Shown piece after piece: positions 1-64,000 of a stretch of DNA of 64,000 bases. The stretch's first letter is position 1; each line of letters starts with the position of its first letter. The DNA is taken from contig NW_015173124.1 in assembly GCF_001447785.1 (NCBI RefSeq), positions 269,845 through 333,844 of the forward strand, read 5' to 3'. Made by a program: the position numbers and the translations under genes. Under the pieces are notes generated by a model. That model saw only the letters and a list, made by a program, of their open reading frames with translations. It was not told where the DNA came from and did not search any database. The DNA comes from Gekko japonicus (taxonomy: Eukaryota).

Positions 1-125
1 ATTAAACAAACAAACAAAGGTACGTGTTTCCACGTAGGAAGTGAAGCTGCAGTCCACACACTAAATAGCAACATGGAAGAAAATCCTACAAGTAAAGCAG
101 CTCCACTAGTCCCTATTGCACTCAC

Positions 126-3100
126 CTGGCTAATGTAAGCATACAGGACACTCTCTGGAGAAAGAGTCTCCTCCTGCAGTTTCTCTGCCAGTTTCACTAG
201 TGACAGGGACAGAATACTCTCTGTTTGTAATCCAGGGTTCTGCAATAGGAGGCAGAAACGTTACAAGGGAAAAAGATATCTGGAAGTCTTGTCTCAGACA
301 TAGGTATACAAGTGGGAACCCACAATAACTTACTTACAGGCAGAGCTTTTTTCCTGGGGGAATGCACGGGAACAGAGTTCCAGAACCGACAACATTCTTC
401 TAAAAATGTTTGAAAGTTCATGAGCTTTCAGTATACAGATTGAAAACTTCATTTCCCTCTTGAGAGTNNNNNNNNNNNNNNNNNNNNNNNNNNNNNNNNN
501 NNNNNNNNNNNNNNNNNNNNNNNNNNNNNNNNNNNNNNNNNNNNNNNNNNNNNNNNNNNNNNNNNNNNNNNNNNNNNNNNNNNNNNNNNNNNNNNNNNNN
601 NNNNNNNNNNNNNNNNNNNNNNNNNCATCTAATTTCCCCTTCCCTGAAAACCCCCACAGCCTCTCTTTTTCCTGCACCCTCTCTTCTTCCCATCCACCAG
701 CCAACCTAATTTTATTCTGCCCCCCTCCCCCCCCTTATCTTCAGTTTTCCCTCCTTCCCTACCCCTGGAAGCCTCTTACCTGGAAAACTATGGCCTAGTG
801 ATATGCTGCTGGTTGCAGCAATGGACCCAGTTGCACAGTGGAGAACCTGCAAGGACTTGCAAGAGTCACCTGTTTTCCCCTGTATCACCTTCCCCACACT
901 ATTCCCTCTTTTCCTCCTCCTGGCAACTCCTCATGGCCTCTCAGTTTGGTGTAGTGGCTAAGAGCACGAACTCTAATCTGGGAGAACCGGGTTTGATTCC
1001 CCACTCCACATGCAGCTGCTGGTGTGACCTTGGGTCAGTCACAAGCAGTGTTCCCTCTAAGCTGAGTTAGTGTGAGCTAGCTCACAGTTTTTTAGCCTCT
1101 GGCTCACACATTTTTGTCTTAGCTCAGGAAGGATGGTTCCAGAGCAAACTAATTTATGCAGTAGCCAAATCACTTGCTCACAACTTTAATGCCAGTGGCT
1201 CAAGAAGTAGAATTTTTGCTCACAAGACTCCAGGGAGCATTGGTCACAAGTTATTTCAGAGCTGTTCTCTCAAGAGCAAAAGAGCTCTCTCAGCCCCACC
1301 TACCTCAAAGGGTGTCTGTTGTGGGGAGGGGAAGGGAGATTGTAAGCCACTCTGAGACTCCTTCAAGTAATGAAGGGCAGGGTATACATCCAATCTCCTC
1401 CTCCTTCATTTGCAGCCAATATGGAGAAGGGGCAAAACTGAATTCAGCCTTCAAAACAGTAGAATTCAGATCTACATTTCTTCCTTGTCCATCCTTTAAG
1501 CCCTTCAACTGCCTTTTTGTCACTTTGCAGCTGAGCCACAGTGCAGTTTTGTGCCATGGCTCAAGTAGGAAGGGGGAGGGGTTGTTACCGGCAGTGGAGC
1601 ATGTGACTGTGGTTGTATCAGCACTTCTGCACTGATACAATAGAACGCAAGGAGCAGGGGCATGAAGGGCAACATGCAGACTCCATCCCCACTTGCTCCC
1701 ACTCCACTGTCTGCTGCTTCCACAGGGGGAGCATCTTTTCCTTCCTTGTGTGGAAGCAAAGCAACTAAATTACACTAGATGTTTGGTCATGAGCCGAGCC
1801 AGGCCAGGGTTATCCCAACTTGACATGCGTTCCTCACAGCCAGATGGCAGTGGCAGGAAAACGCCCCCTCACACATACACTAGGATGGAACCTGATTCAA
1901 ATTGGGCCATAGCTTTTTCTGCCTTCTCCCCCATGCCCTTTTCCCAATCTGAAATAGCCCCAGGAAAGTATCATTTGCTCCTATGCACTGTTGCATGTAC
2001 ACTGCACATGCTCCCCCCCCAGTGGGGCAAATTAACATCCCCAGAGATATTATGGGTTAGGACAATGACATGGGAGGGGGAGACTGAAGCCTCTACTTTC
2101 CCTGCACCATGGTCCTGATCTGAATTGTGACCTGCAGCTCTTGGAAAATAAGGTTCTCTGCAGCTGCCATCTGGCAGTAAGACATTAGTTGGGTTGGGAG
2201 AACCCCAACTAGACTTGTTGCCAAATTGGTTGTGTAGTCTGGCACTGTTCAGTCTGTAACATGCTTAGTGGCTTCTGATCACCGTAGCTCAGTCCATCCC
2301 AGGGTAATATGGCTGTTAGGAAAGCACCTTGGGAGTGCAGGATCTGATGTGGAACCTTATTTTTGAGAAGAGAAACCCCCCCCCCCGCTCCTGATGGTGG
2401 CAAGCTTCCCTCTCCCCTCACTGTGGAATTTGGGGGGGGGCAATCATGGAACATGAGAAAAGACAGCTCCGAGGGTATTTAAATACCTTTTGAGATCCCT
2501 TCTATGGGGCAAGAAAGCCTAGAAGGGCACTCAAGAGTGGTACCTTCAGTACATCTCCAACAATCCCCCTTTCTGCTAGCTCTGCTGTATAAGAGGTGCC
2601 GAAAGTATCACTCTTAAGTGCTCTTCTAAGCTTTCTTGCCCCATGGAAGTGAACTCAAAAGGTCTGACGGCAATTAAATGCCCCCTGAGCTGTTTTTTTT
2701 CATAGGAACTGACACCTTGCTGCCTTGTCCCTTGAAAGGAATGGCTAGAAACAGGCTCAGAGCCTCCCCCTTTAAAGACAGGTGTTCAGATAAATTAATT
2801 TTACAAATTAATTTTAAAAAAATGAAATGCCCCCTCCAACAGAAAGTCCTGGCTATGGGCATGTAAGCCTTCACAGAGGCAACTTTGCTCTGGTGAGGTG
2901 AAAATATCCCCAGTAAATAAATATTTCTGCTTGAGTGGTGGAATGAGGGTGGAAACCTAGAGCCATGCACAGCTGGGTAAATTCCCCAGGAAGAATGGGA
3001 ATGGTGCACGATCCTTTTTGCCACAGAGATCATGAGAAGGCTGGGGCAAGAGACTACTGTGGGGTTCAATCATCAATATGAACTCCAGTCTTCCAAATTA

Positions 3101-4009
3101 TTATCTGAAGAATTTTGCCTCAAACCTTAGAATGTGTTCTGGTAGTTTTTAAATACATTAGTTCATTTTTGAGATATGTGCATTTTAGAAATTGGGTTAA
3201 TTAATCAGTGGTGATGGAAAGTGCCGTCAAGTCACAGCTGACCGATGGCAACCCCGTAGGGTTTCCAAGGCAAGTCGCATTTAAAGGTGGTTTGCCACTG
3301 CCTGCCTCGTCATGACCCTGGTATTCCGAACATTCAGAAATCACTCAGGTTTCATTTTGCAACCAGGACTGACAAAAAAAAACCTGAGAAGAAAGGATTC
3401 TAACAATCAGAGATTTAAGAGCCACCAGATGTTCTTGCATAGAGGTCCTTGTTTCACTGCAATATTTCAGCTTACTTAAATACTAAATACCCACTTACAG
3501 TGAAGGTGGATGCTACTGACACTATTAGTAAGGTGAGGTCTCATTCTTTATTCAAGCACAGGCAATATCCTGCTATTCAGGGCTGCATTTGAAAACTTAC
3601 CTTGAATCCCCCCCTCAAATCTTGACGAAAAAAATCAACTCCGATACTAAATTGACCCAGCTGATTTGTGTCCAACATAGCTCATTTGGACTCTTTCTTT
3701 CAGAAATGCCAAAGGCTTAAAAACAATCACTTCAGAGGAAGTGATCAGAGCTCACTGTGAGAAGAGGCCTCCATACCACTCCCAACCCAAGGGGGGGGGG
3801 ATCACCTTCTGCTTGAATTTCAAAACCGCTCTTTCCATTTGCTTCAGGCTTCTGTCTCGCCACTGCCTGGCCTCGTTCATCTTCCTCTGGACACTTCTGT
3901 GCAGCACCCATTTCCACACCACCACAGCTGCCACTGAGCCACAGGCAAGGGCTGCAGAAGCACGTAGCCCATCCACAGGCAGGCTCTCCCTCAGCATCTC
4001 CAGGTTCAT
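126..4009 (-). CDS. FAAH/vitamin D3 hydroxylase-associated protein-like amidase, paralogue B (exons 1-2 only; continues past window start)
   Basis: Exon 1 4009-3806 (MNLEMLRES...AVVVWKW...AVLKFKQK; hydrophobic N-terminal anchor; AAG|GTGAT donor). Exon 2 239-126 (114 nt, NPGLQTESILSLSLVKLAEKLQEETLSPESVLYAYISQ; ttgcag| and |GTGAG). Exon 2 has the same size and phase as exon 2 of the paralogue at 27276-27163, with clear similarity. Confidence 0.88.
942..1410 (+). mobile_element. tRNA-derived squamate SINE, split by a hAT MITE at 1046-1242
   Basis: tRNA-like head with A/B boxes (TGGTGTAGTGG ... GGTTTGATTCC). The body resumes after 1250 and ends in a CT-rich tail. Confidence 0.65.
1046..1242 (+). 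mobile_element. hAT-type MITE, copy 1
   Basis: Ends CAGTGTTCCCT...AGGGAGCATTG. Perfect 8-bp TSD GTCACAAG (1038-1045, 1243-1250). Nearly identical to the copies at 23179 and 46612. Confidence 0.85.
2444..2712. repeat. Old palindromic MITE-like inverted repeat
   Basis: Arms about 2444-2557 and 2592-2712 are imperfect reverse complements (e.g. ATGGGGCAAGAAAGC / GCTTTCTTGCCCCAT). Confidence 0.6.
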
Positions 4010-4170
4010 GGCAAAAGCTCTTTGTTACCTTTGCCCAGTTGGCTCTCTCACATGGGTAGGCAGTGTCCGGTGCTATCTAGTGATACGCTGCAGAGCTGTT
4101 CCAGATCAGGAGGAGGGTCTCAAACTTCAGGCCAAGACTACTCCCAAGACATCTCAGAACCCGAGCCTCG

Positions 4171-4176
4171 TTTATA
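4171..4176 (-). promoter_or_regulatory. Candidate TATA box of FAAH-like paralogue B
   Basis: TATAAA on the minus strand, about 165 bp upstream of the ATG at 4009. Confidence 0.35.
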
Positions 4177-4942
4177 TGTAGCTAAGCAGCTAAGGGAATT
4201 TTTTTTCTCTTGTTAAAACCAAATACCTCTACTCCCCCCTCCCCAAACATAACTCAGTTACACAGAAATAAATATTAATAAATGAAGGACAATTTTTAAA
4301 CATATATTTGTATTTTTAATGACACACCAATGATTCACAAACAAAATAAAGCCCATTTCATAACTCTTTAAAAAGTTACAAATCTATAAAACGATAACAA
4401 GCTCTTTCATCTATACGGAAATATTTTAAATGAATATAAATGTCTCTCAAAATCCACGCCAATTAGGGCTACAGGAGTAACCTTTAGGACTTTGAATTGT
4501 GGCCAAGAAGGAAGAGGCAGACTCTTAACTAAAACCAAAAGCTCACTGGCATGCTTGGGAAGCTGCAATATTAACCCACTCCCATACTGCCAAGTGACTT
4601 ATTAATGGCCGCCCTTTGTACCCTGTCTCTTGCACACCAGTGACTCTGCTCTCGTTTTTAAAAGTCACTGCAGGGGGGTGAAGAAGGTCCTTACATTCTT
4701 TCCTTTCTGTTCAGCATTTCAACTCCCAGTTTCCAGAACAAACGGGCAAACACTCCCTGCCTCACCACTCAGGGCTGTGCTAATACAGCAGCGGCAGCAG
4801 CACAGATTCCAAAGACCCTTTGCTGGAAGCATTCACAGAGGGACAAGCAAGCATGTGACTGTTGCTGCAATTTCATTGGTCACGTGACACAGAAGCACTG
4901 AAATGATTTAATCAAAGACAGTGTCAGATCCCAGAGCCCAGC

Positions 4943-5299
4943 TGTTAGATCGCGCTAACAAAGGACTCGTACAGTGATTCAGCAAGTGATTCAGCTTTAT
5001 TGGAAGTAACGAACAAGCACTAACTCAGTAAGAAACCAGAACAGAAAACAGTGGGAGCTTATGCTCCTTTTAAACATAACCGGGCTAATGTAGCCACGCC
5101 TATTTACAAATAACAACCAATGAGATTGCTAGAATAAAGACCAATGGGAGTCTTTCCCTCCTAGGGAATGGTATCGTTCTGATTGGTCGCTGTTACGAAG
5201 CGACCAATAGGAAGTTCGCTCAGAGGAGCCCTGGTCTGGCTCGAAGCTTAACAGGGGAGTCCTATGAGGTGATTCATGTAATCATTTCAATACATTACA
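4943..5299 (-). repeat. 3' LTR of the Gypsy element
   Basis: Direct repeat of 9555-9911; one mismatch (5013 A vs 9625 G). Four CCAAT/ATTGG motifs, TTTAAAAG TATA-like motif and AATAAA on the minus strand. Confidence 0.96.
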
Positions 5300-5300
5300 A

Positions 5301-5312
5301 TTCCTCCCCCCT
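5301..5312 (-). other. Polypurine tract (PPT)
   Basis: AGGGGGGAGGAA on the minus strand immediately before the 3' LTR. Confidence 0.9.
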
Positions 5313-5372
5313 AAGTTAAGCCATCATCCCAATTGTTTTATTATTTACAAACATGCAATCAACCCTTGTACA

Positions 5373-8300
5373 TCAGTTATTCCAACAGTATTTACACTCA
5401 TAGTCCTTCAGATAAGTCGGCATTTGCCGCGAACGCTGGGACCTGCGGAGCGGTGCAGGCTCCACGGGCAGACAAGGTTGTGGGTCAGAGTGGGGTTCAC
5501 TACAGCCTGGATCAGGCACAGACTCGACTGGGATTTCAGCCCCGCACACAGGGTTCTGCCCTGACTTGGGGACAGTACCGGGCCTTTCGGTACTCACCGC
5601 CTGCTCTGGGGGTGTCCACTCGACATCAGGGGATTCAGCCGTCGGAGAGTCAGCGCTGTCCCTAGCCCAACGTCTCCTTAACTGATCTATGTGGCGCCGC
5701 CATATTCGACCGTCAGCTAACTGCACCACATACATTCGAGTACCCACAGAGTCGGATATAACCCCAGGAAGCCACAAGTGCCCGTTTGCATAATTTCGTG
5801 CGAAAACCTTGTCCCCTTTTTCAAACATGCGCACCTTCGGTTGCGCAGTGGTACGCTCGGACTGATCTTCTGTGAGGTCTGGGTGCATTCGGTTCAAACG
5901 GGTCGTGAGTCTCCGCCCCATTAACAATTCGGCCGGACTACGGCCTGTAGCACTACAGGGGGTGGTGTGCTGCAGCAAAAGAAAGGAGCCCAGCCTCTGG
6001 CTCCAGTCCCCTTCGTCCATTTTACCCAGGGCCTCTTTGGCCGTCCTGACCATCCGTTCGGCTTGGCCATTAGATGCCGGATGGAAAGGGGCCGAAGTCA
6101 TTTGGCGTATGCCATTACTCGTGAGGAAGAGCCTAAATTCCTCAGACACAAATTGAGGCCCGTTGTCACTGACGATGACGTCAGGCAACCCGTGGGTGGC
6201 AAAAAGTCGGCGGAGCGCATGGATCACAGCAAGTGATGTGGTCGATTTCATATGCACGACCTCCAGCCATTTGGACATAGCGTCCACCACAATTAGGAAC
6301 ATTTGCCCTTGGAGAGGGCCAGCAAAATCTATATGCAATCTGGCCCAGGGTTTACCAGATGACTCCCAGCCTTGGGGTGTAGCTTGTGGGGGATCGGGTC
6401 TGACTTGCTGGCATTTGGGACACCCTCGTACCCATTCTTCGATCTCTTTGTCCAGCCCCGGCCACCAGACATACCCTCTGGCCAACGCTTTGGTGTGTAC
6501 CATACCGGGGTGACCCTCGTGCAGCGACTCTAACACTCTCGTCCTGAGTTTGTCAGGAACCACCACCCTGTTCCCCCATAATACACAGCCCTTAGAAATG
6601 GATAGTTCATTTTGACGGCTTTTGTAAGGGCCGAACTCCGGTTCAACGCTTCCAACCGGCCACCCCCTCCAAACCCAGTTTAATACTCGGGACAGCACGC
6701 TATCCTTGGCCGTGTGTGCTGCAATGTCCCTGGATGATACCGGGGGTCGAGGAAGCTCCTCAATTGCCAAGACCTCACAGGCGGGGGCAGGGTCTGCGCC
6801 AATGTCCGGCACCGGGCACCGGCTGAGGGCATCCGCATGCCCAATCGCTTTCCCAGGCCGGTGCTCTAAGTCAAAATCATAAGCCTGCAAAAATATCGCC
6901 CATCTAAGCATGCGTGGGGACATGATGTTTGGCAATTGCTTATCGGGCGCAAAAATCCCCAGTAGCGGCTTGTGGTCAGTGACCAGCAAAAATCGTCTGC
7001 CAAAAATAAAATCATGGAACTTTTTGACAGCCGCTACCAACGCCAGACCCTCCTTGTCTATCTGGGCATAGTTCCGCTCTGCCGCAGATAGTGATCTAGA
7101 ATAAAAAGCGATAGGCGCTTCGCTCCCATCAGGCATCAGATGGCTTAAAACTGCGCCTACTCCAAACGGTGAAGCGTCAGCAGCTAACACCAGGAGCTTG
7201 TGTTCATCATAATGCGTGAGTACGGCATTAGATGTCAGCAGCTCCTTGACTCCCACAAAAGCCTTTTCCTCGGCCTGCCCCCACTTCCATTTTGCCTCCT
7301 TGTGCAAAAGCGCGTGCAAAGGGGCCGCCACTGATGCCTTATGCGGTAAAAACGCATGATAAAAATTCAGGAGTCCTAAAAAGGATTGGAGCTCCTTCTT
7401 ACTCACCGGCCTGGGGGCGTTTTGGATTGCAGATACCTTCTCATCCGTGGGGTGGACTCCCTCTGCGTCAATGCGAAACCCCAGGAAGTCCACACTTTCC
7501 ACCCCGAGCGTGCATTTTGAGCGCTTAACTCTGAGGCCGGCATTTTGAAAACGCCTGAGGACCTCTTTAACCCGGTCCAGTAGTTCCTGTTCAGACCCGC
7601 CCGCAATCAGCACGTCGTCAAAATAGGGCACTGTGCCAGGTACCCCCCTTAGTAGACGTTCCATGAGGCCCTGAAAAATCCCAGGTGCTACGTTGACCCC
7701 GAATTGCAGCCTGTTCACTTTAAAAGCCCCTTGGTGGGTTACAATTGTTTGGGCCTCGGCAGCCTCCGGGGTGACAGGCAACTGCTGGTATGCCTGGGCC
7801 AGGTCAAATTTGGCGAAAATCTTGCCACCCCCCAGGGAAGCCAAAATGTGGCTTATTACCGGGACCGGGTACGAATGTTGCTGCAGCGCCTTGTTAATCG
7901 TACATTTGTAATCGGCGCATAGTCGTATGGACCCATCTGATTTGACAGGGGTTACGATCGGGGTCTCCCATTTGCTGTATGGTACTGGCTCTAAAACCCC
8001 TTGCTCAACTAGTTTGTCAATCTCTTTTTCCACCTTATGTTTGAGAGACACAGGTACTTTCCGATACTTCAACCTAATAGGTTTGACTGACGGATCTAAG
8101 TCAAACGCAACCGGGGGGCCCTTGTACCTTCCCAACCCTTCGGCAAATACATCAGGGAACAGGTCGTACAGCATGCCCCATTTATTTTCAGACATCCTGT
8201 TAATCCCAGAAATACCGATGCCCAATGGCTCAAACCAATCTAACCCTAGCAGGTTAACCCGGTCTCCCTCTGCAATCAGGAATGACAGTTTAACACATTT

Positions 8301-9536
8301 CCCCTTATACTCAACAGTAACAGAGTCCCGTCCGGCCAAGGGAATTCGGTTGCCCTGGAAGTCGGACACTCTGGTTCCCGCAGGCTGGAGCCGCCGCCGG
8401 CTTCGGTTCGGGAACAACTGGCGCCAGGACGCGGCAGAAATCACCGTCACGGACGATCCTGAGTCCACCTCCATTGTACAGGGTCGGCCGTCGAGGAGTG
8501 GAGTCACGGTGATCTTGCCCTGGCTGCTGGTGCGATTTACGGCCGATGCGCTCGACAAGGTCGCCGTCAACTGGCAGCTTGCTTCCGATGCTGAGGAACG
8601 GGTCTTGCCTTGGGTGCTGACTGGAGTGCCCCTCTGCGCTGACCGGTTGTTAGTTGAGGGATCCTTCTTCGCTGATCTGCAGACTCTGGCCAGATGACCA
8701 CGCCGCCCACACGCTCTGCAGTCGACATCACGAGCCCAACAGGAGCCGCGCTGGTGCTTCCCGCCACAACCGGAGCAAGGCTTGACGTTGGTAGTCTTCG
8801 CTGGGGTCCGCTTGCCTCGAACCGCGTTGACGTCATCATCCGCGTCTTCGCCCTCGCTGTCTCGTTGAGCGTGTATACTGGGCTCTGCCACCCGCTGGCG
8901 GACCTCCTTCGTGGACTTCTCCGCTGCTTCCGCGGCCACGGCCTCTTCGTAGGCCACTGCCCAGGTCAGGGTGGTGCGGGCGAACAGCCTCTGTTGCAGC
9001 CTTTCATCTTTGAGACCGCAGACGAGACGGTCTCTGAGGGCTTCCTCCACGTTGTGGAAATTACATGGCCGTGCGGCTTTGCGAAGGGCCGCCACGAAAT
9101 CTGCGATGGTCTCGCCTCCGGCCTGGTTCCGCTTGTAAAAAGCGTGCCGGCAGGCGATCTCCGACGGTTGTGGAGAATAGTGAGCCTTAAGCTTCTCCGT
9201 GATGTCAGCGTAGGTGACAGTCTTTATATCAGTTGGGGCCACCAACGACCTGGCTATGTCGAAGGTCCCCTTCCCGCAGGAACTCAGGAGGCATGCTCGT
9301 TTCTTCGCCTCATCGGTGATGTCGTGGGTCTCCAGATGGAACTCGAACCTGGACAGGTAGGAGTCCCAGTCTTCTGAGGAGGGTTCGAAGCACTCGAACT
9401 TCTGGCTTCCAGCCATCGGGGGAGACTTGGGCACCGGAGCTGGTGGCGCCTCCGCCGGATCGGCTGCTGTGCTCTGCCCGCTTTCTTCCGAGTCCGAAGT
9501 GTGGATGTCCGCAGGGCTGCCTACCTGCTCTAACAT
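5373..9536 (-). CDS. Gag-Pol polyprotein, 1387 aa (Gag with tandem zinc knuckles, protease, RT, RNase H, integrase)
   Basis: Knuckles CSGCGGKHQRGSC and CRACGRRGHLARVC; protease EVDSGS; RT LCADY, FDLAQAY, YFDD; RNase H LAADAS, TDHKPL; integrase HEGH..CPKC, HIDFAGP, VSDNG, AERMV; C-terminal LRRSQR..P.YLKDY. The RT-RH-IN order identifies Gypsy. Confidence 0.96.
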   Translation of the reverse strand: MLEQVGSPADIHTSDSEESGQSTAADPAEAPPAPVPKSPPMAGSQKFECFEPSSEDWDSYLSRFEFHLETHDITDEAKKRACLLSSCGKGTFDIARSLVAPTDIKTVTYADITEKLKAHYSPQPSEIACRHAFYKRNQAGGETIADFVAALRKAARPCNFHNVEEALRDRLVCGLKDERLQQRLFARTTLTWAVAYEEAVAAEAAEKSTKEVRQRVAEPSIHAQRDSEGEDADDDVNAVRGKRTPAKTTNVKPCSGCGGKHQRGSCWARDVDCRACGRRGHLARVCRSAKKDPSTNNRSAQRGTPVSTQGKTRSSASEASCQLTATLSSASAVNRTSSQGKITVTPLLDGRPCTMEVDSGSSVTVISAASWRQLFPNRSRRRLQPAGTRVSDFQGNRIPLAGRDSVTVEYKGKCVKLSFLIAEGDRVNLLGLDWFEPLGIGISGINRMSENKWGMLYDLFPDVFAEGLGRYKGPPVAFDLDPSVKPIRLKYRKVPVSLKHKVEKEIDKLVEQGVLEPVPYSKWETPIVTPVKSDGSIRLCADYKCTINKALQQHSYPVPVISHILASLGGGKIFAKFDLAQAYQQLPVTPEAAEAQTIVTHQGAFKVNRLQFGVNVAPGIFQGLMERLLRGVPGTVPYFDDVLIAGGSEQELLDRVKEVLRRFQNAGLRVKRSKCTLGVESVDFLGFRIDAEGVHPTDEKVSAIQNAPRPVSKKELQSFLGLLNFYHAFLPHKASVAAPLHALLHKEAKWKWGQAEEKAFVGVKELLTSNAVLTHYDEHKLLVLAADASPFGVGAVLSHLMPDGSEAPIAFYSRSLSAAERNYAQIDKEGLALVAAVKKFHDFIFGRRFLLVTDHKPLLGIFAPDKQLPNIMSPRMLRWAIFLQAYDFDLEHRPGKAIGHADALSRCPVPDIGADPAPACEVLAIEELPRPPVSSRDIAAHTAKDSVLSRVLNWVWRGWPVGSVEPEFGPYKSRQNELSISKGCVLWGNRVVVPDKLRTRVLESLHEGHPGMVHTKALARGYVWWPGLDKEIEEWVRGCPKCQQVRPDPPQATPQGWESSGKPWARLHIDFAGPLQGQMFLIVVDAMSKWLEVVHMKSTTSLAVIHALRRLFATHGLPDVIVSDNGPQFVSEEFRLFLTSNGIRQMTSAPFHPASNGQAERMVRTAKEALGKMDEGDWSQRLGSFLLLQHTTPCSATGRSPAELLMGRRLTTRLNRMHPDLTEDQSERTTAQPKVRMFEKGDKVFARNYANGHLWLPGVISDSVGTRMYVVQLADGRIWRRHIDQLRRRWARDSADSPTAESPDVEWTPPEQAVSTERPGTVPKSGQNPVCGAEIPVESVPDPGCSEPHSDPQPCLPVEPAPLRRSQRSRQMPTYLKDYECKYCWNN

Positions 9537-9552
9537 CCCATCCTCGTCGCCA
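9535..9552 (-). other. Primer binding site complementary to the tRNA-Ser(GCU) 3' end
   Basis: TGGCGACGAGGATGGGAT starts 2 nt inside the 5' LTR boundary. It complements ...AUCCCAUCCUCGUCGCCA (recalled vertebrate tRNA-Ser GCU end). Confidence 0.85.
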
Positions 9553-9554
9553 AT

Positions 9555-9911
9555 TGTTAGATCGCGCTAACAAAGGACTCGTACAGTGATTCAGCAAGTG
9601 ATTCAGCTTTATTGGAAGTAACGAGCAAGCACTAACTCAGTAAGAAACCAGAACAGAAAACAGTGGGAGCTTATGCTCCTTTTAAACATAACCGGGCTAA
9701 TGTAGCCACGCCTATTTACAAATAACAACCAATGAGATTGCTAGAATAAAGACCAATGGGAGTCTTTCCCTCCTAGGGAATGGTATCGTTCTGATTGGTC
9801 GCTGTTACGAAGCGACCAATAGGAAGTTCGCTCAGAGGAGCCCTGGTCTGGCTCGAAGCTTAACAGGGGAGTCCTATGAGGTGATTCATGTAATCATTTC
9901 AATACATTACA
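9555..9911 (-). repeat. 5' LTR of the Gypsy element
   Basis: Direct repeat of 4943-5299, followed by the PBS. AATAAA (minus strand) at 9608-9613. Confidence 0.96.
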
Positions 9912-9933
9912 CCAGCTTTATGCAACATCACAT

Positions 9934-12900
9934 TCAACAATTTCTTTCTTTTTCCCGGCTCAGCTTCTCCACCTCTTTCATGAACCGGAGGCACAGCTCA
10001 TCCTGCCAGGGTAAAGCCACACACTGGACAGCCACAGGGAGTCCTATGGCTCCTTCTACTGCCTGTAAGGAGAGAAGGGGGGGAGAAGTTTTCGTATCGA
10101 GTGTCAACACAAGGTTGCCAGCAGGTGACATTGCCAAGAAGGCCAGGCTATGTACCTTCACAAAGGTCCTGTCCCACATATCATTGTAGTGGCCTCTGAG
10201 AGTTTTCAGATCGTCCTCATCCTTTTCTGTCACTGTTGTGACCGGTACCACTCCAGCAGGGCAGTCCAAGACATTATACAAGACGGTGTAACTTGCTCCC
10301 ACTGTGTAGATATAAAAAAAGAGAGAGAGAGACCCCACACATTGCAACCAGCAGCTCCAGCTAAGAGAAGGAACATTTGGAGAATGTTACGATTAATGCA
10401 GTGCATTTACAGCAGGCAGCTTTGCAATGTAAATCTCACAAATCATCATTACAAACCCTAGGAGACAAACGGTTATCCTGTTTTTAGAAAAAGAGATAAG
10501 GAGGAACCTGAGTGTAGATAAACAAAGAAATACAGTGCCACAGCAAATACTGTATGTTAAAAATGCTTACTAAGAACATAAGAGAAGCCAATGTTGGATC
10601 AGGCCAATGGCCCATTCAGTCCAACACTCTGTCACACAGAGGCCAAAAATACCAGGTGCCATCAAGAGGTCCAGCAGTGGGGCCAGGACACTAGAAGCCC
10701 TCCCACTGTTGCCCCCCCCCCAGCACCAAGAAAATACTATTACAATATGAAGACTGACTGGTTTTGATGCTAGTGTTTACCCCAGGCATGAGCTGCTCCT
10801 AGGAAAAACTAACAGTGTTAAAAATCATATTCCCTGTGGTTTATGCTGTACACATTTGTCCTATTCCATCCAAAGCCTAATGCATAAATACTAGCATGCA
10901 GTTAAAAATATAGCTGGATGTAATGGTTTCCCCTTTGTAAGTTTTAGAAGAACTAAGAACGTTGACAATGAAAGGAGAATTGGTCTTCAGTCATCATAAA
11001 TGTGGGGGATGTTCCCTGATTGAGAAGCCTGAATATATGTTTGAAAGAAGTGTCTCTGCTGTTGTTGATTCCTGTCTCTATACAATACAGGCAAGGCTCT
11101 TTTAAACTTCTAGTGACTTTTGTTACTCCCTTCAGGCTGGGTGTAAATAAAGAATGTCTAAATTGTGTATCAGCATTAAAGGGATAGGATTATTAAATTA
11201 CAAGAAAATGTTTCATACTGCAGCTATATTAAATAAGGCTCTGCAGAGTTCTTTCTTTAATTATATTTGAAAAATTTCAAAAACATCTAGCTGTAATGTC
11301 CTTTGTTACTGACTGTAGTGAATATATTGATCTTTACAAGAGTTTAGAACAACATTTTTGTATACTTAGTATCTAAATACTGAAGAAGAATCCCTTGAAC
11401 AGGATTACATCCCGATTCCTGTCTTGAACTTGAATTGCATTTGAATACGAATTGTCATTCCTCAGTCATTGTCTTCTTTGAACTATATTCTAGTTATTGT
11501 ATATTATTCTGCAAGTATTTCAATAATCATTCTTAACATATTCCCATTTTAGAGACAGAAAAATTGAACTTTACCTCAAACAGTCATGTGGGCTACTTCA
11601 TACATGGGACCATGTAAATCTCAATGCCAGTATCAGCAGCCTTCAACACAACACAGTGATGGGGTTGACTTTCCACAAGATCAGACTGAATTGAATGGGA
11701 GGCCATTTAACAAATGCTATGACTCCCCTGTGGCACACCTTTCACACTGAGAGGATTGCCAGTAATGCCACACACCACCTGCACCACAGAAGCAGCCACT
11801 GAGATAATTTATGAAAAATGAACAAGACAACAAGAGAAAGTCTGAACTACTGGTGTCCCAGGTTCACATCAAGCACATAGCTACCCAGCTATTCAGTCTC
11901 GTAGATCCCTTTGCTCTCCCAAGAAGAGTTAGAGAGTTATGAGAGCTTCAAAGCAAAAGCTGGGATGGGAGAACTTTTCTTCCAAACCAAACTGCACTTT
12001 TCCCACTGACAATACAGTCTCAAAAACTCATTGATGAACTACATCTTATTAGCATTGCTGGCTGCGATCCAGCAAGAAAAGAAAAGCAGGCTCCATCGCA
12101 CAGTCTGTGAGACAGGAGAGCTGAGTCAGCTACATTCATAACAAATCTCATGGGAAAATGCCCAAGAACTTCTGTTATCAGTTATCCAATGTTTAAACAT
12201 CTCTGAATCATTAGAGAATGGGCCCAGTTCTGGACCTTGGACTATCTCACAGAAAAACAAGAAATCAGCTTTTCTTGGGCTCATTTTCTGAGGGATCTGC
12301 ATTTTATGCTGATGATACCTTCAAACTCTGGAGGCCACAAGCCTGAGGAACTCACTCTCTAGGGACTCAGATGAACTCCTGCTCACTAACTTAGGTCAGT
12401 CAATAAATTTCTTCTGACTGTTCCATCCGTTTGTCAAATGCAATTGACTTCTATAGGGAATAATCATTTACTGTGATGATGGCCCCCATTCTGAAGAGGG
12501 GAAAATATAAAAGCCCATTGCAATGCATTTTGCGCCCCCCCCCCCACAATCGCTCACATCTTCCATGGCGACTTAGATTCCACAGTTGGTGCAGTTTAGT
12601 CTCCAGATGCCAGTGGAATGCAGTGTGGCCTTAGGTATATGGATGACTTTCAGTTGGTGGGGCCTGAAGTGGACAAGCTAGTCAAAAGAGTATGGTGCTC
12701 CACTTCTAGATGCATCCTTGCCCTCTGTGGCTGTTGGTATCAAGCAAGGCTGGACTGGTCATCTGGGTACAGGAGGTAATAAACACCCCTTTGTGGAAGG
12801 GCGTTGTTCTGACCACCTTGAAAGAGGCCACCGTGTGATCCCTCCTGACGAAGGCCACACTGCATTCCACTGACAACTGACCAGTGGCCAACATTCCATT

Positions 12901-15900
12901 TTGGGCAATGTGTTTGAGAGGGTGGTGGCCATGCAGCTTCAAGGAGGAGATGGATTATCAAAGACCCATTTCATTCTGGATTCAGGCCTGGAGGTAGGAT
13001 AGAAATGTCCTTGGTTGGCCTGACGGATGACCTTTGCTGGGAAATCGATGAGGAAATACATCCAAGTTTATTCTCTTGGACCTCTCTGCAGTGTTTGATA
13101 CCAGTGACCGTGGAGTCCTTCTGGAGAGGCTGGTTGAGTTGGGAGTGGGAGTTACCATGCTTTGGTGGTTCCATTCTTACTTGACCAATCAGTTCCAGAA
13201 AGTGGTTCTGAGGGACTACTGCTCAGCCCCATGGCACTTACATTAAGGGGTCTCAAAGTGTTCTATCTTGTCTCCCATGCTGTTTAACATCTATATGAAA
13301 CCTCTGGAAGAGATCATCGGGAATTCAGAATCAGGTGCCACCAGATATGGATGTCACCCAACTCTGTTTCTCCTTAACAGCCGAATCAGGTCGGTCTGCT
13401 TAGAGATGGTAATGGGATGGATGAGGGCCAATAAACTGAAGCTCAATCCAGATAAGACTGAGGTGCTGCTGGTCAGTGACAAAGCTGCTCGAGGACTGTG
13501 GAGCCAGCTGGTTCTGGAGGGGGCTGCCCTCCCTCTGAAGGATAAGGTTGGTAACTTGAGAGTACTGCTGGATCCAGGCCTACCATTGAAGGGCCAGATC
13601 TCCTCTGTGGAATGTAGTGCCTTTTATCAGCTTTGACTGATATACCAGCTATGGCCATTCCTCAAAAAGCATGAACTGGCCATGGTAATCCATAGTCTGA
13701 TTACACCCAGGTTAGATTACTGTAAAGTATTAAAGATTACTGCCTTTGAAAATAGTCTAGAAATGACAGCTCATCCAAAATGCAGCAGCTAGGTTACTGT
13801 CAGGGGCAGGATACAAAGATCGTATCACCCCAGTGATAAAAGATCTGCACTAGCTGCCCAGGCAAAATTCAAATTGCTAGTTCCTAAATGGCTTGGGGCC
13901 AGGGTACTTGAAGGACTGCCTCCTCCTCCCCCCGTACGGGTCAGCCTTTATGATCTGCCTCACAAGCCCTGTTCTTGGTGCCCTGCCTTCAAAAGTGAGG
14001 CAGGTGTGGCAACCAGAGACAGGACTTTTTTCCATAGTGGCACCTTGTTTGTGGAATGCCCTCCCCCTTGCTTTCTTTTAGGCACCAGAAAAAAGCCATC
14101 TTTGTTCACCCAGGTTTTTAATTAAGGGGTTGATTTTTAAAAAATATTATTTTAGTCTGAAAATTTATTTTAAGCTGTCTGTGGTCTGTTTTATGGTCTA
14201 TGATTTTTATACTAGGCTGGGTTTCTTCCATAAAGCTGGGTTTTAATTAATAATCTTAATGTTTATTTTATTAGTTTTATTTTTGTAAGCTCTCATGGGC
14301 AGATTTCTGGAGAGGTGGCATGAAAATTTTCTGAATGCTGTGGAGGTACTCTACCAGTTTGATTTTTCCATTAAGTACCTGAAAGTTTCCCTGGAAACCC
14401 AATCTTAAAAGCAGGACCCAGGGCAGGACAAAGCATCACATCTAGACGGAGTCTCTTCCATTTAGCAATGAATTCGTGGCAGTATTCCTAAAATAGGGAA
14501 AGCACAGGACAAGCATTCTTCAGCATGTCAGGCAGCAAACAAGAACATATCTGGGGCAAGCAGCATGGCTCTTCTCCAATGCCAACAAAGGAAATTAGAT
14601 TTTCTACAGCCATCAAATTGAACAAGTGCATAAAATAAAGATGACCTAAGTCAAAATCTAGAAGACGAAAGTCATTTGCAAGTATGAAGTTACAGAATTT
14701 AACAGAGAGTATGGGGGTCCCCGGTTCCCCTTTCGGAGTCATTTTCGGCTGGGTAGGGGAGAGATGGAGAAGCTGTCTCTGATGACAAAAATCCAGAGAT
14801 TTTGGTGCAATCCAAGTTAAACTAAATAGGAGAAGAAAGCTGGTATTAAAACAGTGTTGGGACTGGATGTCATTTGAGGCATACCTATTGGCAACAACTG
14901 TATGGATGTTTTCCTATGAAAGCTTTAAACCAGTCACTGGGAAGGTTTGTGTTACAACTTCAAATAAACAGATAATGGTGTTCTCAGCTGTGTTCCAAAA
15001 GTCATGGCCTGTGTGTCCCTGGCCTGATGAACAGACACACCGGTGGAGTCCAGAGGGCAGGATTTTCTAAATTAGTTATTGCAATAAACAGGAGATACAG
15101 TACATAGCACCTAAGCACCCGTAATTCTAAGCTGCTCTCTGCTGAAAACAGGAAAAGCAGAGCGTTTTATACCCAAAATGACACAGGTACGGTTTACAGC
15201 CCCAGGGAAATATCATTGGTTACAGGTACATCGGCGTAAGTTGAATTGGCAGAAATCCATTGGTGAACCCCAATTTGGGGTTCAGTTACATTCATTTACA
15301 TTGTTTATTTGACAAGGAACACAGAGGTCTTCATCTGGAGATTCTCAAGGACTCTACATATGTATGCAGAGGAAGCATCATCAATAAGAGGTGTGAATCA
15401 TGTCCTGATGTTTTGGGTGCCCCTCTGTAGGATGCAGGGCCTGCTTTCTTGTTATTCCAATGCAGGGGTGTTGGGCAATAAATCTCTTTCCAGAGATACA
15501 ATGCAAAGACATCTACAGATGGCCAAAATGCTTTCGGCCTTCCTTTGGAGCAGAGTTTATCCAGTGTTAAAACTGATGGGGTGACTATTGCATAGATGCA
15601 GAGAAAAACAAAAGAGGATTTCTTTAATCTATTTAACCTCTATGAACCTGACCTATATTGTGGCCTACTAAGGGAAATCACACCATCAGGCAATAGACAG
15701 AATCTATAAATTCATTACTAACATGGATAAATCAGACTACTACGACTTATGCTAAATTATGTTTTCCCTAAATAAAATCATAACTTGGTCCCTGTCCCAC
15801 AGTTGTGCCTGGAATATCTGTGGTCTGATGCTGGTAAAGGTTATACTAGCATTTCCAGCACATTTTACTGGGCATTACACAGCAAAGAAGACATTTTAAA

Positions 15901-18900
15901 AAAAAATTACCTCAATTTCAGTGTGAAATTTCCAAAGCTGATTGACAGACCTGAAATGTCAAGGGGGAAAAAAGGTGAATAGGATATTTCTGCAGAGATG
16001 CTGCTTTCAAGTTCATATTTACAGTTGGAATGAAGCTACTGAGGAACTTGGGAAATGCATGTTCCCAAGCTAGCATTTGCAGAGTTGTGGGAGCTGAACT
16101 AACGGAGCATCATCGAACAGGGAAGTGGGGTGCTTAACTCACCTGCTTGCAGATTCTGCCTACAATCACTCCTCCCCTTCCCCCCCCCAGCAGTTCCTCC
16201 CCCCAGCCTTTGGTTCCAATTCTGTAGGGGGGGGATGGGGAAAAACAACTCAAAAGGACCTAGGTGGGAACAGGTTTAACAATCCTCTGCCCCCACTGAT
16301 TCCCTCTTGCAAAAGCCACACCCACTGGACTGGGATCCTATGTTTCACTTGAACCTTCACTGAAAAGACTTACGAGGGTATTCAGGTGCCTGGTTGGACA
16401 CAAACTATGCTCCATCATTGCTTATTTAAAAGCACATCATTGAAGGCTGCTAAGCCTGCCCCACTGCCACCCCTCCTACCCTCTCCTCTCCCATACTCAT
16501 GCGTTTAAAACAAGTGATTTTCCCCACATGGTGGTTCTGCGGTGGTAAAACTGCACAAAAGCTTCTGCCACATGCCTACCTGAACCCTACAACTGACTCA
16601 GGCATTATTAGTAAGTGGCTTTGTCAGACAAAAATGAAATACCACCATAGAATATTTCAGGTTGTCATCTCTTATCCTGGGCATGCACATTTACGTCTCC
16701 TGCTACTCCCAGGTTACTTCTTCCACCCCCATCCTGGAAAAACAGCTTTGTGGCACGTTCTGAGACCAGCTCGCCACAGCATGGGAGGGGAGGGGAGGGG
16801 CAGTCAAAAAGGACCAGGCAGGGAACTGGCTGGAGGAGCGATGTCTGCCTTCTGTCCTCCCACATTAGACTGAAAGACACACATCCAATGCAAGACGCAG
16901 AATTCTAAGAATTATGGCCTCGGGTCTCCAGCACATCACTCCTTACTTCTCCTTCATGCTCCTCAGGACTTTTGACAGACGAGGACTCTAAGAAACAAAC
17001 GGAATTGATAAAAGTTTCCACACTCTGTTTTAAATTAAAAAACAAATATTGCAAAATTTTAAGTTTAAATAGGAATGTACCTTGCTAGGACAGGCACTGC
17101 AAGTCATGACTCTCCTGCCCTAAATCCCCAGTAATTTACCCTAGTTCAGTTATCCTGATACAGTTTACTGCAAATTATGACATACTATTCAGACCTAATT
17201 AATTAATCAACATAACAAGGAAGTGTAGAATCTTGCCTTGAAATTGGCAAGAGCCAAAGATTCTCAGGAATCCACTGGCACAGAATAGATCTAGCCTAAA
17301 CCATGAGTTAAAGGATTTGCCCCCATTCAAACCCTAGGAACATGACCATGGAGTAAATGCTAGAAGTCATCAGAAGTTAATCCACTAATTGCCTTAGAGA
17401 ATAAGAATGGAAGTAGGTAAGATAACAGTGAGAACTCTGATTGGAAAGCAATGTGCAGTGCTTTAACATACAGGAGGCTCTTCTGGCAGAATGCCATGGT
17501 TAATCTAGTTCTCATTGATAGCTATATAACAGAAGGAACATATTACAGCAAGCTTCTCTGGCCACATCAGGAAGTTTAATATCCCCCTGAAAAACTCAGG
17601 TAGCACAAAGAGATGATTTTGCTATAATCATGAAGCATTGGGTTAAGAATCATCTTATTTATTCCAATTTTTCCCATGTATCCAGGGTAAATGATGGATG
17701 GGTCCCACTGTAAAAAATATCTGAGAATAAAAATTCAGAGGAGGCCTTTACTCTTCCTGTGCTGCCAGTCAAGCAAGCAATCAGATACATTTTCAAGATG
17801 CTTGGCATTTTCTTTTATTTAAAGACACAAACAAAAAGGACCACAGGCTGCCTTGTTGGGGAAATGAGAATTGGATTTGCAGCTAAGTGTACATGACATT
17901 AGGGAGCAAAGGGTGGGGAAAGATGAAAACCCATCTGCAGGATAGCAGTACACATCCTAAGGCACATACCCCGCCTTGAGTGTAGTTCAGCTATTCCCAG
18001 TTCAAACAGCACAAACACACCATGTGGCATTTGAGATCCTTTAACTGAAAATGCCATAAAGTGAGCCTGGAACCTACTGTATGTCAAACATGTGCTCTAA
18101 CACTGAGGCATAATCGTACAGAAGCACTCTGTACCCCCTGTACCCTCAAAATGTTCAACTATTATTCAAGTTCTCAAAAAAGTATCCTATTCTACTATAC
18201 TGTCTGCCAGTTTGACATTGGCAGTATTCTGTCTTGAAGCACACTGTAGTTGGTTCCCATCAGTCATTGCCAGGAATAGTCCTCAAGTGCACTTAAAGGA
18301 AACACTTGGCACAATCACCAAGGGGATGCCTTGGCTGCTGACCAGCAGTCTCCCTTCCAGCTCCAAACAAGAGGGGACAAAGCAAAAAAAAACAGGTGCC
18401 TGGTTCAGTCTTGAGCGAAGACCTACCAATCCTGCAAGCAGGTTGCAATAGAGGGTAGCTGTCCTGCACTCCTGATGCCATGTTATTCTCTTGCCACCCC
18501 ACCCACCCTCCCCACTTTCACCATGAATAATTGCACAGCCTTCCCTTGCAGTTTCTTAGGCCACCCAAACAATCATTCCAAGAAGACCTTTGTAATTTCA
18601 CCTAGTATTCAACTCATTTAAATAAAATAAAAGCCTTATTCTTTGCTCTCCAACTCAAAGAGATTTCATATAGAAAATTGACTTTCTCTTGGATTTAGCA
18701 GCCATTTTTTACACCAAGTGGGTAGAATCCCTTCGAGATGGGAGAGGAAGTGAGTTATTGACAAGTATCACTGACATCTCCTATAATCCTTAAGGGAACT
18801 GCACACTAGAATTGTTTCCAGTTTAACAGCTCTTCTGTCTCAAAAAGAATTAGCAGAACTTTGCAGTCATCACAACCACTAGTTGCTGTTATTCCAGAAA

Positions 18901-21900
18901 GAACACCAAGAGGCAAGCCTTACTATTGCTCTGCTGATCCAGGATAAGAGTCTTCTTAACCAACCAGGTAACTTTGCCAAAAGCAACAATTCCTTTAAGT
19001 TGGGATCCACAGGCTCCCCTTGGCTGAAAGGTGAGAAGACAAGACCAGTAAGTTTCACAGTGCCTTTTATGTTCTTAACCCTTCAGCCTTTCTCCCCTTG
19101 AAGTTGCCATCAAACATCAGCCTGCTGTCCCTGAGAAAGGAGGGTAGGAAGGCAATTCCATAAGGGCATTGTGTTGCATCCTATGGGCCTTTTTGCCAGA
19201 GGAACAACAGAAGCTTACACAGCACTCATAAGAAGGAAATGTCAAACGTTTCATACAATTCTGTTTCATGTGCAGCAGCACACAGCGACATTCTGTCCTG
19301 CTGCTTAAGCTAATTCACAGGCTTAAGGTTTCCAGTTTGATGGTCTTTCAGCGCTGGGAGACTATTCTGCTCTCTTCTGCACACGCACGCACACACACAC
19401 ACACAGATTTTAAAGACTTTCAAGCTTTCTAGAAAGGTGGCACCACCATCCGCAAACAACCCTGCTGGAACAATAGTAGTCATAAAATGTTCTATTTTCA
19501 AGGGCTTGAAGGGCACCAGCTAAAAAAAATAATTAAAAAATAGTATCAGAATTAGTCTCACTCTTATTCCCTCTGAGCACACAGTCTAATTGGCCACAAA
19601 TAGCTCCAGAGGATTCCAGGAAGCAAAGGCACAGGCTAAGGAAAATCACTAAACCTCCTGAAGTGATGCAGGACTCTCTTTTTTAGATAGGCAATTCTGA
19701 AGAACATCTGTTCTTTGCTACAGTGATTGTCTTGCCCTCCTGATAGCAACAGAGAAGCCACTGAAAGATGGAGGAGGAGACACACCACATGGCCAGCCTT
19801 CTCCAGAAGATGCTTGGTTTCCAGAACAGCCCGCTTCATGGAAGGGCTTGGCATGGTAAAGGAATCAGTGGTATAGTATCCTATTCGGAGGGTCTGAGAG
19901 CTGGAATACACCTGGAACAATAAAAGAAGGGGAAAGAACAATTTAGAAATACTTTTTTCCTCCCAGAGCATTAATCACATTGGGCTCTTGAAAGGCCAAA
20001 ACACAGAAAGCATAATCCTAAAACCACTCTGCTGGGCACAACTGAATGGAGCATAGTAGAATTTTAAGTAGACCTGCTCAGGATTGCTCTCTAAATCAAA
20101 GTTTATTTACACTTCCAATTATTCCTCCTTCGGACAAGTGATTAAAAAAGTGGCTTTTCAATGTGCTTTGAGCAGCTCATACCCCCTCCTTACAGCAGCT
20201 GTTGCTGTGTAAGACCACCTGTAACTATAGCAAATTAATCCTTAAGCATCCATCTGCCAACTTGGATTACTGATGGAAAAATAGGCTGATACAATGTAAA
20301 AGAGATTCTCAGTTACATTGTCTTGTCTTCTAGACTCAGCTGATGCAGCTACACAGATCCATGCATTTGTAACCTCAAAACTTGACGTGTAACAGGAACA
20401 AGAAAAGTATGGACCTTTCTTTTAAAAGGACCATACATTTCCACCCCTGTACTGCATGAAAGCATCCCCTTTGCTAGATGACATCACAGTGAGGCTGATT
20501 ACCTGATCTTTAGAAATAACATTGAAAGTGACTGCCATGAAGAGAGTGAAGCCAGTGTGGGCTGCTAAGAATCACTGTAGAGAACCACTGCATCCAAACT
20601 ACATTCTAAGAAGGCACAAGCATACTGCACATCTGTTCCCCCTCCTGAGTTACCTGGATACAGAGTACTGTTTCAAAATACATCCTCTCAAGACCAAAAC
20701 CCATAGATGCACCCCGTCCTGCAACTCCAGCTGTTACCTTAAATATCCTGCTGCTTTATGGTGCTTACAATTCATCACTGGGTGAATGCTATTGCATTCT
20801 CAGTCCAACAAGCCTTGTTGTGGTAGTGCAAGGAGGAGAGAATGCACCCTACTAGCTTAAAAATATAGAAGGCATTTATTGCAGAATATTTCTCACAGAG
20901 CCATTGGGTGCAACTTGCTTTTGGCTCTGTGAACCCAACTACGGTAAGGGGAGACAAAGATTTCACGAACTGCTCCTAACTTCCACATGTCCCACTGACA
21001 GGAAACAGGTCTTGTTTACTCCCCTAAGCCATGCCCCCCCCCCAATCTCTCACCTCCTCACTGAAGGGAAGAGGAGCCACTGTGGGATCCAGCTGGAACA
21101 TTTTGTCACACAGGAGGGCTCTTAGGCACAGAACGAGACCATCAACATCCCTGGCCATTGGTCCTACTCCCACACTAACTGGAATCAAAAAGGGGAAGAA
21201 TGGAGGCATTGAAAATATGGTCGGCCACACCCCACATATATCTTGGGAAACAATGTGAGGAGGACATCTTTATCACAATCCCAGAAAGCGAATTATTAGC
21301 CTGTGATAGCAGTACTTCTGTGTGTGTGTGTGTGTGTATATAATTTTTAGATTTTTAAAATGTTTTATAAGTTGTCTCAAATAAATTTTATATAGTTGAA
21401 AGGTGGGATATAAATTCCATATGTACTATATTTACCCAAAAATAAGATGGCCCTGAATGCAAAACAATTCTCCCTAAAAAGATTATACACAAAAGGGTTT
21501 TTATTACCATAAATGACTGTATGCAAATTTAAGATGGTCCCCTCTCTTTCTTGACAGTACACGTGGAAAAAACCCATCTTTTTTATGTAAGCAGGCTAAT
21601 AAATAAAGTACATTATTAAACTTGCCCCCCATTATTAATACTCCTGCTATCTAAGTCACTTTGTACTCTCTTCCCTGCCTGAATTTCTTATTTTTAAATA
21701 ATTCAATTTAAAACTTTTGTATAAGACAGGTTATCCCCATCTATGCCATTATGTGCTCTTTGGAGGAAGATGGAAGACAGATTAGACCAATAAACTTGAA
21801 TGGATCCTGTCATTAGGATCCATCCAGGTAGGTAATTACAGAGATCAAAAATGCCACCCCGCCCATTCACTGTAAACTGACCCCTACTCCATCCAGGAAA

Positions 21901-24647
21901 ATGATATAACTCACCTGATTTTTGTCCACAAATGCTGGGTACAATCCCTCTTTTGCTGTAAAAAGACCACAAAGAATCTTAGCAAAGATCTCTGGGTTCC
22001 CAGTTCTCAACATCAGTGCTTGGGAAAGACCTCAAACTGGGACTCTACCCTCAGGTGCTGCACCATTAAGACCAGGAGCAAAAGCTAGCAGTATAAACAA
22101 ATATAGAAAGCTCAAACCTAGTTTTTTGTCCATATAACAATGCAACTTAGTGATTTTTGCTTCTTGGGTTACTAGAGCTACTTCTTGCACCATTCGTGAA
22201 GGTTTCTGCCCACATACTTACCCAAGGCATATTCCATGAAGGCCCTATGCCATTCCCAGAGACAGGTTTTAACAGGTGTTGAGTCCAAGTATCTTAGCCT
22301 ATGCAAGGTTTTTTAAGGATCTAACATGGCACACTACCTGATTCTGTTGCCTGTGGTTTTGAACCCACAAATTCCACAGAAAGCAGCTGGAATGCGGATG
22401 CTCCCTGCTACATCTGTGCCAATGCCAAGGATAGAGCCTCCATTTTTAATAAGGGCACCTTCCCCTCCTGAGGAACCACCAGGGGTTTTTGTGTGATCCA
22501 CAGGATGCACCGTCTGCCCAAAGATCAGATTGCTGCAGTCATAGCTGAAATGAGAGTATGAACGGAAGTTATTATTATTATAATTATTATTTACATTTTT
22601 ATCCCACCCTCCCCGCCATGGCAGGCTCAGGGCGGCTTACAATACAATACATACAAATAGATATATACATTAAAACTCCAACATATACTAAAAACAGAAT
22701 TAAGTTAAAATCACAGTGTATAAGACCAACCTACTCAAAACATAGATATAATAAAAGATGGCAGCATTCCCTGACATTTGAATTGTCGCCTACCCCTAAT
22801 TCAGGCTGTTGGTCATCAAGTTGGTGATGAAGTTGGTGGTAGGGCCAGGGTCATGATGTTAAAGGCGGCCCCCTAGTTGAAAGCCTGGTGGAAGAGCTCT
22901 GTTTTACAGGCCCTGCCTAAGGGGCCACCACCAACAATCAGTCAGGGCTATTTCATATGCTTTAACCCTCTAGACAGGAGTCTTACCTACCCAACCCTAC
23001 CCACGCTATGCTACCAACTAGTTGATCATGTCTTGTCTTCACGCCCCATGCTCCAATTCACTCTTTACCATCAGAAGTGGTAGGGAAAAGGGAGAAAAAG
23101 CATGCTGTTATTTCTAGAAAGCCACACAACATTTCCCAAAAAACCCCTTGGTCAACAGTTCTCAGACAGCCCTGGAACCAGTGTTCCCTCTAAGCTGAGT
23201 TAGTGTGAGCTAGCTCACAGTTTTTTAGCCTCCAGCTCACACATTTTTGTCTTGGCTCAGGAAGGATGGCTCCAGAGCAAACTAATTTATGCAGTAGCCA
23301 AATTGCTTGCTCACAACTTTAATGCCAGTAGCTCACAAAGTAGAATTTTTGCTCACAAGACTCCACAGCTTAGAGGGAGTATTGCCTGGAATATGTGCAA
23401 AGTGCCACTTGCCTCATCACTGAGTAATCAGACATCTCTCTCTCAAATTAAGGGAAATGGCTGCCAGGCCACCTTCTGTTTTCATGACCCCTGGGGCTCC
23501 TCTTACTTATAAATTAGATAGCTCTTAAGGAGCATAACACAAACCCTTCCATCCCCTATGAGAAAGAAACTGCTAACCATTCAAAAATATTTGTCCTTAG
23601 GCAAAAGTGGATAAATTACTGCACTGTTATTCAGATGATAGTTTCAGATTGGAGCTGGTTTCAGATTAGAGGAAGTTTTATGTTTAAGAATAAAAGAGCT
23701 AAACTAAACACATCTCATGATGTCTGAAGACAGCTAATGAAGACAAATGCCTAAGCATATAGACTATAGCAAAGAAGTTACAGGCTTACTTCATCAAAGA
23801 CTGACAAACGTTGGTTTTGACAAATGGAATTGCTCCCTGCTGTTTTAACACCTGGACTACAACAGCATCTACTGTTGCAGGTTTTTGGAGACGCTTCACC
23901 AAACCCAGTGTGGAATCATGGCCCTGGAGAGGGGCATAAAGAGAAATCCAGCTTTCCTACAGACATTTAGACCGATATCCCACAAGCGCTGCTCCACACT
24001 CGCTCTTCCCTTCCCCCCCCCCATGGTACCTGTCAATTTCACACAAGCTCCTGCTTAGCTGCATTTTGCCCCACAGCTTCATGTGATTTTCCCCACTTCT
24101 ACTCAAAATGTGGCAGCGCAGCCGCTTGTGTGAAATTGACAAGTACCATGGGGCAAAAGGGAAGAGCGAGCGTGGAGCTTGTGGGAAATCGGCCTTAGTA
24201 TCAGGCAACAATACTGGTACACCTGCTTCATTATGCATTCTTAGGAGATGTGTGATGTGTACCAGTATTATTGCCTGATACTAAGGCCGATTTCAGCAAT
24301 AACACTGCAGAGTAGGGAGACTTGGGTCCACCTAGAAAGCTGAGATGAACATCAGTTGGAACAGGCATAGCTACACTCTGAGTAGCTAAGCTCAGTGCAT
24401 TCATACAACTGTTGACTTTTTACAGAAGTACAGTAATTGGTCTTGTGAATACTTTGATATGTTGATATGTTGTAAGGTCAGATCAAATATGATGTGCAGA
24501 TCAGTGATCTTACAACAAGGTGCAACAGTCAATAGTAAATCGCAATCAATACACTCTTCTGGGTACAACCCACCCTTAAAAGAGTTCCTTGGGCTCGGGA
24601 TATGAAAAGGCAAAGTCTTGGTCATATAACTTGCTTTTTAAAATGTC

Positions 24648-24678
<31 letters not shown>

Positions 24679-27600
24679 TGTATCCCACCCTCCCCACTTT
24701 CGGAGGGCTCAGGGCAGCTAACAACAACTCCAATATATATACTAAAACCAGCATTCCATTAAAATTACAATATGAACTATAAATACACTGCACATAGCTA
24801 TAATACAGATGGCGGCATATAGTCATCATTTGAATGGCCGCTTCCAGGCTCCTGCCAGGCTGTTTATCATCCAGCTGCTGGTGGTATTGATGTTAAGGCC
24901 AGGTTGGTGGTAGTGTTGATATTAGGGCCAGGGCCATGATGTCAAGGCGGCCCCCTACTTGAAAGCCTGGCGGAAGAACTCCGTTTTACAGGCCCTGCGA
25001 AACTGCAGAAGGTCCTGCAGGGCCTAACCTGCTGGGGTGGGGGGAGGGATAAGATCAAGGAGAGGGAGTAGATCAAACTCCCCAGGACAGGATTCAAAAC
25101 TTCTATCCACTATTTGTTTCTGATCCATCTACTTTTACCCTGCCATTCCTCTAAGGAACTCATGTTTTTTCTGTCCCCATTTTATCCTCACAGACACCTG
25201 TGAGGCAGTCGAAACAGAGAGAGTATCTGAAGCAAAGTCACCCAGCAAGCTTCATAGAAGAATGGAGATCTAAACGAGATTTAGTCAGACAGTCTAACCA
25301 CTACATCACCCAGCAGTCAGTGACATCATAGGGTCAATTCACATGCTATGAAGTCTTCGCATCCCTTATGCAGCTGCCTGACAGGTGCCATCCATGCTTC
25401 AAACTTAATTCCCACGTGTGTGCAGGTCTGATTCATATTGACACCACTGTGTGTGGGGAAAGGGGTTTAAGCCCTCCCTCCCACCATTTTGCAACCTGAA
25501 ACATTCCAGGGGAATTACGGTTTTCCATATTGGGGAAATATATTCCTAACCATCAGCTCACAAAAGTTTCCCCAGGAAGGCAAATAGTGGCTCCCCTGGG
25601 CAATTTCCTGTGGAGGAAATCTTAAGCCCTGTTTCCCGTGTTCCTAATTAGAATTGGGCCCATGCACACCTGGGAACTAAGTTCCAAGTACAACTTGGAC
25701 TGACAAAACCTGTGAAAGAGGCAAGGACTTGGTAATGTGTTCATGGCTTAATTTATAATGTTTCCCTTACCTTCTTCAAATTTATCTACTACAGTCAAGG
25801 CAAGGTTACTTTAGGAGTGAGGGGAAAAGACTGAAACTGGACAAAAGAACACTTCCCATCTATTTACCTGTCACATTTTTACCTTACCCTTCCTCCACAG
25901 AGGTATAGGTAGTGTGCATAGATTTCTCCTCTTCTATTTTCACAGCCATCCTATGAGATAGGTTAGGCTAAAAGTGTGTGACTGGAACAAGATCACTCAG
26001 TGAACTACATGGCTAAGAGGAGATTTGAACCTGAGCCTCCCCAGCTACACTGCACTATTCAAACAAGATATTTTTACAAAATTAATGCACAAAAATTGTA
26101 AAATGGACAGGCTTCTTTCACTATTGACTTGTGATCTAAGGATAATATCTGACCAGAGCACTTACAATGTCTCAGGAAAGCTTTATTCCCAAATACTGGT
26201 TCGCTACACGAACACCAAGCACTTCGTTCCATGAGGAACTCTGACTTACCTTGCAGTCAATAGAGTCCTTTATGCTGATGGGAACCCCAAAGAGCAAACC
26301 CTTCTTCCCCTGGCTCTTCATATGCAGAAGCTGGGATTCACTGTCATCCAGATAATCAGTCACACAGTTGAGCTCTCTAGTTACATCCAGGGCCTATAAA
26401 ACCCGGAAAAGGCGAAATTAAGTTCAGAGACATAATTCCCACCACCATGACACATACACAGAGAGTGAGGTTTGTCGTTGCTAAAGCAAACACTTTGCAC
26501 CCCCAAATAACCTTTGGACTACTCCAAATCATAAATCCCAAGATTCTGAAGACTGGCCTAGAGGGGTGCCCACTCCAAAGTTTGTAAGGTGTGCTTTGCT
26601 ATCAACTGAAGAATGAGGCATCTGCTTGAAGGAAACGGTCTTCAGAGTTTGGGGTGTGTGATTTGGGCATATCCAGACCCTTATTTTGGAATGCAGACCT
26701 GTTTAAATATCATTTATATTTGTAGTTGGATTGGAGAACAAGGAACCATGAACTGCACCCATGGAACTGGGAACCATTTATTTATTTATCGTATTCCATT
26801 TATATTCCACCCTCCCTGCAAGGGGGCTCAGGGTGAATCACAGTAGGATTCTAAAACACACACCATCTGCAGCTTATCATTATAACTCAGACCGATTTCC
26901 CACAAGCTGCTGCTCCGTGCTCGCTCTTCCCTTTGCCCCATCGTACGTGTCAATTTAACACCATGTGCTGCGTGGCCGCATTTTGCCCCACAGCTTCACC
27001 CCATTTCCCCCGCGTCTACTCAATCCTGTTTTTTGAGGATCGAGTAAACGTGGGAGAAATCGGGCAAAGCTGCAGGGCAAAATGTGGCACATGGTGTGAG
27101 CACGGAGCAGCAGCTTGTGGGAAATCGGTCTCAGATTTACTGACAAAGAAACCATTTCTCACCTTGTCCATGTAGGTGTAGAAGACACTCTCGGGTGAGA
27201 GAGAGCCATCCCTGAGCTTCCCAAGCAGTTGAGGCAGGGTGAAAGATAGTATTGATGACGGTTGGTGGCCTGGATTCTGAACAAGAAATTCAATTGATAA
27301 TGGTTTACATAATGCTGCTCCCACAACCTACGCCCACAAAAGTAAATGCACATGTTTCAACAGTGCAAGAAGAAAACACCGCAGAACCTGATCTCCTCAT
27401 GCAAATTGATGTGATTCAATGGAGAGAGCACTTGCTCCAGGTCTGAATCACACTTGCGTTGTAGAACATGTAATTTAAATGAGGTAAATCTGACACTCAG
27501 ATACTGCATTCATTTTTTATTATTCATATGGACACAACAGCAACAAGAGAAGGGCTGAAAAATACTTTAAGTGGCACATGTGAGTTTGGCCTTTGACCTG

Positions 27601-30600
27601 GAAGACCCTCAGATCCTTGCTTGGTAATGAGTTTATCAGGTGGTCCTTTGCAACTGTCACCCTCAGTTCTTCACCTGTAAAATGGCAATAGGAGAAATTT
27701 GCTTTGCAAGGATTACTAGGTGGTCAAAATGAGATGAGAGTCACTCAATACTTCACATACCGATAATTATCTATCTGGATAACAGATTCTCCAAGGTACC
27801 TGTTTCACCCTGCAATAGAACTCTTCTACTTTTTGTATATTACTGACCTTCTGAAAAGTGTCCTTATCCAGTGCCTCAAACAACTGTAACTGCAAACAAA
27901 CCACATTCAGCACTGTGATATGCATTAGCCCTGAGATCTTTTGTGCAGACATCAAGGCTTGCATTCATATCAGCTCCAGTACTCTATCCAAAAGTGAAGA
28001 ATGGTTTATCCAAGCCAATCCACAATATTGGCCCTAAAATTTTATTATTTCTTGCTTTTGTAAAAATATTTACATCATGCCATTCCTCATGGTTCAGTCA
28101 AGCGCATCAACATTCTTTAAGGTTTAGGGGCACAGGTTGTTAAATGACATGGGAGGGGAACTACATTTCCCATAAGGCTATGCAAAAATATGCATGTGCC
28201 AAACAAGCTTAATAACACAGACCAACACAAAATGTTAAATCTTTTAGAAAGTGTTTATTTACCATTGTTGGCTGAATGACTTTGCCAGTACTTATACAAT
28301 TAGTTGCTGAGAGGCATGTAGTGACACCCATTGGTGGGGAGGAGGGGAAGCAGAATTCTCAAGCTGCACGCATGTAATTACATGGTTCTGTCCTGCTCGA
28401 ATACACAAGAAGTAATCTGACAAACAGACACACTGATTGATGACAAATCAGCACCCTGGTTCTTCATGCTGAACAAAATGTGAGCCAAAGTGGGAGCTTG
28501 AGCTTCCTCGGCTAAGATACCTAATAAAGCGCTGCTCTTACCAAACTGACGGGTAAGGTCAAACTTTAATAGAGGCATGGCTGCAGCTGCAACCCTTATA
28601 ATTTCCAGAGTTAAATTTCCTGCACTCAGGTCCCTGCCACACGGCAGGGAAAAGGACGCTCAAACTGCGGCTAGTGTGAGCCACAGCAAAGTTGAGACGG
28701 CGCGGCGGGATCTCACGGATCCCCCGAGCTGCGGCGCCGTCACTCCCTGGCACGATCAGATGCCGGGGAGAAAGTGACGGTGGGGAGGGGAGCCTGGCAA
28801 ACTGCGCATGCTCACACATGCGCAGTTCGGCCAGGAGCCGGGGATGCGCCGGCGCAAGGACGCACCGGCGATCCCATGGTCAGCGTTGCTGCGGCCCTTC
28901 GGAAAAAACACCTCGGTAGGTGGTTCTTTTTTGGTGCGGAGCAGCGCTGGAAGGGCTGGATCAGGGACGGAGACGGTACGCTTCCCAGATGTTGCAGTGG
29001 GATCGCGCCCGTTTGCTCCACCCCCGTTCCATCCTGCTCCCGGCCCAAAAGGCCTCGTATGGACAGGACCTCAGTTGGGCAACTTTGATATTGGTGAAAC
29101 AGACACTCCTTAATGCAAAAGTGTTAATTACCCAGCCAGTTAAGCAGCTGCCAACTGTGTGCAAAGAGAACAGAGACTAAATAGAAGTGCCAAACTGATT
29201 TTTTTTTAATGTGGAAAACTACCAGGAAGCAAATTTTCTTGCACTATAGTATCTATCTCAGTCTGCTCTCAATTAATCTACACCCCCCAATAAGGGTGGG
29301 TCTTTCTTACCACTCTAAGAACAAGTTGACCCCCACAAAAAATAGTGAGTAAATCTTTTCCCATTGTACCTCCATGAAATGCCTAGCTTCACTTGCAAAG
29401 TTAATGTACAGTGGTAGGTGCGGGGGGTGGGGGAGTGGCAGCCTTTCATAGATTCCCTGCCCCAAACAGGGCTCCTGCAACTTGCAAAGGAAGCAGAAAT
29501 CCAACAGAAACAACTTCCTCTATGCAGCTGTTTAGAGGGCAGAAAGACATGCCAGAGGCACACTACTTCTGCCATTATTACTTTGGAACCTTAACTACAT
29601 GTTCCAGAGAAGTAGCAAACTGTATTAAATCCAGCAAAAACAAAAAGGAGTCTTGTGGCACCTCACAGATGCAGAGATTTTATTGCAGCATAAGCTTTTT
29701 GCAAAGACCCACTCGAGTCCCCGCAAAACTTTATGCCACAATAAATCTGTTAATCTTTAAGGCGCCACAGGACTTTTGTTTAATTGTGCCCCAACAAACT
29801 AATGCTCCAGAGAGAAAGGAGGGCTTGGTGTTTCCTTGTGTGCAGAATATGTAGTCTTTGCACTGTAGCAAGTGTTGAATATATGCTCCATCATTTAGCA
29901 TACCATTTACCATGCAAGAGTAATCTTTACACACTGGAAAGGGAGAAACTACTGCAGAGATGGATCTAACATTCTAACCTGTTCAAAGTGTCTATATAGA
30001 TAGGATTTCACATCAGTTGTATGAAAGTCCAACATAGCGATCACGCAGTTGTTTTAACTTGCTGATATGGTGTAAGCAAAAACAATTTGCTGGAAAGCCA
30101 GATTGTGTATAAGGAATACTCCAGTACTAACCTACTGATTACAGAATAACTTTCTCTCTTTACTGTCACTAAACCCAGGAGATTGGGACAGGGTAAAAGC
30201 GGGAACAGCCCAGAATGGGATGGAACAGGCATTAAACAAACAATAGTACTGCAAAAAACACTGAGATGTATTACAGACACTCGAGAAGTGAAAACATGGA
30301 ACTCTTGCACCTTTCCAGGACAAAATGCCCCTGGAATACCCCAGAACAAGCCGGAATGGGCATTAAACAAATAATAGTACCTCAAAAGACAGTGGGATGC
30401 ATTACAGACACTCGAGAATAATATTTTAGAAATAAACATGCAGAACTCTTGCACCTTTATTAACCGTTTCCAGGCCAAAATGCCTCCAGAACACCTGAGA
30501 ACAGGCCGAAACGGGCATTAAACAAACAGTAATGCCAAAAAAATGGGATGCATTACAGACACTCGAGAATAATATTTTAGAAATGAAAACACAGAACTCT

Positions 30601-31599
30601 TACATCCTTATTAAACCGGCCAAAATGCTTCCAGAACACCCCGGAACAAGCATTAAACAAACAATAGTACCGCCAAAAAATTGGGATGCATTACAGACAC
30701 TCAAGAACAATATTTTAGAAGTGAAAACATGGAACTCTCACATCTTTATTAACCCTTTCCAGGCCGAAATACCTTGGCGTTTTCACTTCTAAAATATTGT
30801 TCTCGAGTGTCTGTAATGCATCCCAGTGTTTTTTTGCGGTACTATTGTTTGTTTAATGCCCATTCCGCCTGTTCTGTGCTGTTCCAGCTTTTACCCTGTC
30901 CAAGGGATTTCAGTAGTAATGAGAATGCTTCTTTAAAATTCCCTAACAGCTTTTTAACAGGGGGTTTTAATATAATCCTACATAGTCTCTACAGGGTTGC
31001 CCAAAGAAGGCTGATGTACCTTTGATGCTACAACCTGAAACTGAAGAAAATCCAGCTGAATTTAGTTGGTCATGTGCATAAGCCAATGTGCATATACTGC
31101 ATGGAAGGGAGACTTTCATAAGTTGCTGCCTTTCCCATCAGTGCACGAGGAGGAAGGAGGAAGGCACTCCGGTCGAAATCCTCCTTTCAAAACTTACAAG
31201 AGCCCTCACCAGATTTGGATCCGTCTACTTTCATCACAGAATCTAGATGCATTCGTCCGAGGGCTAAAGGGCTCAGGGGACTCTGATCCACTGAGTATGG
31301 AAAAGAGCAAATGCGTTCGGCTTCCTGCCTTAAGGATGGTCTGGACTCTGGAATTCCTTGTGCGATGATCCTTGACATCTTTAGGCACACACCGGAGACG
31401 AGTACAGCCGTTTCCACCTCCCGCACCTTACCTGCTCCTTGAACTTGCGAGCAGCCTTTTCCATTTTCTCAATTGTGTGCTCCCGCCTCCACTTCGCTTC
31501 TTTCATCTTCCTTTGGACTGTCCTCCTCCTGCGCCAATTCAGCAGCAGGAACGTAGCAGCCCCGCAGCACAAGACAGCGGAGACCAGGCTGACACTCAT
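9934..31599 (-). CDS. FAAH: FAAH/vitamin D3 hydroxylase-associated protein-like amidase, paralogue A; 15 exons, 573 aa
   Basis: Exons: 31599-31432, 27276-27163, 26393-26250, 23923-23790, 22544-22338, 21955-21915, 21178-21054, 19911-19786, 19519-19422, 19023-18924, 16987-16947, 15950-15911, 14487-14379, 10301-10156, 10062-9934 (TGA). Total 1722 nt, no internal stops. Motifs GVPISIKD (catalytic Lys), GGSSGGEGAL, GTDVAGSIRIP (nucleophile Ser), GPMARDV, GLPVAVQCVA. All introns are GT-AG except intron 9 (GA-AG). Orthology to FAAH versus a VDHAP-like paralogue is unresolved. Confidence 0.93.
10574..10730 (-). mobile_element. CR1 LINE 3'-end fragment
   Basis: AAGAACATAAGA tail plus a 3'UTR nearly identical to 54345-54505. 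Confidence 0.75.
12560..14330 (+). mobile_element. Degenerate, 5'-truncated L2/CR1-clade LINE in FAAH-like intron 13
   Basis: Frameshifted RT remnants (LDLSAVFD, LSPMLFNIYMKPL, WMRANKLKLNPDKTEVL, RLDYC, QNAAARLL) followed by an AT-rich 3'UTR. Confidence 0.82.
15010..15300 (-). mobile_element. Possible degenerate solo LTR in FAAH-like intron 12
   Basis: On the minus strand: three CCAAT boxes, then TATAAAA (about 15165-15171), then an AATAA-like signal. TG/CA-compatible ends, but no TSD found. Confidence 0.3.
22568..22920 (-). mobile_element. L2-type LINE 3'-end fragment with (TAA)n tail
   Basis: ATT-repeat tail plus ATCCCACCCTCCCC..GGCTCAGGGCGGCTTACA. Homologous to 24648-25025. Confidence 0.6.
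23179..23384 (+). mobile_element. hAT-type MITE, copy 2
   Basis: TIRs CAGTGTTCCCTCTAAGCTG / CAGCTTAGAGGGAGTATTG. 8-bp TSD CCTGGAAC / CCTGGAAT. Confidence 0.85.
23970..24194. mobile_element. PIF/Harbinger-like palindromic MITE, copy 1
   Basis: TIRs GACCGATATCCCACAAGC / GCTTGTGGGAAATCGGCC. 3-bp TSD TTA (23967-23969, 24195-24197). Confidence 0.8.
24648..25025 (-). mobile_element. L2-type LINE 3'-end fragment with (TAA)n microsatellite tail
   Basis: About ten TAT repeats at 24648-24678, then sequence homologous to 22600-22920. Confidence 0.6.
26890..27130. mobile_element. PIF/Harbinger-like palindromic MITE, copy 2
   Basis: Perfect TIRs GACCGATTTCCCACAAGCTGCTGCTCCGTGCTC. 3-bp TSD TCA (26887-26889, 27131-27133). 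Confidence 0.82.
28640..29060. promoter_or_regulatory. Intronic CpG island with paired NRF1-type motifs
   Basis: CpG-dense, GC-rich stretch. ACTGCGCATGCTCACACATGCGCAGT at 28801-28826; TGACG half-sites near 28737 and 28775. Confidence 0.55.
30165..30918. mobile_element. Foldback-like element with inverted ends and internal 130-150 bp tandem units
   Basis: Ends TTGGGACAGGGTAAAAGC (30183) / GCTTTTACCCTGTCCCAA (30903). Four direct units (GCATTAAACAAACAATAGTAC...ATTACAGACACTCGAG) plus one inverted unit at 30776-30860. Confidence 0.7.
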
Positions 31600-31790
31600 T
31601 CCGACGTCGTCCCCTGCCTTCTCCAGCCGACGCCGCAAACGGACTAGCTTTCGACCTAAAAGCCTGCCTGCGCTGCGTCGTTACCCAGCGGTCGATGAAC
31701 CGCCCCTCGAAAATCCGGCTTGGATTTCTACACACGGATCTTCAACACATTTGCGCGCCGGAAGTTGAGAAATTGTGGCCGCTCGCTCTT
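31600..31790 (-). promoter_or_regulatory. CpG-island promoter / 5'UTR of FAAH-like paralogue A
   Basis: CpG-rich. GC box CCGCCCC near 31700 and ETS motif CCGGAAGT at 31759-31766, upstream of the ATG at 31599. Confidence 0.55.
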
Positions 31791-31936
31791 CTCTTTTGCC
31801 CCAATGGTTGTTGTCAATTTCACACAAGCCCCATTTTGCTCCCCCGCGTCTACACAGTCCTCTAAAAACAGCAGCTTGTGTGAAATTGACAGGTACCATC
31901 GGGGCAAAAGGGAAGAGCGCTTGTGGGAAATCGGTT
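31780..31936. mobile_element. PIF/Harbinger-like MITE, copy 3 (left end eroded)
   Basis: Shares GCTCTTC..TTTGCCCC, TGTCAATTTCACACAAGC and the right TIR GCTTGTGGGAAATCGG with copies 1 and 2. Confidence 0.72.
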
Positions 31937-32473
31937 GTGTCTCTGCTGTGACTGAAGAACTTTGATCGAATCCTGAAAACTTCACCTGCAAAGATTGCCC
32001 GCTTTACAGAAGTTATTCCAAGCGCTGTGGCTTTCTGGCTGTAAAATCATCAGATTTACTAGCCAGAAGTTTAAATACAACAATGTGTGTAATATGACAA
32101 TATACATGAAGGGAGAGAGCTTCAACTTTTGCAAACTTTTGGGAGGAGAAAAAGAAAGCTCGGGAGACAGGGCCCAGATGTGTGTTAGCAAAAGTACACA
32201 ATATAATGGGCTGAGTATCCGGTTTTTTAACATAGGTCTTGTTTACAAAAATAAGGCATAGGTATAAATATGACATGAAAGCACAGATCCTACTTTCTTT
32301 CAGAACACTTACAAAACATGTTAATATTAAGGATGGATCCCTGACTCATAACTATTTTTCCAACTTTTGGAGCATATTTATACTTCAACTGCCAGACACC
32401 CTGGCTGTTAATAACTTTAACAATTAACTCTTTTGAAACAGGGTTGATACACTGTCACTGTCCTGCCCTTAAG

Positions 32474-32572
32474 TTCCACATTTTTTATCCTCACCAGGAC
32501 CTCGTGAGGTAGGCTAGCCCAAGGCCAACTAGCCTACCTCACAAGGTCCTGGTGAGGATAAAAAGTGTGGAA
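32474..32572. repeat. Near-perfect 44-bp inverted repeat
   Basis: Arms 32474-32517 and 32529-32572; 2 mismatches; 11-nt loop. Confidence 0.85.
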
Positions 32573-33183
32573 GGGACCCTATACACCACTCCTTTCCCCA
32601 AAGGCAGGATAAAAACAGGATGCCAAAATGCACTAGAACATCATTTATGGATTACTGCATAGCTTAGATTCCGGATTCTCATACACGTAAAACAACTTGA
32701 CACCAAGAGGCTTATGTGAAGTCCTAGTTTTGTAGGATTTAATATCTAAACCACCAAGTCAACTATGATGACCTAGTCCCATTCCCTCACTCAGACATAG
32801 GATTCCCCCCTTTTTTTCCCTTCCTTTCTGAGCAGTCCCTTTATCTATTTTCTTTTCCTGAACTTGAGGGAAAAGACAAGATCACCCTCTTTAGCTTAAA
32901 CTTCTGAAATGGCACACACGAGAGGCTTTAGAACATTCAAAAATAAACAAGATATTTTATTCAATGTAGAAGTTGAGAAATGGAGGTCTTCACTGACCCT
33001 TCCACTCCTCTTTGCTAATCTTCCCAGTCCTCTGTCAGTGATAAACTGAATTCTCTTCAGCAGTCAGTTCCCAAGTCTTTCTACTCAGCTGACACTAACC
33101 AATCAAATCCCTTTGAGCAGCCTGTCACTCAAGGCTCTCTGGTTCTGTGAGGCATTAACAGTCCTTCACGTTTACACAGCACT

Positions 33184-33362
33184 TGTTGTTGTTCAGTCGC
33201 ACAGTCAAGTCCGACTTTTCGCGACTCCATGGACCAGATCACACCAGGCTTCCGCCGTCCTCTAAAGTTGGCTCAATTTTATGTTTGTTGCATCTATAAC
33301 ACTGTCTAACCATCTCATCCTTTGCCGTCCCCGTCTTCTTTGACCTTCAATCTTTCCCAGAT
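33184..33362 (-). mobile_element. BovB/RTE LINE 3'-end fragment
   Basis: (CAA)n tail and GATGAGATGGTTAGA core. Homologous to 48785-48953. Confidence 0.7.
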
Positions 33363-33489
33363 TATACAGCACTTATGAGCCTTTAAAGCGCAGTCTGCCA
33401 CACCAATCAAATCCTAAACAATGTTTGGGTTTTTTTAATCTGTAGGGCAGATCTAAAACTCCATTTGGTTGGATGGATCTAAGGAGGTA

Positions 33490-33820
33490 GTGAGCTGCGG
33501 TGGCTCAGAGGTTAAGACACTGAGCTGCAGACTGGAAGGTCTGTAGTTTGGCAGTTCAAGACCTGAGTACTGCATGACGGAGTGAGCTCCCATCTCTGGC
33601 CCCAGCTCCTGCCAATCTAGCAGTTCAAAAGCAAGAAATTGCAAGTACTGCTTCGGTGGGAAGTTAACAGCATTCCGTGTGCCTTGGCATTTAGTCATGC
33701 CAGCCACATGACCACGGAAAATGTCTTCAGACAGCGCTGGCTCTTTGGCTTGGAAACAGATATGAGCACCGCCCCCTAGAGTCGGATTCGACTGGCTTTC
33801 AAGCAAGGGAAACCTTTACT
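33490..33820 (+). mobile_element. Sauria-type SINE
   Basis: tRNA-like head GCTGCGGTGGCTCAGAGGTTAAG..GTTCAAGACC, typical body, ACCTTTAC tail. Confidence 0.8.
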
Positions 33821-34269
33821 AAGGAGGTAGAGTCCCAATGCAGTAACTGTTATTTCTGCTATACAACTGAACTGGTTATTTTCCACTGTAAAGGATTTCA
33901 GTATGCAGACAGACACACATCACTTGCATCCATATACAGTAACAGCTAGTGGTAGTTTTCAGCTGAATACTGGAATTTCAGGTTATGTGCAATGCTGGTC
34001 TATTTCTGTTACCAACTCTGAAAGTTTTCCCATGCCCCTTCCTACCCTCTATTCAGTTACCTTCCATCTAGAACATATTAACCAATACGGAAACTTACTG
34101 TTGTATCCGATGTAAAGTTCTTTCCACTCAATGAATTACCTTGATTTGGTCAGGGCCTCTTGAGCTGTGGCCCTTAAGAACTAGCTACCCTCTCAGATTT
34201 GACTGTACAGGCCACATGCTGACAATAAAAACATTTTTCTTAAACTGGCTTTTAAAGTGTAGCATTAAT

Positions 34270-34400
34270 AGTCTTAATGGGAGGGCTTCTAGTGTCCTGG
34301 CCCCACTGGGGGACCTCCTGATAGCACCTGGTATTTTTGGCCACTGTGTGACAGAATGTTGGGCTGGATAAGCCATTGGCTTTCTCTTACGTTCTTATGT
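34270..34400 (+). mobile_element. CR1 3'-end fragment
   Basis: Reverse complement of the CR1 3'UTR at 54345-54480, ending CTTACGTTCTTATGT. Confidence 0.65.
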
Positions 34401-35261
34401 ACTGTATTGGTTTGAGGACAGATGTCAGCATGGACCATGTACATACAGCCTGCCAAGTGCACCCTATACCTATATTAGATATCTTGCAAAAAAATGGATC
34501 AAGCTTTCATGTACACCAGAATTTTCATTTGAGGTAAACAAGACACTGGAATGGCAAAACTGCTGGAAATCCCAAGTCTGCAAATTTTAACAAGAGGGAG
34601 AACATCTTTTTCCAACAGTTCTGCCAGCACCTCAGTTATTGTTTTATACCCTGCACAGACTAACACAACTGTCTGTATCACACCATCTCTGCTTCAACTT
34701 AATACTGTTAGGAATCAGTTGATTTTACAGCATGCCGAACAACATGTTTTTCTTCTCCTAACTCCCCCCCCCCACTTTTTGGTTTAATATCTGATCTAAA
34801 GGACAGCTTAATCCAAGAATATGAGGGAAAACACAAAAACAGTTCATATTTTTGTTTCCATGTTTTATTCAGCAGTTCTTGGTTACCACACTCTACTTGG
34901 GAAATATGAGAGGTAACTGACCAAAACCTTTGCCATGCAGGTGATCCACATGACAGAAGCAATGTTTAAATACCTCTAATGGGTATAGTGCAGCATTCAC
35001 AGGTATGTGATTTAGATGGATGCTCCAGGCACAGGCACATAAATGTTGTTCCCCACTCACATGGACTGCCTATGAAGGGAAAAGGTTTTTAGCAACAATT
35101 ACGGGCTGTGAGTTACATGTAAAGCCCAAGGTGCAGTCATTCAAGAAGAACATTTGTGCTGTCTTGTAAATTCAATTGCCGCCACCCCATAATATCACCA
35201 AGATGTCAGATGCAAAGCTGGGTACCCATTCTCCCTCTTTCTACAGCATACTCTGTCTCTT

Positions 35262-42640
<7,379 letters not shown>

Positions 42641-42800
42641 CGCCTACTCCAACGCCGGCCCCGGTGCACACTCCTCCCTTCCTCCTGCGCCGAGACACGC
42701 CGGCGAATCGTTCATAGGAAGGAGGATCCGTCCCTTGTTCGACCTGGAACTGGCGTCGCCCGGAAGTTTCGTTGACATTTCCCCGCCCATTTGTATTAAA
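42641..42800 (-). promoter_or_regulatory. NSUN4 CpG-island promoter
   Basis: CpG-rich. ETS/GABP motif CCGGAAGT near 42760 and GC box CCCGCCC near 42782. Confidence 0.6.
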
Positions 42801-43104
42801 GGAGCGGTGGAAAAAGCTGGTGCTACGAAATACTGCAGCCGGTTCTACCTTAAGAGTAGCGCAAGCCACGTGGGGGAAGGAGATGGTGGCAGGCTCGCAT
42901 CTGCTTAGCAACACTGCTGGTACCACCTTATTTGTTCAGGGCTCTGCGCTTTTACAAGTATTTTAAATAGTTTTTCGGTACCACTTTTCAAGAAAGCAAT
43001 CTACAGAGCGGACCATAAAGATTTTCAAGTATAGTACCCAACCGCTTTCAAATAGCAACAACAAAAAAGTTTAAAAAAATTACTGATTAAAAGATAAAAA
43101 AATC

Positions 43105-44315
43105 GGGATGTAGTAAAAGGAAGGTCAGGATTGCCCATTGGAAACAATGGGAGAGACTTGAAGGTCTATTGGAAATAATGGGAGCCAGGAATGCCAATTG
43201 ACTTGCATGGGCTCCACTGAAATACATTACACCTCAAGAACTTTTTAAAAAGTCGTGTGTGACATCACACGGGAGAGGTGGAATTTGCCCCTAGGAGTCC
43301 AAGGCCACCACCCCGGGGCTCAGGGAGGCAGAGGAACCACCACCACCCCGCGGCTGCTGCCATTGTTGGCGGCGGCAGTGATAACTTTTTAAAGAGCCCC
43401 TCACAAGAGCTAGGGAAACCAGAATGACCACTGTGTGATGGTGGGACATCACACGCAAGAGGTGGAATTTGCGTGTGTGAGATCACACGGTGGGACATCA
43501 CAAGAGGTGGAATTTGCCCCTAGGAGTCCATGGCCACCACCCCGGGGCTCAGGGAGGCAGAGGAACCACCACCACCCCGCGGCTGCTGCCATTGTTGGCG
43601 GCGGCAGTGATAACTTTTTAAAGAGCCCCTCACGAGAGCTAGGGGAGCCAAAAGGACCGCTCGGATGTGATGTCCCAGCGGCAATGACCACACCACTGGG
43701 ACATCACACGCCAGAGGCGGAAATTGCCCCTAGGAGTCCAAGGCCCCCTGTTCCTGCTCCTGCTACACCCTGGGGCTGTCAGTCCACATGTGATGTCCCA
43801 GCGGCAACGACCACACCGCTGGGACATCACACGCCAGAGGCAGAATTTGCCCCTAGGAGTCCAAGGCCCCCGTTCCTGCTCCTGCTACATCCTGGGGCTG
43901 TCAGTCCATTCTGAGGCCCGTCATCCCAGTCCCAGAACACTCTTGCTACCCCCCATGGGCTGTCATTCCACTTCGTGATCTCTCATTCCAGTCCCAGAAC
44001 ACTTCTGCTCCACCCTGGGGCTGTAATTCCACTCTGGGACCTGTCATTCCAGTCCCTGAACACTCCTGCTACACCTTGGGGCTGTTATTCCACCACGTGG
44101 TCTCTCATTCCATCCCCAGAGTAGTTTTTGGGCCTTGAGACCCTAATGGAAAATCCATTCCGCATTTTTATTGCAACTCTACTTGTACTGTATTGTATTT
44201 CAATGGAGCCCATGCAAGTCAATTGGTATTCCTGGCTCTCATTTTTTTCAATGGGCCTTCAGGCATCTCCCATTGTTTCCAATGGGCAATCCTGTCCTTC
44301 CTTTTAGTTCATACC
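43105..44315. mobile_element. Non-autonomous Mutator (MULE)-like element with about 125-bp TIRs and internal tandem repeats
   Basis: TIRs 43105-43230 and 44190-44315 (GG...CC ends). 9-bp flanking repeat AAAAAAATC / TAAAAAATC (8 of 9 match). Internal duplications at about 43265-43430 / 43500-43660 and 43665-43785 / 43787-43908. Confidence 0.72.
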
Positions 44316-44894
44316 TAAAAAATCTCCAGAGGCATGGACAGCCATAATTTCGGAGCTGTAACAGAAAAGGCCCTGCTTTCTCATAGCAAGCTAATGGGAC
44401 TGGGTAAAAGCAGGATCTAATTAATTTTTAATGGATTGTCATGTATTTGTATGACTTTTACATTGAAACAAAATAAAACCACTGTCATAATCAGGGGTCA
44501 TTTTGTAGAAAAAGTGGTGCAGGAGCTCATTAGCATAACTTATTTGCATGTGCCACACACCCTGACATCACCAGAAGTGTGTCAGAAGGCAACACCCACT
44601 GCTCAGGCTCCACTGGACTGTTTTGGATTGCTAGCTATGGGAGGGGGGGATGTGCAGATCTGTCCTCACAGAGGAGGGAGAGCGTCTACCTGAATAAAAC
44701 TTGGTCTTAAAGGTGCCACTAGACTGTTTTGGAGGGGGGGGGCTCTGTAGCTTACCTGGCTGCTTCTTGCTCTGACTGAGGGTTGCTGAGAGCAGGAGGT
44801 GGGGCTTGTTGCATGTGCCCGCTCCCTGGGCTCTTTACTGCCGGAGCTCTGCTCCTGTGCGCTCCTGCAGGAAGTGACCCCTAGTCATAATATA

Positions 44895-45186
44895 GGTAAA
44901 GGTTTCCCTTGCTCGAAAGCCAGTCGAATCCATCTCTAGGGATGCGGTGCTCATCTCCGTTTCCAAGCTAGAGCCAGCGCTGTCCAGACATTGCTGTGGT
45001 CATGTGGCCAGCTTGACTAGACGCCGAGGCGCACGGAATGCTGTTACCTTCCCACCAAAGTGGTACCTATTTATCTACTTGCAATTTCTTGCTTTTGAAC
45101 TGCTAGGTTGGCAGGAGCTGGGGCCAGAGACGGGAGCTCACTCCATCATGCGGCACTTGGGTCTTGAACTGCTGAACTACCGACCT
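44895..45186 (-). mobile_element. Sauria-type SINE, 5'-truncated
   Basis: Reverse complement of 33540-33820; GGTAAAGGT tail. Confidence 0.78.
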
Positions 45187-46611
45187 AAAAATCTTAATAT
45201 TGATCATGTCTTAGTCTATAGGCAGCACCATAAAAACCATGCATACACCACTTCATGGCACCGCCATAGCATAGAAACATAGTTCTAAATCATGGATCCT
45301 TATGATTTGCGTGTTGGGTCACCCCAGAATCTGCATAAAATCATGTATCATGTCCACAGCCTCATGTTACGCCAGAAAAATAGTCGATCCACTGACTCAT
45401 GCACAAAAACATGGTTCCAAAGCACAGGTCCACAGGATTTTTGTGTTGGTGCCATGAAATGGTAGATGTGTGCAATCTGTGGCTACGGACTTGATGGTGA
45501 GTTTGCAATGACACAATCAGCAAAGTATTTAAGACTGCAGTTTATGTATACCTACATGGGAGTAAATCCTACTGATTCCAGTGGTTTTAAAACAAAAGTC
45601 ATCTGGTTTCACATGTTTAAATGGGCCCATCAAAAGTCCAATAAATCAACTCATAACTTTTAAAACACATCCCATGAGCAGAACTCATCAGCAGCTCCCA
45701 ACATTCTGCACAAAAGGTGAACATTATGGAGCATATCAGAACTCAAGCTACACATATGATACATCTGGAACATGAAAAATCCTCATCTGCTTTGCTGATT
45801 CCTGCAGGAAATAATGACCCCACTGACAACTGATCAATTTCATTGTGTTGAAATTCCTTCCCTCTAGTTCCCTAATAGTACCTCTGAGTCCCCTGAGGCA
45901 GCACATGGGATTTTGAGGGCCCAGCAAACCATGTTCTGGGTGTCCTACATCTGGTGCTCCGAGTTATTTTTAAAATTCAGTTATCAGCCAAACGGACCCA
46001 ACTTGGATTTGCACCAACACAAGGGTAGCTAAGTCTCTCTGTCCTGGTGACATTTTCCCAACCTGAAACAGCCCCAGGGAGCCACAAACCAGATAACTGA
46101 CTTAAATCACTGAGAGTTCAAAATACAGAATTTTCAGTGGTTATGTTGTTTGGCCCTAAGGCATGCTTTCCCTTTAGGCAGGGGCTGAGCCTGGGAATTT
46201 TATTCACATGGCACACACTACCTCTGACTTGGCCTTATGTGATATGAAAATGAAGGAGAAAAAAAAGGCAAAATGTGAATGAGCCACAGTGTAGCCATGT
46301 CTGTGAAGGCCAAGTAAAGAACTGAAGGGAATGTTTGACCCAATAATGATCCAGAACTGTTATCTGTGCTTTGGGCTGAAGTCTCCAAAAGTCTGCATTC
46401 CTCACAACCTAGTTTTAAAAAAGGTATGTGTTAAGAAGTCAGTTTGACTTTTAACATGTATCCTTTTTAAAAAGTATAAGAGTTAGCAGTTTGTGCTGCT
46501 TTTGTAGCATACAGTAGATAAGATAGTAGTATTCTTAAAAGTATGTTAAGAAGGAAATATGGATTGCTTTTCTGTTGATTACAATTTGGTGCAGTATTGA
46601 GTTGTCATTGT

Positions 46612-46817
46612 CAATGCTTCCTCTAAGCTGTAGAGTCTTGTGAGCAAAAATTCTGCTTCTTGAGCCAGTGGCATTAAAGTTGTGAGTGAGAAATTTGGCT
46701 ACTGCATAAATTAATTTGCTCTGGAGCCATCCTTCCTGAGCTAAGACAAAAATGTGTGAGCCGGAAGATTAAAAACCGTGAGCTAGCTCACACTAACTCA
46801 GCTTAGAGGGAACACTG
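46612..46817 (-). mobile_element. hAT-type MITE, copy 3
   Basis: Reverse-orientation copy; perfect 8-bp TSD GTCATTGT (46604-46611, 46818-46825). Confidence 0.85.
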
Positions 46818-48014
46818 GTCATTGTGTAATGGATATAAAAGTTCTGCAAGAGTCTGATGTCAATTTGCCTGTATATGTATATGCTTTCATTCTGCAAAGT
46901 TGTCAGTGTCTTTGAACCTTCTTAGGAACAGACCCTTTCCTTTTGTGAAATAAATTTCCTTGACCATGATCAATAAAGAATGATTAATCACAATCAATCA
47001 ATATTAGTAGTGATTTGGACCCCTTCTTTGAGCCCAATTAAATTTGCAATTTCCCCATCAACACTATGCAGCTAGCCCACCTCCCCCATCCATTGCCCAG
47101 AAAAAGATCCAACATAAAAAAGGTTGCAGTTACAGATCTGAAGTTAAGAATGAGGCGAGGACTCTCAAGGTGTTAATGACAGAACAGGTTGATCAAGTCC
47201 TATTAAGCTTGTTTGAATTTGCAGACAGCTTAGCAGCATGGTCAACAGAAACCTGTAGGAGTATAACAGCTTGCTATTGGAAGAGCTCTCTTGCTTTTAT
47301 CTTATACCTAAACCATCCATGCTGTACAGTTTTCTCTCTTATGCTAAGAGGATCTCATAGTTTGGTTTGAGATCAGGCCACCACACATACACTGCACCAT
47401 ACCTCCATCATGCCTTTTTGTTCTCTGATATGTTTGAACACAGCAGAAAGCAAGGACTGAAAAAGAGATATTTATTTCCTGGCAAAGGCAAGAAATTGCT
47501 TACAAGGAATAAATAGAAAGTTCATGATAAGGGAGGTAAAAGGCAGGTAGAGAAAGTTGTCTCCTTCCCCTCACCCCCCATATAATGTGTTTCCTAAGCT
47601 GTATCAGCAAGTACAGAGACCTAGTCATATCACATACCCATTGCTTTTAGGACAGGAAGTTAAAACCGGTGTGTGATAAAATGGTTTAGAATGCAAAGAA
47701 CATTGACTGCTTTGCAGTACTTCTTAATTCTGTATGTTTAATTGCAAAACATGCTGTAATATTTCAAACATTTTCACAAGAAATATGTTTAATATGGAAC
47801 GCCACAGAAATACTGCTAACCATGGATCTTCCACAGAACATGAGAGGAATCTGGGTTGGAACTCCTTTGCAGTCAGTTACAACTGATGGTTGGTTCCGTC
47901 ACAACTGCCAACTTCCACATTCTCAAGCCACAGATGTAAAGCAGCATGTTTACTCAGAAATGCTCAGGTTTTCATCAGGGATGCAGGAGGGGAGGAGTTA
48001 GGCTTGCAGAACAT

Positions 48015-51000
48015 TTATTTCAACTTGCTGAAGAGTTTGTGAGCCACCTGGAAAACAAGAGATGAAGAAAACATTAAAAGAAATTGAATTCAGTAGCTTC
48101 TTTAGCAAATTAATCTATCTTTACAGAATTAGAGTCCAGTAGCATCTTAGGGGACCAACAACATTTTCCAGGATACAAGTTTTTGTGAGTGACAAATTGA
48201 ATTCTGACCCACAAAAACATGTACTCTGGAAAATTGTGTTGGTCCCTCAGATGCTACTGGACTCTAGCTTTGTTCTTTTATCAGAGAAAAATACAGCTAT
48301 GCCTCCTGAAACTATCTTCATGCTTCAACTGCATTCTTGCAACCCATACTTCTAACCCATTTGTACTTGAGTAATATTGTTACAGATATTTGTATTTTAA
48401 AGTGAAGAGTGAGAGGACCCCCCCCCTTTTAAGATCTTCAAGAAGTGCTGTAAGGCCTGCCTGTTTGCCAGGGCTTTTGAAGGGGTTTGAATAGCAAGCA
48501 TCTTTTAAGGGGGGGGAAGGGTCAAGGTTATTCTACCTTTGGTTTTAGTTGGGGATGTTTTAACTATTATTGTAAGCCACCTTGAACCAAGAAGAAAGGC
48601 AGTATATAAATGTTTCAATAAATAAAGTTTAAGTTCTAGCCACAGAATTCCTTTCACACAACCTTTAAATAGTTACTTGATTATGGGATACCTCACTTGC
48701 AAGGGCAAAACCATGGTTTGGCATTTTGTGAATGAGCCATTTATTTGAGCGTTCCCCCCCTTCCCTTGAACATTTGAAGCCAGGTTGAAGACGGGGATGG
48801 CAAAGGATGAGATGGTTAGACCGTGTCATAGATGCAACGAACATGAAATTGAGCAAACTTCAGAGGACAGCGGAAAACAGGAGGGCCTGGCGAGATCTTG
48901 TCCATGGGGTCGCGAAGAGTTGGACTCGACTGTGCGACTGGACAACAACAACAATTTACATTCCCCCATCAAACTAGTATTGCAAACCAGGTTTGAAACT
49001 TATTTGCAATCCTGGTTAAAAGAACGCAGATCATGACTGGCTAATTCGGATGTAATAACAAACTACTGTACTAGAAATCACAATTAGACTCTACGAGAAA
49101 TGTAGAAGTACAGGGGTCATTCATGTAGTGCTGAACCATGGATTAGCTTTACTATGTGTTTAGAAAAACTGAGATGGTTGAGAAGTAAAGACTGATATTT
49201 GATAAATACAGAATTAATCTTGCATCTCAACAATTCTTCCTATCCCACCAGATATCAAAATGATGTTTTAATTCTTCATTAAAAAAACCCTAGTATCCAG
49301 ATTCAAGAGCTGCTTCTTACTCAGTGTATAGTGAAATCTGAAGAATATTCCAAGTTTTGGCTCAAAAACGGAAAAACAGAGGTCCACTTCAGCCATACAG
49401 AAGCCTCAAATTAATCACAACTACTAATCACAACTGCAGCAAGCTTACACAGTGGTCTCTAGCATGCAAGAAGTCAAAGAGCTCCTCTGTACACTGCTCT
49501 TCCGTGTGGGACCTTGATGACACTCGAGCATCGCACTCCTCTAGAAGTTCCCGAAACTTCACACATTTTTCTGTTTGCTCACATTGTTCCCTGATAGTAG
49601 TTAATGGATCCTGGAAGAAAAACAGTTAATGGCAGAAGGTTGTTGCTAAGATTCATCCAAAGGCCTACTGGCTGGAACACAGTACCTTGCTGTTTCTTAT
49701 CCCAGATTTTAAAAAAAAGATCACAAAAGGATTAAAATCTTTCCTACTGTTCCACAGTTATCTACTATCACATTTTCAGCCTTTCTACCACAAGCAGGGT
49801 ATTTTCCCAATGAGCCCCTGGATGTAAGCAATGAGCCTGTAAGTCATTAGGACTTTTCCTGGGGTGCGGCACTTACATGTTAGTTGCAAGTCAGACACAA
49901 CCCACCTCTGCTCTAGGCTGTTAAATAGTTTTTTGAAAATGAATAAAATTGTCCGCAGAACCAAGCTTTGGTGTTCTAGAGATACTTCTACAATACATTA
50001 ACAAACCCAAAAAAAGCATATGAAGCTTCAGTAGTACAGCCCACATGACTGCTTGGTACTTTAAGATGCTATGAACAGATTGGGAAAGACACAGCTTATC
50101 AAAATTGATCCATGTACTTGTGTTTCAGTTTATCATAATCACCCCTCCCCCAACATACACCAACATTTTTGCATCAAATGCTAGTTTTCTAACTCCAAAT
50201 GAGAAATTTCATGGAACAACATGATTCTGAATTATCTCTCTTGTAAACAAGTTCTTCTCTTTTTCCAATATTATTTTAATTAAAAGTCACATACCACAAG
50301 TTCTTCCTCTTCTTCCTCCTCCTCCTAGACAGACACAAATCAAGATGACTCATAAATTATCTGACTCATAAATAAAGTGGGTACATTCGGCTATAGCAAA
50401 ATTAACCACAATTTAGAGTTTTTTCCTACAGTGTAGTAGATAGCTTTTTTGCAACCTGTGTTTTTGTATTAGTAAGACTTATTCCTAAATTTTTGTTTAT
50501 TATAATAATTTAATTTGACGTTCAAATCTATAGATATATTATAGCTGGTTGGACCATGAAGGGTAAAATCTCACAGTGTTGCTGAAGAAGGAAAAGCAAT
50601 TGTTTGGTGACAAGTGGTATGGGAGGCCACTACATTCCTGACTGCTAGAGTTATGCCATCTCTGAATACCAGAACACCAAAACCATGAGGGAGATCTTTC
50701 ATCTCACTTGATTCTGTCAACAGTTTGAGAGACAGATGTGTGGAAAAGAGCAATGGAAAAGTAAGACTGAGCTAGAGACACTGCAAAGACAGAAGAACAG
50801 ACAAGACAGACCTTGATGGAGAGCATGCAACTTGCATCTTAAGTGAGTCTGGGGAAGCCAAAGGAAACCATTAAATGGAAGGGATGTCAAGCCAATTTAA
50901 CAGGGGACAGGATAACCAGATTCAGCAAGCAGGCAACTAGGGCCACTTGATGAGTGCAAGGGAGGAAGATAAAAAAAGAAGGGCAGAAAGAACAAATGAG

Positions 51001-51743
51001 CATCTATTATCCACCCTACAGGAGAATTAGGACTATACAAGTCCCATAAAAACCTGAAGGGCGGGGCAACCGCGGGGGTCTCATTTCCACCCACTGTCCC
51101 CCTTACCTTTTCTCCTTGTTCCTCCGCGGCCTCTTCTGTACAAAGTCCCCCACTCCTGGCAGCCCCTCCCCTTTCCTTCTCTCCCACCCACCTACCTTTT
51201 CTAGTTTATCTCCTTTCCTAGTGTCCCAAAGTATTCAAACAGAAATGAAATGGCATGAAATATACTGAAAATAACGAACGCTATGGGATGGAGCCATTAC
51301 TTAAAGGAAGCGCACATGCTTTGCATGAAACAGCTCCTATACCCCATCCCTGGCAAATCCCTTTAAGAGGGGCCTCAGATTGCAAGCGTTAAGGCCGGCC
51401 TTTGCATGACACAATGTTTAGTATTCCGAACAAGGCAAGAGGCAGTCATCGGCTGATTTTTGTTTCTCAGGCGTCACTGCTCTTGAAGGAGGAGGTTCCA
51501 TTTCTTAATCATAAAAATGCTATGAACAGAGAGGAGAACAAGACAAGGAAACCCGACAACAAAGTCAAGACTCAGAAGGAAAACGATTGCTTCGCCTAAA
51601 GGGGGGGAAGGGGGGGGAGGGACAGTATGACGAACTAAAACACCGTCCAGGACAAGGATAAAGATCATGCACCCTCTGCTGTAGTAGCCCACCTCAGGAT
51701 CCCCATTCCAGCCTTCCAACGCCTTCTCGTCACTCAGCCCCAT
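48015..51743 (-). CDS. UQCRH: UQCRH, cytochrome b-c1 complex subunit 6 (hinge protein); 4 exons, 91 aa
   Basis: Exons 51743-51693 ([17 protein letters not shown]), 50324-50295 ([10 protein letters not shown]), 49610-49449 ([12 protein letters not shown]...[15 protein letters not shown]), 48047-48015 ([10 protein letters not shown]). All GT-AG. Confidence 0.97.
48785..48953 (+). mobile_element. BovB/RTE LINE 3'-end fragment
   Basis: GGATGAGATGGTTAGA...TGTCCATGGGGTCGCGAAGAGTTGGAC followed by a (CAA)n tail. Confidence 0.75.
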
Positions 51744-52104
51744 TTCGGACCGTCTTCCTCAACCCTGGCTCATCAGCAGCGGCCACACAGAAGGACGCGC
51801 AAGGGTCACCGGAAATCCCGCCCCCTCTGTGTAGCCTTGCTAAAACAGCATCACGTTTCCATTGACCTTCTTAAGATGGCTACCATGCCCACGCCTGTTT
51901 ATATACGGATGAAGTCACCCAAGGCGTCTCCTGTGCTTGAAAGTTATGGGGCATATTTTCGACTCTACCAATATGGCCACCAGTTCCAACTAAATGGAGC
52001 CCGCCTCTTGCTCAGCATAGCCGTACCGAACATCCGCATAGCAATGTGACGTTCCCAAGATGGCGCTTTCCGTTTAAGGTAAATTGGTTTATCGGCCGAT
52101 TAGT
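51744..52104. promoter_or_regulatory. Bidirectional UQCRH/LRRC41 promoter
   Basis: Head-to-head start codons about 360 bp apart. ETS CCGGAA (about 51809), GC box CCCGCCCC (about 51817), YY1-type AAGATGGC (about 51873) and CAAGATGGCG (about 52056). Confidence 0.75.
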
Positions 52105-55100
52105 ATGGAAGTTAAACATGAGGAGATGGTCACTGATCGGAATACTCTCAGCCTTTTTGACCTAAGTGCTGCGGTGGTCACCTCCGTTATGGGGCACGTG
52201 GAAAGAGAAGTGTGGGGTAAGCATTCGTTCGGAACCAAATATTTCCCCGTCAAAGGCGAAAAGCGTATCCTCTTGGGAGCGGACCCTAATTTTTCTTTGT
52301 ACTGGGATCTCTGCATGCTCTGAAATGCCAAAATCTGACCCATGGGCTTTGGGTATTGGAGTTAGGACTTCCCCAAATCACCACGACAATAAAACTACAT
52401 TCTCTCCCAGAGTCATTGGGTTACCAACCTTCAGGTAGGATCTGAAAATCTCCAAGAATTATAATTGATCTCCAGACTTCAATGTTTTCGTAAATAAAAG
52501 GCTGCTTTAGGGAATGAACGTTGTGTCGTTATACCGAGGTCCGTCTCCTCCCCAGATCCCACGGTCAGCATGCTCTGCGGCCAAATCTCCAGGAATTTCC
52601 AAACCCAGAGAGTTGGCAGCCCTAAAACTGATTTCCAGACTACACAGATCGTTTCCCCCTGGCATTACATACCCCCGCTGAGATCTCTCCCCAACACTGC
52701 CCTCCCCAGGCATTGCCCCTAAATATTCAGGAATTTCCCTAGCCCCAGTTGGAAATCTGAGCCCGTTCGCGGGGAGGGCGGGGTAAAAATGCAATAAATA
52801 AATAGATAATCTCTCTGTGTGTCTCTGTGTTAAGTCCTGTCAAGTTGCTTCCGATTTATGGCGACCCTATGAATTAACGTTCTCCAAAACGACCTATCAT
52901 TATCTGCTATTCTCAGGCTTTGCAAACTGAGCACCATGGCTTCTTTTATTGTACAAAATGTACAAAAACACTGTAAAACAACTAATATTCTTTACACACT
53001 AGTATACATTCATAATTTCTTCCACAGCTTTACAGTGGCATAAAATGCCTTATATTTGTTTCAAACAAATACAATAAAATTTACAACAATAAGCTAGTAT
53101 TGGCTTGATTATATATATTGTCACCACTGTATTAGGAAATGGTCTCAGAGACCAACAAAGTGTCCAATAAACTGTGACTAAATGTAGAAAGCAAATCAAG
53201 AAGTACAAATGTGACTGGCTGCAGAAATAATACACTGCAACTTGTGACTGCGACTACTAGCTTCAAGGAGACTGTGGCTGCAGCTTGCGGCTGTGAATAG
53301 CTTCCAAAAGAATGTGGCTGGTGCTTGTGGCTGTGCGAAAACCCTGACCCCTCCCACAGCCTGGATTAAAGATCATGGAATACATGTAATGTGTACCTTT
53401 CAAAAATACTTGCTACTACTTCTGATTTAGTTCTCAGGATAACACCAGTATCAACTGGTTCACTTGTATATACATGAGTTCTGCTGAGGTCCTTGTTTCC
53501 TCTACCCTGTCTAAATATACATATCACATCAGAGAATAATCCAGTTCCCACTTACTTGGAAGTAAGGTCTGTTATATTCTAAGAAAAAAAATATTTGAAA
53601 TTGGGCTAAAAATCTGATTTCAGGGTGGAGACATCATTAGTTCAACTTTTTACCCTGCATGTTTAAACATGTCGTGTCACCCATTTGCCTAAAACTGTGT
53701 TTGCTCAAACTGAAATAATGTTTTGTATCCATTTCTCTCCACAAAAGCACTTCCAGGCCCTATACTCCAGGGTATCTTGCCAATGCTTAACATCTACTAC
53801 CTGGAGCGAATTGAGGAGACTGCAGTGAAAAAAGGTCAGTTACTTGTTTTCTGCTATTCTAGGAAAACAAATATCATACATTTTTAAACTGTTTCTTCCC
53901 TGTTTTGCATGGGACCGAATACAACTGTCATGTTGCCATCCAGATTCTCTAATTTCCTCCAAAGATTAAAACACTTAATTAAATGGTTATTTATTCTGGC
54001 TAAGGAGCTATGTGTGTGTGTGCTTAAATTCCTCTTACTGCATTCAGTTGTGCTTCAGCTCACAGAGGTTAGAGACATCATAATTTTTGTTAAATTGCTA
54101 CACCTAATACACCAGAACTATTGCGCATAAAACAATAAAGTATAGTTTAAGTATAGTTGTGGAGTAGTATAGTTGTGGAGCAATGAATAGAATGTTGATT
54201 TTAACTGTGGGAAACCCAGACTGAAATTCCTTTTTGCAGAGTGGCTTTACATTAGTCGCTGTCAGTTTAATCAGTTCAGAGGCTACAAAATTAACACAAC
54301 CTCCTTAGAAAAGAGAAGGGATAATACCAATATGACAACTGTATAGAACATAAGAACATAAGAGTTGGATCAGGCCAAAGGCCCATCCAGTCCAACACTT
54401 TGTCACACAGTGGCCAGAAATACCAGTGCCATCAGGAGGTCCACCAGTGGGGCCAGGACATTAGAAGCCCTCCCACTGTTGACGCCCCCCCCCCAGCACC
54501 AAGAAGACTGAGCATCACTTGCCCCAGAGCCCCTATCTATACCTTGTGGCTAATAGCCACTGATGGACTTCTGCTCCATATGATTATCTAATTGCCTTTT
54601 GAAGCTGTCCATGCTTGTAGCCACCACCATCTCCTGTGGCAGTGAATTCCATGTGTTAATCACCCTTTGGGTGAAGAAGTACTTCCTTTTATCCGTTCTA
54701 ACGCGACCGCTCAGCAATTTCATTGAGTGCCCACGAGTTCTTGTATTGTGAGAAAGAGAGAAAAGTACCTCTTTCTCTACCTGCTCTATCCCATGCATAA
54801 TCTTATAAACCTCAATCATGTCTACCCTCAGTCATCGTTTCTCCAAGCTAAAGAGCCCTAAGCGCTTTTAACCTTTCCTCATAGGGAAAGTGTTCCAACC
54901 TTTTTATCATTCGAGTTGCCCTTTTCTGCACTTTTCCCAAAGCTATAATATCCTTTTTAAGGTATGGTGACCAGAACTGCACACAGTATTCCAAATGAGG
55001 TCGCACCATTGATTTATATAGGGGCATGATGATATTGGCTGATCTGTTTTCAATACCCTTCCTAATAATCCCCAGCATAGCATTGGCCCTTTTTATTGCA

Positions 55101-58100
55101 GTCACACACTGTCTCGACATTTTCACTGAGTTATCTACTACAACTCCAAGATCTCTCTCTTGATCAGTCTCTGCCAGTTCAGACCCCATCAACGTGTATT
55201 TATAGTTAGGATTTTTGGCTCCAATGTGCATCACCTTGCACTTGGCCACATTGAACCCCATCTGCCATGTTGACACCCACTTGCCCATCCTTGACAGATC
55301 CCTTTGGAGTGCCTCACAATCCTCCCTGGTTTTCACCACCCTGAACAACTTCGTATCATCTGCAAATATAGCCACTTCACTGCTTACTCCCAACTCCAGG
55401 TTGGTGGGAAATATAAAATTTTATAGTCAATATTGTTGCTGGATGATAACTAGCAGAGATTAATGAGATCATTGGAAAGCGTCAAATAAAAGATGAGAGG
55501 TTAATAAAAAGGATATAAGTGTGAAAAATAAATAAATAAAGTTATATTCTTAAACAATGGGACACTAAAGCAGTGCATAATAAGTTTGATGCTGAGGGCC
55601 TGAATTAAAATTCCATTTTGGTTGTGGATTGCTTGGGGGACTGTTAGCATCATAGAATAAAATAGATAATAGAATAAAAATAATTTTTGAGATTAACTGT
55701 GATCAAAATTTATAAAAAAGAACTCCATAGTTGAAAAGCTAAGCCAATATTTTTATTTATCTTCTTTATTTAATTTATACCCCACCAAAGTGGGCTCAGG
55801 GCGGCTTACAGATATTTTTCAGGTTAACTCTTCCTTTTAAATTCAATGAAGAACTTTTGAGAGTGAGAGTATAATTTTTACTCCTCTTCAAATGGGTTCC
55901 CTTTGCTTTAAACATTTTGCTCTTTCCATCAGGATTGTCAACTCAACCTATATGGTTCAAGCTCTGGTGTGACATCATGAAAACAAGACCATCCAAGTTT
56001 CAGGTGAGTTAAAGAATATGAACTTCCAAATTGGCATATATGAAGAAACTAGATTTCCTATATTCATGGCTGATTTAGACTTTGATCTTTCCCAATCACA
56101 ATAATCTTTTGTATGAGTTTCAGTGGCAGTTGCTGTTCCACATAGAGAAATTTTAAGTCCAGGAACTGTTATACTGATTGGCAGTATACTGTTTAAAAAT
56201 AAAACTTTGCCCTTTCTGATCTAGGGCAATATTGTTCCATTATTTCCCTTAGGAATGAAGTGAATGCCTATAGCCCCTACTTAAACGTTCATTTTTGTTT
56301 AGTCATATGCACACACGCTTGGGAGTTCCATTGAATTAAGAGGGACTTACTTTTGAGGATACATAAATAATACCATGGCACAAGGGCATTGAGTTTGTTT
56401 AGGTTTTATTTCTCTGCAGAGCATTAAGTGCTGGAGAAAGAAGTTCCTTGAAGCTTTCTTCTCAAATGTGCTGCGTGGGATCTTGGACGTGTCTTCAGAC
56501 CAGCGCCTGAGAGATCCTTGCTTTTTGCCCTTGCTGTATACCTCACAGCATGTTACCCAGCTTACCATCTACAACATGCTTGAAGGAGTAGCAGAGCTGA
56601 TGGCCAAACACAACCAGGGGGTTCTAGAAAACTTGGTTGTCTCTCTCAGATCCTTGACATTCCGTCACTTGCTGTCCTCCAGTCAGTCCACGAGACAACA
56701 ACTGAGTTTGCTTCTTCATCACCTAATTCATCATGGGGCTGTGAACCATGTATCTATGAACTCCTGGCCTAATCCTGACTCATCACTTTTAGTCCTTATT
56801 CTGAAAATGAGTGCTGGGGTTTGGCACCCAGGAAAAACACTTGTAAACCAAGCAAGCCTTTGCCATCTGTGCAGGAAGACATCTGTTAACCAGAGCCAAA
56901 AGCTAGACCAAGAGCATGAACCTCATTTGAGCTCAAGCCAGCTTTCTCATGGATTAGCAACTGGCCAGCATAGTGACAAAGATCTGAGAAATGAGAGACT
57001 GTTACCCAGCACACCACTAGGCTTTGAAAATGCTGTAGAGCTGGCCAGAGCCAGCAGTGAGACTCTTAATGTCTCAGTGGACTGTCACTTGAGCAAGATG
57101 CAACATAGCACAAGTTCAGGGAGTTGTAATGCTGAAAAAGGATCTGTCAGACTTTCACCAGCAAAATCATCTCAAAACAGCACTCCTTTAAATGAATGCC
57201 AGAAGAGGGGAAAGGGTGTAACAAAACAGAAGCTTGGCTGCCATCAGAGGACCAGCAAAGCCACTACAGACTCAGAAGACCTTTATGACTTTGTTTTTGC
57301 TGTTGCAAGGGAAGAAGAGAAAGCATTGCTCAACAAACGAAAGAATTCTAAGGAGGGAAGGACTGTTAACTATTCTGCTTACCCCACAGAAGCCAGCACT
57401 ACTGGTTTGGTTCACACAGATAAACCTTTTGAGATCACTTCCCTGAAAACAGCAAACCATTTCCGAAGCGTGTCCATTCTGGAAATTGTCTCCATCCGTC
57501 TGAACAGGAATACATGCCAGATGCTGGGAAATTTGCTCAGCTCTTGGGTATCTTTAGAAAAGCTTGTTCTGTCCTTGAACGGTGAGTAATAAACCAAACA
57601 TCTGACTTCAGGCTTTATTAGCAATTTGTTTTACTGTAACAGAAGTTTTAAAAAGAGTGGTTGGATCTGAGCTTTAGATTGGCAAAAGGTATATTCCAAG
57701 TAGGGTGCTCACAAACAATCTTGGGGAGGCAGCAGATAGTCACATTTCCTAAATCAAATTATGGGAAACTATACTGAACCCATACTTCAGAAGGCAATCC
57801 TGAAATCATGTTTGGTAAGCCAAGTTATAAGCAAATAATTTACTTTGTGTGTACTTTCAAAGTCTACTTCTTCCTTTAAAATGTTGTTCCAGGCTTAGGT
57901 CCCAATATATTCAGCATTCTTTCTGGGCTCCGGGCTCTTTCTCGCCACAGTGACTACCATCTCCACGTGGTACACATAAGTGACACGCTCTCCCACGTCC
58001 CCTGCATGAATCTTGTCCACTCTATTTTGAGTGCTATTCCATTGCTTCGAGTACTTATGGTCAGCTTTGATCTCAAAACTCTGATGGAGTGGAGCAGGCC

Positions 58101-61100
58101 AGAAGAGAGCTTGGGCTCATCAACTTTAGAAGAAGAAATTCCAGGTAAATCATAACACAATTCGAACTTAATATTGTAATGTGTGTTTTCTTTTGAGTAT
58201 AGAAGAGAACTTCTGAGTCCCAGCGATGTGGATATGCATCTCTATTAATTTAGAACCTTGTCTATGTGCTTTCTCTTGACCTACTCATTTCATAGTTTTA
58301 ACAGCCACTGAGTGCCTTCAAACATTGCTTACGCTACTGGACATCTTTGGAAACAAAGCTGCAAAAGGTTACATTAGAAATGGGCCTCTGCGAAGTCAGG
58401 TCTTGCTTTGTAATTGGCTATGTTTGATCTCTCTCGTATAGAAAAGTCCAAAGAATCTTTTTAGTGGCTTGCCAGTTGGCTTTAAACCTCTTGCTCTTAC
58501 AGATGGAAATCTTGTTCACTCTTACAAGTTCTGGTGTTTCTTTTTGAGACTCTCTGAAGAAGTGCTTCATGCTAGTCTTTCAGTTTGTACAATTAGAGTT
58601 CACAAGTCAAATAGCTTGCTTTATTTATTTATACATACCCTAACTCAGGTCCACAGAAGTTGTAGAGGCCTCTGATTCATTTCCAAATATAATCAGTTTT
58701 GCTCTTTATCTGTAGAACCCTTTCTAACCATCCATTTGCACCTACCTTCTTAAGCAGAAGTAAAATACTTCATTTCTGTGTTATCCATCGCCTAGGAGTA
58801 AATTACTTCTGTTCATTTCAATACCTCTCTGTCTGTTCAGGTGAAGTGCTTTGCTACTAGGGTAACTGTACATTCTACAGGTCCATGCATTCATACAATC
58901 ATGTGGTCTGTGGTTACAATATCTAAATATGCTACTCTGATATTTGAGGAAAGTGAGAGACTTTGATTAGTGAGTGGTTTTCTGCTTTTTCTTTCATAAC
59001 TCAACTAGAGAGCCATCTGGAACATCTTGAGGTCAGATTTCCCAGGGAACCTCTTCAAACAAGCCTCTTGATACCTGTACTGAAAGCCTCAAGGTCTCTT
59101 CAGAGCCTGTCTTTAGACAGTGCTGCAATTTCTTGTCCCCAAGAGGTTGAACGTCTCCTTCATGCACTGAAAGGTATTACAGAAACAGGTTTTTATAGCT
59201 GTGCTTGTCAACAATGTTGGTAGTTGTGCGGGAGAAGTACTGGCATCTTCAGACACATCCAGCTGGCCATACAGAATTAATTACTGTTTGGTTCTACACA
59301 GATAACTCTGTATTTGTTTGCTGTGTGTGCTGCCAAGCAGGAAAATTTTACACAATGGGGGGAAAGCGCCAAGCTTTTTCTGTAAGATCTTATTTGTCTT
59401 GCAGAATATAGCCCAGTCCTGAAGAGGCTAAGCTTTCATGACATCAATCTTTCTCACCACTCAAAAGATGTCCTCCTCTTACTGCAGGACCCCACCCTTC
59501 AAGGTACAACAGATTCACAGCCCACTCGTCTGTTCTTGTGCACTGTAGCTCTTCCTGATGGGGGCTGGGTGATGGGTCAGAGAAGATGAGGTTTACTGGC
59601 CAGTAAGGAGAAGGCAGTTCCATGCATCAGCAGAAGTATGGAAAAAGAGCACAAACTTTGCATGGGGAAAAAGGGAACACCGTGGAGACCACCCATTTTA
59701 ACCATAATCTTGATTAGGTCACCTGCTTTCACTTAGGCAGCGACTTGTGTTCTTGTTCTTCAGGGCATTCAATGAAACTAATTCATATGGCAAAACATAG
59801 AAAGGAAGAATGGCTTATCAATTTGGGGATCTTTTCCTTGTAACAGAAATCACCTTTTCATTTTGTCGGCTGTTTGAAAACTGTACTGTGGAGTTTCTGT
59901 CTGAAATCATAAATGCTGTGAAGAAGAACCCATCTTTGAAGACTCTAAGGCTCCCTGGAAATAGGCTTGGTACGTAAGGCAAAATGCAACAACTGTCCCT
60001 AAATACTTTCTTCTCAGGTAGCGGGGAGGGATCCTAAGCGCTGTCACAAATTTTGGCACTCTTGACATAATCTGACTGTTTGACTGCAGTCTTGTTTTTT
60101 CAAGCCAGAGGTCATCTAGTGATGACTTTCAACTAAGCTGTTTGAGCTTTCCTGCTTGAAGCAATAGGCAATTTGCCTACCTACCAACGTTCAAGTCACA
60201 ATAAGCCAGACACAGTCTTTTTTTCAGTAGGACAACTTTCCTGTCTTTACTGCTTACACTCTATGCCTTTTCTTCCAGTATACAGATTCAGATCAATGGA
60301 AGGAGCCCTGGAATCTCACTTTTCTAGAGACTCAGCTGCTCACCCAGTAACCCGCACTAAGTTCCTTCTGGCCAAAGGCTTCCTTTGCAAACTTCCTTTG
60401 CATTCCTTTAGACTATACATAATGTGGAATTAGGAAGGAAGGGAGAATGGAAACATTTTCTTACCAGAGAACATTTCAGCTAGTAGTGACCATCTATATA
60501 CTAATAGTGAAAGGTGCCCCCTGCGTGCGGATATCTAAATCCGCGCATCGGGGGCACCTGGGGGGCAGGCAGATTTTCCTGCGCACTTGGGGCAGACCCC
60601 GGGTGTGCACAAAAATCTGAAAAGTTTAACAAACAAAAGTAAAAGAGCGTCCCCTGTGCATGCGCAGGGAACACTCTGCGAACTGGTGAGGCCCGGCAGC
60701 TGCAAGCCGCACGAGCCTCGCTTCGAAGCCGGAGGGGAAGAGAGAGAGAGACTGGCGAGGCCCGGCGGCTGCAAGCCGCGTNNNNNNNNNNNNNNNNNNN
60801 NNNNNNNNNNNNNNNNNNNNNNNNNNNNNNNNNNNNNNNNNNNNNNNNNNNNNNNNNNNNNNNNNNNNNNNNNNNNNNNNNNNNNNNNNNNNNNNNNNNN
60901 NNNNNNNNNNNNNNNNNNNNNNNNNNNNNGGGAGAGAGAGACTGGCGAGGCCCCATGGCTCCAAGCCGCTGGCCTCGCTTTGGAGGCGAAGGGAGAGAGA
61001 GAGACCGGCGAGCCGGGGGTGGTGGTGGAGTGGGGTAGTGGAGGCGACGGGGGAACTGGCGGGATGGGGGGGGAAGCTTACCTGCTGCTTCCTCCTCCGC

Positions 61101-62803
61101 CTCTGTGTGGAGCTCCCCCGCGATTTTCGCGGGTCCCCTTTCTTGTTACTTCTCTAATTTTGTCATCTCTGTCAAATTTGCCAGCCCTGAGAGTACATAT
61201 CTGTTCTGTCATACTTTCTTCTCCAACCTGCTCATCTTCCTAGTTTGAACTTAAATTTTAATTCTCCCATTGTTAGGAAATCACAGGTTGGTTGCACTGG
61301 CTGATATTTTTTCTGAAGATTCATCTGCTTCCATTTGTCATCTGGATGTCAGGTATGCTTTACCTTATTTCACACATGTATATACCTTTCAAACAATTAA
61401 AATTTAAAATTTGAATAGACAAACAGTAAAAATTGTCTCAGCCCCCAGGTTGCTTTCTCAGGAGCAGGTGGTATGACCTTCCTATCCTGGATATCTCCTT
61501 AGGGCATACAGGCAGTAGCCCCAGGGAAGGTGAGGAAGGAATGCCTCATCTGCTTTCTCTTAGGCCCTCACTAAAATAAATTTGAGGCCACTTGGCTAGG
61601 GGTTGCCTTATGTCTCTTCTTAGTAGCATTAGATGTCTAGTTGCCCAGGAAGTGTAGACTTATGCAATTGGCAGGATATGTGTTCAGCTCTACCCTTAGC
61701 TTAACAAGTTCTTTCTTCCATTCCCTGCTTGTATTTTAAAGATGTGAGCTGGGCAAAGTGCTAGCTAATCACTTTAATGACATATGATAGTAAGCTAGAG
61801 TCACAGCACAATCCCATGTAGCTATTCTACTCAAAGTTCACTGAAATCAGTGGGTTTAGAGTTGGAATAACTGAGCACAAGATTGCATTGTCAGAAAGCC
61901 TTGTTGCTCATATAATGATGATGGCAGTTATTCACTTGAATGTGTTTTCACTACAAGTTAACAGAAACTTTCCATATGAACATATTACCAATTGTGAACG
62001 GATTTGTTAATAACTGGTCATCTAATCTACTTAGCAGCTTCTAGAATCAAAGATTAGATGCTTGTGGCACTGATGTTGGCAGCAGTACTTTCTTAAAACA
62101 TAGTTGTGTAATCTGCAATTATTTCCCACATTTGTGGGAAAATTTTGAAAAAACTCCATAGCCATAATCTCAGGTATCTGGTGCTATAGAACCATGTTTC
62201 TTTATTTCATAAAGTAAGCAGTGCACCAGTGAGCGTCCTTTTCTGTGCATCAGTTGTCTGGTTTGAAAGCTAAGAAGCTACATTAATGCAATTTTCATGT
62301 AGTCACTAAAAGAGAGAGTATGCATGTTTGTTGTCTGTTGTGAGCTTACCATCAGGAAAGGTTAACTCCTATTGGTACAGGGTATGAAAATTTCTGATAT
62401 CAAGGGAGGGTTAGCTCCTGCAGATAGCTCACTTTCTGGTGTATTCTTTACAACCCCTCCTAGTAAGAGGGCCAGTCTTACTAGTATTCTAGGTATCTAC
62501 AATGGCTAAGAACTGCTTTGAGCAAAATCTGATTTAAGAAGCTATGGCCATATCTTCTTTTCCTACAGTTCTAACTGCATCAAACCTGATGGGCTCCTGG
62601 AGTTTGCCAAGAAGCTGGAGAGGTACATAGCACAACACAGAGAACAGATCAAGTTCACCAAACTTTGCCTCTCTCAAAATTGGTTGGACCAAGATGCTGT
62701 AATGGCTCAAGAGGCTCTTTGGCGGCTCAGAGCCATATGCAGTGTGGTTAGTGATACATGGGACTCCTCTCAAGCCTTTGCCGACTATGTTAGTGTGATG
62801 TAA
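52105..62803 (+). CDS. LRRC41: LRRC41 (MUF1), BC-box/leucine-rich-repeat protein; 10 exons, about 793 aa
   Basis: Exons: 52105-52216, 53748-53834, 55933-56003, 56420-57581, 57893-58144, 59009-59173, 59405-59503, 59847-59969, 61277-61352, 62569-62803 (TAA). Matches to LRRC41: [74 protein letters not shown]. Start codon inferred. Confidence 0.95.
54345..55400 (-). mobile_element. 5'-truncated CR1 LINE in LRRC41 intron 2
   Basis: RT C-terminus ([43 protein letters not shown]) with a frameshift, 3'UTR and (CTTATGTT)n tail. Confidence 0.92.
60493..61157 (+). mobile_element. Non-autonomous Helitron-like element in LRRC41 intron 8 (contains gap)
   Basis: A|TCTATATACTAATAG 5' end, 3' hairpin CCCGCGATTTTCGCGGG, CTAA|T end. 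Termini shared with 36808-37194. Confidence 0.68.
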
Positions 62804-62827
62804 CAAGTACACCGGGTGCTCTTTTAT

Positions 62828-62833
62828 AATAAA
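62828..62833 (+). terminator. Candidate LRRC41 polyadenylation signal
   Basis: AATAAA 25 nt after the stop codon, followed by a T-rich tract. Confidence 0.5.
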
Positions 62834-64000
62834 ATTTTATTTTCCCTGGATTTTAGTTCTCCTTTCTCAGGCAGCTACATCAGTAACTGCTATTATTTAA
62901 GTATTAGTATAGGGAGGTACTAAGATTGAACAGAATGAGTTACTGTACTCAAAACATGTTTTAGACCTTGGATCTATAGATGCAGCAGAATGCGGTGGTA
63001 GGTAGAGTGGACAGTGGCTCTTAAGATGATGAGCACTGTAACACAGAGAAATATGAAACTAGCACCCCTGGGAGCAGACTCCCCCCCCACACACACACAC
63101 TAGAGTTCTACTTACAGCAGTTTGACAGAAGAATGATTCTTTCCACGGCCCTCTGAAATGATAGTGACTACTCTACTTCCTTATCTTGTTGCAAGCTGGC
63201 TGTAACCATAAGGTGGAACCTAACAATCCAGTAATTAATAGCTAGCACCCCTGGGAGCTATTTAGCTCAGACTGAATAGTTTTTAAATTTACATAAACAC
63301 AGTTTATCCTAACTGTTCAATCAACAAAAAGATTCTTAACCCATCAGTTGGTTAATGGTGAATTTCTAATAATAAAATTCTGTATTTTTCTTTTGAGGTG
63401 GAATGGATTGTACTAATAGAAGAGTTGCCTTTATTTTGTTGTAACCCAAGATGCATTTTAAGTCTGATTTTAAGTGAACTGCATCTTATACTTACAAAAA
63501 GAAAGCAATTCAGTTTAATAATCTGTATGGTTTTTCCAACATCCTTTTAAAAATCTAGAAAAGTTAACTTCTTAAGCATGTCTCCAAAATAAAGATCATT
63601 AATCTTTCCCTGACAAGCTATACATAGTCCATAGGTGGGGAGGTGGTCACGAACATCAGAAAATAAATTCATGTTTTTTCTTATTCACTTCCCTCCCTAT
63701 GAGCAATTTTCCTTAACATTAAAGCTATCAAAATAAATTACTAACCAAAGCCAGTGTTCCACTGCATTTGGAAAATGAAGCTTTTTTCCAGTATAACACT
63801 TCATTTCAGCTCTGCGGGTAAAAATAGGTTTATTTACCTGAATCATGCCTCCTTCTTACATAAAATATTCCACTGGCCTTGCATTCTATCCTACCTAATG
63901 CCCCCACCTCACAAAAACAGCCAAATAGTATAGTTCTTTCTTTACTGTATACAACTGCATTCAGCCCTCACGTGTCCCCACAATAAGGAAAAATAAATGT

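What the first reader, a model, noticed from the sequence alone, without database searches (positions are those of the whole stretch)
19380..19440. FAAH-like intron 9 starts with GA (GAAAGT) instead of GT
Seen: exon 10 (19023-18924) needs a phase-2 donor. The 98-nt exon ending at 19422 (...GAA AGC TT|) gives ...ESF|QGEPVDP, matching the FAAH boundary (QNF|KGD, recalled). The intron there begins GAAAGT, one base from GTAAGT, while the other 13 introns are GT-AG and the frame is otherwise intact. The nearest GT (19417) is out of phase. A (TG)n repeat about 17 nt downstream offers an in-frame GT|GTGTGT donor at 19400 (+7 aa) and could bind UG-repeat splicing factors. Inference: a rare functional GA-AG intron, rescue by a microsatellite-derived donor, an incipient null allele (exon 9 skipping frameshifts; skipping exons 9+10 removes 66 aa in frame), or a base-call error.
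Basis: partly seen in the sequence, partly recalled or inferred. Interest (0 to 1): 0.7.

Follow-up and report, generated by a model that had tools for sequence, protein, structure and literature searches.

The report
Gecko FAAH "GA" donor reads GT
One intron of a gecko fatty-acid-amide-hydrolase-like gene starts with GA instead of the usual GT in this genome sequence, but all three independent sequencing runs known to cover that letter read GT and RNA is spliced exactly there, so the GA is likely a one-letter assembly error (or a private mutation of the sequenced animal), not a rare working GA intron.

Summary
Observation confirmed: intron 9 (19421-19024, minus strand) of an otherwise intact 15-exon, 573-aa FAAH-like gene begins GAAAGT; the other 13 of 14 introns are GT-AG. 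It is not the species' donor. Of 6 runs laid (24 listed), 3 are known to cover base 19420 and all read A on + (GTAAGT): an RNA-type contig otherwise identical to the window, a DNA contig, and 5 of 5 raw RNA reads; three studies. Two runs hold the exact 19422-19023 junction. Three tandem paralogues have TT|GTAAGT here. The GA site lacks the context of known GA donors and pairs worst with U1 of the 14 donors. Best reading: single-base miscall beside a (TG)n repeat (~0.6). Rival: private splice-null allele of the assembled animal (~0.35); four other window-only letters lie within 3.3 kb. Working GA-AG intron: ~0.03. The assembled animal's own reads were not identified, so error versus private allele stays open. 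The scan has no note on this place; it noted a different odd intron (GT-GG) elsewhere in this genome.

The parts
9934..31599 (-). FAAH-like gene (gene A), 15 coding exons, 573 aa; first of four tandem FAAH-like genes
   Evidence: open frame; Amidase PF01425, E 1e-106 on the identical protein P0016; best PDB hits FAAH1; paralogues
19422..19519 (-). exon 9, 98 nt, ends in phase 2
   Evidence: contig pieces end at 19422 in X1 and X17
19024..19421 (-). intron 9, 398 nt; GA-AG in the window, GT-AG in X1, X2, X21
19420..19420 (-). donor +2 base: A on the transcript strand in the window (T on +); T on the transcript strand (A on +) in 3 of 3 covering runs
   Evidence: table 3: X1 depth 76.7 of 76.7, X2 79.7 of 79.7, X21 5 of 5 reads, 5 starts
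19376..19416 (-). stretch masked as repeat by the read tool; holds the (TG)n/(TGCG)n microsatellite with weak cryptic GTs (in frame at 19400, 19394, 19388, 19382); no use seen
18924..19023 (-). exon 10, 100 nt; acceptor joined directly to 19422 in RNA
   Evidence: table 8: X1 record 4, X17 record 8

Best explanation
Intron 9 of this gecko FAAH-like gene is an ordinary GT-AG intron: all three independent runs known to cover the donor read GTAAGT and RNA joins exon 9 to exon 10 exactly, so the GA in the window is likely a single-letter miscall of the assembly. Shown: the GT base in X1, X2 and X21; the exact junction in X1 and X17; GT at the same place in the three paralogues; an intact frame. 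Inferred: that the window's letter is an error rather than a real allele. The likely route is a wrong consensus call about 15 letters from a dinucleotide microsatellite, where the A of ...CTTAC... on + became a third T. Errors beside simple repeats and runs are common in short-read drafts (my own knowledge, not tested here).
For:: 19420 reads A on + in X1 (458-nt contig 18994-19451, 1 other letter, 0 gaps, so the same microsatellite length and the same letters as the window except this base), in X2 (DNA-type contig from a more distant haplotype) and in X21 (5 of 5 raw reads, 5 starts; X21 matches the window at all 9 other listed places where X2 differs). Junction 19023|19422 in X1 (60-nt contig, depth 46.4) and X17 (2358-nt contig, record 992-1091 then 1092-1190); paralogues B, C, D all TT|GTAAGT; 13 of the 15 homologues found cross the junction with no insertion or gap (P0008 is a fragment that reads into intron 8; the model P0010 lacks exons 10-11); of the 5 window-only letters, 19420 is the only one that extends the run just before it on +. 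A DNA contig shows GT, so RNA editing is not needed. The draft has 191,500 contigs. Precedent: assembly base errors mimic gene loss and are checked against raw reads (PMC9355568, passages).
Against: None of the runs laid is known to be the assembled animal, so none tests its genotype. Four other places in 16800-20100 (17047, 17552, 18475, 18480) differ from the window in every run with reads there, about 1.5 per kb with 19420; that is more than I would expect from consensus errors alone, so many window-only letters are probably true alleles. Contigs drop rare variants, so X1 and X2 could hide a second allele. X23's base at 19420 was not shown (row hidden, no T>A counted); the depth figures fit spliced reads, but a GA read there is not excluded. 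No second copy of the stretch with GT was found in the own genome (1 match, the window itself).
Confidence: 0.6

Rival explanations
1. The GA is a real, private +2T>A mutation of the assembled animal and likely acts as a null or near-null allele. Intron 9 would be retained (stop after about 37 further codons), or weak cryptic GTs would be used (+4 frameshift; +21 in frame in the repeat), or exon 9 would be skipped (frameshift). Three tandem paralogues might buffer the loss.
For: Window-only letters are common nearby: 4 others in 3.3 kb. Four FAAH-like genes lie in tandem. CTT|GAAAGT pairs with U1 at -1.6 kcal/mol, against -4.5 to -12.2 for the other 13 donors and -5.4 for the GT form, so it would probably not be spliced.
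Against: The haplotype in X1 equals the window at every listed place of 18890-19550 except this base. The frame, length (573 aa as in 5 of the 15 homologues) and triad motifs are intact, so there is no other sign of decay. GA was seen in 0 of 3 covering runs. Paralogue exons are mostly only about 40-70% identical in protein, so buffering is uncertain.
Confidence: 0.35
2. The GA allele is real, segregates at low frequency and is spliced as a working GA-AG intron (or rescued in frame by the microsatellite donor at 19400).
For: GA-AG introns exist in vertebrates (FGFR, ITPR1; PMC4176328 passages). Positions +1 and +3 to +6 match the consensus. The public model P0016 crosses this junction exactly, but that is also what GT-bearing RNA would give.
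Against: No run showed GA. The exon end is TT, not AG, and there is no GT 6 nt upstream as the FGFR mechanism needs (PMC4176328 and PMC7072748 passages). GA ranks fourth of six among non-canonical donors and depends on enhancers (PMC6280755 abstract). Even GC substitutions work mainly in sites with strong U1 pairing (10.1101/479493 passages). The repeat GTs are weak (4-5 of 11 matches, -2.1 to -3.6 kcal/mol); no contig using them was listed (1 piece not shown, rows at the repeat are dropped).
Confidence: 0.04

Closest known systems
Assembly base errors that mimic gene-inactivating or splice-site mutations (PMC9355568, passages read; false non-canonical junctions over SNPs, PMC4176328, passages)
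   Same: A single letter in a draft breaks a splice site of an otherwise intact gene and is not shared by independent sequence data.
   Different: The usual check uses the raw reads of the same individual; here only other animals could be laid, so a private allele is not excluded.
Vertebrate GA-AG introns of FGFR genes and ITPR1 (PMC4176328 and PMC7072748, passages; the original FGFR paper was not read)
   Same: GA at +1/+2 with consensus-like +3 to +6 and an AG acceptor, in the window's letters.
   Different: Those are confirmed in DNA and RNA and (FGFR) conserved and dependent on a GT 6 nt upstream. Here GA is absent from 3 of 3 covering runs and from 3 of 3 paralogues, and no GT lies 6 nt upstream.
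GA donors of Eurytemora affinis and Oikopleura dioica (PMC7072748 passages; PMC5714493 search listing)
   Same: GA followed by A.
   Different: Those have a conserved exonic AG before the GA and are genome-wide; this site has TT and is a single case.
FAAH1 / FAAH-like amidases of lizards (P0016 labelled Gekko japonicus FAAH1-like, identical; Gekko kuhli 93.4%; Heteronotia 89.5%; rat/humanised FAAH1 structures)
   Same: Amidase domain, triad motifs, 573 aa, same residues across the exon 9/10 junction.
   Different: Nothing unusual in the protein; activity not tested.

Membership tests
Functional GA-AG (U2-type non-canonical) intron | GA at the donor confirmed in independent DNA or unspliced RNA | tested here: not met
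   3 of 3 covering runs read GT; the assembled animal's reads were not identified
Functional GA-AG (U2-type non-canonical) intron | Exact splicing from a GA-bearing template | tested here: inconclusive
   Exact junction in X1 and X17, but X1's intron contig is GT and X17's genotype is not covered; no GA-bearing sample found
Functional GA-AG intron, FGFR type | Canonical GT 6 nt upstream of the GA | tested here: not met
   No GT between 19443 and 19417; requirement from PMC4176328 and PMC7072748 passages
Functional GA-AG intron, Eurytemora/Oikopleura type | Exonic AG before GA and A after it | tested here: not met
   Context is CTT|GAAAGT: A after, but no AG before (PMC7072748 passage)
Functional GA-AG intron | Conservation in paralogues or related species | tested here: not met
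   3 of 3 paralogues GTAAGT; the more distant haplotype X2 GT.
Assembly base error | Letter absent from the raw reads of the assembled individual | not testable with these tools
   Runs are coded and none is known to be that animal; both read lays are used
Amidase-signature / FAAH-like enzyme | Amidase domain PF01425 over the cut-off | tested here: met
   358 bits, E 1e-106, residues 90-556 (on P0016, identical to the window's joined exons)
Amidase-signature / FAAH-like enzyme | Lys-cisSer-Ser triad motifs | tested here: met
   ISIKD (K136), GGSSGG (S211), GTDVAGSIR (S235); the match to rat K142/S217/S241 is recalled
Amidase-signature / FAAH-like enzyme | Hydrolysis of fatty acid amides | not testable with these tools
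   No assay possible

The most novel reading that the evidence does not exclude
The assembled gecko carries a real GT-to-GA donor allele of its FAAH-like gene that segregates in the species and is still spliced, exactly or through the adjacent (TG)n donor: a non-canonical intron caught at birth, in a context unlike the known GA donors.
Probability: 0.04. Interest if true: 0.6.

Novelty: not a real feature. Interest (0 to 1): 0.07.

Why it matters
As it stands it matters little: a canonical intron with one wrong or private letter in a draft genome. It is a caution that GA-AG introns counted from genome annotations can be artefacts, because RNA from GT animals mapped on a GA reference looks like read support for a GA-AG intron. 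The public model P0016 crosses this very junction. A real private allele would be an ordinary splice-null variant in a four-gene array. Only a real and spliced GA allele would be of wider interest.

Tried and rejected
(1) First lay, wide region: no exon 9-10 joint row and the 19420 row was among 10 not shown; inconclusive alone. Depth arithmetic for X22 (42.2 letters per strand in a bin holding 42 exon letters; 7.8 per strand where 4 exon letters lie) fits reads that stop at 19422 and 19023; this is an inference, and X22's genotype is unknown. (2) The joints table was empty; the tool says it dropped 1 joint and 3 loose-end rows at the repeat; the junction was read from table 8. (3) RNA editing of GA to GU: rejected, a DNA-type contig has GT (X2) and A-to-U is not a known editing type (recalled). 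(4) A different exon 9 end: rejected; homologues read ESF|QGE or F|KG at this place and RNA ends at 19422. (5) A second haplotype contig with GT in the own genome: not found (the search can miss). (6) No listed holder was on record as RNA; not used as evidence. No paper on this site was seen in the five searches that ran, none of which named the species. No supplements were opened.

Full report
1. Observation. The minus strand holds a 15-exon gene from 31599 to 9934. Joined by coordinates, the exons give 573 codons and one stop. Exon 9 (19519-19422, 98 nt) ends ...GAAAGCTT in phase 2; exon 10 starts at 19023; the join reads FLESF|QGEPVDP. Intron 9 starts GAAAGT; the other 13 of 14 introns are GT-AG. 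No N lies near the site. The nearest downstream GT (19417) shifts the frame; in-frame GTs lie in the (TG)n tract at 19400, 19394, 19388 and 19382.

2. The gene. Exon 5 matches FAAH1 structures best (E 2e-27). A search with exon 8 returned 15 proteins, mostly lizard FAAH1-like: Gekko kuhli 93.4%, Heteronotia 89.5%, Paroedura 85.9%. 13 of the 15 cross the exon 9/10 boundary without insertion or gap; the two others are a fragment that reads into intron 8 (P0008) and a model that lacks exons 10-11 (P0010). The cluster of the G. kuhli protein holds a RefSeq protein labelled Gekko japonicus (P0016, XP_015277443.1, on a contig as long as G000:C13414). It equals the window's joined protein letter for letter, so the public model uses this junction. 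Pfam gives Amidase at E 1e-106; the triad motifs are present. Three paralogues follow in tandem on the same contig. All three have a 98-nt exon 9 followed by TT|GTAAGT, so GT is the ancestral state and GA is a +2T>A change in this copy.

3. Reads. 24 runs were listed; 6 were laid. The wide lay (X21, X22, X23 raw RNA, X2 DNA-type contigs) was thin at the junction and hid the 19420 row. The narrow lay (X1, X17, X2, X21, four studies) settled the main question. Base 19420 reads A on + (donor GTAAGT) in X1 (depth 76.7 of 76.7, 32 letters from the contig end), X2 (79.7 of 79.7, 4 letters from the end of the laid piece, which starts 38 letters into its contig) and X21 (5 of 5 raw reads, 5 starts). 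X17 does not cover the base. X1's 458-nt contig spans the whole intron with this one difference and no gap. X21 matches the window at all 9 other listed places where X2 differs. So GT is found both on window-like haplotypes and on a more distant one. The exact junction stands in X1 (60-nt contig: 18994-19023 then 19422-19451, depth 46.4) and X17 (2358-nt contig: 18924-19023 at record 992-1091, 19422-19520 at 1092-1190). Depth arithmetic suggests about 5 spliced and 5 unspliced reads at the donor in X21, and reads that stop at both exon ends in X22 (inference). X22 and X23 gave no genotype. For X23 no T>A was counted and the row was hidden, so a GA read is not strictly excluded.

4. Could GA work if real? 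The site scores poorly. CTT|GAAAGT pairs with the U1 5' end at -1.6 kcal/mol; the 13 other donors give -4.5 to -12.2 and the GT form -5.4 (a simple duplex estimate, not a splice predictor). Known GA donors lean on a GT 6 nt upstream (FGFR; PMC4176328 and PMC7072748, passages) or on an exonic AG (Eurytemora, Oikopleura; PMC7072748); both are missing here. GA ranks fourth of six non-canonical donors and needs enhancers (PMC6280755, abstract). Even GT-to-GC changes give normal transcripts in only about 15-18% of cases, mainly where U1 pairing is strong (10.1101/479493, passages). The repeat donors are weak (-2.1 to -3.6) and no use of them was listed, though the tool drops rows at the repeat and the samples carry GT. 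A real GA allele would therefore most likely be a null or near-null: retention meets a stop about 37 codons into the intron.

5. Error or private allele. For error: the base lies about 15 letters from a dinucleotide repeat; the window's T extends a TT run on +, the only one of 5 window-only letters to do so; X1 is otherwise identical; the gene shows no other decay; the draft has 191,500 contigs; base errors are known to mimic gene loss (PMC9355568, passages). For a private allele: four other letters within 3.3 kb differ from the window in every run with reads there (17047: X21 15 of 15, X23 1 of 1, X2; 17552: X21 3 of 3, X2; 18475 and 18480: X21 3 of 3, X23 2 of 2, X2). That density looks more like polymorphism than like consensus error (my judgement), and the gene has three paralogues. 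The own genome holds no second copy of the stretch. I put error at about 0.6, a private damaging allele at about 0.35 and a working GA allele at about 0.04. These are judgements, not computed values.

6. Comparison and novelty. It resembles vertebrate GA-AG introns only in the window's letters. It fails the tests that could be run: confirmation in independent reads, conservation in paralogues, the upstream GT, the exonic AG. It fits the known class of reference-specific splice-site changes. As a GA-AG intron it is not a real feature of the species. Earlier notes of the scan hold nothing at this place. They list a GT-GG intron (e1-9528388) and suspected assembly artefacts (e1-9536753, e1-9517799) elsewhere in this genome; I did not check them.

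7. Limits. The label NSUN4 for the upstream gene and the rat residue numbers are recalled. No supplements were read.

Verdict: observation confirmed; working GA-AG intron not supported; interest 0.07.

Noticed in passing
window 4943-9911, minus strand: A young Ty3/gypsy-type LTR retrotransposon begins 22 nt behind the FAAH-like stop codon, in the same orientation: LTRs of 357 nt at 99.72% identity, 5-nt target duplication, one 1397-aa frame with RT, RNase H and integrase domains. The first AATAAA after the stop lies in its 5' LTR (9613), so it may end the gene's mRNA; whether other animals carry it was not tested.
   Followed up: partly
window 19024-19421: Intron 9 may be slow to splice even with GT: in X1 intron/(intron+junction) depth is 0.62, against 0.34 for intron 8 and about 0.22 for intron 10; X21 shows about 5 unspliced and 5 spliced reads at the donor. 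Contig depth is a poor measure.
   Followed up: partly
G000:C13414 about 146,000-301,443 (L011-L023 and window): Four FAAH-like genes in tandem on the minus strand, behind an NSUN4-like gene (window about 35,260-42,700; label recalled). Paralogue exons are mostly about 40-70% identical to gene A.
   Followed up: partly
window 17047, 17552, 18475, 18480: Four more letters where every run with reads differs from the window: private alleles or further miscalls.
   Followed up: partly
gene A residue 233 (exon 5): GTDVAGS where most homologues have GTD[IVM]GGS next to the nucleophile serine; the Phrynocephalus protein and paralogue B also have VAGS.
   Followed up: no
P0010 (public Phrynosoma model): The predicted protein lacks the residues of exons 10-11; probably a modelling artefact at the same intron, DNA not seen.
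   Followed up: no
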